Of a stretch of DNA of 64,000 bases, positions 1-64,000 are shown piece after piece (the stretch's first letter is position 1; every line of letters starts with the position of its first letter). Source of the stretch: Dehalococcoidia bacterium (GTDB lineage: Bacteria > Chloroflexota > Dehalococcoidia > Dehalococcoidales > RBG-16-60-22); NCBI GenBank assembly GCA_041300405.1, contig JBGLNK010000001.1, forward strand, positions 130,269-194,268. Reading direction: 5' to 3'. The notes under the pieces are model-generated. The model was not told where the DNA came from, made no database searches, and saw only the letters and a list, made by a program, of their open reading frames with translations. Position numbers and translations under genes: made by a program.

Positions 1-45
1 ACTAAATGCATAGTTTTCCCGGCTTTTCCGTTACGTTGACAATTA

Positions 46-54
46 TGGTATAAT
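46..54 (+). promoter_or_regulatory. candidate extended -10 promoter (TGGTATAAT) for the CocE/NonD-like gene
   Basis: TGGTATAAT read at 46-54. AGGAGG RBS at 113-118 and ATG at 127. No properly spaced -35. Confidence 0.3.
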
Positions 55-126
55 TTTTGACGGGTAAGTTCTAGGTAGAATGTCACTTCAAGCACTGACA
101 AATTTTCAATTCAGGAGGCCGGCAGC

Positions 127-1875
127 ATGGAAGCTATCGACGCTATTTTCGGCAACAAAAAGATTTCCGGGAGAGAGCATGAAATCACCGCCAACCGCGA
201 TATTTACGTCACCACGCGTGACGGCGTAAAAATCTGCCTGGATGTTTTCCGCCCCGAAGGCAAGGGCAAATTCCCGGCGCTAGTGGCGATGTCCCCGTTT
301 AACAAGGACATACAGTCCGACCGCATCTGGCCGGCAGCATCGAGGAGCCGCCGTATCCGCGGCGTCGCCGATGCCTCTGTAGAAGCAGGACCGATCGATT
401 TCTTTGTGCGGCGCGGTTACGTTTATATCATCGGGTCGGTGCGGGGCACCGGCAAGTCCACCGGGGCTTACAATCACCTGGGCTCGAAAGAAGCCGCCGA
501 CGCCTGTGACGTCGTGGAATGGGCGGCCAAACAGCCCTGGTGCAACGGCAATGTAGGTATGGCCGGTATCGGCTATTTCGGCACGCATCATTCGCAGGTA
601 GCCCTGATGGAGCCGCCGCATTTGAAATGCATCGCGCCGGTCAGCGCCTTCTGGGATATGTACAATTTTTACTGGTACCCGGGCGGTCTGCTCGCCAACG
701 GTTTTTTGAGATGGCTCATCTCGCTGGCCAACTTCGACCTGCACACCGACGAGAAAGTAGCCCTGAAAGAACTGGGAGAAAAAGGCTATAAAGAAGCCAT
801 CGCCCGCGCCCTGGCGGATAAAGACATCAGCGCCGACCCGCTGCTGGTGGACACTTTAAAGAATCCGGATGTGGTTACCAACGGCACGGTAATCGATGTC
901 CTGCTCCATCCCGAATGGGGGCCTTACTGGGAAGACCGGGCCATCATGGATTACAGTAAAATCAAGATTCCGGCTTACATCGTGGCGGCGGCGCACCGTC
1001 CCGGAGCTTTCCATCACTGGCAGGAGTTTACAATGCCCAGGAAGCTGCTCAACTGCCCGCCCGCTTATACGGACAGGCCTTTTTACCAGTTCAGTTGGGA
1101 GCTGCTGCGGTGGTACGACCACTGGCTGAAAGGATACGATACCGGCATCATGGACGAGCCGAACGTGCGTCTCTTTATACAGGGAACCGGCGAGTGGCTG
1201 AACGCCGATGACATGCCCGTCCCCGGAACCAAGTTCATCCCGTTCAACCTGCACCAGAACCGCAGTCTTTGCGAGATAGAGCCGTGGCCGGAAGCCGAAG
1301 CACTGTCTTATGATGACGCGCCGGGCAACCGCGGGCATTTAAAGTACACCTCGGCGCCGATGGTGGAGAACATGGAAATAGCCGGGCCGATAGTTTTGAA
1401 TCTGTACGCCTCCTGCCGCGGGACGGACATGAACTTTGTCATCAACATGTTCGATGCCGACGCGGAAGGCAAGGAGACCTTCCTGACGCAGGGCTATATA
1501 AAAGCTTCCCACCGCGAGCTGGATACGAAAAAGTCCCTGCCGTACATCGCTTTCTATACCCACTCCAACCCCAAAACGCTGGTGCCGGGAGAGGTATACA
1601 AGATGTGCATCAATCTTAATCCTACCGCCGCTTTAATCAAAGCCGGCCACAGCCTCGTCTTAAAGATTGCCAGCTCGGATGATACCCCCGAGGACCTGAC
1701 CCAGGTAAAGATGACGCACCTTTGCAGCCAGACGCCCAATACCATCACGGTATACCATAACGCGCAGTATCCTTCCCACCTGCTGCTGCCCATCACCCGG
1801 GGGAACATCATCGGCACTTACGTTTCCGGCGGGGACATCAGCCTGAAGACAAAAGGGTTCATGGAATTGAAATAA
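127..1875 (+). CDS. CocE/NonD family (S15 X-Pro dipeptidyl-peptidase-like) alpha/beta-hydrolase homolog; nucleophile Ser appears replaced by Gly
   Basis: 582-aa ORF with strong RBS. N-terminal 'RDGVKICLDVFRPEGKGKFPALV...SPF' and 'GNVGMAGIGYFG' elbow are typical of the family, and the long C-terminal beta-sandwich-like region matches family length. Confidence 0.75.
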   Translation: MEAIDAIFGNKKISGREHEITANRDIYVTTRDGVKICLDVFRPEGKGKFPALVAMSPFNKDIQSDRIWPAASRSRRIRGVADASVEAGPIDFFVRRGYVYIIGSVRGTGKSTGAYNHLGSKEAADACDVVEWAAKQPWCNGNVGMAGIGYFGTHHSQVALMEPPHLKCIAPVSAFWDMYNFYWYPGGLLANGFLRWLISLANFDLHTDEKVALKELGEKGYKEAIARALADKDISADPLLVDTLKNPDVVTNGTVIDVLLHPEWGPYWEDRAIMDYSKIKIPAYIVAAAHRPGAFHHWQEFTMPRKLLNCPPAYTDRPFYQFSWELLRWYDHWLKGYDTGIMDEPNVRLFIQGTGEWLNADDMPVPGTKFIPFNLHQNRSLCEIEPWPEAEALSYDDAPGNRGHLKYTSAPMVENMEIAGPIVLNLYASCRGTDMNFVINMFDADAEGKETFLTQGYIKASHRELDTKKSLPYIAFYTHSNPKTLVPGEVYKMCINLNPTAALIKAGHSLVLKIASSDDTPEDLTQVKMTHLCSQTPNTITVYHNAQYPSHLLLPITRGNIIGTYVSGGDISLKTKGFMELK

Positions 1876-1931
1876 AACAATCCTGAGAAGTTTGGGGGGG
1901 CGAGGGCAACCCTCACCCCCCTCCTCTCTTT

Positions 1932-2016
1932 GGTTAAATCCCTCTCTAACTCTCCCTTTACAAAAGGGAGAGAATGATTTTCTAAAGCCGTTACATGATG
2001 GGCGAGCGCCCTCTCC
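1932..2016. repeat. intergenic repeat, copy A (uninterrupted); contains hairpin TCTCCC-N9-GGGAGA
   Basis: 'ggttaaatccctctctaactctccc...' and '...gattttctaaagccgttacatgatgggcgagcgccctctcc' recur at 4170-4206 and 4386-4435. Confidence 0.6.
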
Positions 2017-2045
2017 GCAAGCTACTTCCTTGTTGAAATAATGAA

Positions 2046-2075
2046 GAAGGGGGCCAAAAGCCCCCTTCTTTTTTT
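2046..2075. terminator. bidirectional intrinsic terminator between convergent genes
   Basis: GAAGGGGGC-caaaa-GCCCCCTTC stem-loop followed by T7. A-rich on the other side. Confidence 0.65.
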
Positions 2076-2093
2076 CTGCCTGTACCTTAATGA

Positions 2094-2573
2094 TTAAGGG
2101 TTGAGGTGGGCTTTTACTTCCTCGAATTCCACTACGTTGCCTTCAACCTTGGTGATGAAGCTTTCCGCGTTGGCCACGTTCATAAAAATAATCGGTTTAT
2201 TGCATACTTTTATATCGATCGGGGCGTGGATAAGGCCTTTGGGAACATAGACAATGGTCGGTTTATCGAACCTGTAAATTTCGTCTTCTTCACCCAGGTG
2301 AAACTCGACGACGGCCTGAAAGTCCGAGATATCGCTCGCGTCAGCACCGAAGAAATGGAATATCTCATCGAAATCATGAGTGTGGGGTTCAAGCATGGTG
2401 CGCGGCTTGGTGATGCAGTTCCAGCGCAGCCAGTAATTTTCCATCAGCCCGCCCAGGCCGGTCTTGCTGCCCTGGCAGGTTATCCGGTATTTGGTGTCAT
2501 CGCCCTTGATGAGCGGATTAGACAGGAAGTATTTTTCATATTTTTTCTTGGCCATGCCGGTAAATTCCTCCAT
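2094..2573 (-). CDS. cupin-like hypothetical protein (likely start at internal Met7)
   Basis: 159-aa ORF. 'HTHDFDEIFHFFG...VYVPKGLIHAP' resembles a cupin metal-binding motif pair. No specific family recognised. Confidence 0.5.
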   Translation of the reverse strand: MEEFTGMAKKKYEKYFLSNPLIKGDDTKYRITCQGSKTGLGGLMENYWLRWNCITKPRTMLEPHTHDFDEIFHFFGADASDISDFQAVVEFHLGEEDEIYRFDKPTIVYVPKGLIHAPIDIKVCNKPIIFMNVANAESFITKVEGNVVEFEEVKAHLNP

Positions 2574-2633
2574 ATTTATTTTTTATAGCTTACCATTTTT
2601 AATAACGATTTACACCTGCGCCTGTAGTGGAAA

Positions 2634-3503
2634 TTATTTATTCCCAAGTTCCCTCATGCCCATAAAGCCGCCCTCCACATAGCGGTTGAGAGGAACGCCC
2701 CCGGCGACACCCAGGACCTCCCCGGTGATAAAGGAGGACATATCCGACGAAAGGAACAGCGCCGCGTTGGCGATATCTTCCGGCAGGCCGATTCTGCCCA
2801 GCGGTGTGGCTTCACCGATTTTATTGAGCGCGGCTTCTCTTTCATTTTCCGGCAGCATGCTGAAAACAGGGTCCCAAAACGGCGTCTTGACCGGCCCCGG
2901 CAGAATGGCGTTGACGGTTATATTATGGGGAGCCAGTTCATAAGCCAGGGTGAAAGTGAGTCCCAAGATGCCGGCCTTGGCCGAATGGTATTCCACGGCG
3001 GGCCCCGGGGGACTGTAAACGCCCATCGAGGAAATCAGGACTATTTTCCCGTAATGCTGCTTCATCATGTAAGGCGCTGCTTCCTTGCAGAAAAAGACGT
3101 GGCCTTTCAGGTTCAAAGCCATAATCGCGTCATAATGTTCTTCGGAAAGGCCTTGAATGCCTTTTACAGGATTGGGAGGAGCGGCTGCGGCGCTTGCGGC
3201 GGCGCTGCCTTTTACCTTGCTTCCCCCCGCGCAGCCGACCAGGATATCCACCTTGCCCCACCGGGTTACCGTCCGAGTAACGCAGTCCTGTATCTGCTGC
3301 AAATCCGTAAGGTCGCAATGCATAAAGACGGCTTCCTTTCCTCTTTTCGAGGCTTCAGCGGCGGTTTTCTTACCCTCGGCCTCATTAATATCGGCGACGA
3401 CACAGGAACAGCCCTCTTCCGCGAAGAGCAGGGCGGCAGACCGGCCCATCCCCGTAGCCCCGCCGTTGATGATAGCCACTTTACCGGCAAGCATTTTTTT
3501 CAC
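2634..3503 (-). CDS. SDR family oxidoreductase (FabG-like) with Ala-rich insertion
   Basis: 'GKVAIINGGATGMGR' Rossmann motif. 'S...YHSAK' catalytic Ser/YxxxK. Confidence 0.85.
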   Translation of the reverse strand: MKKMLAGKVAIINGGATGMGRSAALLFAEEGCSCVVADINEAEGKKTAAEASKRGKEAVFMHCDLTDLQQIQDCVTRTVTRWGKVDILVGCAGGSKVKGSAAASAAAAPPNPVKGIQGLSEEHYDAIMALNLKGHVFFCKEAAPYMMKQHYGKIVLISSMGVYSPPGPAVEYHSAKAGILGLTFTLAYELAPHNITVNAILPGPVKTPFWDPVFSMLPENEREAALNKIGEATPLGRIGLPEDIANAALFLSSDMSSFITGEVLGVAGGVPLNRYVEGGFMGMRELGNK

Positions 3504-3650
3504 ATAACCCTCCTGTAAAAAATTTCCAGTGCAAGCAAAAATTAACCAGCCCCATCATAACGCAGGAAGATAAATACATCAAGGGAATGGGAATACGGAA
3601 TCAGAATCCGGTGTTTAAAGTTTTTTTAACTGCCGGAACCTGTATGGTTT

Positions 3651-4013
3651 TTATCCATTTTTACCGTCCTGCGTTTGCCTGTCTGCAGAAAGCATATTAA
3701 AGGAATCGGCACCGTTGCGTATCATACTGCCGAGTCTTTCGAGCTGGAAAAGGAGCACCCTTCTTCCCTTCATCGTAATGGAGTAGCTTTTACGGCGCTT
3801 TGACTCGCCTACCATGGTAATCAGCCTTTCTTTTTCAAGGGTTACGAATGCGCCGTAAAGCGTACCGGGGCCGATTTTCACTTTACCCCTGGTGATTTCA
3901 TCTACTTTCTGCATGACGGCGTAACCGTGCCTCGGTTCGACGAGCGCCAGTAAGATATAGTAGGTGGCTTCCGTGAGGGGGAGGTATTTTTCCAGGTTAT
4001 CGTTTGAGGTCAT
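3651..4013 (-). CDS. PadR family transcriptional regulator
   Basis: 120 aa. 'YYILLALVEPRHGYAVMQKVDEITRGKVKIGPGTLYGAFVTLEKERLI' is the PadR winged-helix signature. Confidence 0.85.
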   Translation of the reverse strand: MTSNDNLEKYLPLTEATYYILLALVEPRHGYAVMQKVDEITRGKVKIGPGTLYGAFVTLEKERLITMVGESKRRKSYSITMKGRRVLLFQLERLGSMIRNGADSFNMLSADRQTQDGKNG

Positions 4014-4042
4014 GGGTGCTGCCTTTTACTCTTACGAGTATT

Positions 4043-4101
4043 ATATCGTTCATTGATATATCGTCTACCGATATATTACTGCACTCCGGCCCGGTTGTCA
4101 A
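4043..4101 (-). promoter_or_regulatory. padR promoter with overlapping palindromic operators
   Basis: On the minus strand: TTGACA (4101-4096), 17-nt spacer, TAATAT (4078-4073). Two palindromes, ATATC-N7-GATAT (4043-4059) and ATATCG-N5-CGATAT (4058-4074), overlap the -10 and the leader. Confidence 0.45.
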
Positions 4102-4169
4102 TAACAGCAGATAAGGGATCAGGGATTAGGGATTAGGGGAGAGGGTTTAGCGTCAGTAATTCAAACCCC

Positions 4170-4435
4170 GGTTAAATCCCACTCGAACTCTCCCCTTTTT
4201 ATTTCCACCCTGCCTTGCCTTGAGGTTGTCCGAAAAGTCTGAATTGTCATGTTGAGCGCAGCGAAACATCTCGGGGAAGGGTGGATTTAGCTAGAGTTCA
4301 GCCTCACCCGGAGATACCCAGTCGCTTTCGCTCCTTCGGTATGACATTATTGGACAACCCCTAACATGGAAGGGTCGTTATTGTTAAAGGGGATAATTTT
4401 TATAAGCCGTTATATAACGGGTAAGCGCCGTCTCC
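4170..4435. repeat. intergenic repeat, copy B, split by a ~180-nt imperfect palindromic insertion (4207-4385)
   Basis: 4170-4206 and 4386-4435 match the two halves of copy A (1932-2016). The insert has inverted arms GGTTGTCC...GTCATGTTGAGCGCAGCGAAACATCTCGG / CCGGAGATAC...CGCTTTCGCTCCTTCGGTATGAC...GGACAACC. Confidence 0.55.
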
Positions 4436-4571
4436 ATTTACAGCGACCGAATGTGGGTGCTGGCTTTTACATCCACGAGTAATATATCGTTCAGTGATAT
4501 AACGGCTTACGATATAATATACCCGCCAGGTTTACTCGTTATCAAATATATCCGGATAAAGCGGCAGGGTA

Positions 4572-4628
4572 TTGACAACGGCAGCGTAATCTCATATATT
4601 ATTAAAATGAATGAATGTTCATTCATTT
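4572..4628 (+). promoter_or_regulatory. promoter plus 24-bp palindromic operator of the TetR-ABC operon
   Basis: TTGACA (4572-4577), 17 nt, TATATT (4595-4600). Then AAATGAATGAAT|GTTCATTCATTT (4605-4628), complementary at 11 of 12 positions. Confidence 0.5.
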
Positions 4629-4651
4629 AATATTCGAGGCTGAATTGAGCT

Positions 4652-5308
4652 GTGGCGGATAGAGCAACCAGGAAAAAACTCATTACCGTAGAGCGCCGGA
4701 CGCAAATCCTCAAAGCGGCCACGGATGTCTTTACCCGCAAGGGCTTTGCCGCGGCAACTATACCGGAAATCGCCAGCGGGGCAGGCATGGCGGTAGGCAC
4801 GATTTATCTTTACTATCCCAATAAGCGCGAGCTGTTCATCGCCGTGATAAAAAATCTTATCATCACCGCTCCCCTGCTCGACCTGATATACAGGATACCG
4901 AGGGAAAACATCGCTGTCGTCTTCGGGCAAATAATGCAGAACAGGTTAGACCTTATCCAGAGCGAGGAGATGTCCCGGATGCCGGCATTGATGGGAGAAG
5001 TCCTGCGGGACCCGGAGTTGAAAGCCCTGTGGGTGGAACGTTTTTTCAAACCCGTGTTTACCCAGTTCGAAAGCCTCTACCGGGCGATGCAGCCGACGGA
5101 CGAACCACGCCGCGTGGAACCGGCCGTCGCTGTCAGAGCAGCGGGAGGACTCATCCTCGGATTTCTGATGATAAAGCTGCTGGAAGGCGAATCCGGCCCG
5201 TTAAGCGAACTGCCGCAGGAAAAAGTAGCGGCGGACATGGCTGATTTCATGCTCCACGGCATAATGAGCGTAAGTAATCAAGTACCGGAACAGGAGGAGA
5301 AGCAATGA
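4652..5308 (+). CDS. TetR/AcrR family transcriptional regulator (GTG start)
   Basis: 'RRTQILKAATDVFTRKGFAAATIPEIASGAGMAVGTIYLYYPNKRELF' is the TetR HTH signature. Overlaps the downstream ABC gene by 4 nt. Confidence 0.85.
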   Translation: MADRATRKKLITVERRTQILKAATDVFTRKGFAAATIPEIASGAGMAVGTIYLYYPNKRELFIAVIKNLIITAPLLDLIYRIPRENIAVVFGQIMQNRLDLIQSEEMSRMPALMGEVLRDPELKALWVERFFKPVFTQFESLYRAMQPTDEPRRVEPAVAVRAAGGLILGFLMIKLLEGESGPLSELPQEKVAADMADFMLHGIMSVSNQVPEQEEKQ

Positions 5309-6051
5309 CCGACAGCGCTATCAGCATTTCAAAGATAAGTTTTAATTACGGGCATCTCAAGGTAATAAACGACATTTCACTGGAAACGCCTAAAGGTATC
5401 AGCTTCGGGCTTTTAGGCTCCAACGGGGCCGGGAAAACAACCCTCATCCGGCTCATGGTGGGATTGCTGAAACCATCCAGCGGCGGTATTTCGTGCCTGG
5501 GCAAGGAGCCTTCACCGGCTAACGCCCGCAACATCGGCTATATGCCGCAGCTTCCCTCCCTTTACACCGAACTGACCGTGGAGCAGAACATCGATTTCTT
5601 TGCCCGCATTTACGGACTGAAAAACAGGCCGGAGCGCATTACAAGGGTAAACGAGGTCATCAAGCTCATCGACCTGTGGCCGAAGCGAAAAACCCAGGTT
5701 GTCAAGCTGAGCGGCGGCATGAAACAGCGCGTCAGCCTGGGATGCGCCATCGTACACCAGCCTCCCCTGCTCTTCCTGGACGAACCGACGGTGGGCCTCG
5801 ACCCGGAACTCAGATATCATTTCTGGGAATACTTCGAGGGGCTAACGCGGGCCGGAAATACGCTGATAATTTCCAGCCATACGATGGATGACGCCGCGCA
5901 CTGCCAGCAGCTGGTTTTCATGCGGGAGGGGCAAATCATCGCGCAAGGCTCTCCGAACGAATTGCGCGCGGCAACCGGCAAGCCGGATGCCTGCCTTGAA
6001 GACGCTTTCCTTTATTTTATCCGGCATGAAGAGGTAAAGACCAATGTATAA
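5305..6051 (+). CDS. ABC transporter ATP-binding protein (ABC-2 exporter type)
   Basis: Walker A 'GSNGAGKTT', signature 'LSGGMKQR', Walker B 'LLFLDEPT'. Confidence 0.9.
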   Translation: MTDSAISISKISFNYGHLKVINDISLETPKGISFGLLGSNGAGKTTLIRLMVGLLKPSSGGISCLGKEPSPANARNIGYMPQLPSLYTELTVEQNIDFFARIYGLKNRPERITRVNEVIKLIDLWPKRKTQVVKLSGGMKQRVSLGCAIVHQPPLLFLDEPTVGLDPELRYHFWEYFEGLTRAGNTLIISSHTMDDAAHCQQLVFMREGQIIAQGSPNELRAATGKPDACLEDAFLYFIRHEEVKTNV

Positions 6052-6775
6052 TATTATGACGATTGCCCAGAGGACAATTATCCAGCTCGCGCGAGACCGC
6101 CGTACCGCCGCGCTGATTCTCATCGTGCCGCTGGTTATCGCCAGCCTTGTCGGCGTTTCTTTACCCAGCAAGCAGATGCTGGATATGACGCTGCCGGCCA
6201 TCCTGGCAACGCTGATTTTATTCTTCGGTTTCCTCTTGAGCGGCATCGCTTTCTTAAGAGAGCGTTCACAAGGCACCCGCGAACGTCTGATGGCTTCTCC
6301 GGTCTCCCGGATAGACATCGTGGTGGGTTACCTGCTGGGTTTCCTGCTCTTCGCGATGGTACAAACGCTGATTCTCTTCTTTTATGCGGTGTACGTCCTG
6401 AATGCCAGGTTCACCGGCGACCTCTGGGAGATTATCATTTTCCAGGTATTAATCGGCATCCTGGCGGTGTGCCTGGGTATTTTTATTTCCGCTTTTGCCA
6501 AGAACGAGTTCCAGATGGTGCAGTTCATCCCTTTGCTCATCGTGCCGCAGATCTTTGTCTGCGGGCTGCTGTTCCCGGTGGATCAAATGCCGAATTACCT
6601 GCAATGGCTGGCAAAATTCCTGCCGCTGACTTACGCCGTGGACGGCATCCGCGCTTTGATGCTCAACGGCAAAGACCTGGCGGACATAGGTAAAGAGATT
6701 GGCGTACTGGCGGCTTACGCCGTCGGCCTGATGATACTGGCCGGAATCAGTCTACGGCGGGGACATTCAGCGTAA
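6044..6775 (+). CDS. ABC-2 family transporter permease
   Basis: 243 aa, about 6 hydrophobic helices. Overlaps the ATPase gene. Confidence 0.85.
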   Translation: MYNIMTIAQRTIIQLARDRRTAALILIVPLVIASLVGVSLPSKQMLDMTLPAILATLILFFGFLLSGIAFLRERSQGTRERLMASPVSRIDIVVGYLLGFLLFAMVQTLILFFYAVYVLNARFTGDLWEIIIFQVLIGILAVCLGIFISAFAKNEFQMVQFIPLLIVPQIFVCGLLFPVDQMPNYLQWLAKFLPLTYAVDGIRALMLNGKDLADIGKEIGVLAAYAVGLMILAGISLRRGHSA

Positions 6776-6785
6776 AGAAATAACG

Positions 6786-6833
6786 GTGAGCCGTGCAGGG
6801 ATCGAACCTGCGACCCGCAGATTAAAAGTCAGC
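6786..6833 (-). pseudogene. tRNA-Lys(UUU) 3' half only (anticodon loop, variable loop, T-arm, acceptor 3' strand); att-like relic
   Basis: The reverse complement reads GCTGA-CTTTTAA-TCTGC-GGGTC-GCAGG-TTCGATC-CCTGC-ACGGCTCAC, nearly colinear with bacterial tRNA-Lys. No matching 5' acceptor strand or D-arm lies upstream. Confidence 0.7.
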
Positions 6834-6962
6834 TAATGTTAAAGCCGAGATGAGAGGAGGTGAGATAACCGGTTTTAACACGCTGATTCGACCTGAGTCA
6901 CAGACTTCTTCGCCAAGCTCCGGATCTAACCGACAAAAATTTTATTTTGAGGTTAAGACCCA

Positions 6963-7088
6963 ATGAAAACTAAAACAACGGCTTCTACCGAGCAAAAGAC
7001 TCTCCAGCAATTCATCTCTTACTATGAGCTCTGCAACAGAGCGGAAGATAAGAGCCCGTTTTGCCTGATATTTCTTCTATTTTTTTAA
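6963..7088 (+). pseudogene. stub of a tyrosine recombinase/integrase (N-terminal SAM-like domain only)
   Basis: 41-codon ORF 'MKTKTTASTEQKTLQQFISYYELCNRAEDKSP...' resembles the 'L..F..YL...G.S..T' start of phage integrases. It runs into AT-rich junk and a stop after about 32 aa. Confidence 0.35.
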
Positions 7089-7297
7089 TCCCGTCCCCGT
7101 ATATTCGAGTTCGGTATCACCTAATCCCTTCAAATAAATCGTATTGAAAATATTATTAATATTACGATCCGGGTTTATCAGTTTTTTGACACACTTGGCA
7201 TTTGAACACTATTGACAATTCTGTTTTAATATTATAAATATAATTGATTTCACTACTTTATATATCATCTTGACTTATGATATTGGAGGAGGCGCAC

Positions 7298-8704
7298 ATG
7301 AACGAACGGGTAAATATTGATACGGATATAGTCATCGTCGGCGGGGGCGGTGCAGGCATGGCAGCAGCATTATCAGCTGCAGAAAAGGGATGTAAAAATA
7401 TCACCGTTATTGAAAAATCCGGATCAACTGCTGGCAGTACCGCCATGTCCCATGACATCTTCGGCGCAGAAAGCCCAGTACAAAAACGAGCAGGAATCGA
7501 TGCCAGCCGCGACGTACTTTTTAAAAGAGCTATGGAATGGTCGCACTGGACAAAGGTCAATCCAAGAATCGTGCGTGCTTTCATCGATAAGTCCGGCGAT
7601 ACAATAAGCTGGTTGGAAGGCATGGGTATCGAGTTCGCCATAACGCAGTATTTTCCGGGCCAGGTTCCCTGGGTCAGGCATTACATGGTCAACGGCCAAG
7701 GGGCTCATTTGATGAAAACATTACGACTGGAATGCGAAAAGCGCGGCGTCAGAGTATTCACGCATATGCGAGGTGAAAAAATACTGAAAGGAGAGGATGG
7801 TATTGTCCGAGGAATGGTAGCAATAGGGAAAGAAAGTGAAGTAATCGTAAACGCCAAGAGCGTGATAATTACTACCGGCGGCTACGGCAATAACAAAGAA
7901 ATGCTGAAGAAACACTGCCCGTATTATCGCGAGACAATCAGCTATGACGGACCGCCCAGTAATACCGGTGACGGCATAACGATGGCAGTGGCAGTAGGAG
8001 CAGCGACCGACGGCATGGGAGCGTATAACATGCACGGACCTTTTCTTTCGAGCCGGGAAGCGCCGGGTATGCCGGTCAAGGCAAAAGGTCCCGATGGACA
8101 ACCGCTTAAAGTTCGGCTTTTTGAGATGGCGTGGGAGCCGTACACGCTCTGGGTCAACCTGAATGGACGCCGCTTCATTGATGAAGCGTACGCGCAGGCG
8201 TTTTTCGCTTTTGGGAATGCATATGCCCTTCAGCCGGAAGGCGTCGGTTTCACGCTCTTTGACAGTGATACGCTTGCTAAGATGGAAAAGGAGGGTCTTG
8301 TGCGTGTCGGTATCTTTGGCATTTATACTTTGCACAATTTCGTTCCCCCGGCGGTTCCCCTGTCAGGCCTGGCGGACGCCATGAATAACTATCAAGCAAA
8401 TAACGATGTTTTCAAAATCTCATCTTCCTGGGATGAAATGGCCGCGTGGATGGGTACTGACGTTGCGATACTTAAAGCAACGATTGAAGAATATAATGCA
8501 TCATGTATGTGCGGCCATGATTCTTTATTCGTAAAAGACCAAAGGTATCTACGTCCTCTACGTACCCCACCATATTATGCTATCCGCTGCCACGTATCCC
8601 TTTGCGATGCATACGGTGGTATAAAGATAAATGAAAAAATGGAAGCCCTCGATATTTCCAATAACATAATCCCAGGCCTTTTATCCGGGGCAGTTCCTGA
8701 ATAA
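7298..8704 (+). CDS. FAD-dependent oxidoreductase (FAD_binding_2; fumarate reductase/KstD-like flavoprotein), 3' end truncated or chimeric
   Basis: 'DIVIVGGGGAGMAAALSAAEKG' dinucleotide fold. GGAGGAGG RBS before the ATG at 7298. The C-terminal 'IIPGL' is normally followed by YAAGE..., but here it reads LSGAVPE-stop. Confidence 0.8.
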   Translation: MNERVNIDTDIVIVGGGGAGMAAALSAAEKGCKNITVIEKSGSTAGSTAMSHDIFGAESPVQKRAGIDASRDVLFKRAMEWSHWTKVNPRIVRAFIDKSGDTISWLEGMGIEFAITQYFPGQVPWVRHYMVNGQGAHLMKTLRLECEKRGVRVFTHMRGEKILKGEDGIVRGMVAIGKESEVIVNAKSVIITTGGYGNNKEMLKKHCPYYRETISYDGPPSNTGDGITMAVAVGAATDGMGAYNMHGPFLSSREAPGMPVKAKGPDGQPLKVRLFEMAWEPYTLWVNLNGRRFIDEAYAQAFFAFGNAYALQPEGVGFTLFDSDTLAKMEKEGLVRVGIFGIYTLHNFVPPAVPLSGLADAMNNYQANNDVFKISSSWDEMAAWMGTDVAILKATIEEYNASCMCGHDSLFVKDQRYLRPLRTPPYYAIRCHVSLCDAYGGIKINEKMEALDISNNIIPGLLSGAVPE

Positions 8705-10455
8705 GGCCAGGGAGAATCAGCATCGCTGAATCCTTTGATAACCGTTCCGGCGTCCTTACAGGGAGAAATAGATTTCAGGGATACATCGCCCGTCGTAGTG
8801 TTCAGTTGCGGGTTGGAGTTCAGCCCGTGTGTTTCATGTACCGGGTATGCTGAACGCCAGGCTGAATATGTATATTGAGTTCCAAACCACTTCATTGAAA
8901 CACCTGAGGTGCCGTTGTACATACAATTATAGTCCCAGTCACCATCACCGTAGCCGTTGTACTGGACTACGTAACCAGATGCGGTGTTATAGAGTACATT
9001 GTTCCGGTAGATAGCGTTTGTCTGGTGTCTATTAGGAGAGTCTGCTGAGTCAGTGATAATTGATTCAGCTGCGTATGCGAAGGTGTTATGATAAAAATAA
9101 ACGTACCCATTGGAATCATAACCCTCTTTTACCGCAGCAGTCCCGCCGCTGCCGAGGGCGCTTCCGGGTATTACGTTTCTGAACACGTACAGAGGTCCCA
9201 CTGTTACAGGGGCTACTCCTATGGCGGAAGCTGCGCAGTTCTTTATTATGTTGGCCCACAGGGTGCAGTTTATACCTTCATTCTCAAACTCAATCCCATC
9301 GTCATTACATCCGGAGACTATGTTACGATAGACGTGACCGTTCATGTACAGACCATTGTTTATGGTGTCTCCAAAGTTTCCCCCGGAACTGCTTATCACA
9401 TTGTCGCAAAATACGGTGCCCCGAACCAGGGCATAATCCATTTCTACACAGAATGGTCCTCCGTCACTGCCTGACACATTGGTGTAGAAGGTATTTCGTC
9501 TTATAATAGTTTCACTTACGCTGGCATCTGGTTGAGCTACTCCAACGCTCCAATAACCTCCACCATTAACATGGAAAACACAGTCCTCTATCACATTACG
9601 AACCGATGAACCATTTATATAAAAAACAGGAGATGAGCCTGCGTTTGTTACTATAAGCCCCTTGAACCTGTTATAGCTGGCCCCGCTAATTATTAGGGTG
9701 GATTGCTCATAAGTGCTGTGGGTAATAGTTGCAGCATTGTTATAGTCATAGCTGCGCCAGGTGATGTAGTTGTTTACGGTTCCTGAACGGTTAAAAGTCT
9801 TCTGACCACTGTAGGTGCCGGGCAGCAGCATGACCGTGTCTCCGGCGCTAACAGTTGAAATGGCTTTGGCCAGGCTCCACGGCGAGGCATACGTTCCGGG
9901 GTTGGTGCTGCTTCCGGAAGTTGATACGTAATATGTGTTGCCTGACGATGGAGGGTCAGTGTCCCATGTTGTGAATGAGCCGGTTACGGGGTTGGTCCCT
10001 GTGACACCATCCGCGTCCGTTACCGTTATCCGGACATCATAAGTTGTGTTGGGAGTAATTGAAGTAGCTACGTAATCCGTACCGCTGGAATTGAACACTT
10101 CCAGCGGTAAAATTATGACGGTACGAAATTGATTCTTCCAGGCATTGGTAATATAATTGGTATTTCCCTCGTTGCGCATCACCGTAGCCCTGGTATCGTT
10201 GACCATGTCCGGGCCCTGTTTCCATGTATCAGTGCCGCTGACGCGCCATTTTAAATCTACAGTGGCATTATGATTATCGTCGCCGGTGTATCTCAGAATG
10301 ACGGAGCATACTTCCAGTGATGGATAGAGGTCTAAACCTGAGACAGTAATTCCGTTTGAGGCTGCCAATACGGGGCACGGTATATTCATTAGTAGTGACA
10401 AAAGTAGAATTAGAGTAAATCCCCGAATAGTTAAAAACATTAAAGCATGTTTCAT
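8575..10455 (-). CDS. secreted right-handed parallel beta-helix repeat protein with N-terminal Fn3-like domain; native C-terminus lost at about 8683
   Basis: Signal peptide 'LILLLSLLMNIPCPVLAAS'. 'ITPNTTYDVRITVTDADGVTG' is Fn3-like. 'SPWSLAKAISTVSAGDTVMLLPGTY' is the pectate-lyase-fold entry motif. The tail 'SGTAPD' normally continues IGAYE, but here it reads antisense into the FAD gene. Confidence 0.8.
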   Translation of the reverse strand: MKHALMFLTIRGFTLILLLSLLMNIPCPVLAASNGITVSGLDLYPSLEVCSVILRYTGDDNHNATVDLKWRVSGTDTWKQGPDMVNDTRATVMRNEGNTNYITNAWKNQFRTVIILPLEVFNSSGTDYVATSITPNTTYDVRITVTDADGVTGTNPVTGSFTTWDTDPPSSGNTYYVSTSGSSTNPGTYASPWSLAKAISTVSAGDTVMLLPGTYSGQKTFNRSGTVNNYITWRSYDYNNAATITHSTYEQSTLIISGASYNRFKGLIVTNAGSSPVFYINGSSVRNVIEDCVFHVNGGGYWSVGVAQPDASVSETIIRRNTFYTNVSGSDGGPFCVEMDYALVRGTVFCDNVISSSGGNFGDTINNGLYMNGHVYRNIVSGCNDDGIEFENEGINCTLWANIIKNCAASAIGVAPVTVGPLYVFRNVIPGSALGSGGTAAVKEGYDSNGYVYFYHNTFAYAAESIITDSADSPNRHQTNAIYRNNVLYNTASGYVVQYNGYGDGDWDYNCMYNGTSGVSMKWFGTQYTYSAWRSAYPVHETHGLNSNPQLNTTTGDVSLKSISPCKDAGTVIKGFSDADSPWPYSGTAPDKRPGIMLLEISRASIFSFIFIPPYASQRDTWQRIA

Positions 10456-10701
10456 TATAATATCCCCATCTTATTTTAATTTTAAAATATATGCTTAGAT
10501 TATAGATAATCCATGCTTTCATGTCTATAGTACTTTTGTCAAAATTGACCTTTATTTTTATGAAACAGTAAAATGCCTGCTTGAAGCTGGTGTGGCAGAT
10601 GGATTGACCTTGGGTTTAATGAGACTGAAAGTGAGCGTGTTCACCAAGCCCGAATCTCCAATAAAGCCTGGACAATTGATGGGATTTATCAAACCATCAT
10701 A

Positions 10702-11079
10702 ATGCCGGAAAGGGCTAAGAAGGAGAAAAGGCGGTTGACAGAAGAAGCAATCCGCGTTGGTTTGGATATTGCTAAAAATATTCAGGACATAGCGTTCAGC
10801 AATTCAAAACGACAGTTCAAGAACGACAAGAAGGCATTACCATTTGCAGTCCGTTACATTGCCGATCTGAAGCCCGCCAAGATTATTTGTGAAGCGATCG
10901 GCAAATATGAAATACCTCTAGCGGCGATTCTCCAGACCAGTGGCCTACCGGTAGTTATCATAAATTCGCGCCAGGAGACATTCTCTACGATAACGATTAA
11001 TAAGTTCTACCACCGGAGTGTGCTTGTAAGCTGGCCTCGAAGTTTTCTTGATAAATCGCAAAGATTAATCATGGGGTAA
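10702..11079 (+). CDS. hypothetical protein
   Basis: 125-aa ORF in the island. No recognisable motifs. Confidence 0.3.
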   Translation: MPERAKKEKRRLTEEAIRVGLDIAKNIQDIAFSNSKRQFKNDKKALPFAVRYIADLKPAKIICEAIGKYEIPLAAILQTSGLPVVIINSRQETFSTITINKFYHRSVLVSWPRSFLDKSQRLIMG

Positions 11080-11123
11080 GTATATTATTGCCCGTTTTAA
11101 TAAATGCATAAGGCGTATCCGGT

Positions 11124-12041
11124 TTACCTGGCAAGTTTTTTTAACTTTTTAACCAGAGGCTCCCAGATACCAAGCGCATGACACAAATTCTCTAGAAAAC
11201 TACCGTCTTCCATCAGGATATTCCTGGGGAATAAGTAAGCATCGGTATTCACTGAAGCGAATTTATTTTCGGTGGTAGCTGCTAATTCGTACTTATAAGC
11301 CTCAAGCAGTGGTCTTTCCCTGCCGTCAAAAGAACCGTTGGGATAGGCAAAGGATGTGACATTTTTCCCTGTCCACTTCTCCAGTCTTCTTTTTGATTCG
11401 TCAAACTCTTGTGCAACCTGGTTATCTGAACAGTTAGGGAGGATTGGATGTGAAGCCGTATGAGCACCTATGGTTACCTGTGGTATTGAGCTAATACATT
11501 TAATTTCATCAATAGTCATAGCTTCCCGGGGAAATATTACGCCGGCGTGATCAATCAACCCGATTACGTGTTTTCTTTGATTTTCCGGCAGTTTTTTTAT
11601 TGAATTCACATTTCGGAATTCAACCGGAACTGAATGTGGAGATAATATAATTTTTCTCCACCAGAAAGTACCTTCCTCTATCGCATCAGTACACGCAAAT
11701 ATGGTTATCGGTATATTGTATTGTACGGCCAGTGGCACGACATTAGTAATGTTCCCTCGCCATCCGTCATCAAGGGAAATCCAGAGCGCGCCTGGCGGGC
11801 AAACATCTTTTTTATTTAGTATATCTATCAATTGAGCAGATGAAAGAAAAACAAATCCGTTTTTCTGGAACCAGGTAATGATTTTTTTAAAAAGTTTACT
11901 ATCGGGATTATGAAAAGCAATTGCCAGGATTACATCTTTTTGAAACGCCTGCCGCTTTGCCTTTGCAATATAACCTAGCAGCATCAATATCACAGCTAGT
12001 ATGCCACCGGCGCTTTTTCTTACTGCCTTTTTGAGATCCAA
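11124..12041 (-). CDS. polysaccharide deacetylase (NodB homology domain) with N-terminal membrane anchor
   Basis: 'ISLDDGW' (motif 1), 'HTASHP' (motif 2), 'FAYPNG' (motif 3). Confidence 0.85.
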   Translation of the reverse strand: MDLKKAVRKSAGGILAVILMLLGYIAKAKRQAFQKDVILAIAFHNPDSKLFKKIITWFQKNGFVFLSSAQLIDILNKKDVCPPGALWISLDDGWRGNITNVVPLAVQYNIPITIFACTDAIEEGTFWWRKIILSPHSVPVEFRNVNSIKKLPENQRKHVIGLIDHAGVIFPREAMTIDEIKCISSIPQVTIGAHTASHPILPNCSDNQVAQEFDESKRRLEKWTGKNVTSFAYPNGSFDGRERPLLEAYKYELAATTENKFASVNTDAYLFPRNILMEDGSFLENLCHALGIWEPLVKKLKKLAR

Positions 12042-12165
12042 TAGTTAGCTCCCTTTTTGGGGATTGAACTGCGGTAAATATCTGCGAGCAAGCCTATGAT
12101 ACTTAATAATTCGAGCTTCGCGTAGGCTTTGATCCTCGCATCTTAGAATTCTAGGCAAAATAGGA

Positions 12166-13350
12166 TCAATCTAAATTATGATTTCGTTTTTTTGACGAAT
12201 GGCGACTTCTTTTCAGTTTAATAGCCTCTTCAAAAAGAATTTCATAATCTCTTACCATGCGCTCAAGAGAAAACCGGCTCGCTATCACAGACTCACCACG
12301 TTTTCCCATCTCCCGGGCTCTTTCCGGTTGCTGCAAACAAGTAAGAATTGCCTCGGCGAGGCGTTCCGGATTTCTGACCGGGACTATCAACCCCGTTTCT
12401 CCATCTACTATCAACTCATTATTCCCACCGGCATTTGTAGCTACCACAGGCTTACCAAAGGCCATTGCTTCTAATATAGAGTTAGAGCACCCTTCCGGCT
12501 CGGCTGAACATAGGCACGCAATATCAAACATCGATATATAAGAACCTACATCCGTTTGATTGCCTAGGAAACTCACATTTGATTCTATTCCTAATTCCCC
12601 GGCCATGTTTTTAAGCATAGGGCCCAATGGTCCATCGCCAAGTATGGCGAACTTTACCTGCGGCATGGCGCGTGATACCAATCGGGCAGCTTGAAGAAAT
12701 GTAGCATGGTCTTTGTTGGCGGTGAGGCTGGCCGAGATACCAACGACTATCCCGTTGGACGGCAGCCCCATGGCGGCTTTTATTCGGGCGACTTTATCTG
12801 GATCAGGAGCCAGACGACTAATATTTATACCGTTATAGATTACCCTGATGCAATCAACGTTTATACCCCGCTTAATCAAATAGCTCTTACCGGATTCGCT
12901 GTTAGGTACAACATATTCGGTAAAACGCGTGAAAAAATCCTCTATACGCAGGTAGAAACTATGTCCCAGTCCAGGCTTACTGCGCTTATTTCCGCGTTCT
13001 GTAATAACCTTGACTGGGGTTCGGTTAATCACCGCAGGTAATAGAGTAAAGAAAGTTGCCGGAGTTAGGAACGGCTGGATAACGTCTACATTCTTTTGCC
13101 GCAGGAGCCTCAACATTGTAAAAAGAAGAACGTAATTATACTTGCTCTTTCTATTTAAACAGATATATTCTATATTTGGAATATTTTTAATTTCCGGCTC
13201 CAGGTCTCCACCAGGATAAAGAGTGACCACTATAAGTCTAAAACGTGACTTGTCCAACCCCTTGGCGAGCTCCAGGAACTGCTGCTCTGCTCCGCCAATA
13301 ATCATTTTATTAATGGTGAGCATGACGGTTATTTTCTGTTTATCTTCCAC
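12166..13350 (-). CDS. glycosyltransferase family 4
   Basis: 'EPEGCSNSILEAMAFGKPVVATNAGGNNELIVDGETGLIV' is a GT-B E-x7-E region. Confidence 0.9.
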   Translation of the reverse strand: MEDKQKITVMLTINKMIIGGAEQQFLELAKGLDKSRFRLIVVTLYPGGDLEPEIKNIPNIEYICLNRKSKYNYVLLFTMLRLLRQKNVDVIQPFLTPATFFTLLPAVINRTPVKVITERGNKRSKPGLGHSFYLRIEDFFTRFTEYVVPNSESGKSYLIKRGINVDCIRVIYNGINISRLAPDPDKVARIKAAMGLPSNGIVVGISASLTANKDHATFLQAARLVSRAMPQVKFAILGDGPLGPMLKNMAGELGIESNVSFLGNQTDVGSYISMFDIACLCSAEPEGCSNSILEAMAFGKPVVATNAGGNNELIVDGETGLIVPVRNPERLAEAILTCLQQPERAREMGKRGESVIASRFSLERMVRDYEILFEEAIKLKRSRHSSKKRNHNLD

Positions 13351-13359
13351 CTGAATTCC

Positions 13360-14871
13360 CTATCTTTCATCTTTAGAGCTTTTAACTGTTGTGATTTGCG
13401 CGGATGAATTAAGCATCAAAATCTTTGATCCATTTTTTTCTTTAGCAGCAAGTTTTATCATGACAAGAGAAAAACCAGCCAGTACCCAGAAAAGAGGCAT
13501 GGTATCTAACAAATTGTGGTAAAAAGAATTCGCCACGTAAGTTATAAACGCCCCGGCGAAACCCAGTGATAATGCTTTAAGAAATCGATTATTTGATTTG
13601 AAATATGACTTCATAAAATTAGAAAGGATAACGAAATGCAGCCATAAAAACATAACCAAAGCCAGCACGCCGTAATTTACCCACATCATCAAATAGTCAT
13701 TATGAGGCGGGTCATTACCCAAAGTCATATAACTCCAGTATCGATTTCTTTCCCAATCGATTAGGGATGGGTCAATACGGGAAGCATATTGTGGAGAGAC
13801 CGTCATAAATTGTTCAGCACCGATTCCCGTGATAGGATTATCAAAAGCGATGGCTAGCCCTGCTTGCCAGAGTATTGCCCTGGCGACGCCGCTTTCCTCT
13901 TGTTCTATGTTTGAACGTCCGCCGACTGTAGATTCTACAACAACACTAGAATTTGCTAAAAAGACGAGCGTAACGAGCAGAACTGTCAGTATTATCCACC
14001 ATTTACTCCGTAACATTAAAAACGACGCCATACCTATGAAACCGCATATCAAAGCGAAAATAGCCGAACGGGTATAAGTGAACCATAAACCCAGGAATAA
14101 TACTAATATTGGTATAAAAAGCAATTTTTTGTTTGCTAGACCTACCCCATTTTTAAGAAAGATGCCTGCTAAGATCGCTATAATAACCGATAATAAATAT
14201 GAAAGTTCCAGTTCCATTTCGCTCATACCCGGCGCTCTTCCCAATCTGACCATTATCTCTGGAACCAGGGTAGCTTGTTGCATTCCCAGAATATTATAAT
14301 GTTGCATGATTGCTATAAGAGCTGACGCTATTGCTATAACGAAAGCGAAACTCAAGACGATTTTTAGTTGTTTCGGACTTTCGATTATAGCTGGTAAAAG
14401 AATAGCAAATAATACACCGGTCACAATATTACGAAAATCTCTGAAAACACTATCGAATCCTATGGAATCAAATGAATTCGCTATTACCGAAATGATTATC
14501 AATACCAGTGCTGGAATAATCAGCCTACGCGCATTTGGCCCCAGGTCGATCTCTTTCCGGGCCAAAGCTCCCCTGAGGATAAAAAGAGTAAGCAGTAACA
14601 GCATCAAGCGTAAGCTGATAGCGACAAAGGGAGTAGGGACCATGTAACTGGTTATTGTCAATTGTTGTAACAAGAGCGCGGCTATAGCCCAAACAGGTTT
14701 CTTGAACCCAATGATAAAAACAATCACTATCGCCAGAAACAGGAAGGAAGGTAATGCCCATTGTAAGAGTGCCCAGCCAAGGGCGATGAGTATAACCGCC
14801 CAGGCCATACCTCTAGGTTGGGTGAGAAATTTAGGGTACAAGGTTTGTTTTATTATCGTACTCATATTCAA
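13360..14871 (-). CDS. O-antigen ligase/polymerase-like (Wzy-type) integral membrane protein
   Basis: 503 aa, at least 10 hydrophobic segments with one large loop. Sits between GT4 genes and a flippase. Confidence 0.65.
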   Translation of the reverse strand: MNMSTIIKQTLYPKFLTQPRGMAWAVILIALGWALLQWALPSFLFLAIVIVFIIGFKKPVWAIAALLLQQLTITSYMVPTPFVAISLRLMLLLLTLFILRGALARKEIDLGPNARRLIIPALVLIIISVIANSFDSIGFDSVFRDFRNIVTGVLFAILLPAIIESPKQLKIVLSFAFVIAIASALIAIMQHYNILGMQQATLVPEIMVRLGRAPGMSEMELELSYLLSVIIAILAGIFLKNGVGLANKKLLFIPILVLFLGLWFTYTRSAIFALICGFIGMASFLMLRSKWWIILTVLLVTLVFLANSSVVVESTVGGRSNIEQEESGVARAILWQAGLAIAFDNPITGIGAEQFMTVSPQYASRIDPSLIDWERNRYWSYMTLGNDPPHNDYLMMWVNYGVLALVMFLWLHFVILSNFMKSYFKSNNRFLKALSLGFAGAFITYVANSFYHNLLDTMPLFWVLAGFSLVMIKLAAKEKNGSKILMLNSSAQITTVKSSKDER

Positions 14872-14900
14872 AAAAATAGTTGCTGCATATCATAGAAACT

Positions 14901-15926
14901 TTATGAAACGTTTCTATCAGTAATGCCTTGTTCAGAAGTCCCCTTTTGATTTTTTCGCCTTATTCGATAAAAGTTCCACCATCTCAAGCTTTTTTCCTCG
15001 ATTACCTGTTCGTAAATAGCCATGAGTCTGCGGCTAATAGCGCCTATTTCTAGATGCGCCACCTTTTCCCGGCCGTTCGTCCTTTTACCACGGTTTAAAG
15101 CCATTTCCAGCTTTTCCGCAACGTCCGTTGGCACCTGTGAGCAGATAAAGCATCCATCAGTGTCGCTAATAACCTCGGGGACATCACCAACAGGGACGGA
15201 AACAATGGGTAAATTACAGGCCATAGCCTCTTTAATAACCATCGGTGAACCTTCGCCATCTGAGACCAAAACCAGCACGTCGCAGGCACTCATATATTTC
15301 GGGACAACTCCGAGGGGTTTTTTTGATACCAGTACCAACTCAGCATCAGGGACTCTTTCTTTTAATATCTCTACCGAAGCTTGTACTATATCCCATCGCT
15401 TGACTGGTACGTCGTGTTGCCCCGCGAAGATTACCAGTTTATTGTTGGCGCTCAGATTTAGCTCCTTCCTCATTTGCTGGCGCTGCATCGGTTTGAACAA
15501 TTCAAAATCGACACCGCAGGGAACAACGAGAGATTTACTCAGGCGGCCTCTTTCCTTCATCTCGCTTGACATAACTAATGTCTTATCCATGAACAAGGTG
15601 ACAAGCCGGCAAATAGGGGCCTGCCAGGTTTGAAAAACCTGATGGCCGTGGTGCGTTAGCACTACCGGGTAAAGAAATTGCGCCCTGGCAATTATCCCTG
15701 AAAACACATAATGCGCATGGATTAAATCATAACGCCGTGTTAGTAGTCTGGCCCATAACCTCGGGAACCCCCAGAGATAATTTAATCGGTTCTTTTTACC
15801 ATTTACAAATAATACATCAACCTCGGCACCGTTTTTCTTCAAGGACTCCACCTGCTCCTTGACGAAAGTACCGAAAAAGGGCATTCTCTCTGTGGGGTAC
15901 ATATTCGTTACTATTAGAATTTTCAT
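14901..15926 (-). CDS. glycosyltransferase family 4 (ATG at 15926 preferred over TTG at 15950)
   Basis: 'MKILIVTNMYP...', 'SDGEGSPMVIKEAMACNLPIVSVPVGDVPEVI'. Confidence 0.85.
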   Translation of the reverse strand: MKILIVTNMYPTERMPFFGTFVKEQVESLKKNGAEVDVLFVNGKKNRLNYLWGFPRLWARLLTRRYDLIHAHYVFSGIIARAQFLYPVVLTHHGHQVFQTWQAPICRLVTLFMDKTLVMSSEMKERGRLSKSLVVPCGVDFELFKPMQRQQMRKELNLSANNKLVIFAGQHDVPVKRWDIVQASVEILKERVPDAELVLVSKKPLGVVPKYMSACDVLVLVSDGEGSPMVIKEAMACNLPIVSVPVGDVPEVISDTDGCFICSQVPTDVAEKLEMALNRGKRTNGREKVAHLEIGAISRRLMAIYEQVIEEKSLRWWNFYRIRRKNQKGTSEQGITDRNVS

Positions 15927-16174
15927 AAGATTTCTCTTTGGGCGCTGCAAATTCGCGCATTACAATTATATTCTTGGATCCGGAACGTTCGCTTTCTAGT
16001 TACAATCATAATATTTTTACGTATGAATAAGGTTAGAATATTGTTATTAGGCGGTTAGAATCACGGGCCAATAAAATACCTTTGATAATCTGAACAAACA
16101 CTTAAAACCGGTGTTTTTTTTCTCAACATTTCCAAATTTTGTATTAAACACCACTTTATAAATTTTTCGTTATT

Positions 16175-17755
16175 TTATTGCGTTATCCGCTTTCTTACCA
16201 GCTTTTCTACGATTCCTAGTAAAAAGCCGTAACTTCCCCGTAAAAGACCCGGGAGTCCATCCTGCGTTCGTCTCAGAATATCGATATCACTCTGGCGTAT
16301 TACTCCGATACCCGTTAGACCTATCAACATGATAACAACACCCAACGGTAACAAGAGAACCAGAGCCACCAACGCAATATGAATGTGCAATTGAAGATAG
16401 AAAATGATAATTCCCATGATAAAAGATATAGAAATTATTTTAAGAGTATCTCTCATAGGCCAGGAAGTCTGGCAAATTCGCGAGGCAAAAATGATATAAA
16501 GAACTGCCGATATTATCCGGGGTATAGAGCTACCCACCGCAGCTCCAATTGCGCCATACTTTGGAATAAGCCACAGGTCCAGCCCAATACTAATAATGAC
16601 CAACAAGACTCCCGTCGTAAGAACTGATGATGGCTTGTCCATACCATACAGCACTCCCGTTGCAGCATTAGATATCGCCAGAAGAGCGAACGGGAATAAC
16701 AAAATCTGCAACATCAGTACGGCCGGCGTATATTCTGCTCCATAAAACACTTGAATAATTGGCGCGGATAAAGCAATGCCCCCTATCGCCAGGGGAAAAC
16801 CAAACATCATAAGATATCGTGCTGAATTTAAATATATTGCCCTGATCCTGTCAATATCACCTCGGGCGAATTGCTCCGAAATAGCGGGGACAAGCACCCC
16901 ACTGAAAACCTGAAGCACCAGCCCTATCGAGTTTTGAGCAAGAAGAAAAGCTATAGAATAAAAGCCAACCACCTCGCTGGATTGGTAAATACCCAGGAAA
17001 AACATCTCAGCTCTTTGTACCTGAAAGTAGCCCACGAAAAATATCCCTGTCATGATCAGAGAATACTTTAAGGCACGTTTCGATTCTGGAGTCAAACGCG
17101 GTACGTTGAGTAAACCTTTCAGTGGTATTAACCGGCGAAGCAGAAATAACCCGAAAAATAAACCCACAACCCATGAAAAGATACTCACGTATAATATTTC
17201 CTGCACGCCGAGGCCCAGGATACATACTATGACTATTCCCAGGGCGCGTAGCGGGTTTGTTGCCAGCATCATATAAGCGCCATATTCATATTTCTGAAAG
17301 CCGGCAAAGATAGAAGACAACAAAAAATTTAATACATTTGGCAGGATTCCCAGAGAAAGAACAATAAATAAGGACTCGATGCCAGGATTACTGAACAATT
17401 CAGCCCAGAATTGAGCAAAGACAACGAGGATGATAATAATTACTATTGATGCCGCTACCCTTATCCATGAAGCCAGTCCCACTAAAGATACGGCTGTTCC
17501 GATATCCTGCCGTCCAATGGCTTCAGCCACATATCTTATTACCATATTCCCCAACCCAAGATTAACAAAAAGTTGGACAAAAGAGATAAACCACATCAGG
17601 AATGAATACACACCGTAATCTTCAGGACCGAGAAACCGCGCCAGTAAAATACCGATACCGAAGTTAATCACCATGTCCGATGCGCTGGCAATAAAGTTAA
17701 ACAAGGTGTTTTTTGCTATAGTCCCGGCGACACCTGCATGTTCATTATCGGTCAT
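16175..17755 (-). CDS. polysaccharide flippase (Wzx / MOP superfamily)
   Basis: 526 aa, about 14 TM helices. N-terminal 'KNTLFNFIASASDMVINFGIGILLARFLGPEDYG' is typical of polysaccharide biosynthesis proteins. Confidence 0.85.
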   Translation of the reverse strand: MTDNEHAGVAGTIAKNTLFNFIASASDMVINFGIGILLARFLGPEDYGVYSFLMWFISFVQLFVNLGLGNMVIRYVAEAIGRQDIGTAVSLVGLASWIRVAASIVIIIILVVFAQFWAELFSNPGIESLFIVLSLGILPNVLNFLLSSIFAGFQKYEYGAYMMLATNPLRALGIVIVCILGLGVQEILYVSIFSWVVGLFFGLFLLRRLIPLKGLLNVPRLTPESKRALKYSLIMTGIFFVGYFQVQRAEMFFLGIYQSSEVVGFYSIAFLLAQNSIGLVLQVFSGVLVPAISEQFARGDIDRIRAIYLNSARYLMMFGFPLAIGGIALSAPIIQVFYGAEYTPAVLMLQILLFPFALLAISNAATGVLYGMDKPSSVLTTGVLLVIISIGLDLWLIPKYGAIGAAVGSSIPRIISAVLYIIFASRICQTSWPMRDTLKIISISFIMGIIIFYLQLHIHIALVALVLLLPLGVVIMLIGLTGIGVIRQSDIDILRRTQDGLPGLLRGSYGFLLGIVEKLVRKRITQ

Positions 17756-17800
17756 TTGTAAAACCCTTGCATAACATTTTTAAACATCATCATATTTCTC

Positions 17801-18679
17801 TTAATGGCCTGCGTCCATATTATTATGAATTTCCTTGTAGTTCCTGATTACGGCAATGAGAAAACAAATGTTACCAAAGTATTGAGAAGCTCTCCCTGCC
17901 CACGCTATTTTACTTTCGACAGGACCTTGGGCCATAAAAAAAACTCCGAAAGACAAAGACAAGACACCCAAAAAATACCAGTGAGACAAATCCGAGTGTG
18001 CTAGTAAGGAAATTCTGAAAAAGATAAATGATGCGGTAAATAATAATAATATAGATATTATTTGCATTACATTTTGGACTGATACGGTGTTTTCTCTAAA
18101 AACGATATGTGCAGGAATGACTCCCCGAAAGACGAGCAATACGATTATAGATATGATTATTAATATGCTCGCATAACTCAATGTGACAACCCGTATTTTT
18201 TTTCTGGAATTCAACCCGGAGTTATCCGGTCTGATGATAACCATTATTGCCCCAACTAGATAAATCAAAGAAGTTAATACAAGTATGCTCTCATAAAGGA
18301 TGACAAGAATATCCAAACTGGTATTGGGAAGCCATCCCTTAAGCAGGCTCCCGATACCTAAAGCCATTTGAGCGGCCCCCAGAGCCAGTAACCTGGGCGA
18401 ACCGGTATGGGTGAAAATATTAACGCTCAGATATATCAGAGGTATGGCCAGAGCGGTAATAAAAATATTATTAAATATATTGATTGGCAGGTTCAGTAAA
18501 TAATCTTCATTGATGTCCAGGATATTTAAAACCAGAAAAAACATACCCAGAATTATAATGAGAATCAAAACAACCAGTGCAAAACGCTGCAGCCTATCTT
18601 TTTCAATGAAATACCTTAACATATTTTTTAATGATACCCAATAAGTCCCTGATTCCAGATGTATCGAAAAATTATTCAC
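17801..18679 (-). CDS. polytopic membrane protein, unknown function
   Basis: 292 aa, about 8 hydrophobic helices. No recognisable motif. Confidence 0.55.
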   Translation of the reverse strand: MNNFSIHLESGTYWVSLKNMLRYFIEKDRLQRFALVVLILIIILGMFFLVLNILDINEDYLLNLPINIFNNIFITALAIPLIYLSVNIFTHTGSPRLLALGAAQMALGIGSLLKGWLPNTSLDILVILYESILVLTSLIYLVGAIMVIIRPDNSGLNSRKKIRVVTLSYASILIIISIIVLLVFRGVIPAHIVFRENTVSVQNVMQIISILLLFTASFIFFRISLLAHSDLSHWYFLGVLSLSFGVFFMAQGPVESKIAWAGRASQYFGNICFLIAVIRNYKEIHNNMDAGH

Positions 18680-18881
18680 TCAAAGTTGGCACTTTAAACA
18701 TCTCTAATCTAATAAATGGCATACTAAAAAAGTATTAGCAGATCCCAGGCTGGGAGAGACTCCGTATATTTTATTGTGATGCTTTTAGTGCGATGCGTCT
18801 AGTTAGTGATTTATCATTTTTGAAACTCAGGTTAACACATCTATGAGCTGAAAATATATCTTAAATCTACTCTTTCCAAAT

Positions 18882-19811
18882 CTAAATTTCCATATATTTA
18901 TATACTTCTCTTAACCCTGACTCAAGATTGAATTTAGGATTATAGCCGAAGCTCCTGGCCCTGGTGATATCGGCCAGACTGTGCAATATATCGCCCGGTC
19001 TTGGGTCTTTATAAACTGGTTTGACGTTTTTGTTACCCACAAGCTTAATGATCAGATTCACCAGATGGTTAACTGTTATCCTTTGCGAATTCCCGAGGTT
19101 AAAGATCCCTGTCGCATTATTCTCGGCTGCCTGGATATTTGCTTCGGCAACGTCTTTAACGAAGGTAAAATCCCTGCTTTGCTCTCCATCCCCGAAGATA
19201 ACTGGTGACTTTCCTTCGATGGCATTCCGGAAAAAGAGAGGTATTACGGCAGCATACGGAGAATTGGGATCTTGCCGGGGACCATAGACGTTGAAATACC
19301 GCAAGCACACCGTTTTCAATCCATAAATGGATTGGAATACCTTGCAATAAAACTCAGACGCGAGATAGGTAATGGCATATGGCGATAAGGGATTCGGAGT
19401 CATAACATCAACTTTAGGGAGAGTTGGCGTATCACCATAAACAGATGAAGATGAAGCAAAGACCAATTTTTTTACTCCTGTATCACGGGCGGCCAGTAGC
19501 ACGTTCAGGGTACCGGTTACATTTGCCATATGAGATTTTCGGGGGTTTTTAATGCTTCGGGGAACGCTGGGAATCGCCGCTTCATGAAATACATAGTCAG
19601 CGCCAGCGAACACTTTATGCAATAATGGCAAATCAACGATGCTGCCTTTGACTAACTCGACACCTTTACAGCTCAGACTCGACTCTATATTCAACAATTT
19701 GCCCGTGGACAGATTATCTATTATTGTAACCTGATAACCTCGTTTTACCAGTTCCTCCGTAATATGAGAACCGATAAATCCTGCACCGCCAGTAACGATT
19801 GCTTTTTTCAT
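18882..19811 (-). CDS. NAD-dependent epimerase/dehydratase (extended SDR) with non-canonical YxxxK (reads YAITY)
   Basis: 'VTGGAGFIGSH', 'ASSSSVYG', 'LRYFNVYGPRQDP'. The catalytic motif region reads 'SPYAITYLASE'. Confidence 0.85.
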   Translation of the reverse strand: MKKAIVTGGAGFIGSHITEELVKRGYQVTIIDNLSTGKLLNIESSLSCKGVELVKGSIVDLPLLHKVFAGADYVFHEAAIPSVPRSIKNPRKSHMANVTGTLNVLLAARDTGVKKLVFASSSSVYGDTPTLPKVDVMTPNPLSPYAITYLASEFYCKVFQSIYGLKTVCLRYFNVYGPRQDPNSPYAAVIPLFFRNAIEGKSPVIFGDGEQSRDFTFVKDVAEANIQAAENNATGIFNLGNSQRITVNHLVNLIIKLVGNKNVKPVYKDPRPGDILHSLADITRARSFGYNPKFNLESGLREVYKYMEI

Positions 19812-20361
19812 TTTCTTTTTTCCTGCCTAATCTTCGAGATCCATTAACAGGAGTTAAGCTCCTTTTTAGACTGGGTTAACACTAGCCCGATATTTGTTTA
19901 TGTGGTAAACTCATAACTTTTCAATTATCCCTTGTTTAGGGTTGGAATGTAGTAAGACAAAGGTCGTAAATCGGTTAGAATTGAATTATATCACGGTTAC
20001 GGCTTTATATTTGTTTTTTCCCGTTGCAGCAAGTAACTTTTTTGACCGAATCATTATGGGCATGAGCAGTTATAACCAAATTCTTACAAATAACAAACTG
20101 CGTTCTAACTTGTTTCTTTTAAAGTTATTTTATAAACAATACCAAGGAAAACAGAAGGGAAGTTAAGAAATTAGGTTGTTGCTTCCTGAGCAAATTAAAT
20201 AAAACGACATTACTCAACTACCTCTATCAGGGCAGCAAAACCTATTGAAAACAACATGGATAAGTTAATGGTTTATTTATATTGTACTATTTTAGAGCTG
20301 CTATATCATTATAGGTACAAGTATACCGATCTCTTATTGCCTGTGAATTAGGAGGTAGTGT

Positions 20362-21210
20362 ATGCACATTACAACATCGGAAGGACGACCGAATATCGAT
20401 AACAAAATCATTCTTACTGAGAACAGTCTGTTCAAACGGTTAAAGATACAGATCCGTCAACACGGAATACCGCGTTCGACATGGTTAATTATCAGGTTAA
20501 TAATGCGTATAACTCTCGGGCTGGATTGGTGGAGTGATATATTTTTGGAACGGCCATTAGCTGAGCCGATTAAAGAAATTGTGCCTAAAATAAAAGTGGA
20601 AATCCGGCAAGCTACTGTAAATGATCTGGATAAGTTCAAAAGCGTAGTCAGTGAAAAAGATTTAAATCTTTTTCAACAGAGATTTAAAAGAGGCAGGATT
20701 TGCTTTGTGGCACTGGATGGATATAAAGTTGCTGCGTATAGCTGGATAAGTCTTGATGAGTATGATACGAGTAACGGGCATGATATTACGATGCAGAAAA
20801 AAATAGGAATGACTAATAAAGAAGGATATTTCTTTGATATCTTAGTCATTCCTGAGTACAGAAATAATAGATTACAGACGGCATTGGATACCGCAAGGTT
20901 AAAGTATGTACATAGTCTAGCCTATAACAGGGTTTTAACCGGTATAACCGCTAATAATACATTTTCTTTAAAGTCCGCAGCCTCTTCAGGTTTTAAACCC
21001 CGGATTTTCCAGTTCTATAATGACGCCGCGATTTATGAGGATTACACCACGGCGCGACGGATGTATAACAGCCCCTTCATGAAGCCGGAATCCCGCGCTG
21101 ACAAATGTGAAGACTGCGGGGAATGTTTGGAAAAGTGCCCCCAGCATATCGCTATACCGGACTGGCTCAAGAAAGCCCATGAGGCCCTTCAGCCTGAAAA
21201 AACCGGATAG
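20362..21210 (+). CDS. chimeric ORF: GNAT-like acetyltransferase fused in frame to the C-terminal Fe-S tail of an aldo/keto-reductase-type oxidoreductase
   Basis: AGGAGG RBS. GNAT-like 'VIPEYRNNRLQTAL...SAASSGFKP'. From about 20998, 'RIFQFYNDAAIYEDY...CEDCGECLEKCPQHIAIPDWLKKAHEAL' looks like the AKR/4Fe-4S C-terminus. GC content jumps at the same point. Confidence 0.6.
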   Translation: MHITTSEGRPNIDNKIILTENSLFKRLKIQIRQHGIPRSTWLIIRLIMRITLGLDWWSDIFLERPLAEPIKEIVPKIKVEIRQATVNDLDKFKSVVSEKDLNLFQQRFKRGRICFVALDGYKVAAYSWISLDEYDTSNGHDITMQKKIGMTNKEGYFFDILVIPEYRNNRLQTALDTARLKYVHSLAYNRVLTGITANNTFSLKSAASSGFKPRIFQFYNDAAIYEDYTTARRMYNSPFMKPESRADKCEDCGECLEKCPQHIAIPDWLKKAHEALQPEKTG

Positions 21211-21222
21211 CTACCGGGGTAG

Positions 21223-21825
21223 CTACATCGGCTTGTTCCTGCCGTAAAGCCACCGCGAGAAAACCACGCGGGTTAAAAAGGGCATGACCGCCCAGACCAG
21301 CGCGGCCACCACGAGTGCGCTGGTGAGGATGTTTTCCACGTAAAAATTCCAGCCTAGTTTGATGTAGCCCAATGCCACGACAATTATTGTCGATACAAGG
21401 TACACGCCGATGGTAGTGACGATGAATTGCTTCCAGTGCGGCGGCGGTGCCAGTTCCGGGCACTCCGGGATGGAAAACCAGGTTTCCAGGCCGGTAGCTT
21501 CCTGCCGGCTTTTCACGGAAAAAGCGTCCGCCTCGTGTGATAGCTTCTGGCGGATATACGAATCTTCCCATCTGTGCACGGACTCCCCGTCTTTAAAACG
21601 CAGCACGACGTGGTAAAGCCCTGGTTTCCCCGGTTGTGGTATAAGCAGCGTAGCGCCGGAGTTGCCTGGCGCTTCTGTGGCTGCCGCCACCAGTTTACGT
21701 ACCCATTCATCGTAGTCCCGGTCGTGTCCGGGAAATACCCGGCGGCTTACCACCACGGTAACGGATTTCTCTCCCGGCACTATCTGGTCATTGTCAACGT
21801 CCTTGTTACTATTACTAACCATCAA
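21223..21825 (-). CDS. ABM (antibiotic biosynthesis monooxygenase)-like domain protein with C-terminal TM helices
   Basis: 'VTVVVSRRVFPGHDRDYDEWVRKLVAAATEAPGNSGATLL...YHVVLRFKDGESVHRWEDS', followed by about 3 hydrophobic helices. Confidence 0.55.
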   Translation of the reverse strand: MMVSNSNKDVDNDQIVPGEKSVTVVVSRRVFPGHDRDYDEWVRKLVAAATEAPGNSGATLLIPQPGKPGLYHVVLRFKDGESVHRWEDSYIRQKLSHEADAFSVKSRQEATGLETWFSIPECPELAPPPHWKQFIVTTIGVYLVSTIIVVALGYIKLGWNFYVENILTSALVVAALVWAVMPFLTRVVFSRWLYGRNKPM

Positions 21826-22271
21826 TTTACCTCCAGATAAAATACCGTGTAACTTAATTTGTATTCTATAACTTTTTTAATACAAAGGATAGTATATTAA
21901 TCACACCTGCTCTGTAATCCTGCCTTTCGGTATTCTCGATTCTGTGTTGGATGAATGTTCGGTCCTATTACCATTCCCCGTAGTCGGGGGAATTCGATGG
22001 CGGGGTTATGGGACAAAATCACGTTTACGTTTTCCATGTTCTGACGTATACTATAAAAACAACAAAGTAGGTATTTGCTGCTAGACATAATAATGGATCG
22101 AAAGAACGAATCCTCTTCGTTCCAAAGCTAAAAATAAATAAAAAAATTCGATAAACGAATAACGAATCCATATCGTGCTCGAACGCCCGTGAACGTCATT
22201 TCTGGTAACTTAAGAAGCGGAATGTTAAAATGTATCTGGAGAAACGGCAGGAAATAACAGAAAGGTTAATT

Positions 22272-23741
22272 ATGGATAAGCCCGTTAGAGTTCGTTTTGC
22301 CCCCAGTCCCACAGGACGTCCCCACGTGGGCAACATCCGCACTGCCATGTTCGATTACATTATGGCTCGCCGCTTCAACGGGACATTTGTTTTACGCATT
22401 GAAGATACTGATGTCGAGCGTAAAGTAGAAGGCGCCGTGGAATATATGATGGATGCCCTTTCCTGGCTGGGACTGGAATGGGACGAGGGACCGGGAAAAG
22501 GCGGCGATTACGGGCCTTATTATCAATCTCAACGGTTGCACCTTTACAAAGAAGCCGCTGAAAAACTTGTTGCTCAGGGCAATGCTTATTATTGCTATTG
22601 TTCCGAGGAGCGGCTGGAAAAAATACGCAAGGAACAGGCTGCCAGCAAACAGATGTCTGGCTATGACCGCCATTGCCGTGAATTGACCGCCAAACAGCGG
22701 GCGGAATATCAGGCGCAAGGTATTAATCCTGTAATCCGCTTTAAAGTGCCTTTAGAAGGTCAGACAATGTTTCATGATATTGTTTATGGCGATGTGACTT
22801 TTGAAAATAACACGATTGATGACTTCGTCATGCTGAAATCCGATGGCTACCCGACATACCATCTTGCTAATGTCGTCGACGACCATTCTATGAAAATCTC
22901 GCATGTTATTCGTGCCGAAGAATGGATATCATCCACGCCGAGGCATATGATGATGTATAAAGCGCTGGGTTATGACCCGCCGGAGTATGTTCATCACCCG
23001 ATGCTGGTCGGCGCTGACCGCGCCAAGTTGAGCAAACGGCACGGCTCGGTCTCTCTTTTGGAATACCGCGAGAAGGGGTATTTGCCGGAAGCTATGTTCA
23101 ACTTTCTGGCGTTGATGGGCTGGTCTCTGGATGATAAAACCGAGATTATGACCCGCCGGCAACTCATTGATAATTTCTCGTTCGAGAGGATTGGAAAGAC
23201 CGGCGCTTTCTTTAATATTGAAAAACTCGATTGGATGAACGGCGTTTACATGCGCGCTCTGTCTGTTGAAGACTTCACGAACAGGGTATTGCCGTTCTTG
23301 GAAAAGTATTTACCGCCGGAGGTCGAGCGCCCTCTGGATGCCGCCTATGTTAGCCGTATCGCGCCGCTGATACAGCCGCGGATTAATACTCTTAATGATG
23401 CGGCCGCCTATGCTGATTTCTTCTTTGTAGATAAGCTGGAATATGAAGCTTCGATGCTCATAGGCAAGAAAATGACTCCGGAAGTCGTGCTAGCGGCTTT
23501 AAAAGGCGCTGAAGAAAAACTGTCTTCGCTGGAAAGCTTCGACCAGAATCTGTTGGAAGATACCTTGAGACGCCTTGCCGAGGCTTTAGGAATAAAAGCA
23601 GGCCAGCTTTTTAATCCGCTGCGGGTAGCAACTACCGCTCGTGAGGCTGCGCCGCCGCTTTTCGAGACGATGGCCGTGCTTGGTAAAGAGAGATGTCTGA
23701 ATCGTATCAAGACTGCGCTAGCCAAGCTGGATGGCAGTTGA
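22272..23741 (+). CDS. gltX: glutamate--tRNA ligase
   Basis: 'VRVRFAPSPTGRPHVGNIRTA' (HIGH-type), 'FVLRIEDTD', 'KLSKRHG' (KMSKS). Start taken at Met15 of the ORF. Confidence 0.95.
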   Translation: MDKPVRVRFAPSPTGRPHVGNIRTAMFDYIMARRFNGTFVLRIEDTDVERKVEGAVEYMMDALSWLGLEWDEGPGKGGDYGPYYQSQRLHLYKEAAEKLVAQGNAYYCYCSEERLEKIRKEQAASKQMSGYDRHCRELTAKQRAEYQAQGINPVIRFKVPLEGQTMFHDIVYGDVTFENNTIDDFVMLKSDGYPTYHLANVVDDHSMKISHVIRAEEWISSTPRHMMMYKALGYDPPEYVHHPMLVGADRAKLSKRHGSVSLLEYREKGYLPEAMFNFLALMGWSLDDKTEIMTRRQLIDNFSFERIGKTGAFFNIEKLDWMNGVYMRALSVEDFTNRVLPFLEKYLPPEVERPLDAAYVSRIAPLIQPRINTLNDAAAYADFFFVDKLEYEASMLIGKKMTPEVVLAALKGAEEKLSSLESFDQNLLEDTLRRLAEALGIKAGQLFNPLRVATTAREAAPPLFETMAVLGKERCLNRIKTALAKLDGS

Positions 23742-23880
23742 GGCGTTGTAGTAAGACATAGCATGGAATATAACCAGGTTTATCATTGGGTTTAACTAAT
23801 TATGCCATCCCTTGAAAAAGGGATGGATGGGGAGGGATTTTTAAGTCCCTCAAATACGAAAAATAATACAGGAGAACAAC

Positions 23881-25572
23881 ATGGACATGCCCAACCCCAA
23901 AAAACAAGAAGACTTCATCCGGGATATTGTCCGCCAGGATATAAAGACAAACAAATTCGGGAAAAAAGTACACACCAGGTTTCCTCCGGAACCCAACGGC
24001 CTGCTGCACATCGGGCATGCTAAAGCCATCTGGATAAGTTACGGCATCGCTAACGAATTCGGAGGCCTGTATAATTTAAGGTTCGATGATACCAATCCTT
24101 CCCACGAAGACCCGAAATATGTAGACGCTATTATTAACGATGTCCGCTGGCTGGGATGGGACTGGGGAGACCGTCTGTTTTTTGCCTCGGACTATTTTGA
24201 GAAAATGTACGAGTGTGCCGTGCAGTTGATTAAAAAAGGCAAGGCATACATTGACGATTTATCTGCTGATCAAATAAGAGAATACCGAGGTACCTTGACT
24301 GAACCGGGCAAGCCGAGTCCCTACCGCGAACGGACGGTGGAAGAAAGCCTTGATTTGTTCAAACGTATGCGGGACGGGGAGTACTCTGACGGCTCAAGAG
24401 TTCTGCGGGCAAAGATCGATATGGCCGCCCCCAACATGAACATGCGTGACCCTGTCGTGTACCGCGTCATGCGCGCCACGCACCCGCGCACGGGTGATAA
24501 ATGGTGTATCTACCCGATGTATGACTTTGCCCATCCTATTGAGGATTCTATCGAAGGAATTACCCATTCCCTTTGTTCTCTGGAATTTAAAGACCATCGT
24601 CCCCTTTATGACTGGTTCCTGGATCAATTGGGAATTTTCCATTCACAGCAAATCGAATTCGGGAGATACTCGTTAACATACACCGTAGTGAGTAAACGGG
24701 TACTACGTCCGTTAGTTGAAGCAGGTGTCGTGGCAGGCTGGGACGACCCGCGCATGCCGACCCTCGCGGCGTTCCGCCGCCGCGGATATACGCCGGAAGC
24801 TATCAGGATTTACTGCGAAAACAGCGGTATTTCTGAATCCAACACCACTATAGATATCAACTTTCTTGAGCATTGCCTCCGCGAGGATTTAAATAGACGC
24901 TCACCGCGCGTAATGGGTGTGCTCCGTCCGCTGCGCCTTGTAATCGACAACTACCCGGAAAATCAGGTGGAAGAGTTCGACGCGGTGAATAATCCCGAAG
25001 ACCCCGCCGCCGGAACCCGCAAAGTGCCGTTTTCCAGGGTTCTTTATATCGAGCAGGAAGATTTTCGCGAAGTGCCGCCGCCGAAATACTACCGTCTGTC
25101 GCCGGGCCGCGAAGTAAGATTGCGCTATGCCTATCTTGTTACCTGTGTGGGTGTAAAAAAAGATGAAAATACCGGAGAGATAATTGAGGTGCATTGTACC
25201 TATGACCCGGCTACCCGCGGCGGTGATGCGCCTGACGGGCGCAGAGTTCAATCGACGATGCACTGGGTCTCGGCTGCGCATTCCCTTGAAGCTGAAGCGC
25301 GTTTATATGATCATCTTTTCACCAGGGAAAATCCTATGGATGTAGAAGAAGGCGCTGATTACAAGGATTATCTTAATCCTGCTTCCCTTGAAGTCTTAAA
25401 GTCTTGCCGTGTTGAACCTTCCCTGGCTGACGCTCCATCCGGCAGCCTCTTCCAGTTTGAAAGGCTGGGCTATTTTTGTATTGACCCTGATGCTTCCCTG
25501 GGAAAATTGGTATTTAATCGGACGGTGTCTTTGCGTGATACATGGGCAAAGATACAAAAGCAGCAGAAATAA
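23881..25572 (+). CDS. glnS: glutamine--tRNA ligase
   Basis: '[21 protein letters not shown]', 'NLRFDDTNP', 'VVSKR'. Colinear with E. coli GlnRS. Confidence 0.95.
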
Positions 25573-25979
25573 TGAAGAACAGCGGTGAAATTTCCACTTT
25601 AAAAGCCTGGTTGCTCATCCTGGTTTCGCTATTGGACGAAGCTATTCTGCTGGTGATTATTTTTCTGGGTCTGAGGTTCTTCAATATTGCCATCACCTGG
25701 CCTTTAATCCTAGTTGTGCTGCTGGTGGTTGTCGTTTACTTCTTTATTATCCATAAAGCGGTTGTGCCTGCTATACGCCACCGTAAGGCAACCGGCGCTG
25801 ACGGTATGATAGGCCTGGACGGTGAAGTGACGCAAACTTTAAATTCGCAGGGCGTTATTAAGATTAACGGTGAATACTGGCATGCAAGTTCTATTGATGG
25901 CGATATTGGTGTGGGTGAGGAAGTTGATGTGGTCGGGATAAACGGCTTGGTACTGGAAGTGAAACGGAAAAAGCCGTGA
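25572..25979 (+). CDS. NfeD family membrane protein
   Basis: Two TM helices, then an OB-fold 'GVIKINGEYWHASSIDGDIGVGEEVDVVGINGLVLEVKR'. The ATG overlaps the glnS stop. Confidence 0.8.
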   Translation: MKNSGEISTLKAWLLILVSLLDEAILLVIIFLGLRFFNIAITWPLILVVLLVVVVYFFIIHKAVVPAIRHRKATGADGMIGLDGEVTQTLNSQGVIKINGEYWHASSIDGDIGVGEEVDVVGINGLVLEVKRKKP

Positions 25980-26977
25980 GTTACAAACCTGGATATATCG
26001 CTCTCTGCCATTCGGGCGAGTTGGAGAAACGCGCTGTCTCTTTAGAAGCGCGCCTTGCTGAATGTGATATCTGCCCCCGGAGATGCCGCGTTAACCGTTT
26101 GAAAGGGAAAACTGGCTTCTGTAAAACGGGTGCTTTACCGGTAGTTTCATCTTTCTGTGCCCACCACGGTGAAGAACCGGTAATATCAGGCACACTTGGC
26201 TCCGGCACTATCTTTTTCGCAAACTGCAACATGCGCTGTGTCTATTGCCAGAACTACCGGATAAGTCAGGAACCGGAAGCTCAAAAAGACCGTGAAATAA
26301 GTATCGGCGTTTTGGCTGATCGTATGCTCTATCTCCAGGACGAACTTAAGTGCCACAATATCAACTTGGTAACTCCTTCGCATGTTGTGCCGCAGATTGT
26401 CCGGGCTTTAATGGAAGCCGTACCTCGGGGACTCCGCCTGCCGTTGGTTTATAACACCGGCAGTTATGATTCCTTAGATACTATCAAGGCATTGGATGGG
26501 ATTATTAGTATCTATCTTGCTGATTTACGCTATTCCTCGAATGAATATGGTCGTAAATATTCTCATGCCCGCGGCTACGTTGAAGCCTCTCGTGCCGCGA
26601 TAAAGGAAATGTACCGGCAGGTCGGTAATCTGGAAGTGGATGGTGAAGACATTGCGCAAAAGGGGCTGATTATCCGCCACCTGATTTTGCCCCATGGAAT
26701 TGCCGGTAGTGAAGAGTCTTTAAGCTGGCTGGTGAGTGAAGTTTCGCCGGAAGTATCGGTAAGCATCATGTCGCAATACTACCCGGCGCATAAGGCCGCC
26801 CGCCATCGTTATCCCGAATTGGGACGTAAGATTACCCCTGAAGAATATGCGGAAGTGGTTGCTCTGACGGAAAAACTGGGCATCGAAAATGGCTGGACGC
26901 AGGAAATGGATTCAGCGGAAAATTACCAGCCTGACTTTTCAGCGGATGAACCGTTCGAAGAGAAAAAGCGGACGTAA
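25976..26977 (+). CDS. radical SAM protein, PflX-like (pyruvate formate-lyase activase homolog)
   Basis: 'FFANCNMRCVYCQNY' CxxxCxxC cluster motif. An N-terminal Cys-rich 'CDICPRRC' precedes it. Confidence 0.85.
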   Translation: MSYKPGYIALCHSGELEKRAVSLEARLAECDICPRRCRVNRLKGKTGFCKTGALPVVSSFCAHHGEEPVISGTLGSGTIFFANCNMRCVYCQNYRISQEPEAQKDREISIGVLADRMLYLQDELKCHNINLVTPSHVVPQIVRALMEAVPRGLRLPLVYNTGSYDSLDTIKALDGIISIYLADLRYSSNEYGRKYSHARGYVEASRAAIKEMYRQVGNLEVDGEDIAQKGLIIRHLILPHGIAGSEESLSWLVSEVSPEVSVSIMSQYYPAHKAARHRYPELGRKITPEEYAEVVALTEKLGIENGWTQEMDSAENYQPDFSADEPFEEKKRT

Positions 26978-26990
26978 CGCGGGTGTTCGC

Positions 26991-27131
26991 CTATTTTTTC
27001 TTGCGCTTGGTAAACCCAAAGGTGATTTTCAGCCCGTTACGGTGATCTTTTTTATTAACATTCTCAATAAAAGTCTTAAGATCTGTAACCGGTGTTTCAA
27101 CCGTGGTAGTTTCTTTCTTAGTCTTAACCAT
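26991..27131 (-). CDS. small Lys-rich hypothetical protein (46 aa), possibly leaderless
   Basis: On the minus strand, TATAAT lies about 9 nt before the ATG of 'MVKTKKETTTVE...FTKRKKK'. No SD sequence and no family recognised. Confidence 0.3.
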   Translation of the reverse strand: MVKTKKETTTVETPVTDLKTFIENVNKKDHRNGLKITFGFTKRKKK

Positions 27132-27232
27132 ACGGAGATTATTATAACATAGTGTCATATATAAAGCCAAGCGTTTGACGCGCATTACTCTTACTGCCTA
27201 AAATAGCAGAGTTGGCTTTAAGGAGAATCAAT

Positions 27233-27706
27233 ATGAAATATATCTGGGCGCCGTGGCGCATTCAATATGTTAAAAGTGAGAAGCCGAAAGGGTGCTTTAT
27301 CTGCGAAAAAGCCGCCGAAAATAAAGATAAAGAGAACTATATCCTCTATCGCGGCGTGAAAAACCTTATTTTATTAAACAGCTTCCCGTATAATCCCGGC
27401 CATTTGCTGGTTGCCCCTTACCGCCATATCGGAAATATCGAGGATCTTACTGTAGAAGAACGGAATGAGCACTTTGAGTTGGTTAGCCGCAGTATCAAGG
27501 TTCTTAAAAAGGAAAGTAAACCGGACGGATTAAATATCGGAGCTAATCTTGGTAAAGTGGCCGGTGCCGGTCTCGAAGGACATTTTCACAGCCATATTGT
27601 GCCGCGCTGGAATGGTGATACCAACTTCGTTCCTGTGTTGGGCGATGTGAGGGTAGTGCCGCAATCGTTAGCTGATACTTACCAGGCGCTTTCGGGGAAG
27701 TTTTAG
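27233..27706 (+). CDS. HIT family protein
   Basis: 'GHFHSHIVPRW' histidine triad. AAGGAG RBS 7 nt before the ATG at 27233. Confidence 0.85.
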   Translation: MKYIWAPWRIQYVKSEKPKGCFICEKAAENKDKENYILYRGVKNLILLNSFPYNPGHLLVAPYRHIGNIEDLTVEERNEHFELVSRSIKVLKKESKPDGLNIGANLGKVAGAGLEGHFHSHIVPRWNGDTNFVPVLGDVRVVPQSLADTYQALSGKF

Positions 27707-27937
27707 CTGGTGGGAATACTGCTGCGGTTCCGCAAATCCTTCGATGTAGCCGCGATTCATAAGGGTGGATATTTTATTCACCGCTTCGTCCCAGGGTAAG
27801 CCGGTACAACTTTCTATTTCTTCTATCATCGCCGCGCCGTGTACGTATAATGAAGGAGCCTGAAATCCTCTGTATTGGCGGAGGCTTCGAGTTTTGCCCG
27901 CGTCTCCGTTCGCCTGAGCAGATTTCTTTCTTGACAA
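27668..27937 (-). CDS. hypothetical small protein, possible winged-helix fragment; 3' end overlaps the HIT gene antisense
   Basis: 'MIEEIESCTGLPWDEAVNKISTLMNRGYIEGF' looks wHTH-like. The last about 13 codons lie inside the HIT gene. Confidence 0.3.
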   Translation of the reverse strand: MSRKKSAQANGDAGKTRSLRQYRGFQAPSLYVHGAAMIEEIESCTGLPWDEAVNKISTLMNRGYIEGFAEPQQYSHQLKLPRKRLVSIS

Positions 27938-28107
27938 CCTAATACTGTTTTATATAGAATATTAATGCAACTAAATGCAATAACAATAAGTTGCGATAAA
28001 TCCCTGGGGAACATTGATTGAAGTTTTAAACTGCTGCATGTAACGGTCGCTTGTTATGTCTTTTTAAAATGCTAGCGTATAATTAATTTGTAAGGAAGTA
28101 TAGTTAC

Positions 28108-28953
28108 GTGAGAAAATCAGGTGTATTTATTGTCGCTATCTTAATATTGAGTTTAATAACTGGTATCTTTGTGGGCGGGTGCGCTGATGAAGATAACTCT
28201 AAATTCAAAGTAGTTACCAGCACCTCGTTGCTTGCTCAAATTGTCGAGCGCATTGGGGGAGATAAAGTCAGCGTGGTAAATATTATTCCTCCGGCGCAGT
28301 GTCCCGGACATTTTGACGTAACACCGGGTGATATCCAGAAGCTTGCCGACGCTGGTCTTTTTATCATTCATAACTGGCAGGGTGAGAAGTTCTCTACTGA
28401 ACTGATTGCCTCTGCCGATAATAAAAACCTGGTTACCGAAATAATCGAGATAGCGGGGAATTGGATGACTCCACCGGTACAAAGGGAAGCCGCCGATAAA
28501 ATTACTGAAATACTGTCGCGGCTGGATCCTGGTAATGCTGCGGCGTATAGTGCATCCGCTAACGAATACAAAACAACCGTAACGGCTAAAGAATCGGAAA
28601 TAAAAAGCATGCTGGCGGATAAGAATCTCACTGGAGTGAATGTCCTCTGTGACGAGCAGCAGGCTGGCTTTGTGAAGTGGATGGGGTTAATTATCGTTGC
28701 CACTTACGGCAGGCCGGAAACCTTCACTCCTCAGGTAATAAAAGACCTCGTAGACAAGGGGAAAAGCGGTAAAGTGAATCTGGTTATCGATAATATGCAG
28801 ACAGGCGGCGAATCCGGTAAGAGTCTGGCTGAACAGCTTGGTGTAAAACAGATTACGCTTTCTAACTTCCCGGGTGGTTATGAAAATACTGACACCTGGG
28901 AAAAAGCTATCGAAAAAAATGTTGATCTGATTCTGGCCGCTGCCGGAAAATAG
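28108..28953 (+). CDS. metal (Zn/Mn) ABC transporter substrate-binding lipoprotein, ZnuA/TroA-like
   Basis: Lipobox 'FVGGC'. 'VVTSTSLLAQIVERIGGDKVSVVNIIPPAQCPGHFDVTPGD'. Confidence 0.85.
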   Translation: MRKSGVFIVAILILSLITGIFVGGCADEDNSKFKVVTSTSLLAQIVERIGGDKVSVVNIIPPAQCPGHFDVTPGDIQKLADAGLFIIHNWQGEKFSTELIASADNKNLVTEIIEIAGNWMTPPVQREAADKITEILSRLDPGNAAAYSASANEYKTTVTAKESEIKSMLADKNLTGVNVLCDEQQAGFVKWMGLIIVATYGRPETFTPQVIKDLVDKGKSGKVNLVIDNMQTGGESGKSLAEQLGVKQITLSNFPGGYENTDTWEKAIEKNVDLILAAAGK

Positions 28954-28962
28954 AAGAAGAAG

Positions 28963-29760
28963 ATGGGGATGACAGAAGAGAGTTCGCATAAAATATCCAT
29001 CGATATCGAGAATGCAGTCGTCTCTTACCGTGAAGATGTTGCCCTGCGCGGTGTATCTTTAAAAGTAAGAAGCGGTGAATTTGTTGGCATTATCGGGCCC
29101 AATGGTGCGGGCAAAACTACGCTGCTTACCGTTGTGAATGGAATGGGAAGACTGGTTAACGGTCGCGTTAATGTGCTCGGTCACGCTTTGACTTCCGGCA
29201 ACGGTCACGCCCTAAGGAAGAAAGTTGGCTATGTAGCGCAGGCTCAGATAATCGACCCCCGGATGCCGATAAGCGTTCGTGAAGTAGCTATGATAGGACG
29301 CTGTGGTCGTCTTGGCTTGTTTCATAAGCCGGATAAGCGCGATTGGGAAATCGTGGATACAGCGCTGGATCTGGTAGGTATGACTCATCTTGCTCAACGG
29401 CCGATAGGGCATCTTTCCGGCGGCGAGCAGCAGCGGGTGGCTGTGGCGCGTTGCTTGGCCCAGGAACCGGAAATATTCCTGCTGGATGAACCGACCGCTT
29501 CACTGGATTGGAAGGCAAAGACTGATATACTGGAACTGGTGAAACGCATCCATGATGCCCGCAAATTAACTACCATGTTTGTTACCCATGATTTGAGTGC
29601 TTTACCCATTGCTTGCGACCGAGTAGTGCTGATGAAGGATGGATTCATCTATGATGAAGGCTCCTCCGCTGATTTATTGACTGATGATAAGCTGGCGCAG
29701 CTTTACGATATGCCCGTAGCCGAGGTGGCAAAAAGACGCGGGGAAGCTGCGTTGATTTAG
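28963..29760 (+). CDS. metal ABC transporter ATP-binding protein
   Basis: 'GPNGAGKTT', 'LSGGEQQR', 'FLLDEPT'. Confidence 0.9.
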   Translation: MGMTEESSHKISIDIENAVVSYREDVALRGVSLKVRSGEFVGIIGPNGAGKTTLLTVVNGMGRLVNGRVNVLGHALTSGNGHALRKKVGYVAQAQIIDPRMPISVREVAMIGRCGRLGLFHKPDKRDWEIVDTALDLVGMTHLAQRPIGHLSGGEQQRVAVARCLAQEPEIFLLDEPTASLDWKAKTDILELVKRIHDARKLTTMFVTHDLSALPIACDRVVLMKDGFIYDEGSSADLLTDDKLAQLYDMPVAEVAKRRGEAALI

Positions 29761-29779
29761 TACTGAAAGGTATCGGCTT

Positions 29780-30628
29780 ATGGATTTTTCAATTTTAACA
29801 TATCCGTTCATGCAGAACGCGCTTATATCCGGTCTCCTCGGCGGGATTGCCTGTGCTATTATCGGCGTCTTTGTCGTGCTGCTGCATATGCCTTTTATCG
29901 GCGTCTGTATGTCGCATGCCGCTTTCGCCGGGGCTTTGTTAGGGCTGTGGTTGGGTTTTAATCCCTTAATCGGGGCCTTCGCTTTCAGTTTGGGCGCGGC
30001 GGCTGTCGTCGGGCCGCTGGCCGACCGCGGCGAGCTCAACCCGGAGACTTCTGTCGGCATCATGTTTTCCCTGATGCTGGGGCTGGCTTTCCTTTTCATG
30101 GGATTGATGTCTGGCCCTAAGTCGCAGGCTTTAGAATTGTTATGGGGCAGCATTCTCACTAACACCCGGAGTGATATCGTTGTTTTAGCTGTAGTAGCTG
30201 TATTGGTGGTAGGTATTGTGATAATCTTCTTTAAAGAGATTCAGGCTGTTGTTTTTCAGCGTGACATGGCGCGTTCCGTCGGCATTCCGGCGGCAGTGAT
30301 ACTTTACGGTATCCTGTTTATGACTGGGGCTACGATAACGGCGTCATTCAGTTCCATTGGCGGTTTGCTCATTTTTAGCCTCATATTAAATCCGGCCGCC
30401 GCGGCCTACCAGCTTACTTATAACCTCAAGCGCATGTTTCTGATCGCGGCTGCTTTTGGCGTGCTATCGAGTTGGACAGGTTTATTATTTTCATATCTTT
30501 TTAACGTTCCCAGTGGCGCCACTATCGTCATCACTTCATCGCTCATTTTTATGCTGGCGGTGATCTTCTCTCCCAAGAGAAAGATGAAGCGCTGGCAGAA
30601 AAAATCGTTATTGGAAAAGGCATCATGA
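29780..30628 (+). CDS. metal ABC transporter permease (ZnuB-like)
   Basis: 282 aa, about 8 TM helices. 'FMQNALISGLLGGIACAIIGVFVVL' is a typical ZnuB start. Confidence 0.9.
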   Translation: MDFSILTYPFMQNALISGLLGGIACAIIGVFVVLLHMPFIGVCMSHAAFAGALLGLWLGFNPLIGAFAFSLGAAAVVGPLADRGELNPETSVGIMFSLMLGLAFLFMGLMSGPKSQALELLWGSILTNTRSDIVVLAVVAVLVVGIVIIFFKEIQAVVFQRDMARSVGIPAAVILYGILFMTGATITASFSSIGGLLIFSLILNPAAAAYQLTYNLKRMFLIAAAFGVLSSWTGLLFSYLFNVPSGATIVITSSLIFMLAVIFSPKRKMKRWQKKSLLEKAS

Positions 30629-31215
30629 GCAAAGAATATTTTAATTCAAGGGCTACCGACTGGGATGAAAAATCCACGGAACAAGATAAATCTCGGCTGG
30701 AAGCGATGGCGGCCCGCCTTGACATAAAAACCGGCGCGTCAGTGCTTGACGTCGGTACAGGAACCGGGGTATTTATCCCTTACTTATTAAACAAAATTGG
30801 GCGTGAAGGCAGTATCGTTTGTCTTGACTACGCGGAAGAAATGCTCAAGATAGCGTATGCCAAGGGATTCCAGGGTAATATCAGTTATATCTGTGAGGAC
30901 ATTGAGAACATCCGCCTGCCGGAAAAATCTTTTGACGCGGTTGTTTGTTATTCCGTTTTTCCCCATTTTAATGATAAGCAGAAAGCCTTGAGGAAGATTA
31001 GTCACCTCCTCAAGGGAAACAGGAAGATATTCATCTGTCATACATCGAGCCGTCAGGCTATTAACGATATTCACCGTACCTTGCCGGAAGTCTGCAATCA
31101 TCTGTTACCTAGAAACGAGGAAATGCGCCGGATGTTGATGGGGGCTGGATTTAAAGACATTAGCATTGCCGATGGTAAAGATGATTATCTGGTAAGCGCA
31201 AGGAAGCCCGGTTAA
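30625..31215 (+). CDS. class I SAM-dependent methyltransferase
   Basis: 'VLDVGTGTGVF' motif I. ATGA overlap with the permease stop. Confidence 0.85.
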   Translation: MSKEYFNSRATDWDEKSTEQDKSRLEAMAARLDIKTGASVLDVGTGTGVFIPYLLNKIGREGSIVCLDYAEEMLKIAYAKGFQGNISYICEDIENIRLPEKSFDAVVCYSVFPHFNDKQKALRKISHLLKGNRKIFICHTSSRQAINDIHRTLPEVCNHLLPRNEEMRRMLMGAGFKDISIADGKDDYLVSARKPG

Positions 31216-31359
31216 CTTTATTTTCCCTCGCTCAAGGCTCCTTTAATATTGGTCCTTTAAAAAGCAGGCCTCCTTAATATGGGTTTCGACTGCGTTGAGT
31301 CTGGTCGAACACCCGTCAGGGAGGCCTACTTATTTTTTCAGTTACCTTCGGTTTATATC

Positions 31360-32772
31360 CTATTTGGAAGGCATCGGGAAACCCTGCGCCTTAAGAGCTT
31401 TTTGCAGGGCTTTGTAATCTACCTTTCTCGGTTCGATTTTCGCTTTTACGGCTAAAGCTGCCGCGGTGCCGGCTGCCTGCCCTGTCGCGACGCAGTGCGG
31501 GATAAGGTTGGCCATATTATTGGCGAACGGGTCCGACGAGAAACTGCGGCCGGCGGTCAGAAATCCGTCTATTTCCTTTGGAACCAGCGCCCGGTAAGGG
31601 AAACATACCGGGACGGGTGCTTTACCCGGCTGCGGAGGCCCCATGCGGTGGAACATTACCACGGTGTCTTCATGAATTTTGGGGGCCGAGAGTTCTTCTT
31701 TGGTGATAAAATATTCACCTGTCAAACGCCGCCCGCCGCGTGTGCCGAGCTGTGAGGCTGTATCCAGTATCCAGGCTTTTTCATAACCAGGTAGATTAGC
31801 CTTGACGAATTTTAGCCAGATGCGCATCGCTTTCCTCATGTTGATTTCAACCCAGGTCAGGTCATCGACATTGGAAGTGCTGCGGTTTTGAATCCAGTTG
31901 TTGACCCAGATAACATCGGGGCGGGGTGTCGCTTGCGGGACGAGATGATAAGGATTCATGATGCCGGGTTTTAATGCCGCCTGGAATTCCTCATTCCAGA
32001 TGCCGTCCATTTTCTCTTTTAATACCTTGTGTTGTTCGGGATTCTCCATGCGCCATGTGGTGAATTTCACGACATCGACGTTGGCTACGCGGAAAACCAG
32101 CGCCAGCGCCGAACTGCGGAGACCATCTCCCTTGGATTCGTCGAAAGCCGCGCCTGCGGATGGGAACAGGTCGCCGTCGCCGGTGGTATCGATTACTACT
32201 TTACCTAATATCGCTTGGCGGCCTGACTTGCTCTCGAACATAATGCCCTTGACCTTGTTCTTATCTACGATAGCGCGTGCAGCCCAGGAATGCAGCAGCA
32301 ATTTGACCCCTGCCTCTTCGATCAGGTCGTTCAATACGCACTTGAGCATTTCCTGGTCGAAGTAAACTGAATATCTCATTTCGCCGGCTATCATACCGAA
32401 GGTGCGCAGCGCCCAATCCTTGATAATTTGCGGATCTTTGGAGCCTATTTCCTCTTTTTTCGGGTGCATGCATCCGTCCAGTGGTTCGCACCTGTCTACC
32501 CATTCCTGACAAACGCCCAGTAATTTCCAGGGCTCGATTCCTGCGAACACCTGTGGCACCATTAATACCTGTCCGCCGGTAGCCATACCGCCCAGGTGGC
32601 CGTATCTTTCTACCAGTATTGTTTTAGCTCCGCTCCGGGCTGCCGATAAAGCGGCGCCTATACCCCCGGGGCCGCCCCCTACCACTACTACATCGGCTTC
32701 ATGGTACACTCTTACATCCTGCGCTGATTCCTGGATTGTCCTTACTCCCATTATTAACATCTCCTTCTGCAT
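31360..32772 (-). CDS. FAD-dependent oxidoreductase (FAD_oxidored/PF12831-like); start possibly Met8 at 32751
   Basis: 'DVVVVGGGPGGIGAALSAARSGAKTILVERYGHLGGMATGG'. Confidence 0.85.
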   Translation of the reverse strand: MQKEMLIMGVRTIQESAQDVRVYHEADVVVVGGGPGGIGAALSAARSGAKTILVERYGHLGGMATGGQVLMVPQVFAGIEPWKLLGVCQEWVDRCEPLDGCMHPKKEEIGSKDPQIIKDWALRTFGMIAGEMRYSVYFDQEMLKCVLNDLIEEAGVKLLLHSWAARAIVDKNKVKGIMFESKSGRQAILGKVVIDTTGDGDLFPSAGAAFDESKGDGLRSSALALVFRVANVDVVKFTTWRMENPEQHKVLKEKMDGIWNEEFQAALKPGIMNPYHLVPQATPRPDVIWVNNWIQNRSTSNVDDLTWVEINMRKAMRIWLKFVKANLPGYEKAWILDTASQLGTRGGRRLTGEYFITKEELSAPKIHEDTVVMFHRMGPPQPGKAPVPVCFPYRALVPKEIDGFLTAGRSFSSDPFANNMANLIPHCVATGQAAGTAAALAVKAKIEPRKVDYKALQKALKAQGFPMPSK

Positions 32773-33084
32773 TTTTTGTGCAGGAAATATTTATGTGGGT
32801 ATTATATCCTATATATAGCTCTTTTCTCAACTAAAAATGAAACGGTTTTTTAAAATTTGTCCTCAAGCAGGTTGCCGCAGACGCCAAAGCAAAATTGGAA
32901 ACTGCCGGCGCCGCTGTCAAGCTCATCTCGGGAACCTTTTCTGGCGGACACTCAGCAATGATCCCGGAAATTGTCAAAAGTATTATGAACGATACTGAAT
33001 TTCCGGTACGCTTGGAAGATGTCAGAGAAGTAGTCAAGGCGCAAGAAGAAATATGCCTGCAGATTGAAGAAGCAAGGAAAGTAA

Positions 33085-35214
33085 ATGAACTTGAAAGGGT
33101 TTCTTAAATTACTGAGCTCTAAAAGTGAGTTCTTGCTATTAGCCGTCATAATACTGCTTGCCTTCATCTTAAGAATGCTTTGGCTCAACACATCGATTGA
33201 AGGCGATGAAGGCTATTTTGCCTACACAGCTTGGCTCTGGGATCAAGGGAAAATATTATATGTTGATATTTTTGCTGAAAAAGGTCCCTTGCTTTATCTG
33301 TTGCATTTGCTGCCGATTCATTTCTTTGGCAATAGTATTATTCCTATCAGGATAGAGAATAATATCCTGTTCCTGGTTTCTATATTTGTTTTATACCTAA
33401 TTGCCAGGGATTGGAGTGGCAAAAAGGCCGGCTTAATTGCTGCTTTATTTTATAGTTTATTCATGAATGCCCCGTTTTATGGCGCCCACCAGGCAATGGC
33501 TGAGTCATTCTCAATACCTTTTGTTATATTTTCTGTGTATATTGGAAATAGGTATTTGAAAAACGGCAACAGAATCTTGTTGCTGATCGCGGCTATATTT
33601 ATGTCTGCCGCTTTATTAATCAGGCAGAATCAAGGTATAGGAATATTATTGCTTGTGATTATAATTGCCATCGCTAGATACCGATTGTATAAAGAAAACC
33701 ATCAAACAAAATGGTCTTTTGCAGGCCATACAACTGCTGACTTGTTAATTCTAACTGTGGGTATCATTCTCCCGATTTCAGCATTCCTTGTTTATTTTTG
33801 GAGCCATGGTGCAATCAGCGAGTTGGTAAAACAGACTGTTCTAAATTTCCTGCCTGGAAGTGCGTATTTCGCGAAAGCTAATGTTAATTATGGTATCAAG
33901 TTTCTGGACGTTGCTCAAGGATTACCATTATGGTTATTTGCCTTTTTAGGTCTCATAGCATGTATCTTGAAGCAAAAAAACTATAGATGGAGGGCTATTA
34001 TACCCTTTTCTTGGTTTCTTTTATTTTTAATGGTGGCCGGTATCCCACCCAATTACGGCCATCATTTCTCTATAGTGATCGCACCGGCGGCTATTTGTGT
34101 CGGTATTAGTCTGGGGTTGGTGTTAGATAATATAAAAAGTAAATCTATTACGTCTTTGTTTTCTGAATACGAAAAAAATATTACAAATATATTCCTTATT
34201 ATTTTACTGTTATTCTCATTCATTCCCGCGATATTCTTCTCCGTCAAACAATACCCAAACTCAAACATAAACTGGGAATTCGTATCTTGGGTTTGTACGG
34301 GAAATGTACAGATAGTAGATTACAAACAGCAGTTGGAAATTGCAGAATATTTGAATAAAAATACAATAGAAGAAGATAACATCCTTATTCATGCCTGGGG
34401 AGGGGCAACTATCTACTGGCTGACCGGACATGAAGCACCAAGTAAACACACCTTTTTACGTCCACCCTTCACTCCGAAGGTTCCATTGCAGGAGGTTGAT
34501 AGGGTTTTAAAAATGATTAGTGAACGAAACTTTAAATCAATACTTTTGTTCGCACAAAATATTACTAAACTTGATTCTACAGATCCTATTGTCAAACTTA
34601 CATTAAATAAATACTACTATATTCAAAATATCGGAAATGCTTATGTATATGAAAAATATAGTCTGGAAGGGGAGTATGCATACTATAGCTTTATTGAGGA
34701 ATATCCTGATGCAATAAAGGAATATGACTTACCAGACGGAAACAAAGGAAATACGATTGAAGCTTTTAAAAACGAGGCTATTTTAATACCGGTAGTTTCA
34801 TCTCTAACCGTTAATAGTGATAACAGGCCCACGCTTTTTCAACACCCTCTCGCTCCTCAGGGAACATTTACTCGAAATTCGTATGTTAACTATACTAGTG
34901 TTATTGTACCTGAAAAAGCAAGCATTAAGTTCGCTATATCTACAACTCCTTCTACGTGGACAAATGCTGGAGATGGTGTACAATTTAAGATTATTATAAA
35001 AGACAACGAAATAAATAGTGAAGTATTTTCAAAATATATTGATCCAAAACATAATATTGAAGACAGAAAATGGCATGAATACGAAATAGATCTGGCAAAT
35101 TACGTTAACAAAACGATAGATATAGCTTTCGTAACAAACCCTGGCCTGAACAATAACTCATCGAGTGATTGGGCGCATTGGGGCAGTCCGACAATAGTTG
35201 TTTCTGTGAAATAA
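33085..35214 (+). CDS. GT-C fold membrane glycosyltransferase (family 39/83-like, PMT/ArnT type) with C-terminal extracytoplasmic domain
   Basis: First loop 'IEGDEGYFAYTAWLW' carries the DE motif of GT39/GT83. About 11 TM helices, then a soluble tail of about 300 aa. Confidence 0.7.
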   Translation: MNLKGFLKLLSSKSEFLLLAVIILLAFILRMLWLNTSIEGDEGYFAYTAWLWDQGKILYVDIFAEKGPLLYLLHLLPIHFFGNSIIPIRIENNILFLVSIFVLYLIARDWSGKKAGLIAALFYSLFMNAPFYGAHQAMAESFSIPFVIFSVYIGNRYLKNGNRILLLIAAIFMSAALLIRQNQGIGILLLVIIIAIARYRLYKENHQTKWSFAGHTTADLLILTVGIILPISAFLVYFWSHGAISELVKQTVLNFLPGSAYFAKANVNYGIKFLDVAQGLPLWLFAFLGLIACILKQKNYRWRAIIPFSWFLLFLMVAGIPPNYGHHFSIVIAPAAICVGISLGLVLDNIKSKSITSLFSEYEKNITNIFLIILLLFSFIPAIFFSVKQYPNSNINWEFVSWVCTGNVQIVDYKQQLEIAEYLNKNTIEEDNILIHAWGGATIYWLTGHEAPSKHTFLRPPFTPKVPLQEVDRVLKMISERNFKSILLFAQNITKLDSTDPIVKLTLNKYYYIQNIGNAYVYEKYSLEGEYAYYSFIEEYPDAIKEYDLPDGNKGNTIEAFKNEAILIPVVSSLTVNSDNRPTLFQHPLAPQGTFTRNSYVNYTSVIVPEKASIKFAISTTPSTWTNAGDGVQFKIIIKDNEINSEVFSKYIDPKHNIEDRKWHEYEIDLANYVNKTIDIAFVTNPGLNNNSSSDWAHWGSPTIVVSVK

Positions 35215-35220
35215 TAAGCT

Positions 35221-36036
35221 ATGAAAAATACAGATATAACCCAAAAAGAAGTAGAAAAGCACCTGGGTCAAAAACTGGCAGCAGATTCCAGTACTGAGAG
35301 TTTTAGAGAAGCATATGATGAGTTTCATACCTATCTTTTACATCAAGGTATAAGAGGCCAGAATCCCTCCGGATTCCTTTATAAAGAGAAATTATCAATC
35401 CTGGATAAAATACTGATGAAAAACATCGGGAGAAGTAAAAAGGTACTTGATATTGGTTGTGGCGATGGTACTTTAGCAATAGCTTGTGCCGGTACAGGGA
35501 ATGAAGTCGTAGGCCTGGATGTATCTGAAGTCGCTATAGCGCAAGCGAAATCAAATAAAAGTGAAAGTATTAAAGCAAGTTTCCTTCTCGCTGATGCTAG
35601 AGACATGCAGGGGTTTCAAAACGAATCGTTCGATATAGCAGTTAGTAAAGACGTTATCGAACATTTACCCGAAAAAGACTTGAAGCCTCATCTGATGGAA
35701 GTATATCGTGTTTTAAAACAGAATGGACGCTATCTCCTCTTTACCCCCTCGAAAGTTCTTGGAGATCTATCACTGGGGGCTCACCTTAAAATGTATGGCT
35801 TACAAGACCTGATTCCAACTCTGAGACAGATTAATTTTACAGTCAGTGTGATTTGCCCTTTCCCCGAGGTATTGGGGGTTTCTGGTAAGATAACTAACAG
35901 ATGGTTAGTTGAAAGCATTGTCAGATATGAAAAAATGCTGGGGAGAATCGGAGTTGGTGGTTGTCTGGCGAAGTTGGGCAATCTGAGCTATGGGATTATT
36001 CCAATGGTACTATTAAGTGCCGTTAAAAAACCTTGA
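35221..36036 (+). CDS. class I SAM-dependent methyltransferase
   Basis: 'VLDIGCGDGTLA' motif I, 'DIAVSKDVIEHL'. Confidence 0.85.
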   Translation: MKNTDITQKEVEKHLGQKLAADSSTESFREAYDEFHTYLLHQGIRGQNPSGFLYKEKLSILDKILMKNIGRSKKVLDIGCGDGTLAIACAGTGNEVVGLDVSEVAIAQAKSNKSESIKASFLLADARDMQGFQNESFDIAVSKDVIEHLPEKDLKPHLMEVYRVLKQNGRYLLFTPSKVLGDLSLGAHLKMYGLQDLIPTLRQINFTVSVICPFPEVLGVSGKITNRWLVESIVRYEKMLGRIGVGGCLAKLGNLSYGIIPMVLLSAVKKP

Positions 36037-36044
36037 TATCCCGG

Positions 36045-37259
36045 TTATTTATTCCGGTAAACGTCCTCCAGCACTGCCAGCAATTTTTCCCAGTTGAAAT
36101 TTGTCCTTATCATCTTCCTGGCATTGGCGCCTATTTCGTTCCTTAAACGCTCATCTTTCAACAGGCGGATGATGCCGTCGGCAAAGCCTTGGGTATCTCC
36201 CGGCTCTACAAGAATACCGGATTTTCCATCCTCGATGTATTCTGCTATTTGTCCCACTTTGTTAGCGATAACACATATGCCAAGGTTCATCATTTCCACC
36301 AGCTTGCCCGGGCATTTAGTGCGGTTCAACAGATTATCATCGAAGGGATATATCGCGACATCAGAAACCCTCAAGTATTCATGTACTTTATCCGCGTCTA
36401 TCCACCCGGTAAAGGTAACCATATCGGGAATTCCCATCTCTTTAACCAGGTTTAATAGGTCGTTCTCTTCCCCGAATTTGCCCTTTCCCACCACCAGCAG
36501 TCTTGTATCAGGTACTTCCTTTTGTAAAATTTGTAATATATCCGCGACCTGTTTTACCCCAAATTCAAAGAACCTGGTATAGAGCAGTACCACCGGCTTG
36601 CCGGAAATGCTCAGTTTTTCTTTCAATATTGCAGCCTGGGATTCCGTTACAGGCGGAGGCTCTAATCCGTATGTACCATTCGGCAAATAGTAAATCCTGG
36701 ACGATGGAACTCCCATTTCTGATATTAAAGACTGCAATGTCCTGCTGGCTGCTGTTACCGCATCGACATGCTTTGGCACCCAATTGTTCTGAAACCGGTA
36801 GAATTCAAGCTGATAGCGGGGATAAAGACGCCGGGAGAGAAATTGGGTATAAAAACCTCCCTCGCCTTCCCAATCATCTGTATCGAGGATAATAACAGCT
36901 TTAAAAAGGCCAAGACGGCGGAGCATGAGTAAAAACATACCGCTGAGGCCGCCGTATCCCGTTGGTTTGAACAAATGCACAACATCCGGGTGGGCAGAGA
37001 TAACTTTCTTTACCAGCCTCCATGCTGATAGCAGCTGTTTTAAAGGTGAAGAGACAGATGGAATCTTGATATTAATAATGTTAACACTATCTGCCCTGTA
37101 TTCCCGGCCTGATTCTGAAAGATTATCATAAGGAGGAAGGATAATACTAACCTCGTGTCCACGGGAATATAGCCACCTGGCAATCGGCATTATTCTAACA
37201 TGGACGGTACCCTGAGGGTAAAAAGCAAAAGGAGCGATTAAAACGAATCTAAACATCAA
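36045..37259 (-). CDS. glycosyltransferase (GT-B, family 4/1-like)
   Basis: 404 aa. 'LLVVGKGKFGEE...VTFTGWI...VAIYPF' and 'IANKVGQIAEYIEDGKSGILV'. Confidence 0.8.
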   Translation of the reverse strand: MMFRFVLIAPFAFYPQGTVHVRIMPIARWLYSRGHEVSIILPPYDNLSESGREYRADSVNIINIKIPSVSSPLKQLLSAWRLVKKVISAHPDVVHLFKPTGYGGLSGMFLLMLRRLGLFKAVIILDTDDWEGEGGFYTQFLSRRLYPRYQLEFYRFQNNWVPKHVDAVTAASRTLQSLISEMGVPSSRIYYLPNGTYGLEPPPVTESQAAILKEKLSISGKPVVLLYTRFFEFGVKQVADILQILQKEVPDTRLLVVGKGKFGEENDLLNLVKEMGIPDMVTFTGWIDADKVHEYLRVSDVAIYPFDDNLLNRTKCPGKLVEMMNLGICVIANKVGQIAEYIEDGKSGILVEPGDTQGFADGIIRLLKDERLRNEIGANARKMIRTNFNWEKLLAVLEDVYRNK

Positions 37260-37362
37260 CGTAATTTATTTAGTATCAACTTACTCAATAAAAATATTCA
37301 AATCATGGAAGGTAGCGTAATTAGCGCCAAAAGTATAATATATGGTATTATTATAACACATT

Positions 37363-38880
37363 ATGGCACAATTATCTTTAATTGAATCTAGCGTTACAAA
37401 TCATGACGGGGTTGCCAGAAGCAGCCTGCTGCTTATTGTCGCCTTATTTGTAACCAACCTACTTAATTACGCGTTTAATGTAGGGGCTGGATGGCTATTG
37501 AGTGTCGAAGATTATGGTATATTCGGTGTTTCCATGACTATATTCCTTGTGCTCAGCATTTTTATTCAATCTGGGTTTCCTCAGGCTGCTGCAAAATTCC
37601 TGGCTGAACCTGGTGCTGACCGGGCAAAGATACTCAGGACTTCATTTTTAGGTAACCTGGTAATAGGATTGATTATTGGTACAATCTTCTGGCTGATTAT
37701 ATCACTCTCAGGTGGTCTTGGAACTGGCTATGCTTATATCGTTCCGGTAATAATCATTACCGTTGTTTTATCATCTCCTGGAAGAGTTGCAGTTTCTGCG
37801 TTGCAGGGGCTTTTTAACTTTAAGCAAGTAGCCTTGTTGAATATCTTGCAGGCGGCATTAAGACTAATATTTGGCATTATTCTGGTCTTATTGGGGTATA
37901 GAGCACTTGGGGCAATATCCGGTTTTTCTTTAGGGATTATTGTATCTACCCTGATATCAATTGTTGCCGTCAGGAATATTCGCTTTTGGAAAAAAAGCTA
38001 TATTTGCCCGGAAATATTAAAATACGCTGTGCCTGCATTGTTTGGTACTGTTGGCTTGAATTTACTGATGACCGTAGATCTACTGGCTATAAAATTCCTG
38101 ATGACATCTGACCAGATGGTTGGATATTACCAGTCCGCTATAACCCTTGCCCGGCTGCCTGTATGGATAACCCTGGGGATGATGTCAGCCGTATTTTCAT
38201 TTATTTCCAGGCATATCAAGGATGATAATTCAAAAAAGTATATTTCTATATCCCTTGATTATTCACTCCTTTTCCTTATCCCGATTTCATTACTATTCAT
38301 AATAATACCCGGACCGTTGCTGACCCTCTTTTTCCCCGTAAATTATTTGCCGGGCAGCAGTGTTTTAGCTATTGTTTCAGCAGGCATGGGATTTCTTGTA
38401 GTTATTAATGTGCTGGGGCAAAGCCTCCAGGCCATGGGAAATCCACGCCTGCCAGCTGTTATACTTGCCGGCGTTGCAATTGTGCAGATACTTCTATTGT
38501 GGCTCCTGATACCTGAATATGGTATCGAGGGAGCAGCTTCCGCCACTACGGTTTCTTGCTTCCTTTGTTTTATTCTGATGATATTAGCTGCGAGGCGCTA
38601 TGGAATAAAAGTTAAATGCAGCATAAGACTATGTGTATGTTATGCCTTAATGGGAATTATACTTTACTTCATGCCTCATGCAGACAGAGGATTGACTGTG
38701 TTTTCTGTGCTTGTAGCCGGAATTGTATATTTGTTAAGCCTTTTTGTATTGGGAGTGCTGACCCGTGAACACGTAGAGATTATAATATCCGGAATGTTCA
38801 AAAAGGAAAACAGAGTTACTTTAGCTATACTTAAACTCATAGACCGCGGAAATATATTTAATAAAAAAACCGATGACTAA
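37363..38880 (+). CDS. oligosaccharide/polysaccharide flippase (MOP/Wzx-like)
   Basis: 505 aa, about 14 TM helices. 'NLLNYAFNVGAGWLLSVEDYG'. Confidence 0.8.
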   Translation: MAQLSLIESSVTNHDGVARSSLLLIVALFVTNLLNYAFNVGAGWLLSVEDYGIFGVSMTIFLVLSIFIQSGFPQAAAKFLAEPGADRAKILRTSFLGNLVIGLIIGTIFWLIISLSGGLGTGYAYIVPVIIITVVLSSPGRVAVSALQGLFNFKQVALLNILQAALRLIFGIILVLLGYRALGAISGFSLGIIVSTLISIVAVRNIRFWKKSYICPEILKYAVPALFGTVGLNLLMTVDLLAIKFLMTSDQMVGYYQSAITLARLPVWITLGMMSAVFSFISRHIKDDNSKKYISISLDYSLLFLIPISLLFIIIPGPLLTLFFPVNYLPGSSVLAIVSAGMGFLVVINVLGQSLQAMGNPRLPAVILAGVAIVQILLLWLLIPEYGIEGAASATTVSCFLCFILMILAARRYGIKVKCSIRLCVCYALMGIILYFMPHADRGLTVFSVLVAGIVYLLSLFVLGVLTREHVEIIISGMFKKENRVTLAILKLIDRGNIFNKKTDD

Positions 38881-40969
38881 AGAAAAACGTTGGTTGCCAT
38901 ATCTTATATTTTCCTTCCTTTCATTTGTGGTTTTAGGTCCGCTCTTGTTGCCCGAATATATATTGACTTTGGATATGCCTTTTGGTCCTGCTGAATCGTA
39001 TAGCAATTACTTTTTTGGGTTTCCAGAATGGTTGGGGAGTATAGCCAGTGCCCCTTTAAGCTTAATATTTCCCATTTTGTCCAGAATTGTTCCGGTATGG
39101 ATTCTACAAAAAATAATCTTGTTAGCTATATTATTTCTTTCAGGCCTGGGGGCATACCGTCTTATCCCCGCCAAAAGTGCCGCAGCATATTATGCCGGCA
39201 TCTTGTATATGATCAATCCTTTCGTTTATGTGCGGATGATGGTGGGGCAGTGGGGAATACTGGTTTCATATGCATTATTGCCGCATGCAATCAAAGCTTT
39301 TATAGAAACCCTGGAACAAGGTAATTGGAAAGCTTTATTAAAGCTGGCTGTTCTGTCTGTCCTGGTAGGTGTAGTGCAAATTCACGGGTTTTTCTTGTTG
39401 CTGCTTTCTTTGTTTATTGTTTTCCTGGTAAAAGCAAGCGCCTGCGGGAACCGTCGGGAAATATTTAAGAGAACTATAGCCGGGTTTGGTGCAATCATGC
39501 TGCTAAACACGTACTGGCTATTACCGGCGTTTACCAGCAGCGGCACTATTTTGGAAGGAATAACTGAAGCTGATATTCTTTTTTTTACTCCCAAGGCAAG
39601 TTCTAACCTCGGTACGGCGATAGATATTGCCACCATGCATGGGTTCTGGAGAGGAGGTATAGATTATCCGGATTATACTTCTCTTTGGAGACTTGCATTT
39701 GCAATTATAATATTCCTGGCTGCATTTGGCTTTACGACGAATATTACTGATAAAAAACGGAAATGGACGATACTTTCTTTCGGAATATTGGGAATTACTG
39801 GTTACTTATTGGCGCTTGGAGCGAGCAGCCGGCTTACACAACCCGTATTTACTTGGTTATGGGAAAACGTACCTTATTTTAACGGTTTCAGAGATACGCA
39901 CAGGTTTGTAATGTTACTTGCTCTGTCGTATGCATATTTGGGCGGTCTCGGCATATTGGAGTTGGTTAAATACGGCCATCATCAGAAGCAGTTCTTATTA
40001 AAGTGGACCATGGTAGCTTTAGTCGGATTATCGATTCTCTCTCCGCTGTTATCTTCGTTTTCGATATTTGGCCTGAATGGTAAAGTAAAAGCGACAAATT
40101 ACCCGCCGGAATGGTATGAAGTAAAGCATTACCTGGATAAACAGGAAGGTGATTATAATGTGCTTTTCTTACCCTGGCATGGATGGTTTGATATTAAGTG
40201 GATTAATAACGAGGATAAACGTCTGGGAAACCCGGCCCGGCACTTCTTTGGCAAATCGATAATATGTGGTGATAACATTGAGATTGGTGACACATACAGT
40301 CAAAACTCGAATCCGGTAAGTAAATACGTGGAATTCTTGTTGCGTAATCAGGAACAGATAGAAAACAAGGGTGAGCTATTGGCGCCGCTCAATATCAAAT
40401 ATATTATTCTTGCACATGAAGCTGATTATGAGAACTATCGATTTTTATTCCACCAGGATGATATTAAAGTTAGCTTGGCTAACAACTTGATAACGCTTTT
40501 CGAGAATAATAATGTCACCGGTATGGTCTATGCGGTAGATAATGTTGTCTATATAGAAAGTTTAAATGAATATCTTGAGCTTAGTAAAACGCAAAATGTG
40601 ATGCAAAATTTATATATCCTGGGAACGGGAGAAGATAGTATTACCGGAATTAATCAGGAAACACTCAAATGTGAGAAAACATGCCCTGTTGAATATTACG
40701 TAAGCGGCAGCTATTTGAAATACACCGTTTTTACAATAAATCAGGAATATGTGGGAAATCACTGGAGATACAATGGAGATAGCGCAGCATATGCGAACCT
40801 TGGTATTATGCCTGTTTTCAAATCATCTGCAAACGGAGGAAAAATCGTAAATAGCAGATTTTACAAAGTCTACTTACCGGGCTACCTCATATCGGCTTTA
40901 ACATTAGGTGTCGTTTTATTTGGTGTTTATTATAAAAGACGCGTTTATCCGGGTGAACATAGAAAATAA
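38873..40969 (+). CDS. large polytopic membrane protein with C-terminal soluble domain; candidate second GT-C glycosyl/oligosaccharyl transferase
   Basis: 698 aa. Asp-containing first loop 'LTLDMPFGP'. About 11 TM helices, then 'VLFLPWHGWFD...NIKYIILAHE'. The architecture resembles YfhO/AftD-type GT-C enzymes, but no motif is decisive. Confidence 0.45.
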   Translation: MTKEKRWLPYLIFSFLSFVVLGPLLLPEYILTLDMPFGPAESYSNYFFGFPEWLGSIASAPLSLIFPILSRIVPVWILQKIILLAILFLSGLGAYRLIPAKSAAAYYAGILYMINPFVYVRMMVGQWGILVSYALLPHAIKAFIETLEQGNWKALLKLAVLSVLVGVVQIHGFFLLLLSLFIVFLVKASACGNRREIFKRTIAGFGAIMLLNTYWLLPAFTSSGTILEGITEADILFFTPKASSNLGTAIDIATMHGFWRGGIDYPDYTSLWRLAFAIIIFLAAFGFTTNITDKKRKWTILSFGILGITGYLLALGASSRLTQPVFTWLWENVPYFNGFRDTHRFVMLLALSYAYLGGLGILELVKYGHHQKQFLLKWTMVALVGLSILSPLLSSFSIFGLNGKVKATNYPPEWYEVKHYLDKQEGDYNVLFLPWHGWFDIKWINNEDKRLGNPARHFFGKSIICGDNIEIGDTYSQNSNPVSKYVEFLLRNQEQIENKGELLAPLNIKYIILAHEADYENYRFLFHQDDIKVSLANNLITLFENNNVTGMVYAVDNVVYIESLNEYLELSKTQNVMQNLYILGTGEDSITGINQETLKCEKTCPVEYYVSGSYLKYTVFTINQEYVGNHWRYNGDSAAYANLGIMPVFKSSANGGKIVNSRFYKVYLPGYLISALTLGVVLFGVYYKRRVYPGEHRK

Positions 40970-41340
40970 ATGTCCAGCGTAGAATTGAACAAAATAAATT
41001 GGATCACGCTTTAAACGCTGCCCATAACCCATTTTACTTTTTCCAACCAATATCTCAGGCCGTTTTCTCCTTGTCCGCAGCCATTTTATCCCCTTATTTT
41101 TCCACTTGTCTTCATAAAAAGTAATATAAATATTTGATTAGTTGTTAAAACGAGGAATCATGGTTTACTGAATGAGCTTGATATGATAGAATTGGTCATA
41201 TATTCCCTATCACATACCAGACATCTTACGTGAAGTAAAAAGGAGGTGGCAGTAATTAAAAACACAATAAAAAACGGATATTTAGCACAGGGATTGTTTC
41301 TGGTAATAAGCCAATCTAAATTAATACGGGAGGACAAAAA

Positions 41341-42993
41341 TTGAAAAAGGGTATATTTTTAATCTTGGCAGTTATTTTAGTCGCCGCGCTCGCCTTGACA
41401 GCTTGTGGTGAAGAGACTCCCACAGCTACTACTACCGCGCCCGCTATGACGACCACAACAGCCCCCAAGACCACTACCCCAGCTGCAACTACGACTAAAC
41501 CAGCAGCAACAACTACAGCTACCGCCGGGCAGCCCAAGTATGGCGGCACGATGAGAATCAGCCGTTTTACCTCTGAAGGTGTCAGCCTGGGAGACCCGCT
41601 GAATCATCGTGGTATGAACAGCTGGTATATGGCTGGCCCCGCATTGGAGACATTGCTGCGTGCTGACGCCAGCGGCGTATTAGTACCATGGTTAGCCACG
41701 GCGTGGAAAGAAGACGTGGCCAACAAAACAATTACTCTTACTATCAGGCAGGGCGTGAAATTCCACGATGGTACGCCCCTCAACGCTGAGGCTGTACGCT
41801 GGAATATGCAATACCGCATGGATGGCAAGATGGCCGCGTACACATCTTTCGCCGCTGTGAAGTCCATTGATACCAACACAGTCCAGATTACTTTAAAAAA
41901 CTGGGATAGCACCGTTATCAATAACCTGGCCTCCGGCCCCGGCATGATAATATCCCCTGAAAACTACTTGAACAACGGGGCGGCCTACGCGGCGGATCAT
42001 CCTGTCGGCACCGGTCCTTTCATATTCAAGGAGTGGAAGAAGAATAGTCTCGTTGTTTATGAAAAAAATCCCAGCTATTGGCAGACGGGGAAGCCTTACC
42101 TTAACCGGATCGAATGGATCACTATTCCTGATATGAATACCAAAGCCATGAGCTTAATTTCTGGCGAACTGGAAACTATTATTACCGTAGACCAGCCGCA
42201 GATCACAACCGTTAAAAACGCCGGCTTTACCCCGATATACCAAAACATTTCCGGCGGCGCTGACGGCTATGTTTTCTCTTCAGCAATTGCGAGCTCTCCT
42301 TGGGCGGACCTGAAAGTGCGCCAGGCGGCCAACTACGCGGTCAACAGGGATGAATACGTAAAAGCCATTTTCGGAGATCTGGGCACAGCTGTTAACCAGA
42401 TGGTGCCGAAAGGTAACTGGGCATATAACCCGGATGTGGTCGGCTACCCGTATAATGTCGATAAAGCGAAACAGTTACTGGCTGAAGCGGGTTATTCGGC
42501 TGGTTTCAGCACCATTCTTATTGGCAGCCAGGATGCTACCATGAACAAACGTGTACTGGCCTTGCAGGACTACTTCAAGAAAGTCGGCATTAACGCCGAG
42601 GTTAAAATCACAGCGGATGCGGTAGTGAGAGAAATGACGACCACCGGCATAGGATGGGAAGGCGTCATCATCAATTCACTCGGTCAGTCCACTGATGTGA
42701 TTGATACAATGAACAGGTTCTACAAGGGCGGTGGACAAACTTTCGTATCCATGCTTACTCCGCCTGACTACGTCAAGCTGATCACGGATGCAGTTGCTGC
42801 TCCTGATTTTGCCACCAAGCAAAAATTAGCCCAGGCGCTGATGAAATCATTCGTTGATACCTATTGTCTGCAGCTTCTTCTTGATACCCGTCTTGATGTC
42901 GCAGTCGAACAAAAGTACGTTAAAAACTCCGGTTTCCTGAAAAGCCTCAATACCCAGATGTGGACACCGGAAGAATGCTGGCTGGATAAATAA
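41341..42993 (+). CDS. ABC transporter substrate-binding lipoprotein, family 5 (peptide/nickel/opine type), with Thr/Pro/Ala-rich linker
   Basis: Lipobox 'LTAC', a 40-aa T/P/A linker, then 'PKYGGTMRI...' and 'ITLTIRQGVKFHDGTPLNAEAV', the family 5 signature region. Confidence 0.9.
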   Translation: MKKGIFLILAVILVAALALTACGEETPTATTTAPAMTTTTAPKTTTPAATTTKPAATTTATAGQPKYGGTMRISRFTSEGVSLGDPLNHRGMNSWYMAGPALETLLRADASGVLVPWLATAWKEDVANKTITLTIRQGVKFHDGTPLNAEAVRWNMQYRMDGKMAAYTSFAAVKSIDTNTVQITLKNWDSTVINNLASGPGMIISPENYLNNGAAYAADHPVGTGPFIFKEWKKNSLVVYEKNPSYWQTGKPYLNRIEWITIPDMNTKAMSLISGELETIITVDQPQITTVKNAGFTPIYQNISGGADGYVFSSAIASSPWADLKVRQAANYAVNRDEYVKAIFGDLGTAVNQMVPKGNWAYNPDVVGYPYNVDKAKQLLAEAGYSAGFSTILIGSQDATMNKRVLALQDYFKKVGINAEVKITADAVVREMTTTGIGWEGVIINSLGQSTDVIDTMNRFYKGGGQTFVSMLTPPDYVKLITDAVAAPDFATKQKLAQALMKSFVDTYCLQLLLDTRLDVAVEQKYVKNSGFLKSLNTQMWTPEECWLDK

Positions 42994-43026
42994 ACAGGTT
43001 TTAACTCTACAGGGTTGAAAAAGTCT

Positions 43027-43064
43027 CCGGGGAGAGCGCAGGTTATTAGATTCGCTCTCCCCGG
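43027..43064 (+). other. 12-bp perfect stem-loop just after the SBP gene (intercistronic mRNA element)
   Basis: CCGGGGAGAGCG-N14-CGCTCTCCCCGG. No T-tract follows. Confidence 0.5.
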
Positions 43065-43126
43065 GACTGATTATACCCGGGAAAAATTCTTAATTATTCG
43101 CCATTAATCCAATTTGAAATTCGGAG

Positions 43127-44077
43127 TTGAATTTGGCAGCCTTTATTATCCGCAGATTAATACAGACGGTAATCGTTATTTTCCTGGTCTCTTTAATAAC
43201 CTTCATGCTGCTCCAGATGGTGCCGGGAGACCCTGTGATAGCGATGCTTGGTGGGGAAGCATCGCCGGAACAGATAGAGGCTCTCCGGAAGGAGATGTGG
43301 CTGGACAGGCCGGTCGTAGTGCAGTACGTCCATTGGCTGACTAACGCTCTCAAAGGAGACCTGGGTACTTCTATTACTCTTAATTACTCCGTCAGCACTA
43401 TTATCTCCGAGCGTCTGCCTTATACCCTTTATTTATCTGCATTAGCCTTCATAATCAGTCCTGTCATCGGTATTATTTTGGGAGCCGTAGGCGCGATACG
43501 GCGGGGCTCCTTCATTGACCCGTTCATCAGTTTGTTTGCCAATACCGGCGTAGCTATACCCATTTTCTGGCTGGCTATTTTAGGTTCTTATTTTTTCGGC
43601 TACAAACTGCACTGGCTGGCGATCCAGGGTTTTACCTGGCCGACTGATGACCTGGTAAGGAGCATTCAAACAACCATCATGCCCGTCATTTGTATGGCTG
43701 TTCCTGCAGTAGCTGTTATGGCGAGGCAAACGCGTTCGAGTGTGCTGGAAGTAATCCGTCAGGATTATGTGCGGACGGCAATGGCCAAAGGATTAAAGGA
43801 ACGTAGTGTGGTTTTTAAGCACGTTCTGAAAAATGCCCTGATTCCGGTAGTCACTCTTCTGGGTTTACAGGTACGTACCCTCGTCGGAGGGGCGGTCTTG
43901 GTGGAGACGGTATTTAATATCAACGGTATGGGCCGGCTTATCGTATCGGCCGGATTCGGTAAAGATCTTCCTGTTTTACAGGCTACCGTCCTTATCACGG
44001 CATTGGCAGTATGTCTGGCTAATCTTGTTGTTGATATTTCTTACGGCTGGCTCGACCCCAGAATCAAGTACGAATGA
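43127..44077 (+). CDS. ABC transporter permease (DppB/OppB-like)
   Basis: 'FIIRRLIQTVIVIFLVSLITFMLLQMVPGDP' and EAA-type loop 'DYVRTAMAKGLKERSV'. Confidence 0.9.
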   Translation: MNLAAFIIRRLIQTVIVIFLVSLITFMLLQMVPGDPVIAMLGGEASPEQIEALRKEMWLDRPVVVQYVHWLTNALKGDLGTSITLNYSVSTIISERLPYTLYLSALAFIISPVIGIILGAVGAIRRGSFIDPFISLFANTGVAIPIFWLAILGSYFFGYKLHWLAIQGFTWPTDDLVRSIQTTIMPVICMAVPAVAVMARQTRSSVLEVIRQDYVRTAMAKGLKERSVVFKHVLKNALIPVVTLLGLQVRTLVGGAVLVETVFNINGMGRLIVSAGFGKDLPVLQATVLITALAVCLANLVVDISYGWLDPRIKYE

Positions 44078-44087
44078 GTAAATAATA

Positions 44088-44261
44088 ATGGCTATAGAAA
44101 ATAACATGATAGTACCGCAAACCAATCCGCCGCGCGTAAGCGAGTTGCGCCGCATGTTCAAGGTAATGTTCAGCCGTTGGGTGGTTACTTTCGGCGCTGT
44201 TATTATCTTGATTCTTATTCTTGTAGCAATTTTTGCGCCTCTTTTAGCCCCCTATCAATAA
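44088..44261 (+). pseudogene. N-terminal 57-codon stub of a DppC/OppC-like permease
   Basis: 'MAIENNMIVPQTNPPRVSELRRMFKVMFSRWVVTFGAVIILILILVAIFAPLLAPY' parallels residues 1-57 of the intact paralog at 53026. It then reads Q-stop. Confidence 0.75.
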
Positions 44262-44284
44262 TCATCTTACAACCAACAGACATC

Positions 44285-44317
44285 CGGAAAAGGAACCGGG
44301 CGGTTTTACCCGCCCGG
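44285..44317 (-). terminator. intrinsic terminator of rplY
   Basis: CCGGGCGG-N6-CCGCCCGG, followed on the minus strand by TTCCTTTTCC. Confidence 0.6.
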
Positions 44318-44322
44318 AAAGT

Positions 44323-45084
44323 TTACTTTTTCTTTTCGCCTTTTCCTGCATCGGCGCCGGGCTTGGCCGCAGCACCGGGTTTAGCTGCAGCCTCACCGCC
44401 AGGTTTGGCTCCTGCCGCAGCTTCGGCACCGGGCTTGGCTGCCCCTTCAGCACCGGCAGCAGCTTCGCCTTCAGCAGCTTCGCCTTCGGCAGCAGCAGCG
44501 ATCGGCTTCTCTTCTTCGAGCTTCATGGTGACTTCAGTAACCTTGACTACCAACTGGTTAGGGTCGGCATGAACGGTAATTGCCGGGTCAAGGGGAATAT
44601 CTTTAACGTAAATACCCTGTTCAAGTTCAGTTAGAATACTTATGTCTACTTCAATAAACGGCGGGACTTTTTCAGGTAGACATTCAATTTTAAGTTCCAT
44701 GATACCCTTGGAGACCATGCGGCCTTTGCCTCTCATGGCAGGGGCTTCGCCAACCAGGATGATAGGGATGTCCATCTGCATCTTTTCATCTTTATTTACC
44801 TGGTAAAAATCAACGTGTAAAAGCTGGCGGCTCAGGATATCTTTTTGAATTTCACGTACAAATACCCGCTTGGGTTCTCTTTCTCCTTCAACACTAAGGC
44901 TCAGGAGACGGGTCGTACCGGCTTGGGCGAGTATTTTGGTAAGCTCGGTAGTGTCGCACTGTAAAGCTTCTGATTTTAAATCATGCCCGAAGAGATGTGC
45001 CGGGGTAATGCCCTGGCGGCGTAATACCTTGGTTTTCTTCCCGATCACATTTCTCCTGGCAGCGGTTAAATTCATTTCTGGCAT
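44323..45084 (-). CDS. rplY: 50S ribosomal protein L25/general stress protein Ctc with long Ala/Glu/Gly/Lys/Pro-rich tail
   Basis: 'RRNVIGKKTKVLRRQGITPAHLFG...' is an L25 N-domain, followed by a Ctc C-domain and a 64-aa low-complexity tail. AAGGGGAA RBS before the ATG at 45084. Confidence 0.85.
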   Translation of the reverse strand: MPEMNLTAARRNVIGKKTKVLRRQGITPAHLFGHDLKSEALQCDTTELTKILAQAGTTRLLSLSVEGEREPKRVFVREIQKDILSRQLLHVDFYQVNKDEKMQMDIPIILVGEAPAMRGKGRMVSKGIMELKIECLPEKVPPFIEVDISILTELEQGIYVKDIPLDPAITVHADPNQLVVKVTEVTMKLEEEKPIAAAAEGEAAEGEAAAGAEGAAKPGAEAAAGAKPGGEAAAKPGAAAKPGADAGKGEKKK

Positions 45085-45206
45085 TTTATGTTCCCCTTTC
45101 CAACTTATCAATTTAAGCACATTTAGACGTAAAAATCAATTAAGAAGTGCAATGGAGTTTGTAAAATCAATATATTAGTACAAATATTCGGTTGTTTGAA
45201 TTAACA

Positions 45207-45232
45207 TTGAAGGGGGCTTTTGCCCCCTTCAA
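45207..45232 (-). terminator. stem-loop downstream of the AprA-like operon
   Basis: TTGAAGGGGGC-tttt-GCCCCCTTCAA. Weak T-tract. Confidence 0.45.
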
Positions 45233-45250
45233 TAATGCTTATAAACACAA

Positions 45251-47149
45251 TTACTTTTTAAAAACGCCTTTGTAATCTTTGTTATGGGCTTCATATTCCT
45301 TTTTCAGATTACCGGCAAAATCCATAGGGCGTTTTTCTGATTTTACCTTGCCGTCCGCCATGCTGACAACCAGGAACTTTACCCAATCCGGCGGGTCGAG
45401 CTCAGGATAATCGATGCGCTGGAAATCCAGCGGCTGGCTGCTTGCTTTACGTGCCATCGAGGCTTGAAGGATAATCTGGGCATGTGTCAACATGCTTAAA
45501 TCTTCCAGGCCGCGCACCAGTTTATGAGGATCGGGGGCATACAGCCGCGGCACGTAATTTTCCTCGATTTCATTAATCGTGTCCAGCCCCATCTTCAATA
45601 GCGCTTCGGTCTTATACTCGGAACAGAAAAACTGCATCGCACGGGCGATTCCGGCGTGCAGTTCCTTCCAATCTATGCCTTCGGTTTTCTTGACCGGCGC
45701 ATAGACGCGCAATTTCTCGATGGCCAGTTGTTCTTTTGAAAGTGGGGCGAATCCAATTTGACCGGCATAATCGGCCGCTTTTCGACCGGCGTATCTGCCT
45801 GTAGACGCGGCAAAACTGTGGTCGCCCGGTGAAAAGAGCTGCATACCCGCAGCGTACAGGCCGTCAAGGCTGGTTTTGAGGCTCCAGTCGGTGATGATGC
45901 CGCTGCCTCTGGTCTGCCGCCACTGCGGCATGCTGATGCCTTCGATGAGCGCGTAATTGGCCAGCAGGTCTCTCGATGATTTAAATCCCGCTTCATTAAA
46001 ACTATCGACGATAATTTTGGTAGTGGATTCTTCTTTGAGCATCATGTCCCAGATTACTTCACGCTCGATGTCCTTCATCCCCGGGAAATCTCCCCAGAAT
46101 GGTAAAGCGTATTCTCCCTTAAGCACACCGTCGCGTAAATCCGTCATACGGCCTTGAGGACTGCGGTCCATCTTTTCTGGCGGTATGCCCCAGCTTGGTT
46201 CGGCTACACGGGGAAGCGGTTTTCCGTTATTATCGATAAGCATGACATTTTCATAGCTGGCATCACCGGCGCCGGTATACCATTTATGCTTGTGTCCACC
46301 GGCGGCGATACGCCAGACACCGGATGATTCCATCAATGTGAATTCGGCTCCGGCTTTCCAGGCCATGGCGATGCCGTCACTGGAAAGTGAACGCGGTCCC
46401 ATGGTAGTAATGCCAGCGAGTTCCGAGTTGAACATCCAGACCGGACCTGAACCGGCTGTGGTCAGAACGGCGGCTTTACACTTGAAAACCATGAATTCGC
46501 CTGTCCGGCTGTTAACACCCGTCGCACCGATGACCCTGCTCCCCTGTTTCCCACCCTCGGTTAAAAGGCTGGTAACCATGACGCGGTCATAAATCCTGAC
46601 ACCGAGGCGTTCACATTCTTTCTTCAGAGCCGGTTTGAAGGTGGTGCCCCAGACGCGTATCACAGCGTTAGTATTGTGAAAGGGGCTCGAGCGTGGTGAA
46701 ATCATAATCTTGGAGGCATCATCCCGGCCTTCAGCGCCGAGGTATTTATCATCGTAATCCCTTATTTTGCCGCCCATCTGTTCCATTTCCTGGAGTGTGT
46801 CCCAGTTCTCTCGTACCTGTATCTCCCGGCCGATGCCGTTGCTGTAAGGCTGCCTGGTTAAACGATGTACCCATTCATCCGGGCCGGCTTTAGACAAGGG
46901 GTGGGTGACACAATCGCACCAGTGGTCGCATCCCGGCCCGCCGGAGCCGCTCCTTATCGTAGCTGATTTTTCTACGATAGCCACTTTTACGCCTTTCCTG
47001 GCGGCGCTGATGGCCGCCCAGCAGCCTGCAATACCGCCGCCCAGGATAAGGACATCCGTCTCGATTTCCTGCTCTTTATCGTATTTAATAGGATACGGCC
47101 AGGCGGGCGCATGCCCATATTTTTCTAAATACTCGTTAAAAGTCGTCAT
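45251..47149 (-). CDS. AprA-like FAD flavoprotein, paralog 2 (fumarate reductase/SDH/APS-reductase alpha superfamily)
   Basis: 'WPYPIKYDKEQEIETDVLILGGGIAGCWAAISAARKG', 'VEKSATIRSGSGG', 'FMVFKCKAAVLTTAGSG'. Colinear with the AprA N-terminal layout. Confidence 0.7.
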   Translation of the reverse strand: MTTFNEYLEKYGHAPAWPYPIKYDKEQEIETDVLILGGGIAGCWAAISAARKGVKVAIVEKSATIRSGSGGPGCDHWCDCVTHPLSKAGPDEWVHRLTRQPYSNGIGREIQVRENWDTLQEMEQMGGKIRDYDDKYLGAEGRDDASKIMISPRSSPFHNTNAVIRVWGTTFKPALKKECERLGVRIYDRVMVTSLLTEGGKQGSRVIGATGVNSRTGEFMVFKCKAAVLTTAGSGPVWMFNSELAGITTMGPRSLSSDGIAMAWKAGAEFTLMESSGVWRIAAGGHKHKWYTGAGDASYENVMLIDNNGKPLPRVAEPSWGIPPEKMDRSPQGRMTDLRDGVLKGEYALPFWGDFPGMKDIEREVIWDMMLKEESTTKIIVDSFNEAGFKSSRDLLANYALIEGISMPQWRQTRGSGIITDWSLKTSLDGLYAAGMQLFSPGDHSFAASTGRYAGRKAADYAGQIGFAPLSKEQLAIEKLRVYAPVKKTEGIDWKELHAGIARAMQFFCSEYKTEALLKMGLDTINEIEENYVPRLYAPDPHKLVRGLEDLSMLTHAQIILQASMARKASSQPLDFQRIDYPELDPPDWVKFLVVSMADGKVKSEKRPMDFAGNLKKEYEAHNKDYKGVFKK

Positions 47150-47313
47150 CTTCGCCTCCGAAAGTATATAAGACTGCGTCTCGACGCGATGAGCTTAGCC
47201 GGTAGTCTTGTTCTTCCAGCAGCCGTGCTGCTAATGGAGGAAAAGCTGGGCTCATACGGGTTGGCGACAAGCCGCTCACTCACCGTAAGTATTTTATTTA
47301 TATAGCCTATTCA

Positions 47314-47649
47314 TTATTCTTCCGGCGGACGGGTATTCGGCGGAGGCGGATTCTTCATGCCGATGCGGAAAAACTCGCCGGTGGCTTTACGCTTCCAGCC
47401 GACACGCTGGTTCATCGGAAACTCCATCGTGATGGCTCCGTTCTGGCAGGCCTGCACGCAATCGCCGCAGAACCAGCATTCATCCGGATACACAACGATT
47501 GGTGGTTTGCCCTTTTCCAGATTAGGCAGCATCACATCGGTGTGGCAGGAATCGACGCATAAATTACAGCCTTTGCATTTCCCGGGGTCTATGGTTACGC
47601 ACAGATTCGGTGTCATTGGATTGGGCATCATATATACTGCATCAGCCAT
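47314..47649 (-). CDS. AprB-like 2x[4Fe-4S] ferredoxin subunit
   Basis: 'CKGCNLCVDSC' and 'CWFCGDCVQAC' CxxCxxCxxxC motifs. 'YPDECWFCGDCVQACQNGAI' parallels AprB 'EPEACWECYSCIKICPQGAI'. Extended C-terminal tail. Confidence 0.65.
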   Translation of the reverse strand: MADAVYMMPNPMTPNLCVTIDPGKCKGCNLCVDSCHTDVMLPNLEKGKPPIVVYPDECWFCGDCVQACQNGAITMEFPMNQRVGWKRKATGEFFRIGMKNPPPPNTRPPEE

Positions 47650-47681
47650 GGTAATTCTCCTTATATATAGAGTAAGTTTTT

Positions 47682-49637
47682 TTATAGCTCACAATGTTTG
47701 CGGTAGTTTTCTTCATAGGTCGGGGCATTAGGCGAAAGCAGCCAGTAATTCAGAGGTAATTCGCCGATTTTAATACCGCCGTTGTCTTTACGGATGGTCA
47801 TATATTTTTTATATTCCGGCGGGTCCATCCGGGGATAATCCAGGCGCTTTAAGTCCAGCGGGCGGCTGCTGGCCTTATGAGCCAATGTCGCTTTTATAAT
47901 AATTTCGTTCAAGGTCACCTGTGCCATGGCTTCCAGTGTGCGTCCCAGTTCATGAGGGTTCCGGGCATAGGCCGAGGCTATTTCGCTGTCTCTCATACTC
48001 TGCAGCCATTCCAGGCCTCTCAGAAGGACTTCTTCATTTTTACATTCACCGCAATAGTCCTGCATGATGCGGACGAGACCCATTTTTAGTTCTTTCCAGC
48101 CTATGCCTTCCTTGCGGTTGACCGGCGCATACACACGTTTTTTCTCGGCCTCTATCTGTTTTCTATCTACAACAGGTTCTTTAGCTGTGGAAGCGTACTT
48201 GGCGGCTTTCCTGGCCGCGTAACGCCCGGTTGTGGCTGAGCCTGAATGATTAGCCCCGCACATTAACGTGGAACCGGCGGCATATAGACCCGGCAGGTTG
48301 GTTTTAAGTTCCCAGTCAAAGATAGGCCCTCCGCCGGATAGACCGCGGAAATGACGCGATCCGTAACCCTTCCACCAGGCGCCCCAGGTATAAAGGTCAG
48401 GCGGTTGAACGGTAGCCTGCAGCATGTCTTTATCCGGGTCGAACCCCCAGTTCTGTAAAGTCCAGTAAACAGGAATACGGGTTTTACCTTCATTACCGAC
48501 CATCAAACCCCATATAGCCCGGCGTTCATGTGCCGGCATTCCGGGCAGGTCGGCGTAAAGAGGCAGCGTGAATTCGCCCTTGGCGATACGCTCAGGAAGG
48601 TCAGGAGCCAGGCGCGGCCCGTCGTATACAAAAGCCCGCTGACCGGGGGCGCAGTGATTACGTTCTTCCACAGTCTTCAGTTCTTTACCGTCTTTATCAA
48701 CCCAGGGGATTTCCTTGCCGTTGGCATCTACAAGGGTGCAGGCAAACCATGTGTTATGAGAACAGCCGGTAGAATACATCAAATAGCTGAAACCGCCGCT
48801 TTGCATCCGGGTGCCGCTGCCTTCCATCATACCCAGTTCTACACCGGCGTCCCACATGGCGGAAAAGCTTTCTGCCGTCAGATTAGGTTCCTGGAAAGCG
48901 GCGCCGCCTTTTTGCTCGGAAGAGAACATCCAGATACCGTTTGGCTTGGAAGAAGAAATAATAGTAGCCTTGGCTTTAAAGATATAGAATTCGCCGGTGC
49001 GGACGTTCACCCCCATCGCGCCGATAACGCGGTTGCCCGGCTTACCGCCTTCGGTAAGAAGATTGGTCACGATAATGCGGTCGTAGATTTTCACTCCCAG
49101 GCGCTTCATTTCTTTGAAAAGCGCCGGTTTTACATTACCGGCCATAACGCGGATGGTAAAGTTATTATCGTAGTCATAAGCGAACATCAGCTTGGTTTTT
49201 TCGTCTCTGAAGCTGGCGCCGACGAAATGATCGTCGACATCCCGTACCTTGATACCCATTTTCTCGATGTCGAGCATGGCATCATAGCTTTCACTGGCGG
49301 AAATGTAGGCGGCGATACCATTACCGAACTCGCCATAGCCCATTTCCCCAAAGGATGTTTTCAGCGCTTCCATCATTTCTGTCGGAGTGATGTTCGAGCA
49401 AGGGTTCGTGCAGGCGAGATGCCAGTGGTCAACGCCGTCCCCGCCTGCGCCGCTACGTATTACCGACGCTTTTTCCACGACGGCTACTTTGGCCCCTCTT
49501 TTTACAGCGCTGATAGCAGCATGGCAACCGGCAATTCCCCCGCCGATGATTAGCACATCGGTAGACACTTCATTCTCTTTGCCGTAATTAACGGGGTAAG
49601 GCCATTTTTTTAACTGCGCGTATTCTGTTTCGTTCAT
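47682..49637 (-). CDS. AprA-like FAD flavoprotein, paralog 1
   Basis: 'WPYPVNYGKENEVSTDVLIIGGGIAGCHAAISAVKRG', 'VEKASVIRSGAGG', 'FYIFKAKATIISSS'. AGGAGG RBS. Confidence 0.7.
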   Translation of the reverse strand: MNETEYAQLKKWPYPVNYGKENEVSTDVLIIGGGIAGCHAAISAVKRGAKVAVVEKASVIRSGAGGDGVDHWHLACTNPCSNITPTEMMEALKTSFGEMGYGEFGNGIAAYISASESYDAMLDIEKMGIKVRDVDDHFVGASFRDEKTKLMFAYDYDNNFTIRVMAGNVKPALFKEMKRLGVKIYDRIIVTNLLTEGGKPGNRVIGAMGVNVRTGEFYIFKAKATIISSSKPNGIWMFSSEQKGGAAFQEPNLTAESFSAMWDAGVELGMMEGSGTRMQSGGFSYLMYSTGCSHNTWFACTLVDANGKEIPWVDKDGKELKTVEERNHCAPGQRAFVYDGPRLAPDLPERIAKGEFTLPLYADLPGMPAHERRAIWGLMVGNEGKTRIPVYWTLQNWGFDPDKDMLQATVQPPDLYTWGAWWKGYGSRHFRGLSGGGPIFDWELKTNLPGLYAAGSTLMCGANHSGSATTGRYAARKAAKYASTAKEPVVDRKQIEAEKKRVYAPVNRKEGIGWKELKMGLVRIMQDYCGECKNEEVLLRGLEWLQSMRDSEIASAYARNPHELGRTLEAMAQVTLNEIIIKATLAHKASSRPLDLKRLDYPRMDPPEYKKYMTIRKDNGGIKIGELPLNYWLLSPNAPTYEENYRKHCEL

Positions 49638-49829
49638 CTGGCAACTCCTCCTGATATATTTACTATCTTTAAAAACATCGGTACCGCCAAACAGTCCTAA
49701 ATTCTAGCACTAACACTGTCAGGAATTCAATAAGATTTTCATAATATGAATTGGTATTTCACAATAAATATAATGATATAATGCGAAATACTAATAAAAT
49801 GTGAACTTGATTAATTACTTGACAACATA

Positions 49830-49838
49830 TGTTATAAT
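49830..49838 (+). promoter_or_regulatory. candidate extended -10 promoter (TGTTATAAT) in the 592-nt divergent intergenic region
   Basis: TGTTATAAT at 49830-49838. About 390 nt upstream of the SBP start. Confidence 0.3.
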
Positions 49839-50229
49839 GTTACAAATGAAAATTGGCGGTTCCCTAAAATACTCAAAACCAGTTATCGGATTTCCATTGA
49901 TTTGAAAAAATATTTGATTTTTTCAATTTCCGTGGTGTTACCGGAGGAACAAGCCAATTTAGAATTGAACTGTATGCCCCATCATAAGAACATATTACTA
50001 TTATATCAATATAAATACCCCGTTCAGGGTATTTAATTTTACTAATATTTATGACATACTCTTGATAATTGAGAAAGTCCGGCTTTTTTTAGCTAAAAGA
50101 ACCTGTTTTTACGAATCATTTTAATATAAAAAATAAGAATTTTCTCTAGACAAGGGGGGCAGATTATGACGGGATGAGCTTACTTTTGAAGCTGGGGAAA
50201 TAATTTATAGAAAGAGGTAAAAGGAATTT

Positions 50230-51885
50230 ATGAAGAAATTACTCTATGCTTTATTAGGCATTATCCTTATTGGTACATTAATTTTAACCGGCTGCGGTGA
50301 ACAAGCAGTTACAACGACTGCCCCCGCTGCAACTACAACAGTAAAGACTACCACTCCCGCTGGAACTACCGGCCCTGCAGCAACCAAAACTACTGCTGTT
50401 GTACCTACTACTGCCGCCCCGGGCACACCCAAAGTTGGCGGTACCATTGTACAACTTCACAACCAGGGACCCAAGGTACTGGGTTATCCGCCGGAAATGT
50501 CCTCTAACGACTATTACTCATGCAACTATTTCAATGAAACACTTTTTGTCATGAGCAACACCGGCGCTTATGAAGGCGTGCTGTGTGAATCATGGAAACT
50601 CGATAAGAATGCCAGTACCCTCACCTACAATTTACGTAAAGGCGTGAAATTCCATGACGGTACAGTAATGGATGCCGCGGCAGTAAAATGGAACATCGAA
50701 CAGATGATAGCCGCAAAAGTAGCCTATTATCCTTACATAACATCTATGGACATTGTGGATGCCAACACTCTCCGGTTGAATCTGAGCTACATCGACCTGA
50801 ACACAGTTACCAACTATTCTTCTATGTACGTTGTCTCCCCAACGGCTTTTAAAAACGCCGGGGCTGATGATGAAGCCAGAAAATCCTGGTCCCGGTTAAA
50901 CCCGGTAGGAACAGGTCCTTATAAGCTCGTCGAGTTTAAACGAGATGCCTATCTGAAAATGACGAGAAATAATGATTACTGGCGCGCAGGCAAACCTTAT
51001 ATCCAGAATATTGAATACAAGATTATTCCTGATGTCTCGGTCTGCTCGGCTTTAATGCAGTCCGGAGACGGAGATGTCTGGACAAGTAATCTGATTAACG
51101 TCCCTACTGCCATAACACTCGAGAAAAAAGGCTTCCAGGTTACCTATGGTGCTATTTCCATGACGCCTTGTCTTTTCTTTAACTCTGATGATCCAACTAA
51201 ACCATGGGCTGACCAGAAAATTCGTGCGGCGGTAGAGTATGCTATCAACCGCCCGCAGTTAGCGGCATTAATCGGATCAGGAAAATATACCCCTCTGACA
51301 CAGATGAGCCAGCCGGGTTCTTACTCCTGGAATGATGATTATGACCCGCGTCCGTTTAATGTTCAAAAAGCAAAAGACCTGTTGAAAGAAGCCGGTTATC
51401 CCAACGGTTATAAGACTAAGATTATGACCATAGCGCGTGATAAGGATATCGCTGCCGCCATCCAGGGATATCTTAAAGAGGTTGGCATTGATGCCACGCT
51501 GGATGTAGCCGACCCCGGCCGCTATTACACTATCTGGCCTCAGGGCTGGGATGAGCTTCTGGTTGCTATGATGCCTACATCACGCAACAGCTCTGAAATA
51601 GTGTTCCAATATGGCCCCCAGCCGATAAACTTCAAGAAAAGCATCAAAAAATCGCCGGAATTTATTGCGATGGCTAATGAAGCTTTAAAGGCTTCCTCTT
51701 ATGAAGATATCAAAGACTTGATGAAAAAGATGGTCAGGCAGTTCAGTGATGAATGCATGGTAGTGCCTCTTTTTGCATCCCCCTACATATTAATCTCCCG
51801 GAATGACTTCCATACCGCATATTTAGGGCCGGTGGATGGCACGCTGTGGAGACACTACGATGATTGGACGGATGATCTCAACTAA
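50230..51885 (+). CDS. ABC transporter substrate-binding lipoprotein, family 5, with Thr-rich linker (paralog of 41341)
   Basis: Lipobox 'LTGC', a T/P/A linker, 'LTYNLRKGVKFHDGTVMDAAAV'. Confidence 0.9.
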   Translation: MKKLLYALLGIILIGTLILTGCGEQAVTTTAPAATTTVKTTTPAGTTGPAATKTTAVVPTTAAPGTPKVGGTIVQLHNQGPKVLGYPPEMSSNDYYSCNYFNETLFVMSNTGAYEGVLCESWKLDKNASTLTYNLRKGVKFHDGTVMDAAAVKWNIEQMIAAKVAYYPYITSMDIVDANTLRLNLSYIDLNTVTNYSSMYVVSPTAFKNAGADDEARKSWSRLNPVGTGPYKLVEFKRDAYLKMTRNNDYWRAGKPYIQNIEYKIIPDVSVCSALMQSGDGDVWTSNLINVPTAITLEKKGFQVTYGAISMTPCLFFNSDDPTKPWADQKIRAAVEYAINRPQLAALIGSGKYTPLTQMSQPGSYSWNDDYDPRPFNVQKAKDLLKEAGYPNGYKTKIMTIARDKDIAAAIQGYLKEVGIDATLDVADPGRYYTIWPQGWDELLVAMMPTSRNSSEIVFQYGPQPINFKKSIKKSPEFIAMANEALKASSYEDIKDLMKKMVRQFSDECMVVPLFASPYILISRNDFHTAYLGPVDGTLWRHYDDWTDDLN

Positions 51886-52061
51886 CACAGAATAGATTTC
51901 AGGGTGGCGTGTTAACGGAAAATAACCGGAGATACGCCACCCTGCCGGTTACCAGGAATCTTTTTTTAATATGTAATTTGTACCATTGTGATATCAACAG
52001 AGTTGTGTAAGTGGATTATTTGCTCCGATATCGCAGATTCTGATATTATCCGAGGTTTTAT

Positions 52062-53012
52062 ATGACAGCGTTTATCATCAGACGTTTACTAATGGCTTTT
52101 CTTGTTCTGCTAATGGTATCATTGCTGGTCTTTTTCGCGATGCGACTAATGCCCAGTGATCCAATTACGATGTATGTTATCGGCACCGGCAATCTGGATC
52201 AGGAATATGTTGATCATTTACGCATTCAATACGGCCTGGATAAACCTTTAATTGTACAATATTTAAAATGGATTTCCGGTGTTGCTACAGGAGATTTCGG
52301 TCAATCACTGTATTACAAGGAAAAGGTCGGTACACTATTAGGCGAGACTTTACCGATTACACTGACACTGGGTGTACTATCTATGGCCGTTAGTATCACG
52401 ATAGGGACTACTATTGGGATGCTGGCGGCTATCAGGCGCGGTAGATGGCTGGATAATATCGTTTCCCCTTTAAGTGTCGTCTTGATATGTTTGCCAAGTT
52501 TCCTGTTAGGTATTTTTTTGATATTTATTTTTGGTTTAAAGATGAATTTATTGCCTTTCTCCGGATATGTTTTGCCGTGGGATGACTTTGGCATGAGCAT
52601 CAAGACATCAATTATGCCGGTTATCTGTACGGCTGCGTTAGGTTTGGCTATGAATGCCCGCCAGATGCGTTCCAGCATGCTGGAAATTATTCGCCAGGAT
52701 TACATCCGCACCGCCTGGTCTAAAGGCCTGACAGAACGCGTTGTAATACTGAAGCACGCGATGAAAAACAGTCTTATCCCTGTGGTTACCTTGATTGGCA
52801 TGGGTGTCGGCATGGTTTTTGCCGGTTCGGTCATTACCGAGACTATTTTTTCCATTCCCGGCATTGGGAGACTATTTGTAAGCAGTATCCAGGGGCAGGA
52901 CTATGTAGTAGTTCAGGACCTGGCACTTATCTTTGGTTCGTTTATTCTTATCGTCAACCTGATCGTTGATATATCGTACAGTTGGATTGACCCCAGAATT
53001 CGTTACAGCTAG
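52062..53012 (+). CDS. ABC transporter permease (DppB/OppB-like)
   Basis: 'FIIRRLLMAFLVLLMVSLLVFFAMRLMPSDP', 'DYIRTAWSKGLTERVV'. Confidence 0.9.
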   Translation: MTAFIIRRLLMAFLVLLMVSLLVFFAMRLMPSDPITMYVIGTGNLDQEYVDHLRIQYGLDKPLIVQYLKWISGVATGDFGQSLYYKEKVGTLLGETLPITLTLGVLSMAVSITIGTTIGMLAAIRRGRWLDNIVSPLSVVLICLPSFLLGIFLIFIFGLKMNLLPFSGYVLPWDDFGMSIKTSIMPVICTAALGLAMNARQMRSSMLEIIRQDYIRTAWSKGLTERVVILKHAMKNSLIPVVTLIGMGVGMVFAGSVITETIFSIPGIGRLFVSSIQGQDYVVVQDLALIFGSFILIVNLIVDISYSWIDPRIRYS

Positions 53013-53025
53013 GAGATTATAGAAA

Positions 53026-53922
53026 ATGGCCGTCATTACAGGTAATGTCTCAATGATACCTGAAAAAGCGCCGCGGGTCAGCGAGTTGCGCCGTTTTATC
53101 AGGATATTTTTTAAACGCTGGGTCGTTATTGTTGGCCTGATTATTTTGTTTATGGTATTATTTACAGCTATTTTTGCCCCACTGCTTGCTCCTTATGGTC
53201 CATATGAAATAGCTGCCGGCATGTCATTAGAACTTCCCAGCGACCAGCACTGGTTGGGAACGGACCTTCTCGGCAGGGATTCTTTAAGCCGGCTTATTTA
53301 CGGTTCAAGAATAGCCCTGGCTGTAGGGTTCATAACCGTTGCTATTGCCTCCGTAATCGGTATTTCTCTGGGGATGCTGGCAGGTTATGCCGGAGGAACT
53401 GCTTACATGATCATCATGAGAGCTGTGGATACTCTAATGTGCTTTCCGGGGTTCATTTTATTGATGTTCCTGGCATCTATACTTGGTAATGGGCTCCGGA
53501 ATGTTATTATCGCTTTAAGTATCGGCACAATTGCCGGATATGTCAGAGTGATGTGCGGCCTAACTCTCAGCCTGAAACAAAATGATTATATTATGGCGGA
53601 AAAATCCATCGGCGCTGGCAACTTGCGCACCATGCTTATACATATACTGCCAAACGCATTTCCGCCTCTTATCGTGTTAATGACGATGCAGCTGGGTACT
53701 TTAATACTAGCCGAAGCCGGTCTTGGTTTTCTGGGCATGGGTATTGTCCCGCCTGAAGCTGCCTGGGGCTCGATGGTCAATGAAAGTTATGTATATCTTC
53801 AGAGTAATCCATGGCTTTGTTTTGCGCCGGGTATTGCAATCTTCCTGGTGGTGTTTTCATTTAATATGGTAGGAGACGGCTTGCGTGATGCCCTCGACCC
53901 GAGGTTAAGGGGATTGCTTTAA
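53026..53922 (+). CDS. ABC transporter permease (DppC/OppC-like)
   Basis: 'FAPLLAPYGPYE', 'DYIMAEKSIGAGNLRTM'. Confidence 0.9.
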   Translation: MAVITGNVSMIPEKAPRVSELRRFIRIFFKRWVVIVGLIILFMVLFTAIFAPLLAPYGPYEIAAGMSLELPSDQHWLGTDLLGRDSLSRLIYGSRIALAVGFITVAIASVIGISLGMLAGYAGGTAYMIIMRAVDTLMCFPGFILLMFLASILGNGLRNVIIALSIGTIAGYVRVMCGLTLSLKQNDYIMAEKSIGAGNLRTMLIHILPNAFPPLIVLMTMQLGTLILAEAGLGFLGMGIVPPEAAWGSMVNESYVYLQSNPWLCFAPGIAIFLVVFSFNMVGDGLRDALDPRLRGLL

Positions 53923-53949
53923 ACTGCAAATAACGAGACAAAATATTAA

Positions 53950-53978
53950 GGCGTCCGGTGGATATTCCACCGGACGCC
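53950..53978. terminator. bidirectional terminator between the permease gene and tRNA-Gly
   Basis: GGCGTCCGGTGG-atatt-CCACCGGACGCC, a 12-bp perfect stem, then TTGTTGT. Confidence 0.65.
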
Positions 53979-53996
53979 TTGTTGTCTCAGGAGAAA

Positions 53997-54069
53997 AGCG
54001 GGAGACGGGACTCGAACCCGCGACAGCCTGCTTGGAGGGCAGGAACTCTACCAACTGAGTTACTCCCGC
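53997..54069 (-). tRNA. tRNA-Gly(UCC); anticodon loop reads CCUCCAA (C at position 33)
   Basis: Manual cloverleaf: GCGGGAG/CTCCCGC acceptor, ACTC/GAGT D-stem, CCTGC/GCAGG anticodon stem, GCGGG/CCCGT T-stem, TTCGAGT T-loop, U73 discriminator. No encoded CCA. Confidence 0.9.
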
Positions 54070-54104
54070 ATAAACCGATTTAATTTTATCGTTAATCGGC
54101 TCCA

Positions 54105-55124
54105 TTGTCAAAAGTTAGTATCGTGAACAAATTTGATGATATGCCCTTGCCTGTAATAGCTTATGGAGGTTATAATGGGAGAACTAAAACTGAAAGCGCT
54201 ATCAAAATGATAAAATATCCCATGAATGTGAATAATATGAAGATAATGGCGGGTATGCCGGCTTATAATGAGAGCAAATATATAGGCAGTTTGGTGCTTA
54301 GTACCAGGCAATATGTAAATGAAGTCGTCGTTGTTGATGACGGCAGCGCTGACGAAACTGCAAAAATAGCTCAATTTGCGGGAGCCGATGTAATCAGGCA
54401 TCCGCAAAATAAGGGGTACGGAGCTGCAATTCTCAGCATATTCAATGAAGCAAGAAAAAGAGACCCGGATGTACTTATCATACTGGATGCTGACGCACAG
54501 CATAATCCGCAGGAAATCCCCAATATCATCAAACCGGTACTAGAAGGCTATGACGTCGTTATCGGTACCAGAGAGAAACAGGCAGAGAAAATACCTTTTT
54601 ACCGCCGTATTGGACAGAAGGTAATAGCCGGCTCGGTAAATGTACTTTCTGATAAGCACTTATCTGATTCCGAGTGCGGTTTCAGGGCATTTTCACGTAA
54701 AGCTATAGCCGAGCTTAATTTAAAGGAAAGCGGTATGGCTATATCCGCCGAGACTGTAGCCGAGGCTGCCCGGCAAAATTTAAAAATCATCCAGGTTCCT
54801 GTGTCTGTCATTTACGGTAAAGACGGGTCGACATTAAACCCGGTGTCCCACGGGTTGGGTGTTATGACACGTATACTGGTTATGATTTCTGAACAAAGAC
54901 CTTTGTTATTCTTCGGTTTGGCTGGAATAATCCTGATGTTGTTAGGACTGGCGGCCGGATTTTTTACGCTCACCCTCTACACTCAGAGTAATGTGATATC
55001 CGTCGCCTGGGCGCTTATCGCTATTTTCCTGGTAATCCTGGGGGCAATGAGTTTTTTCAATGGAATAACTCTACATGCCATGAATAATGTAATTCACCAG
55101 GCTTTAACAAAATATAAACGATGA
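54105..55124 (+). CDS. GT2 polyprenyl-phosphate glycosyltransferase (Dpm1/GtrB-like) with C-terminal TM helices; start uncertain (ATG at 54207 or 54237 likely)
   Basis: 'MPAYNESKYIG', 'VVVVDDGSADET', 'ILDADAQH' (DxD). Two C-terminal hydrophobic helices. Confidence 0.85.
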   Translation: MSKVSIVNKFDDMPLPVIAYGGYNGRTKTESAIKMIKYPMNVNNMKIMAGMPAYNESKYIGSLVLSTRQYVNEVVVVDDGSADETAKIAQFAGADVIRHPQNKGYGAAILSIFNEARKRDPDVLIILDADAQHNPQEIPNIIKPVLEGYDVVIGTREKQAEKIPFYRRIGQKVIAGSVNVLSDKHLSDSECGFRAFSRKAIAELNLKESGMAISAETVAEAARQNLKIIQVPVSVIYGKDGSTLNPVSHGLGVMTRILVMISEQRPLLFFGLAGIILMLLGLAAGFFTLTLYTQSNVISVAWALIAIFLVILGAMSFFNGITLHAMNNVIHQALTKYKR

Positions 55125-55155
55125 TTCATCTCACAATGAAAAGATACTTGCATAC

Positions 55156-55521
55156 ATGTTAAAAATTGCTCTTATAAACCCGCCGCAATTTACGCAATAT
55201 CCACAGCCGCCGCTTGGATTGGCCTTAATTGCCGCCATCCTGGAAAAAGCCGGTTATCCGGTGACGCTGTTGGATGCTAACGCCCTGGGACTGAAACCGG
55301 AAGATGTTCCAGGACATGTAGCTGATGCAGATGTTATAGGAATCACCGCCATGACCCCGACTATTAGCACGGCTTTACTCATTGCCGGATTTATCAAGCA
55401 GGCTAAACCCGATGTTAAGATTATAATGGGCGGCGCTCATGCTACCATGCTTCCGGAAGAGACGATGGTTTCAGGTCCGGCAATCGATATTATCGTTAAA
55501 GGTGAAGGCGATGAGACTATC
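55156..55521 (+). pseudogene. N-terminal B12-binding-domain stub of a class B radical SAM enzyme (no radical SAM core follows)
   Basis: 'MLKIALINPP...PLGLALIAAILEKAGYPVTLLD...VIGITAMTPT...IIMGGAHATMLPEE...IVKGEGDETI'. The sequence then becomes unrelated, and no CxxxCxxC motif follows. Confidence 0.7.
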
Positions 55522-55659
55522 ACCGCAGTAATTACACTTGGTCTGGTCCAGCACCGGTCTTTCCGTGCGCCAGCCGCCGGTATCCAGGCAAAGCATCTGC
55601 TTATCAGCATCTGACCAGGCTGATTCGGTTGTAAAAATATTCTTGTGTTTAATTACCAT
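55522..55659 (-). pseudogene. N-terminal stub of a 2-oxoacid:ferredoxin oxidoreductase delta subunit (PorD-like)
   Basis: 'DTGGWRTERPVLDQTKCNYCG' matches the PorD 'TGSWR..P....KC..CG.C...CP' lead-in and breaks after CNYCG. The start overlaps the porG-like stop. Confidence 0.65.
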
Positions 55660-56201
55660 TTCATTACCTCCACTTCCTTATATCCTCTTTCAGCGCTCTT
55701 AAGGTTCCGCTGGAGCATATCGCCGCTGAGATATTCTCCCAGGCAGGCCAGCACCGATTCCAGTTTGAGCCAGCCGGTGGCAGCCGCGAAAGCGCCGAGA
55801 AGACATGTATTGGGAATGTCCCGGCCGATTTCCTCGACGGCAATCTGGGTGGCATTAACCACGCCGCCGATTTTAAGATTCTCATTTGGTTTGCTTGTCA
55901 GCGACTTTTTGCTGTTGATGATGAGAGCGCCGCCCGGCTTGAGACCGGTAAATAGCGTAGGCAGCGTTATCAGGCCCGGATCTATCACTACCAGACAATC
56001 AGGGTTATAGATCTGTGTCTTCTCCATGATGGGCTTATCATCAACACGGGCGAATGCCACAACAGGCGCGCCGCGCCTTTCAAAGCCGTACATAGGAAAG
56101 CTGGCAACGGACTTGCCTTCCGCAAGGAAAGCGCTGGCCATCATCCTGGCCACCATGACCGCCCCCTGTCCTCCCCTTCCATGAATTCTAATCTCTTTCA
56201 C
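55653..56201 (-). CDS. 2-oxoacid:ferredoxin oxidoreductase gamma subunit (PorG/KorC-like)
   Basis: 'IRIHGRGGQGAVMVARMMASAFLAEGKSVASFPMYGFERRGAPV'. Confidence 0.85.
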   Translation of the reverse strand: MKEIRIHGRGGQGAVMVARMMASAFLAEGKSVASFPMYGFERRGAPVVAFARVDDKPIMEKTQIYNPDCLVVIDPGLITLPTLFTGLKPGGALIINSKKSLTSKPNENLKIGGVVNATQIAVEEIGRDIPNTCLLGAFAAATGWLKLESVLACLGEYLSGDMLQRNLKSAERGYKEVEVMKW

Positions 56202-56278
56202 AGTTACATAATCCCCTCTTCATTCGTATTCAGCGTCAGCCGCTTCCGGCCGCGCCGTGAGACCTGGATTGCTTGTTT

Positions 56279-56764
56279 CTAACCTGTTTTTCCGTTGTTT
56301 TTGCTGATTTTAGGCGCCAGGCTTTCCCTGAACGTCCGCATCATGCCGACAAGGTTCTCGACCTGTTCCCTGTCCATGCAGGAAAGCGCTTCCCGGCTGA
56401 GTTCCTGGACGATAGGATTCAACCGGTTGGCTTCTTTCCAGCCTTTTTCCGTAATGACCACTTTTACCGACCTCCGGTCTTCAGGAGACGGTTCGCGGCG
56501 GACAACGCCCTGTTTTTCCATCGTGTTGATGACCGCGGTGACCGAATTTTTTTCACGGAAGACGCTCTCCGCTATCTGTGAAGGCGTCATTTCTCCGCCG
56601 TTCTTGAAAAGCGTGCTCATGATGTTGAACCTGATGAGGCTGACCTGGTATTTTTTCAGTTTTACTTCAAGATACCGCGCCAGCACATCATAAGACATCA
56701 TCATAGATAAGAGTGTGCCCAGGGGGGTTTTGTCGGTTCGCTTGCTGACTTCGCTTACTATCAT
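56279..56764 (-). CDS. MarR family transcriptional regulator
   Basis: 'VSLIRFNIMSTLFKNGGEMTPSQIAESVFREKNSVTAVINTMEKQGVVRREPSPEDRRSVKVVITEKG'. Confidence 0.8.
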   Translation of the reverse strand: MIVSEVSKRTDKTPLGTLLSMMMSYDVLARYLEVKLKKYQVSLIRFNIMSTLFKNGGEMTPSQIAESVFREKNSVTAVINTMEKQGVVRREPSPEDRRSVKVVITEKGWKEANRLNPIVQELSREALSCMDREQVENLVGMMRTFRESLAPKISKNNGKTG

Positions 56765-57032
56765 CGGGAAACCTCGGATGGAAAGCCAGGGGACGGATAA
56801 TGTTCCATCCAGAATTATTTTATTACGCCGTACTGCTTTTGTCAACTGCTTTATAGTCTCAATTTGACTTTATTACGCCGTCATTCGAGGTGTATTTACA
56901 TTCATTTTTATTCCACATGGAACGAATATCAGGTGCGGCAGTTGCCAATTGCCCGCGGTTTGAGTATATTGATGTTTAGTCGAGTTTTTTAATTTTCTTG
57001 ATTTTACGCCCGCCGCGGAGAGAGGTTGCTTT

Positions 57033-58361
57033 ATGAAAATGAGTGAATTCTGGAATCCGGTACTGGAGACAATGCCCCGGGAGAAGCTGCAAAGGCTCCA
57101 GTTAAAGAAGTTCAAAGAGATTTTTACCTGGGCTTATGAGCGCTCTAAATTCTACCATGGACTTTACAAAGACGCCGGCATCGAGCCGGGAGATATCAAG
57201 ACGTTTGAAGATATACGCAGGGTCCCCAAGATAGAAAAATCGATGCTACGGGGCGCTCAAGGTAAAGACCCCTTCCCCTATGGTGATATGCTGGCCGTCC
57301 CCCTGAACGAAGTCATTTCTTACCGGCAGACCAGCGGGACAACCGGTCAGCCTGTTTACCAGGCCGATTCCGCGCAGGATATCGAAGCAGGTACCGAGGC
57401 CTACGCTTACGCGCTGTGGGCCCAGGGCTACCGGCCGGGCGACCGCGTTTTCGTGCCTTTCGGCTATAACATCTTCGTCGCTTTCTGGGCATACCATTAT
57501 GCCAACGAGAAAATCGGCTGCGAGGTTATACCCGGAGGCGTGCTGGATACCTCCGCCCGCATTCTGAAAATACAGGAACTACGCGCCACCGCGATGGGCG
57601 CAACCCCTACCTACATCCTGGGCATGGCGGATACTGCGCGCAAGATGGGCATCAACCCGCCCAAAGACCTGACTATCCGGAAAATCACGGTGGCAGGGGA
57701 ACCGGGGGGCAGTATCCCGGCAACCCGAAAGAGGATGGAGGACGCCTGGGGTGCTAAAGTATACGACCAGGTGGGCAGTACGGAAATCGGCCACTGGGGC
57801 TGGGAGTGCCGCCACCAGGCCGGACTGCACGTTAACGAGGGTTTTTACCTCGTGGAGATAGAAGATGCCGCCACCGGCAAGCCGATAGAAAAACCCGGCC
57901 AGCCGGGTAAGATGGTAGTCACTACTTTCCACCGCTTCGCCCAGCCTTGCATCCGCTTCGATGTCAAGGACATCATCCAGTGGCACCCGGAGCAATGCGA
58001 ATGCGGGCGCACCTACCGCCGGCTGGACGGCGGCGTGATGGGACGTGCGGACGATATAACCAAGGTGAAAGGCGTGCTGTTCTCACCGGGGGCTGTCGAA
58101 GAGGTGGTGCGGGGTATTCCCCAGCTCGGCGATGAATACCAGCTGGTAGTCACCAAGAAAGGCGACATCGACGACATCACGCTGAAAGCGGAGATAAAGC
58201 CGGAGTATAAAAAAGACGAGGCCTCGATTAAAGCGAAGCTGACCGACCAGTTAAGGCTCATCACCAACCTGGGCTATAACATCGAGTTTCACGAGTACGG
58301 GAGCCTGCCGCGTTCGCAGGCGAAGAGCCGGCGCTTTTTAGACCAGCGGCCGCACCATTAG
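57033..58361 (+). CDS. phenylacetate--CoA ligase family protein (PaaK / F390 synthetase-like)
   Basis: 'LQRLQLKKFKEIFTWAYERSKFYHGLYKDAGIEPGDI', 'TSGTTGQP'. Confidence 0.85.
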   Translation: MKMSEFWNPVLETMPREKLQRLQLKKFKEIFTWAYERSKFYHGLYKDAGIEPGDIKTFEDIRRVPKIEKSMLRGAQGKDPFPYGDMLAVPLNEVISYRQTSGTTGQPVYQADSAQDIEAGTEAYAYALWAQGYRPGDRVFVPFGYNIFVAFWAYHYANEKIGCEVIPGGVLDTSARILKIQELRATAMGATPTYILGMADTARKMGINPPKDLTIRKITVAGEPGGSIPATRKRMEDAWGAKVYDQVGSTEIGHWGWECRHQAGLHVNEGFYLVEIEDAATGKPIEKPGQPGKMVVTTFHRFAQPCIRFDVKDIIQWHPEQCECGRTYRRLDGGVMGRADDITKVKGVLFSPGAVEEVVRGIPQLGDEYQLVVTKKGDIDDITLKAEIKPEYKKDEASIKAKLTDQLRLITNLGYNIEFHEYGSLPRSQAKSRRFLDQRPHH

Positions 58362-58436
58362 CGGAAGTAAACAAGTTGCAAGTAACAAGTAGCAATAGTT
58401 TTACGGTGTTAAGCCAACTATTGTGAGGAGTGATAT

Positions 58437-58622
58437 ATGACACAGGAATATGACGTTAAAAGCATGGCCATGAAAATTAGAGCCCTGCGGCGGAACGCCG
58501 AGGCGCTGAAGGAAATATCCAGCGGAATCCCGTCAGTAATTAAAAACGTGGACCGCATCCTGGGCTGTGTAATGATGCTGGAAGCAGGCATTAACGATGC
58601 AGCCAAGACAATGGTAAAGTAA
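58437..58622 (+). CDS. small hypothetical protein (61 aa)
   Basis: GAGGAG RBS 7 nt upstream. Helical-looking sequence with no family recognised. Confidence 0.5.
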   Translation: MTQEYDVKSMAMKIRALRRNAEALKEISSGIPSVIKNVDRILGCVMMLEAGINDAAKTMVK

Positions 58623-58764
58623 AAGTGTGCAAATGCGCTATTGCTCTTTTGCGCATATACGTATTTTCTCCAATGGTACAAGGAGGAGAAAATTACAGCC
58701 TCCGCGCTGGTGGTTCGGCTGGAATCCGCTGGATGAAAGGGATACAGCGAAGAGAGAATAATAA

Positions 58765-59094
58765 GTGCAATCTGTTAACTCCGGGATTCCTCAAATCATT
58801 TTAGACAGCCGGAAAAACGCTGTCGTGTTCGTGGATAACGAGCATATTATCCGCTACCTTAATACGGCGGCGCGCAAGAAGTATATTAAATACGGTGAAA
58901 TTACCGGCAAGAGTATTTTTCACTGTCATAATGAAAACTCATGCCGCATGATCCGGGATTACCATGATAAGATGAAAACCGGCGCGGATGAATTCCTCCT
59001 TGCGGAGCGGGAAGCCTACCGCGCCTACATGAGAAGCGTCCGCAGTCCTGAAGGCGAACTTCTGGGATATTACGAAATCCATGAGCTGAAATAA
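58765..59094 (+). CDS. stand-alone PAS-like domain protein (GTG start)
   Basis: 'ILDSRKNAVVFVDNEHIIRYLNTAARKKY...GKSIFHCHNENS...ELLGYYEIHE' has a PAS-fold pattern. Confidence 0.55.
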   Translation: MQSVNSGIPQIILDSRKNAVVFVDNEHIIRYLNTAARKKYIKYGEITGKSIFHCHNENSCRMIRDYHDKMKTGADEFLLAEREAYRAYMRSVRSPEGELLGYYEIHELK

Positions 59095-59152
59095 ATGGGC
59101 TTACATCAATACACAGTGTTTCCGTGAATATCCAACAGTCCATTTCAAAATA

Positions 59153-59181
59153 TTGACATTAATAATTTTAGGGCATATACT
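59153..59181 (+). promoter_or_regulatory. near-consensus sigma70-type promoter ahead of a long leader to the MATE gene
   Basis: TTGACA (59153-59158), 17 nt, TATACT (59176-59181). Confidence 0.5.
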
Positions 59182-59494
59182 CTCTATGGCTCTCCCGGAG
59201 AGATAATAGAGGAGTTTTCATGATAACCGGGATAATATTCAATACTAACGGATTAATCATCATGCTGGTCAAGACCGACGGTCTTTCCAGTTCAGCTTGG
59301 AATTACTGATATCAGGCCTGCCCAATACTCCCGATGTCGACCTTTGTCTACAGGGATTAGTGTCCCTTCATTAATGCACCGCTATTTCCAACTCAGGGAC
59401 TCTTCCGGCAATCCGTCACCGGGATATTCAGCACAACTGCATTCCTTCAATGTTTTTCCAGGTGTAAAAGATTGCCCATTTCTTGAGGTAACAT

Positions 59495-60835
59495 ATGAAA
59501 GATTATACAGAGCGTTTAGGCACAGCGCCGTTAGGCAAGCTGCTGGTGGCTTTAAGCCTGCCGGGCATCGCCTCATCCGTATCAACGAGCCTTTACAATA
59601 TCGTGGACACTTTCTGGGTTGCAAGGCTGGGCCACGAGGCTATCGCCGCATTGACGATAGTGTTTCCTTACCAGATTTTGTTTTACGCGATTGGCGGGGG
59701 CACCGGCATCGGGATCAGCGCGCTGGTTTCCCGCCGGTTCGGCGAGAACAATCCGGACGCCGCTAACCGCGTCGCCGGGCAGATATTCTTTCTCAGCGCT
59801 TTCTGGGGATTTCTTTTCATGATGGCGGCGGTGTTCTTTTCAGACCCTATCCTGCGGGCGATTGGAGCCACGCCGGACATAATGGAATACAGCCGTCAAT
59901 ACATGTTAATCACTTCCTGCGGAGCGCCGCTGATTATCCTGGCTATGTTAACAGGCAGCCTGATACGCGGTTCCGGCGACGCCATGAAGCCGATGATTAT
60001 CATGATTTCAGCCACGGTAATTAATATCGCCCTCGACCCCCTGATGATTATGGGTATCGGGCCTTTCCCGGAAATGGGTGTCCGCGGGGCTGCCTGGGCT
60101 ACGGTCATCGCCCAGTTGGGCGGGGTTTTACTGGGCTTGTATTACTTCTTTACACATCAGACGGCTTTCCACATAAAAGCCGTCCATCTTAAGCCGGATA
60201 CAGGCATCCTGCGCAATATTTACCGCGTCGGGGCGCCTTCATCCATACTCCAGGTCACGGAAAGCCTGGCCTTCATGCTGTTCAACACCGTGGTGTCCTC
60301 TTTCGGCTCAATCACCATTGCCGCTGTAGGCCTCATGATGCGCGTTTCCGATTTTGCGTTCATGCCCATCCTGGGCGTATCTCACGGCCTGCTGCCGATA
60401 GTCGGTTTCTGCTTCGGAGCTCAATTATTCAAAAGACTGTGGCGGGCGATAAAACTGGCCTCGGCGGGAATCACGGCGCTGCTGGTCGTTATCACCGCTA
60501 TACTTGAAATCTTCACGCCCCAGATTATCGCCATTTTTACCAAAGACGCGGAACTTATCTCGGTAGCGGTACCGGCAATGCGCATAATGCTGTCTACAAT
60601 GGTATTCGTGGGGCTGAACATCATGTTAATCACCGCGTTCCAGGGGCTGTCCAAGGGCAAAACGGCGCTGGTTTTATCGCTGATACGCCAGTTTATCGTT
60701 TTTGTTCCGCTGCTGTATCTTTTCCGCTTCCTTTTCGGCCTCACCGGGGTATGGTGGTCCGGGCCGGTTTCCGATATATCTGGTTTTATCGTATCGCTGG
60801 CGTTTATTTACCGGGAATATAAAAGGCATAGGTGA
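59495..60835 (+). CDS. MATE family efflux transporter
   Basis: 446 aa, 12 TM helices. 'LGKLLVALSLPGIASSVSTSLYNIVDTFWVARLG'. Confidence 0.9.
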   Translation: MKDYTERLGTAPLGKLLVALSLPGIASSVSTSLYNIVDTFWVARLGHEAIAALTIVFPYQILFYAIGGGTGIGISALVSRRFGENNPDAANRVAGQIFFLSAFWGFLFMMAAVFFSDPILRAIGATPDIMEYSRQYMLITSCGAPLIILAMLTGSLIRGSGDAMKPMIIMISATVINIALDPLMIMGIGPFPEMGVRGAAWATVIAQLGGVLLGLYYFFTHQTAFHIKAVHLKPDTGILRNIYRVGAPSSILQVTESLAFMLFNTVVSSFGSITIAAVGLMMRVSDFAFMPILGVSHGLLPIVGFCFGAQLFKRLWRAIKLASAGITALLVVITAILEIFTPQIIAIFTKDAELISVAVPAMRIMLSTMVFVGLNIMLITAFQGLSKGKTALVLSLIRQFIVFVPLLYLFRFLFGLTGVWWSGPVSDISGFIVSLAFIYREYKRHR

Positions 60836-60892
60836 TATTTTACCGGGGATAATAAATCCAAACCGGTGCTGCACACACGGCAATCAAGGTGT

Positions 60893-61657
60893 TCAGCTTA
60901 ACCTGAATAACCTCTGCGCGTTCCCGGTGGTCGCTTTAGCTATCTCCGCTTCGCTTACACCTTTAAGCGCCGCCGCGCCTTTTAAAGACCGGATAACGTC
61001 CGCCGGGCTGGATTTAAACTCGCCCTCTCTACCGCGCGCGTACACCACCGGGCAATCGGTTTCCAGCAGTAAATGGGATAAAGGCGTTTCTTTAACCGCT
61101 TGCTGATGTTCCGTGTGGTACTCTACAGCGGGAGTAGCGGAAATAAAATACCCGTGAGCCAAGATGTCTTTCAATACGCTTAGAGGCCCCGTGTACCAGT
61201 GGAAAACAGCCTTTTCCAGTCCGGCCTCTACCGCAAGGTTTAAAGCGTCCCGCCAGGCATAGCGGGAATGGATGAGCGCCGGTTTATCGTGCTCTCTGGC
61301 TATTCTAAATATTTCCCGCAGCACCTGTTTTTGCAGCTCTTTAGGAACTCTAGCCCGCGTCCATTTGCTGTAATCGAGCCCAATTTCCCCTATGGCTGCG
61401 GCGCGAGCGATATTGGCTTTAATGAACTCGAGATTAACCTCGATTTCCGCTTCTTTGATGTTGTCCGGGTAGTAGCCCAAAGCGGGATAGACGAAGCCCG
61501 GGTATCGCGCCGCGATAGCCAGCACTTTTTGATTCGACGTAATATCCAGTCCCAGGGCGATAATGGCCGCCAATCCGGCTTTTTTAGCGCCGTCGATAGC
61601 CTCTGCAAGATTTTCGATATCATCCAGGTGAGCGTGGGTATCAATTAAAACGTTCAT
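60893..61657 (-). CDS. TatD family metal-dependent hydrolase
   Basis: 'MNVLIDTHAHLDD', 'GEIGLDY', 'IHSR'. Start taken at the internal Met just after the upstream stop. Confidence 0.9.
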   Translation of the reverse strand: MNVLIDTHAHLDDIENLAEAIDGAKKAGLAAIIALGLDITSNQKVLAIAARYPGFVYPALGYYPDNIKEAEIEVNLEFIKANIARAAAIGEIGLDYSKWTRARVPKELQKQVLREIFRIAREHDKPALIHSRYAWRDALNLAVEAGLEKAVFHWYTGPLSVLKDILAHGYFISATPAVEYHTEHQQAVKETPLSHLLLETDCPVVYARGREGEFKSSPADVIRSLKGAAALKGVSEAEIAKATTGNAQRLFRLS

Positions 61658-61664
61658 TCCCGCC

Positions 61665-62405
61665 TCAGGCAACCACCGCCGAGGGTTTTTCTTGGAACGG
61701 ATGGGTCCGCAGTACCAGCGAATAAAGGAAGGGGTAGTTTGCTTTAATATGCTGCGCATAGTCCAGCCATTCGCTGGCGAGGTGGTCGTACATGCGCTGG
61801 ATATCCACGGCAAGGTGATTTTTATCAGTCTCAGGCAGAGCGTCCAGCGAAGGGCGAGCTTCCAACTCTTCGGCCAGGTGGGTGGTAGCCCAAAGCAGGT
61901 CGGTAAAGCGGTCGTGCTCGAGGAGGTTGGGATTTTCCAGCAGCGTCAGGAGGTAGGTGCGCTTTGAAGAAAGGAACTTTTTCAGGGCTTCCAAATCCAG
62001 GCTGAGCATATCCACGTCTATTTTCAGGCGGTACGCGAAGGCGTCCGCCTTTTTAAAGTCTTTTTGCGTCCAGTTTGCTCGAACGTTCAGGTTACGGGAT
62101 ATTTCTTCCCGGTTCTTAAAATACTTGATAAGGTCGGCCAGCAGGTAATTGCCGATCTCGCTGAAAAAAGCCCCGATGACCATATTCATCTTCTGCAGCA
62201 TCGATTGTTTTTCCTGCCGGGCAAGCACGCGCTCGATGACGATGACCACGAGGAAAACTTCCAGCGGCAGGTAGGCGATATCGCCGAGCAGGTAAATATA
62301 AATATGGTGCGGGTCCTGAAAGATCAGGTAATGAATGTAGTAAAGGAGCGCGGATGCAGCCAGACATACTATGGCCACGATAAGAAAGAACCTGAAATTT
62401 TTCAT
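61665..62405 (-). CDS. membrane-anchored hypothetical protein (2 TM helices plus helical cytoplasmic domain)
   Basis: 246 aa ORF. No family recognised. Confidence 0.55.
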   Translation of the reverse strand: MKNFRFFLIVAIVCLAASALLYYIHYLIFQDPHHIYIYLLGDIAYLPLEVFLVVIVIERVLARQEKQSMLQKMNMVIGAFFSEIGNYLLADLIKYFKNREEISRNLNVRANWTQKDFKKADAFAYRLKIDVDMLSLDLEALKKFLSSKRTYLLTLLENPNLLEHDRFTDLLWATTHLAEELEARPSLDALPETDKNHLAVDIQRMYDHLASEWLDYAQHIKANYPFLYSLVLRTHPFQEKPSAVVA

Positions 62406-62483
62406 TGGTAACCCCCGGGGTGACGATTTTCCATGTTTTAGTGCGTATTTGCGCTATTGCGCAATTCCTCTTTTACTACCGGA

Positions 62484-62735
62484 TTATTCCGGCTCAAGCC
62501 CCACTTCCGGTATGCCCCGTACGATATCGCCGCCTTCATCCAGGCGGACATCGTAGCAGTAAATATCGGGCGGATTGAGGGTTTTCTCCCAAGTTTCAAT
62601 GGCGGAAACAAAAAAGTAATTGACGACCTCGCCGTTTTTACCGACCCACTTTGTCATGCGCGGGTCAGGGCGACCGTAGCCATCAATCAGTGTAATGATA
62701 TGAACTTTTTGACCTAAGACAAATTTCGGATCCAT
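62484..62735 (-). CDS. small hypothetical protein (83 aa), translationally coupled to rtcB
   Basis: The ATG lies 2 nt after the rtcB stop. No family recognised. Confidence 0.5.
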   Translation of the reverse strand: MDPKFVLGQKVHIITLIDGYGRPDPRMTKWVGKNGEVVNYFFVSAIETWEKTLNPPDIYCYDVRLDEGGDIVRGIPEVGLEPE

Positions 62736-62737
62736 TT

Positions 62738-64000
62738 TTATCCCTTGATTACCGCTATCGGCCGGGTGCGGGCCACTTTTTTCGAGATTCCGGCTCCCTG
62801 CACCACGTCCACGACGTCGTTGACATTCTTGTAGGACTCCGAAGCCTCTTCAGCCAGTCCGGGGAGGCTGCCCGCACGCACGATGATGCCTTTGGCGTCC
62901 AAAGCTTCCAGCACTTCACGACCGCTCAGCGCGCGCTTGGCCGCCGACCGGCTTTGCAGCCTCCCCGCGCCGTGGCACGTCGAGCCGAAGGTCTCCTGCA
63001 TCGCGCGCTCCGTGCCGACGAGAATGTAGGAATACCTCCCCATGTCCCCGGGGATAAGGATGGGCTGGCCGATTCGGGCGTATTGCTGCGGCACATCGGG
63101 GTGGCCGGGGGGAAAAGCGCGGGTGGCCCCTTTGCGGTGGACGCACAGCTTCACTTTTTTCCCTTCCACTTCATGTTCTTCTATCTTAGCAATGTTATGA
63201 GTTACATCGTAAACAAGTTCCAGTCCCGCTTTCGCTTCTCCGGTTTCCATGACGCGGCAGAAAGCCTCGCGCACCCAGTGAGTGATACACTGGCGGTTGA
63301 CCCAGGCATAGTTGGCGGCGCAGCGCATAGCGGCGAGGTAGGCCTGTCCTTCCGGGGATGTCACCGGCGCGCAGGCGAGTTGTCTATCCGGAACGGTTAT
63401 GCCGTATTTCTGCATCGCCCGGAGCATCTCCTTGATATAATCATCGGCGACCTGGTGGCCGAGGCCGCGCGAACCGCAATGGACATACAGGACAACCTGC
63501 CCGATTTCGTCCAGTCCCATCACGCGGGCGGTTTCCGGCTCGTAAATCTCATCGATGACAGCCACCTCTAAAAAGTGGTTGCCGGAGCCGAGGGTGCCCA
63601 GCTGCGGACTGCCGCGCTCTTTAGCTCTCTGGCTGACGCGGTCGGGATCCGCCCCGGCTATTTCACCGTTTTCTTCGGTGGTCAGCAGGTCTTCCCTTCG
63701 CCCATAGCTGTTATTAACCGCCCAGCGGGAGCCTTTTACAAGGACTTCATTCATTTCCTTAGAGTTAAGCTTGATATTTCCTTTCGAACCTACGCCCGAA
63801 GGCACAGCGTTAAAAATAGCGTCGGCCAGTTTATTAATGCGAGGGCGGATTTCCTCGAGAGTGAGATTGGTGCGTAAAAGCCGCACGCCGCAGTTGATGT
63901 CGAACCCTACGCCTCCCGGCGAGACCACGCCATCGCTAACGCGCGTGGCAGCGACGCCGCCGATGGCGAATCCGTAGCCCCAGTGGATGTCCGGCATGGC
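62738..64000 (-). CDS. rtcB: RNA-splicing ligase RtcB (5' end beyond the window)
   Basis: 'MPDIHWGYGFAIGGVAA', 'GSGNHFLEV', 'HCGSRGLGHQV', 'HGAGR'. Confidence 0.9.
   Translation of the reverse strand, partial: AMPDIHWGYGFAIGGVAATRVSDGVVSPGGVGFDINCGVRLLRTNLTLEEIRPRINKLADAIFNAVPSGVGSKGNIKLNSKEMNEVLVKGSRWAVNNSYGRREDLLTTEENGEIAGADPDRVSQRAKERGSPQLGTLGSGNHFLEVAVIDEIYEPETARVMGLDEIGQVVLYVHCGSRGLGHQVADDYIKEMLRAMQKYGITVPDRQLACAPVTSPEGQAYLAAMRCAANYAWVNRQCITHWVREAFCRVMETGEAKAGLELVYDVTHNIAKIEEHEVEGKKVKLCVHRKGATRAFPPGHPDVPQQYARIGQPILIPGDMGRYSYILVGTERAMQETFGSTCHGAGRLQSRSAAKRALSGREVLEALDAKGIIVRAGSLPGLAEEASESYKNVNDVVDVVQGAGISKKVARTRPIAVIKG

Follow-up and report, generated by a model that had tools for sequence, protein, structure and literature searches.

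Within a 64-kb stretch of DNA from a Dehalococcoidales bacterium (hereafter the window), five open reading frames were confirmed at 33085-40969, exactly at the coordinates of a first-pass annotation. These genes, a small frame at their upstream end and a glycosyltransferase gene that lies outside the island are listed below.

32895..33107, + strand: small open reading frame, 70 aa, sharing 23 nt with the start of the 709-aa gene (ORF list)
33085..35214, + strand: predicted PMT_2-family (ArnT/PMT-like) GT-C enzyme, 709 aa (Pfam, AlphaFold2, Foldseek)
35221..36036, + strand: predicted class I SAM methyltransferase, 271 aa (Pfam)
36045..37259, - strand: predicted GT4 (GT-B fold, retaining), 404 aa (Pfam)
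37363..38880, + strand: predicted Wzx/MOP-family flippase, 505 aa (Pfam, hydropathy)
38873..40969, + strand: predicted AftD-N-terminal/MmpA-like GT-C enzyme, 698 aa (NCBIfam, AlphaFold2, Foldseek)
54105..55124, + strand, outside the island: putative GT2 polyprenyl-phosphate sugar synthase (AglJ/PpgS/ArnC/GtrB type), a possible donor supplier

The small frame is considered to be a putative gene only; a 78-aa gene was also called at its position in an independent assembly (L086). The last 8 nt of the flippase gene are also the first 8 nt of the 698-aa gene, and the ATG at 38873 was favoured for the latter over a 674-aa gene call; its homologues align from residue 2. The island is foreign in composition, variable and syntenically distinct. 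Its GC content of 39.7% (0.397) compared with 49.2% (0.492) in the remainder of the window confirms the AT-richness that was reported earlier, and the GC3 of its genes is 0.34-0.47 versus 0.56-0.60 in the flanking genes. It is located just beyond a block that shows synteny to a relative without the island, and in the nearest relative the syntenic block extends from GluRS to a methyltransferase without either glycan island. The other glycan island of the window, a canonical polysaccharide cluster 15-20 kb upstream of the island that is described here, has a Wzy_C-family gene at 13360-14871. In its low GC content, its variability and its position past the syntenic block, as well as in its Wzx, GT4 and sugar-modifying enzyme, the island resembles the Wzx/Wzy polysaccharide or O-antigen clusters. 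Unlike them, it has no Wzy_C polymerase or ligase, chain-length regulator or priming transferase, and two GT-C enzymes would replace the outside machinery. The lack of a priming phosphoglycosyltransferase had already been remarked upon for the island, and a Pfam scan found none of these families among 40 ORFs of the window (all those of at least 300 aa except 60893-61813 and 62738-63997, plus frame-overlapping shadow ORFs).

The 709-aa protein scored 43.1 bits against PMT_2 (PF13231; cutoff 26.1), while neither the GT39 PMT models PF02366 and PF16192 nor the Emb models were matched, nor was any NCBIfam model. Besides about 12 TM helices, the protein comprises an alpha/beta domain in the periplasm (approximately residues 410-530) and, at its C-terminus, a CBM-like beta-sandwich (approximately residues 540-709). 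The acidic pair of the loop-1 motif GDEGY, to which the first-pass annotation had drawn attention, is well conserved among 15 homologues, with E42 invariant and D41 kept in at least 90%. Its AlphaFold2 model (pLDDT 79) matched EmbA/B/C, AglB, STT3 and ArnT in Foldseek (E 1e-7 to 1e-9), with Pmt4 also among the matches, and it superposes on ArnT (TM 0.57 of the target) and likewise on Emb, AglB and Pmt4. Based on this model, the protein is predicted to have a GT-C fold of a PMT_2/ArnT/Emb-like type. The Foldseek matches of the C-terminus to CBMs were weak (E about 1e-3) and typical of a generic jelly-roll; three copies of this jelly-roll are present in P0122, and a 30%-identical paralogue matches CBM_11. 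Among the enzymes of the PMT_2 superfamily, i.e., ArnT, EmbA-C and bacterial Pmt (GT83, GT53 and GT39), with which it shares the loop-1 D-E, the Emb proteins are also similar to it in their C-terminal carbohydrate-binding-like beta-sandwich, whereas it differs from Pmt and Emb in the absent model matches and in having no MIR domains. Moreover, its partner is a GT4, while that of the Arn, Ppm/Pmt and Gtr systems is a GT2 carrier-sugar synthase, and unlike ArnT, Emb and Pmt, its own subfamily is very small, with only 15 full-length relatives detectable in 5.8 billion proteins. The sole taxon-labelled relative is archaeal (Bathyarchaeia), and three metagenome contigs share its gene content.

For the 698-aa protein, the sole NCBIfam match was to the MmpA model (5.6e-55; 186.9 bits vs a cutoff of 210), which was also matched by all 36 of the aligned relatives, and GT-C_AftD was likewise found below its cutoff (5e-5; 21.8 vs 26 bits). 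By sequence, it is a member of a large uncharacterised family homologous to MmpA, with 1342 cluster representatives at E<=1e-30; archaea (Methanoperedens, Haloferax and the Bathy-, Micr- and Aenigmarchaeota) have many members of this family. The AlphaFold2 model (pLDDT 88.2, pTM 0.88) had the AftD structure 6W98 as its best Foldseek match (E 3.8e-10, TM 0.56), followed by the STT3/PglB oligosaccharyltransferases, which supports the GT-C fold that had been suspected. The architecture described earlier was also recovered: there are 11 TM helices, a large alpha/beta plus beta domain on the outer side (roughly residues 404-660) and a loop-1 D34 that is Asp in 31/36 homologues and Ser in three. A C-terminal TM anchor is present as well. 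Other conserved residues are D234, R340-D341, K344, P434-W435-H436 and D467/E470. AftD, a GT-C arabinofuranosyltransferase of which MmpA (Rv0226c/NCgl2761) is a short paralogue, has the same 11 N-terminal TM helices and soluble GT-C domain; its TM3 has been described as proline-kinked, and in our model the invariant N115-P116 breaks TM3 into a pair of short helices. Additionally, the spacing of the conserved D/K residues resembles that of K39/D41/E251/K361/D474, which are essential in AftD (bioRxiv 10.1101/2019.12.22.885152). In the mycobacterial locus, too, a methyltransferase (MtrP) is found together with a putative glycosyltransferase (Cgp_3166). However, apart from scoring below both curated cutoffs, the 698-aa protein lacks a CBM array and a C-terminal 5-TM/ACP-binding bundle, and neither TmaT nor MmpL is among its neighbours. 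Unlike AftD and MmpA, it pairs with a Wzx flippase, and its host has neither mycolates nor arabinogalactan. For MmpA itself, the characterised relative, only a genetic phenotype in trehalose mycolate transport is available (PMC8698533).

Pfam supported the three functions that had been placed between the large proteins. The 271-aa protein (Methyltransf_25/11/31, 6e-22) has no NCBIfam equivalog at cutoff and no TM segment by hydropathy, and is presumed to be a cytoplasmic sugar O-methyltransferase. The 404-aa protein (Glycos_transf_1, 1.2e-28, plus Glyco_trans_4_4) is predicted to be a cytoplasmic GT4 and is a conserved partner of the 709-aa GT-C, while the 505-aa protein (Polysacc_synt, 3.9e-19; 13 hydrophobic segments) is a predicted Wzx/MOP flippase for lipid-linked sugars.

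A comparison of about 90 loci, 85 with a homologue of the 698-aa protein and five more that were fetched for homologues of the 709-aa protein, indicates that the island combines two modules, each conserved independently of the other. In module A, the 709-aa GT-C always has a GT4 neighbour and mostly some methyltransferase as well; GT4 orthologues with 45-54% identity adjoin it in L004, L005, L087 and L088, which are all four of the other such loci with enough flank. In module B, a flippase for lipid-linked sugars (Wzx, or GtrB+GtrA) often accompanies the 698-aa GT-C: a homologue of the window's flippase lies less than 1 kb away in 17/83 loci, which span Chloroflexota and archaea. In ten of these, it is encoded on the same strand and is 27-37% identical at a coverage above 90%. 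Methyltransferases recur beside homologues of both GT-Cs but are non-orthologous (at most 29-41% identity over the core). Modules A and B with orthologous parts were never found together in the other compared loci, so each may belong to a pathway of its own. Loci of the 698-aa homologue usually encode another polytopic GT-C-like protein as well, often with CBMs; this was seen in at least eight loci besides the island. The same kind of design recurs in L092 (GT2s, PMT_2, two methyltransferases and the 698-aa homologue), where it adjoins IS110 and integrases. The neighbours of the 698-aa homologues include dTDP-sugar/UDP-sugar genes, GT2/GT4, pyruvyl transferase, phosphodiesterase and CBM proteins, and Wzy_C is not among their top neighbour families.

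The three-component systems (GtrB-like GT2, GtrA/GtcA flippase and GT-C; Gtr*, YfhO and CsbB partners), in which a polyprenyl-phosphate sugar is made inside and flipped before a GT-C decorates an outside polymer, are also similar. L093 has exactly this arrangement, with the 698-aa homologue following a GtrB-like GT2 and a GtrA flippase, and the window has a GtrB/AglJ-like GT2 at 54105. The Dpm1-like character that was ascribed to this GT2 is consistent with its NCBIfam matches, all of which are below cutoff (AglJ, the best, 3.3e-44; PpgS 3.3e-36; ArnC 1.4e-20), and with two hydrophobic, apparently membrane-spanning C-terminal segments in its translation, both of which fit a polyprenyl-phosphate sugar synthase. 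However, the gene lies 13 kb from the island in a separate transcription unit, the window's flippase is a 13-TM Wzx rather than a 4-TM GtrA, and the island adds two GT-Cs, a GT4 and a methyltransferase.

Based on what was observed (the genes present, their folds, the conserved acids in the loops, the pairing within each module and the distinct composition and synteny of the island), we consider it slightly more probable than an even chance that the island is a surface-glycan assembly locus built from two modules, with its priming enzyme encoded elsewhere and the neighbouring substrate-binding (SBP) lipoproteins present by chance. The build, flip and transfer-outside logic is supported by the predicted domains and GT-C folds, which agrees with the earlier proposal that these genes suffice to elongate, methylate, flip and transfer a lipid-linked glycan. 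In the order of steps, donors and acceptor that we infer, the GT4 would build or extend a lipid-linked or membrane-anchored saccharide in the cytoplasm and the methyltransferase would O-methylate it. The Wzx would carry a sugar or oligosaccharide on polyprenyl phosphate across to the outer face, and the 54105 GT2 could supply mono-sugar donors. The ArnT/Emb-like 709-aa GT-C would work outside the membrane, its CBM-like domain gripping the glycan acceptor, while the translationally coupled AftD/MmpA-like 698-aa GT-C would transfer the flipped sugar onto the growing surface glycan, replacing a Wzy polymerase or ligase. The acceptor is more likely to be a glycan (polysaccharide, lipoglycan or protein-bound glycan), and the product would be a cell-surface polysaccharide, a lipoglycan or a glycan chain on envelope proteins; the island may also participate in protein glycosylation. 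Mycobacterial AG/LAM assembly also uses several GT-Cs, and both it and the Agl pathway of Haloferax volcanii are comparable, so the statement that two GT-Cs with a methyltransferase match no described system was too strong.

The latter pathway has two outer-face lipid-linked-sugar transferases (AglB and AglS), the methyltransferase AglP, the Wzx-like AglR and DolP-sugar-forming GT2s (AglJ/AglD) (PMC3871713). It is conceivable, albeit unlikely, that the island is a horizontally acquired pathway of this archaeal style, with a lipid-linked glycan attached to or extended on S-layer or surface proteins, in which the 698-aa protein would be an AglB-independent oligosaccharyltransferase or AglS-like (compared by role only), the Wzx would correspond to AglR and the methyltransferase to AglP. 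Dehalococcoides-type cells, which have no peptidoglycan but a protein surface layer, would suit such a pathway, as would the archaeal abundance of the 698-aa family, the STT3/PglB and AglB structural matches of the two GT-Cs and AglJ as the best match of the 54105 GT2. Moreover, Hfx. volcanii has a second, still unassigned oligosaccharyltransferase activity (PMC3871713). In the Bathyarchaeia-assigned contig L004 and in the unassigned metagenome contigs L005 and L088, which share its conserved gene pair, module A adjoins conserved secreted proteins of ~700 aa and ~390 aa with a signal peptide, a C-terminal anchor and many NxS/T sites, which is a pointer towards protein glycosylation. However, these proteins have no homologue in the window, in which protein acceptors are putative and no STT3/AglB homologue was found; neither sequence similarity to STT3/AglB nor a WWDYG-type motif was identified, and the best structural match of the 698-aa protein, AftD, extends glycans. 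Those loci that encode pyruvyl transferase, phosphodiesterase and CBM proteins also resemble polysaccharide loci, and the host is bacterial.

The first-pass annotation had favoured an O-glycosylation system beside its substrates, i.e., a Pmt-like system in which the GT-Cs transfer sugars from polyprenyl-phosphate to Thr in the linkers of neighbouring SBPs, for which the actinobacterial Ppm1/Pmt is the model. The lipoprotein with a 40-residue T/P/A linker that it had pointed out downstream of the island (41341) is an SBP_bac_5 with a lipobox, and T/P/A make up 88% of this linker. Another SBP of this kind is encoded at 50230 (80-88% in both linkers), and an SBP_bac_5 whose linker is Thr-rich lies 3 kb from the 698-aa homologue in L093. 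The PMT_2 match with its loop-1 D-E, the Pmt4 match and the 54105 GT2 also fit, and probable O-glycosylation of a Chloroflexota surface filament was observed (PMC12488501). Nevertheless, we regard this as quite improbable. An SBP homologue was found within 10 kb in only 2/85 loci of the 698-aa homologues and in 0/5 of the further 709-aa loci, and with two SBP_5 genes in 64 kb the likelihood of chance adjacency is high. Between the island and the SBP gene lie 371 bp, and the GC content changes sharply; the window's ZnuA lipoprotein has no such linker. Only the broad PMT_2 model is matched, the jelly-roll is like that of Emb/AftD, which act on glycan acceptors, and the homologous loci are clusters of sugar-nucleotide, GT, pyruvyl-transferase and CBM-protein genes. 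Furthermore, Pmt requires neither a GT4, a Wzx nor a second GT-C, and the usual bacterial type of O-oligosaccharyltransferase (Wzy_C) sits in the other island.

Least probable is that the 698-aa protein is a non-enzymatic, MmpA-like scaffold or lipid-delivery factor aiding the export of a GT4-made glycolipid: its strong homology to the MmpA model, the Ser at D34 in three relatives and the trehalose-lipid transport defect of MmpA mutants, with no catalytic domain recognised (PMC8698533), are outweighed by the GT-C fold with its AftD-like spacing of conserved acidic and basic residues, the repeated coupling of the family to lipid-linked-sugar flippases and polyprenyl-P-sugar synthases, a host without mycolates and a recent preprint in which MmpA is a probable glycosyltransferase (bioRxiv 10.64898/2026.07.31.741767).

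The five closely packed ORFs of the island at 33085-40969 were assigned with Pfam and NCBIfam as follows:

709-aa protein, + strand, PMT_2 at 43.1 bits, above the gathering score
271-aa protein, + strand, class I SAM methyltransferase
404-aa protein, minus strand, GT4
505-aa protein, + strand, Wzx/Polysacc_synt
698-aa protein, + strand, GT-C_AftD below threshold; strong match to NCBIfam MmpA, below its cutoff

With a GC content of 39.7%, the island falls below the remainder of the window (49.2%), and its GC3 values are 0.34-0.47 as opposed to 0.56-0.60 in the flanking genes. The first-pass annotation had described these ORFs, their domains and composition, the linker of the neighbouring SBP_bac_5 lipoprotein and a GT2 at 54105, and all of these particulars were borne out. 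The 505-aa protein qualifies as a Wzx/MOP flippase by its matches to PF01943 (69.6 bits) and PF13440 (61 bits) and the 13 hydrophobic segments found in the hydropathy analysis. In the Pfam search, neither a Wzy polymerase nor a priming phosphoglycosyltransferase was found within the island; the absence of the latter, which had been reported at first pass, holds for all 40 window ORFs scanned (every ORF of at least 300 aa except 60893-61813, 62738-63997 and frame-overlapping shadow ORFs), none of which matched a PGT family. From the gene content, the folds, the conserved residues and the gene pairings, we consider with moderate confidence that the island serves the assembly of a surface glycan. 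The Dehalococcoidia include bacteria that matter for bioremediation and the subsurface; to our knowledge, a normal cell wall is lacking in their cultured members, and hardly anything is known of their surface chemistry. The island provides a concrete, testable gene set for a surface glycan.

The first-pass annotation had proposed a GT-C fold for the 698-aa protein, and structure prediction confirmed it. The AlphaFold2 (AF2) model, which was built with 36 homologues (pLDDT 88.2, pTM 0.88), showed 11 TM helices followed by a mixed outside domain and, at the C-terminus, one further TM helix, in agreement with the hydropathy scan. In the Foldseek comparison with the PDB, AftD (6W98) ranked first (E 3.8e-10, 648 aligned columns), followed by STT3, PglB, DPY19, AftA and ArnT. 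Residue D34 in loop 1 is Asp in 31 of the 36 family members, and D234, R340-D341, K344, P434-W435-H436 and D467/E470 are also kept. The essential residues of AftD are K39, D41, E251, K361 and D474 (bioRxiv 10.1101/2019.12.22.885152); the spacing of D34, D234, K344 and D467/E470, compared along the sequences, recalls them. The GT-C_AftD model (PF11847) gave 21.8 bits for the 698-aa protein, below the gathering threshold of 26, and most of its homologues carry a precomputed PF11847 or PF20176 match. Unlike AftD, the 698-aa protein lacks the three CBMs and the C-terminal 5-TM bundle that binds the acyl carrier protein, and has instead a single outside domain followed by one TM helix. The NCBIfam MmpA model (NF053599) matched residues 14-522 with 186.9 bits (E 5.6e-55) against a curated equivalog cutoff of 210, and it also matched all 36 aligned relatives (best E 2.5e-63). 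By these scores, the protein is an MmpA homologue and not an equivalog. In contrast to the tmaT-mtrP-mmpA locus of mycolate producers, no acyltransferase-3 or MmpL was found in the window, the host of which belongs to the Dehalococcoidales. The public gene call of this protein is 674 aa long and starts at 38945, 24 codons downstream of an ATG at 38873 that overlaps the 3' end of the 505-aa (Wzx) gene, including its stop, by 8 nt. This upstream ATG is the better start: alignments with the homologues begin at residue 2, and the model is highly confident for the first TM helix (residues 8-25).

The 709-aa protein has approximately 12 TM helices (AF2 secondary structure, with which the hydropathy scan agrees) and a large extracytoplasmic domain. 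Its AF2 model (pLDDT 79) matched EmbA/B/C, AglB, STT3, ArnT, Pmt4 and ALG9 in the PDB at Foldseek E values of 1e-9 to 1e-4. The PMT-type loop-1 Asp-Glu motif is present as G-D41-E42-G-Y and is kept in the subfamily, E42 being invariant and D41 at least 90% conserved in the family. The PF13231 PMT_2 match covers residues 68-204 and scores 43.1 bits against a gathering threshold of 26.1; it was the only match at E<=0.01, none being obtained with PF02366 PMT, PF16192 PMT_4TMC or NCBIfam. The last ~170 residues form a beta-sandwich that matches carbohydrate-binding modules in Foldseek (E about 1e-3). This C-terminal module occurs three times in the homologue P0122, and a 30%-identical paralogue has a weak CBM_11 match. 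In the model, the CBM-like domain suggests that the acceptor of this GT-C may be a glycan. Only 15 full-length relatives of the 709-aa protein were detectable, of which one is assigned to Bathyarchaeia; a 928-aa CBM protein of Haloferax was ruled out as a relative by profile comparison. Sequence searches of the PDB chains with both GT-Cs and with the 698-aa family profile returned no match, so that known enzymes are linked to both proteins by fold comparison only. This also applies to the STT3 family, for which neither GT-C had a Pfam match.

Approximately 90 related loci were fetched and searched with the proteins of the window. In all of the loci in which a 709-aa homologue had enough flank (L004, L005, L087 and L088), it adjoins a GT4 that is 45-54% identical to that of the window. 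A methyltransferase is usually found near the 709-aa homologues, and it is not orthologous to the one in the island (at most 29% identity). Of 83 loci, 17 have a Wzx homologue less than 1 kb from the 698-aa homologue; in ten, this neighbour is a clear orthologue on the same strand, and such cases occur in both Chloroflexota and Methanoperedens. Homologues of the 709-aa and 698-aa proteins were found together in none of the other fetched loci, and the complete five-gene block was not found elsewhere, being repeated only at the family level in L002 (Wzx, GT2, methyltransferase, GT4, methyltransferase, GT4, a 1550-aa DUF6311 protein with CBMs and the 698-aa homologue) and L092, in which GT2s, a PMT_2 protein, two methyltransferases and the 698-aa homologue form one operon. 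Since the pairings are conserved separately, the island is best described as two juxtaposed modules, one comprising the 709-aa GT-C, the methyltransferase and the GT4, and the other the Wzx and the 698-aa GT-C. In at least eight further loci, the 698-aa homologue has another polytopic GT-C-like protein as a companion. Other neighbours include genes for dTDP-rhamnose, amino sugars and UDP-sugars, GT2/GT4, pyruvyl transferase, phosphodiesterases and CBM proteins, and neither Wzy_C nor a priming transferase was among the common neighbour families. We also observed that the 698-aa homologues of Haloferax namakaokahaiae (L077, 780-11791) and a Chloroflexi contig (L019, 5-12037) have a common set of companions, i.e., Wzx, a protein of the type I phosphodiesterase/sulfatase superfamily and a large CBM-bearing membrane protein, to which L019 adds a polysaccharide pyruvyl transferase and an FrhB-like protein.

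The donors, the order of the steps and the acceptor of the pathway are those that we infer from this context. On the cytoplasmic side, the GT4 would extend a lipid-linked or membrane-anchored saccharide, which the methyltransferase would then modify inside the cell, and the Wzx would flip the carrier-linked sugar. The 698-aa GT-C, which appears to be translationally coupled to the Wzx, would move the flipped sugar onto the surface glycan, thus holding the place of Wzy or the ligase in classical loci. The 709-aa GT-C would add further residues while its CBM-like domain holds the acceptor; these residues would probably come from polyprenyl-P-sugars, made for example by the GT2 at 54105. This GT2 resembles AglJ, PpgS and ArnC, and as its C-terminus ends in two hydrophobic, apparently membrane-spanning segments, it is of the polyprenyl-phosphate sugar synthase type. 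With a flippase and a carrier-sugar synthase as neighbours, the putative donor of both GT-Cs is a polyprenyl-phosphate-linked sugar.

The ingredients and logic of the island are familiar, and by defining features it belongs to none of the closest described systems. The 698-aa protein is closest to AftD/MmpA and the 709-aa protein to ArnT/Emb/Pmt, while for the island as a whole the closest are the three-component Gtr type, the Haloferax volcanii Agl pathway and the Wzx/Wzy polysaccharide loci. A Gtr-type system needs an adjacent GtrB-like GT2, a GtrA and a GT-C, whereas in the window the GT2 lies 13 kb from the island and a GtrA was not detected. The classical arrangement is complete in the homologous locus L093 (1259-11223), where a GtrB-like GT2 and a GtrA flippase precede the 698-aa homologue and a GT87 GT-C is also present. 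In the case of the Wzx/Wzy pathway, the only Wzy_C protein of the window lies in a separate AT-rich island (GC 0.41), which is a classical Wzx/Wzy-type locus:

11124-19811, minus strand, second glycan island with the genes below
polysaccharide deacetylase
GT4
13360-14871, Wzy_C-family protein, which could equally be of the O-antigen-ligase or O-oligosaccharyltransferase type
second GT4
16175-17755, Wzx
292-aa polytopic membrane protein without a family match
NAD-dependent epimerase

Two outer-face transferases, a methyltransferase and a Wzx-like flippase occur together already in the Agl pathway (PMC3871713). An archaeal-style modification of glycoproteins by the island is consistent with the archaeal distribution, the fold similarity to STT3/AglB and the sequon-rich secreted proteins that adjoin the first module in a Bathyarchaeia contig and in two contigs of like gene content, and we regard it as unlikely. 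The loci in question, L004 (628-3938, assigned to Bathyarchaeia), L005 (2753-6327) and L088 (6148-9548), the last two being metagenome contigs without assignment, have in common a pair of secreted proteins. One is ~700 aa long and 39-41% identical between the loci; the other, of ~390-404 aa and 42-53% identity, has a signal peptide, is anchored by a C-terminal TM segment and contains numerous NxS/T sites. Both are candidates for surface glycoproteins and, in archaea, could serve as acceptors; the window contains no homologue of the pair. The 697/725-aa neighbours of the archaeal 709-aa homologues were tested as relatives of the 698-aa GT-C and proved to be unrelated secreted proteins.

Surface-glycan assembly also agrees better with the gene neighbourhoods than the Pmt-like O-glycosylation of the adjacent lipoproteins that the first-pass annotation had put forward, which we consider improbable. 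The gene directly downstream of the island does encode an SBP_bac_5 lipoprotein, in whose 40-residue linker T, P and A make up 88%, and a second SBP at 50230, 9 kb away, has a linker of the same kind; the ZnuA lipoprotein of the window has none. This claim found no support in the fetched loci: an SBP_bac_5 homologue was within 10 kb of the 698-aa homologue in only two of 85 loci, namely L070 (a weak match) and L093, and none was near a 709-aa homologue, so Thr-rich lipoproteins are not part of the conserved neighbourhood of the GT-Cs. In L093, the SBP_bac_5 protein with its Thr-rich linker, in the stretch 12345-16000, lies 3 kb downstream of the 698-aa homologue. Moreover, as the 64-kb window contains two such SBPs, one beside any given gene is unsurprising, and where such operons are this dense an island will probably adjoin one by chance. 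A gap of 371 bp and a step in GC content set the SBP gene apart from the island and speak for separate units. Additionally, the 709-aa protein is outside GT39 PMT by model membership, and its CBM-like domain is of the accessory kind found on glycan-extending GT-Cs such as Emb and AftD. Should the Thr-rich linkers receive their glycans en bloc, the Wzy_C-family protein at 13360-14871 would be an equal or better candidate; its family includes the bacterial O-oligosaccharyltransferases PglL and WsaB. Four genes for FAD-dependent (fumarate-reductase-like/FAD_oxidored) oxidoreductases (7277-8704, 31360-32772, 45251-47149 and 47682-49637) are interleaved with the two SBP_bac_5 peptide/nickel-type ABC transporter operons. 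The same mix is seen in L093, a related Dehalococcoidia-like contig with permeases that are 48-58% identical to those at 52062-53922 of the window.

That the 698-aa protein is an MmpA-like scaffold without catalysis is very improbable; the repeated coupling of the MmpA family to lipid-linked-sugar flippases in bacteria and archaea argues that MmpA is a glycosyltransferase. MmpA is an essential mycobacterial envelope protein whose mechanism is unexplained. We know of no description of a flippase-coupled MmpA-like GT-C or of the second GT-C that habitually accompanies it. When MmpA was named, no homologues were reported beyond the Corynebacterineae except AftD (PMC8698533), a restriction that is ruled out by the bacterial and archaeal distribution observed here. 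In the 90%-cluster database, the 698-aa protein had 323 matches, none above 50% identity save the window's own product; among 50%-cluster representatives, 1342 belong to its family at E<=1e-30, a number that rises to 6399 at E<=1e-3. Among species-representative genomes, it is found in Chloroflexota/Dehalococcoidia, CPR bacteria, some Actinomycetota and many archaea (Methanoperedens, Halobacteriota including Haloferax, Bathy-, Micr- and Aenigmarchaeota, Thermoproteota). A literature search on DUF6541 and on AftD-like enzymes in archaea or Chloroflexota found nothing. We tentatively raise the possibility that this AftD-N/MmpA-like GT-C family (>1300 50%-identity clusters) represents widespread, unrecognised flippase-coupled terminal transferases. 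If so, the family would take the place of Wzy, WaaL or STT3 wherever lipid-linked glycans are attached or polymerised on the surface of cells that have no murein sacculus, and the missing AglB-independent oligosaccharyltransferase of archaea could be among its members. The MmpA of mycobacteria would in that case represent a specialised offshoot, with a "lipid delivery" phenotype that reflects glycosyltransferase activity. The breadth of the family suggests that easier model systems are available for learning its function.

Regarding the genomic setting, Dehalococcoidales MAGs encode proteins that are 73-80% identical to the adjacent GluRS, and the host was assigned to this order from these relatives. 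The stretch at 22230-31215 (in order, GluRS, GlnRS, NfeD, radical SAM, HIT, ZnuA, ABC, ABC-3 and a 196-aa methyltransferase) is collinear with the closest relative found (L090/L091; GluRS 79% identical). Neither glycan island lies beside the shared block in this relative; both are therefore immediately outside the conserved core and bracket it. The gene for the 470-aa FAD oxidoreductase at 31360-32772, between the block and the first island, is also missing there. A mobile-element origin was considered, and no integrase, tRNA or repeat boundary was found at the island in the window. In L092, the GT2, PMT_2, methyltransferase, methyltransferase and GT-C island (11156-17777) is followed by an IS110 transposase, IS21-like genes and three tyrosine-recombinase genes, which suggests that glycan islands of this kind travel with mobile elements. 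A promoter/terminator scan returned 33 sites against 26.6 expected and was uninformative. Three further features were observed in the window:

32895-33107, + strand, 70-aa ORF with a GC content above that of the island, sharing 23 nt with the start of the 709-aa gene; it is possibly the remnant of a gene, and a 78-aa gene was called at the same position on the independent assembly contig L086
8575-10455, minus strand, 626-aa secreted protein with a signal peptide, adjoining the second glycan island; it has no Pfam match and a faint match to PelX (pectate-lyase-like beta-helix), and may be a surface or glycan-processing protein
44323-45120, minus strand, gene that reads, from its translation only, like ribosomal protein L25/CTC; the product has a tail of ~60 residues rich in Ala, Glu, Gly, Lys and Pro

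Follow-up and report, generated by a model that had tools for sequence, protein, structure and literature searches.

Two paralogous AprA-like flavoprotein genes (α1 and α2) flanking one AprB-like ferredoxin gene (β1) raise the question of whether their products form an α–β–α′ enzyme and on what they act. The original prediction envisaged a heterotrimer, or two alternative α subunits sharing a single β. We analysed the locus within a 64,000-nt stretch of Dehalococcoidia DNA (the window) and find that it probably comprises two adjacent α–β modules of an uncharacterized, importer-linked oxidoreductase family, in which deletion of a second ferredoxin gene (β2) created the α–β–α′ order. The locus is a good lead for enzyme discovery rather than a new architecture.

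Organization of the locus

The three genes are co-directional, as predicted, and each is preceded by its own Shine–Dalgarno sequence (CAGGAGGAG, 49645–49653, for α1; TAAGGAGAA, 47655–47663, for β1; TTCGGAGGCG, 47153–47162, for α2) (Table 1). The α subunits share 41% identity over their full length and have the motifs GGGIAGC, VEK..IRSG.GG and F.(I/V)FK.KA in common, confirming that they are paralogues. Where Archaeoglobus fulgidus AprA has AVAQGLS, α1 reads GDGVDHW (residues 66–72) and α2 reads GPGCDHW (residues 71–77). Reading by eye revealed no obvious signal peptide or transmembrane segment in either protein. β1, which is 80% identical to the β1 of locus L001, contains two CxxCxxCxxxC motifs (Cys25/28/31/35 and Cys58/61/64/68), the segments ECWFCG and GWKRKATG, and a Pro-rich GMKNPPPPNTRPP tail.

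The region between α1 and the divergent SBP gene contains promoter-like hexamers on the minus strand (49730–49701, 49805–49778 and 50009–49981), and an Rfam scan of it matched no family and no known riboswitch. At the other end, the hairpin past α2 is probably the end of the transcription unit; lacking a downstream T-run, it escaped a consensus terminator scan. Pfam scans of 43 larger ORFs of the window, including every non-nested ORF of at least 320 aa, detected no ATP sulfurylase, Qmo/Hdr-like or sulfite-reductase domains, in agreement with the predicted lack of sat, qmo and dsr, the partners of AprAB, in the 64 kb.

Table 1 Features of the locus and its surroundings
Feature	Position	Strand	Description
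α1	47682..49637	-	651-aa FAD flavoprotein of the 'DHW' AprA/PAPS-reductase-like family; ORF and Pfam FAD_binding_2
β1	47314..47649	-	111-aa 2×[4Fe-4S] ferredoxin subunit, cognate partner of α1
β2 remnant (pseudogene fragment)	47183..47233	-	tblastn, shuffling and DNA alignment
α2	45251..47149	-	632-aa FAD flavoprotein of a distinct ~630-aa subfamily; intact, without its own β
G+C-rich hairpin GAAGGGGGC-AAAA-GCCCCCTTC	45209..45230	-	Just past the α2 stop codon; sequence read directly
Divergent intergenic region, α1/SBP gene	49638..50229	.	592 nt, AT-rich, promoter-like sites
Family-5 SBP ABC importer, putative, divergent from α1	50230..53922	+	Pfam; SBP 50230–51885, permeases 52062–53012 and 53026–53922
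Second family-5 SBP locus	41341..44077	+	Pfam; SBP 41341–42993, one permease 43127–44077; incomplete

Origin of the α–β–α′ order

The 164-nt gap between β1 and α2 is not an empty spacer: it contains what is left of a second ferredoxin gene, a degraded 3′ end of only ~16 codons with in-frame stops. The translated remnant, QHGCWKNKTTG*AHRV, aligns with the intact β2 C terminus QRGYWKRKATGEIFRV* (tblastn E = 3e-4; score reached by only 1–4 of 2,000 shuffles), and its DNA matches the β2 end of locus L011 at ~33 of 41 nt. It lies 33 nt upstream of the α2 ATG; intact β2 ends 43 nt upstream in L011 and in a contig carrying a 90% ortholog. This contig reads α1(651)–β1(111)–β2(99)–α2(632)–L25, L011 (86%) has the order α1–β1–β2–α2 beside the same divergent SBP operon as the window, and L105 and L106 read β1–β2–α2. 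The ancestral layout here is α1–β1–β2–α2, from which β2 has been deleted save for a 3′ stub, and this deletion in the source genome gives rise to the apparent α–β–α′ order.

Across the family, the unit is the α–β pair. A same-strand β lies within 300 nt of 94 of the 107 surveyed α genes, and ~7% have no adjacent β. α2-class proteins are paired with short βs in 15 of 17 cases, and every α2 metagenome locus with enough flank (19 of 19, or 20 counting L099) has a β at 16–149 nt. The tail type of β1 co-occurs with α1-class proteins, whereas the α2 class pairs with a tail-less type; the two types are ~50% identical, and both carry ECW.CG and WKRK.TG. At L010, L099, L103, L111, L112 and L119, α2–β2 is found alone with its own ABC system, so the modules are autonomous. 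The window thus contains two adjacent independent modules, one of which has lost its cognate β, a loss that is unique among the loci examined. The α2 gene is intact, and selection on it is purifying (dN/dS 0.064 over dS 0.51 against L009, a 94% relative), similar to α1 (dN/dS ~0.05 against 86% orthologs).

This constraint on α2 is what would be expected of an evolved α–β–α′ complex, whether a heterotrimer or two αs alternating on one β, and so is the placement of α2 in line with β1 behind its own ribosome-binding site; the motifs common to both β types fit it as well, and the αs that have no neighbouring β suggest that borrowing may be possible. Such a complex is nevertheless distinctly unlikely: the stop-bearing remnant sits exactly where the ortholog has β2, all other assessable α2-type loci have their own short β, the α2 class pairs with a β unlike β1, and no second α1–β1–α2 arrangement without β2 was found among the loci examined. 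The heterotrimer or shared-β design is not supported. α2 may now borrow β1 in this one genome, as a secondary consequence of the deletion and not as an evolved design. It could alternatively be a non-functional relic, incapable of turnover without its Fe–S partner and yet to accumulate disabling mutations. The destruction of β2, the otherwise universal short-β pairing of its subfamily at assessable loci and the state of the nearby SBP locus, which is likewise incomplete (a single permease, no ATPases), all speak for this, and the low dN/dS could simply reflect a recent deletion. We regard a relic as unlikely, given the complete 632-aa ORF, the retention of all family-invariant residues including GPGCDHW, the α1-like dN/dS, and the intact ribosome-binding site and 3′ hairpin.

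A large family related to PAPS reductase and AprAB

α1 and α2 belong to a large, unnamed and uncharacterized flavoprotein/ferredoxin family that is distantly related to APS reductase. In a database search, each α had matches in over 3,000 clusters (90% identity), and hundreds of proteins are 60–96% identical to α1, with α2 relatives at 64–94%. The family has 198 representatives (50% identity) at E ≤ 1e-30 and at least 585 loci in GTDB species genomes from more than 10 phyla; hosts include Dehalococcoidales, Desulfobacterota, Acidobacteriota, Clostridia and Asgard archaea, among others. The signature G-x-G-x-D-H-W is present in α1, α2 and the family. Both αs are full-length members of a generic NCBI/JGI 'FAD-binding protein / FAD-dependent oxidoreductase' family, and both miss every curated family cut-off, the best NCBIfam match of α1 being PRK08275 (183 bits against a cut-off of 587; α2 scores 178). 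As originally supposed, the family appears uncharacterized: a literature search yielded no paper on it and no characterized member.

A model of α1 (AF2, pLDDT 88.6) has its best Foldseek matches in 8a8o_A and 1jnr_A (TM 0.66–0.78, ~20% identity), which places α on the AprA/PAPS-reductase branch of the fumarate-reductase superfamily. The best match in both sequence and fold is PAPS reductase from Methanothermococcus thermolithotrophicus (PDB 8A8O; Jespersen et al. 2023, PMC10322725) (α subunit: phmmer E 5e-25, profile E 2e-43, Foldseek E 4e-35, TM 0.66/0.77). Its α likewise carries FAD and falls within the fumarate-reductase family, its ~100-aa 2×[4Fe-4S] β is the best stand-alone match of our β profile (43 bits), and the enzyme is soluble without a membrane anchor, as is the family here. 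The two differ, however, in the capping domain, which is unalignable, in the FAD-binding Trp206–Tyr207 pair, which is unconserved here, in the DHW loop that takes the place of the AprA-type loop, and in gene context, which here consists of importers and not sulfate-activation genes. The αs also score far under the threshold of the related NCBIfam model PRK08275.

AprAB (A. fulgidus 1JNR/2FJA; D. gigas 3GYX) has the same three-domain α fold (TM 0.68), and AprA has the GGG..GC, VEK..RSG and F.VFKAKA motifs in common with the αs here. Asn74 of AprA is replaced by His or Cys and Trp234–Tyr235 by Phe–Gln or Met–Gly, whereas Arg265 and His398 have no alignable conserved equivalent, the capping domain again being unalignable. 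The proposed likeness of the ferredoxin to AprB is borne out in part: the two [4Fe-4S] clusters, the C-terminal extension and the CW.C opening the second cluster are shared, but β is shorter (111 aa versus 150–166 aa) and by sequence only generically 2×[4Fe-4S], with AprB and PAPS-reductase β scoring no better than RnfB, MvhB and OorD.

Association with importers

Importer genes are 5–10-fold enriched within 4.5 kb of α–β modules relative to 4.5–9 kb (0.8–1.05 versus 0.1–0.23 genes per 10 kb), and one lies within 3 kb at 36 of 81 non-redundant loci, which upholds the proposed link to imported solutes. The α–β pairs lie next to or within importer operons of five classes, namely family-5 SBP ABC (the most frequent partner), LIV-type ABC, TRAP, Na+/solute symporter and MFS. 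The α–β genes can lie inside the transporter operon, for example at L035 (SBP–α–β–perm–perm), L053, L058, L087 and L043; L002 reads DctP–α–β–α–β–DctQM (TRAP), and SSF–α–β occurs in eight loci.

In the window, family-5 SBP genes flank the modules on both sides, as predicted; neither SBP locus has ATPase genes, and both are therefore putative importers only. The divergent α1/SBP arrangement recurs in L011 and L034, and its permeases are 75–81% identical to those of L011, the next-closest being other α–β-linked systems; this importer probably supplies the substrate of α1β1. The second SBP locus lies beyond the L25 gene on the α2 side. Of the sampled loci, the L035 SBP–α–β–permease operon is most closely related to it, but it is absent at this position from syntenic relatives, and its link to α2 is uncertain.

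Other recurrent neighbours are IclR regulators, MFS carriers of the D-galactonate (organic-anion) group, Amidohydro_2, a URO-D-like protein, SDR, AFOR and tautomerase, which fit small-acid catabolism. Unlike importers, sulfur-metabolism genes do not recur among the neighbours in ~90 loci. DsrE appears only at a distance, in one set of near-identical loci.

Function of the α–β modules

PAPS reductase α and AprA are the closest solved structures and sequence matches, the α–β organization with a 2×[4Fe-4S] β is the same, and one database source names a relative (P0100) 'adenylylsulfate reductase subunit alpha'. A genuine APS or PAPS reductase of the AprAB or MtPAPSR type, assimilatory or dissimilatory, with sat, qmo and dsr elsewhere in the genome, is nonetheless the least probable assignment and close to negligible, in line with the original rejection of APS reductase. 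Scores fall far below the cut-offs for TIGR02061 (94 and 86 bits for α1 and α2 against 642), PRK06854 (120 and 99 against 557) and TIGR02060, the ~20% identity compares with 38% between MtPAPSR and AprA (PMC10322725), and the altered residues, unalignable capping domain and importer-rich surroundings described above point the same way. It is also very unlikely that the modules use a C4-dicarboxylate as a soluble fumarate reductase/succinate dehydrogenase, or as a close analogue resembling TfrAB, NadB or TcuA, although relatives carry JGI SdhA/FrdA labels, SdhA/FrdA share the superfamily and the FAD_binding_2 and Succ_DH_flav_C domains (hhalign probability 99.3% against E. coli FrdA/SdhA; TM 0.57–0.70 for the α1 model), and some operons include DctP-type TRAP transporters. 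TIGR01812 (88–91 bits against 567), TfrA (80–85 against 718) and NadB (<53 against 450 or more) score far under their cut-offs. The covalent-FAD His is replaced by Gly, H355 aligns with Leu, R390 has a gap opposite it, the E245/RGEGG segment is missing, and H232 and R287 have counterparts only in α1-type proteins; none of these residues is conserved family-wide. In contrast to SdhB/FrdB, β is a simple di-cluster ferredoxin without 2Fe-2S and 3Fe-4S clusters, and no membrane anchor is encoded with the α–β genes.

TRAP and SSF importers serve sulfonates in other bacteria. Together with the place of α in the AprA/PAPS-reductase branch, this would suit a reductase of organosulfonates, or of other S/P-oxyanion esters, that releases sulfite from an imported sulfonate by AprA-type flavin N5-adduct chemistry. 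The sulfite-contacting Asn74 is unconserved, however, the neighbours include no recurrent gene for a sulfatase or for sulfite reduction or export, and DsrE is confined to its one distant setting; we consider this reading highly improbable.

The best reading is that these proteins are cytoplasmic oxidoreductases with FAD and 2×[4Fe-4S] whose substrates are organic solutes taken up by importers, and not APS. For the role of the cofactors, which way the reaction runs, the class of substrate and the electron partner, the following scheme draws on analogy and gene context. A small organic solute would be brought in by the importer, here the divergent family-5 SBP ABC system and in other genomes a TRAP, LIV-type ABC, Na+/solute symporter or MFS organic-anion carrier. 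This solute, probably carboxylate-bearing and presumably neither APS nor fumarate/succinate, would bind with the FAD domain on one side and the family-specific capping domain on the other. An electron pair could then pass between substrate and FAD, as hydride or via a flavin N5 adduct, and the invariant Asp-His-Trp loop at the AprA Asn74 position may act as acid/base. Single electrons would travel through the two β clusters, in one direction or the other, and be exchanged with a soluble low-potential carrier (a ferredoxin, for instance); no Qmo-like partner or membrane anchor is encoded at the locus. Given the variety of partner importers and accessory genes, the family as a whole probably acts on many substrates.

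The flavoprotein operon

The locus comprises three minus-strand genes, which encode two AprA-like flavoproteins (denoted alpha1 and alpha2) and, between them, a ferredoxin (beta1). Each gene has a Shine–Dalgarno sequence 5–9 nt 5′ of its start codon, in agreement with the original prediction of three co-directional genes with their own ribosome-binding sites. The two alpha subunits are 41% identical over their full length; beta1, which has eight cluster-binding cysteines, adjoins alpha1, 32 nt downstream. No obvious signal peptide or transmembrane segment was seen in either alpha or beta when the sequences were read by eye, and an Rfam search of the 592-nt leader found no riboswitch or other RNA, the sole match in the window being a tRNA elsewhere. 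Pfam placed family-5 solute-binding protein (SBP) genes on both sides of the operon, and the other large ORFs of the 64-kb window gave no Pfam match to an ATP sulfurylase, Qmo/Hdr or sulfite-reductase domain. Both observations accord with the prediction of flanking importer loci and of a locus lacking the sulfate-reduction partners sat, qmo and dsr.

Features of the window discussed in the text
Feature	Position	Strand	Description
alpha1	47682-49637	-	651-aa ORF, Pfam FAD_binding_2
beta1 ferredoxin	47314-47649	-	111-aa ORF, two CxxCxxCxxxC motifs
beta2 remnant	47183-47233		3′ end of beta2
alpha2	45251-47149	-	632-aa ORF, Pfam FAD_binding_2 and Succ_DH_flav_C
G+C-rich hairpin	45209-45230		3′ of alpha2, read from the sequence
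L25/Ctc ribosomal protein gene	44323-45120	-	Long Ala/Gly/Glu/Lys/Pro low-complexity C-terminal tail
First family-5 SBP locus	41341-44077
Second family-5 SBP locus	50230-53922
tRNA gene	53997-54069	-	Rfam RF00005, 64 bits, directly after ABC permease genes
TetR regulator and ABC-2 exporter pair	4652-6775		Precede the 475-aa flavoprotein gene
475-aa flavoprotein	7277-8704	+	FAD_binding_2
626-aa ORF	8575-10455	-	No Pfam match
470-aa protein	31360-32772	-	FAD_oxidored (PF12831), no NCBIfam name
698-aa ORF	38873-40969	+	No Pfam match

Comparison with known flavoenzymes

An AF2 model of alpha1 (pLDDT 88.6, pTM 0.91) adopts the three-domain fumarate-reductase-type fold that, together with a 2x[4Fe-4S] beta partner, is also characteristic of AprA. 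In Foldseek searches, the model matched the alpha subunit of the PAPS reductase of Methanothermococcus thermolithotrophicus (MtPAPSR; 8a8o_A) with E 4e-35, TM 0.66/0.77 and 20% identity, AprA (1jnr/2fja) with TM 0.68, and SdhA/FrdA with E ~1e-27 and TM 0.57–0.70. The curated families nevertheless exclude these proteins, every cut-off being missed by a wide margin: alpha1 and alpha2 score 94.2 and 85.6 bits against aprA (TIGR02061, cut-off 641.75), 183.3 and 178 bits against the methanogen-type PAPS reductase alpha (PRK08275, cut-off 587), which they match in two separate stretches only, and 87.7 and 90.5 bits against sdhA_frdA (TIGR01812, cut-off 567), and beta1 scores 31.5 bits against aprB (TIGR02060, cut-off 135.65).

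The residues point in the same direction. The profile of the family aligns to AprA and PAPS reductase in two regions only, the FAD domain and the C-terminal helical domain, and its capping domain (roughly residues 274–432) gives no alignment to either. In a gap-free alignment anchored on the VEK..RSG motif, Asn74 of AprA (Archaeoglobus fulgidus numbering; flavin loop ..RSGAVAQGLSAIN..) is replaced by His73 in alpha1 and Cys78 in alpha2, and the family loop at this position reads G-x-G-x-D-H-W; we denote these proteins the ‘DHW’ family. The AprA pair Trp234-Tyr235, whose MtPAPSR counterpart Trp206-Tyr207 is involved in FAD binding (PMC10322725), becomes Phe248-Gln249 in alpha1 and Met-Gly in alpha2 in the profile alignment, although the model has pLDDT below 50 at residues 240–248. 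AprA residues 261–425, which span the catalytic Arg265 and His398, gave no alignment to the family profile, and no family-invariant arginine follows the conserved Glu272. The proposed check against the A. fulgidus residues thus yielded replacements for Asn74 and Trp234 and no aligned counterpart for the segment carrying the other two. In contrast to AprA, moreover, the alpha subunits are not accompanied by sat, qmoABC/aprM or dsrAB, which are absent from the window and are not recurrent in about 90 related loci, nor are any other sulfur-metabolism genes recurrent neighbours there. The prediction that this is not an APS reductase therefore stands.

Succinate dehydrogenase and fumarate reductase fare no better, despite an hhalign probability of 99.3% against Escherichia coli FrdA/SdhA. 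The covalent-FAD histidine of FrdA (RSHT) is a glycine in both alphas, which read RSG instead of RSH; in E. coli FrdA numbering, the same alignment replaces His355 with leucine, leaves Arg390 in a gap and lacks the Glu245 ‘RGEGG’ segment altogether. His232 aligns to an arginine in alpha1 only, and Arg287 to an arginine found only in alpha1-type proteins. Unlike SdhA/FrdA, which work with SdhB/FrdB (2Fe-2S + 4Fe-4S + 3Fe-4S), the partner here is a di-cluster ferredoxin of 111 aa, and no membrane anchor genes occur in the window or related loci. In their working, the proteins come closest to the soluble alpha-beta PAPS/APS reductases, with FAD in alpha, two clusters in beta and no membrane anchor. 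From the missed cut-offs and the residue comparison, the ‘DHW’ proteins are therefore a distinct branch of the superfamily, with a fold nearest to AprA and PAPS reductase but, at the positions that align, without the active-site residues of either known chemistry.

As judged from its sequence, the beta subunit is a generic di-cluster ferredoxin. At 111 aa, against 150–166 aa for AprB, beta1 lacks the long AprB C-terminal domain; in the PDB, beta matches AprB no more closely than it matches generic ferredoxin domains, and the best small stand-alone partner match to the beta profile is the PAPS reductase beta, at 43 bits. The motifs ECW(F/Y)CG and WKRK.TG are conserved across the family betas, of which the beta1-type proteins carry a GMKNPPPPNTRPP tail and the beta2-type proteins do not.

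Loss of the second ferredoxin gene

The alpha-beta-alpha' order of the window is secondary. Rather than the heterotrimer that the original prediction had entertained, the arrangement is the artefact of a gene deletion: relatives carry alpha1-beta1-beta2-alpha2, where beta2 is the short cognate ferredoxin of alpha2, and the window keeps a remnant of beta2. The contig of a 90%-identical alpha2 ortholog reads alpha1(651)-beta1(111)-beta2(99)-alpha2(632)-L25, a Dehalococcoidaceae MAG locus with an 86% ortholog (L011) has the same four genes and the same divergent SBP-permease-permease operon as the window, and the order beta1-beta2-alpha2 is also found in loci L105 and L106. In the 164-nt gap between beta1 and alpha2, one frame reads QHGCWKNKTTG*AHRV, which matches the beta2 C terminus (QRGYWKRKATGEIFRV*) with a score reached by only 1–4 of 2,000 shuffles; in a long-gap-tolerant DNA alignment, about 33 of 41 nt are identical to the end of L011 beta2. 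Between the end of the remnant and the alpha2 ATG lie 33 nt; the intact gene ends 43 nt before alpha2 in both L011 and the contig of the 90% ortholog. We claim a remnant of the 3′ end of beta2 only, as the 5′ part of the gap gave no convincing alignment to the beta2 start; all the cysteine-coding sequence is gone.

Such a loss is exceptional among the loci examined. Of 107 non-redundant alphas surveyed in 91 sources, 94 are accompanied by a beta on the same strand within 300 nt, and 15 of the 17 alpha2-class alphas are paired with the short, tail-less beta type. Among the alpha2-type metagenome loci, all those with sufficient flank (19, or 20 with L099 included) have such a beta 16–149 nt away, the four apparent exceptions being contigs that end 2–76 nt after alpha2. 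An 86% relative, L012, comes from the SPRUCE peat site. Two contigs of the closest relatives stop short of the beta2 region: that of P0121 (L009) starts 26 nt upstream of alpha2, and that of P0001 (L091) ends at the beta1 stop codon. In the window, alpha1 retains its cognate beta within about 300 nt, and the alpha2 module has lost its own secondarily. The alpha2 gene is intact, with a dN/dS of 0.064 against a 94% relative, similar to that of alpha1 (about 0.05).

The four-gene ancestral order might suggest an obligate alpha1beta1-alpha2beta2 hetero-complex. We rejected this as the main reading on two grounds: alpha2-beta2 is often found by itself, beside an ABC transporter of its own, and the second module beside alpha1-beta1 varies among close relatives, with L001 and L092 having a 660-aa alpha' with its own beta where L011 has alpha2-beta2. 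For the same reasons, the modules are better seen as autonomous alpha-beta enzymes. If this is right, the locus is a natural test of an alpha subunit’s capacity to outlive the loss of its own ferredoxin. In the 88% relative L092, a Tautomerase_2 gene (3026-3406) lies between beta1 and the second alpha, of the L001 alpha' type, a placement which hints at an enol or enamine as the product of the first enzyme.

Extent of the family

The ‘DHW’ proteins belong to a well-known superfamily, within which they form a large, coherent and uncharacterised family. For each alpha there are thousands of relatives, none with more than a generic name, and hundreds of proteins are 60–96% (alpha1) or 64–94% (alpha2) identical to it over the full length. 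Both alphas contain the motif G-x-G-(V/C/I)-D-H-W, the strict pattern of which is present in 82 of 107 surveyed alphas. A scan of GTDB species genomes found at least 585 loci, all of them in MAGs, from Dehalococcoidales, Desulfobacterota, Acidobacteriota, Actinomycetes, Anaerolineae, Clostridia, Spirochaetia, Aminicenantes, Marinimicrobia, Gemmatimonadota and Asgard archaea. When 1.84 billion representatives were searched exhaustively, 198 proteins reached E<=1e-30, of which about 25 are full-length 50%-identity clusters. There was no cultured host among 80 GTDB loci or the named database matches, all of which are MAG-derived; no plasmid homologue was found, and we found no paper describing the family.

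One subfamily, with the order Na+/solute symporter-alpha(650)-beta(90–97) (L072 and relatives; L056, L065, L068, L071–L073, L076 and L081), is 70–75% identical across Clostridia, Planctomycetes, Acidobacteriota and six Asgard lineages (Loki-, Thor-, Odin-, Heimdall-, Hermod- and Promethearchaeota), which implies that a strongly conserved function was recently transferred between domains.

If this delimitation is true, thousands of genes labelled ‘FAD-binding protein’, ‘SdhA/FrdA’ or ‘adenylylsulfate reductase’ belong to one importer-linked enzyme family, abundant in poorly understood anaerobes such as peat and sediment Dehalococcoidales, Acidobacteriota, Desulfobacterota and Asgard archaea, and its definition would keep metagenomes from being wrongly credited with sulfate reduction or fumarate respiration.

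Importers and inferred function

Five unrelated importer classes are linked to the alpha-beta pairs: family-5 SBP ABC systems, LIV-type ABC systems, TRAP transporters, Na+/solute symporters (8 loci) and MFS transporters of the organic-anion group. An importer gene lies within 3 kb in 36 of 81 non-redundant loci. Family-5 systems occur in 17 of the 81, and are operonic in L035 (SBP-alpha-beta-permease-permease), L053, L058, L087, L043, L010 and the Heimdallarchaeon L052. The predicted link to an imported solute is borne out by gene density: SBP5, permease and TRAP genes have a density of 0.8–1.05 per 10 kb up to 4.5 kb from the modules and of 0.1–0.23 per 10 kb at 4.5–9 kb in the same loci. The divergent transporter of the window is orthologous to that of L011 (permeases 75–81% identical), and the next-closest systems are other alpha-beta-linked ones. 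No specific ligand could be assigned from the SBPs, whose similarity to NCBIfam and PDB entries goes no further than a generic GsiB/NikA/DppA level. The other genes that recur near the modules encode URO-D-like proteins, tightly linked in 14 loci, Amidohydro_2 proteins, IclR regulators, SDRs, aldehyde:ferredoxin oxidoreductases and a tautomerase.

Importer linkage, these neighbours and the lack of sulfur genes, signal peptides and transmembrane segments lead us to infer a cytoplasmic FAD plus 2x[4Fe-4S] oxidoreductase, whose substrate would be an imported, probably carboxylate-bearing organic solute and which would exchange electrons, by way of beta, with a soluble low-potential carrier. A fuller reading, which we consider unlikely, makes the ‘DHW’ alpha-beta pairs a new class of ferredoxin-linked flavoenzymes, sister to the APS/PAPS reductases, that oxidize or reduce imported organic acids or peptide-like compounds in anaerobes from Dehalococcoidia to Asgard archaea; the Asp-His-Trp flavin loop, absent from characterised members of the superfamily, would do the chemistry, two different pairs in one operon (ancestrally here) would carry out redox steps, consecutive or coupled, on a single imported substrate, and alpha2 would have been rewired to beta1 in this genome. 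If the family is as delimited above, it gives enzyme discovery a concrete target, since its ligand can be sought through the neighbouring binding proteins.

Several loci have distinctive arrangements. A conserved operon in Acidobacteriota (L040, L045–L049 and L057) reads alpha(~700)-beta-MFS(organic-anion type)-URO-D-like-alpha(638)-beta(97), with a divergent IclR gene. In L002, a 126.8-kb ENA scaffold, an eight-gene unit, DctP-alpha(556)-beta(83)-alpha(659)-beta(116)-DctQ-DctM, is tandemly duplicated, and this TRAP operon pairs a shorter, PAPS reductase-sized alpha-beta with a long one. Within the window, both family-5 SBP loci lack Opp-type ATPase genes; the first contains one permease only and directly adjoins the oppositely oriented L25 gene, an arrangement suggestive of a transporter operon that is rearranged or incomplete. 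The L25/Ctc gene keeps its synteny with the alpha-beta locus in L001 and in the contig that carries the 90%-identical alpha2 ortholog.

Elsewhere in the window, the 475-aa flavoprotein is a third member of the FrdA superfamily, with the vinyl phenol reductase VprA as its best NCBIfam match (243 bits against a cut-off of 600), and the 698-aa ORF sits within a glycosyltransferase/polysaccharide gene cluster.
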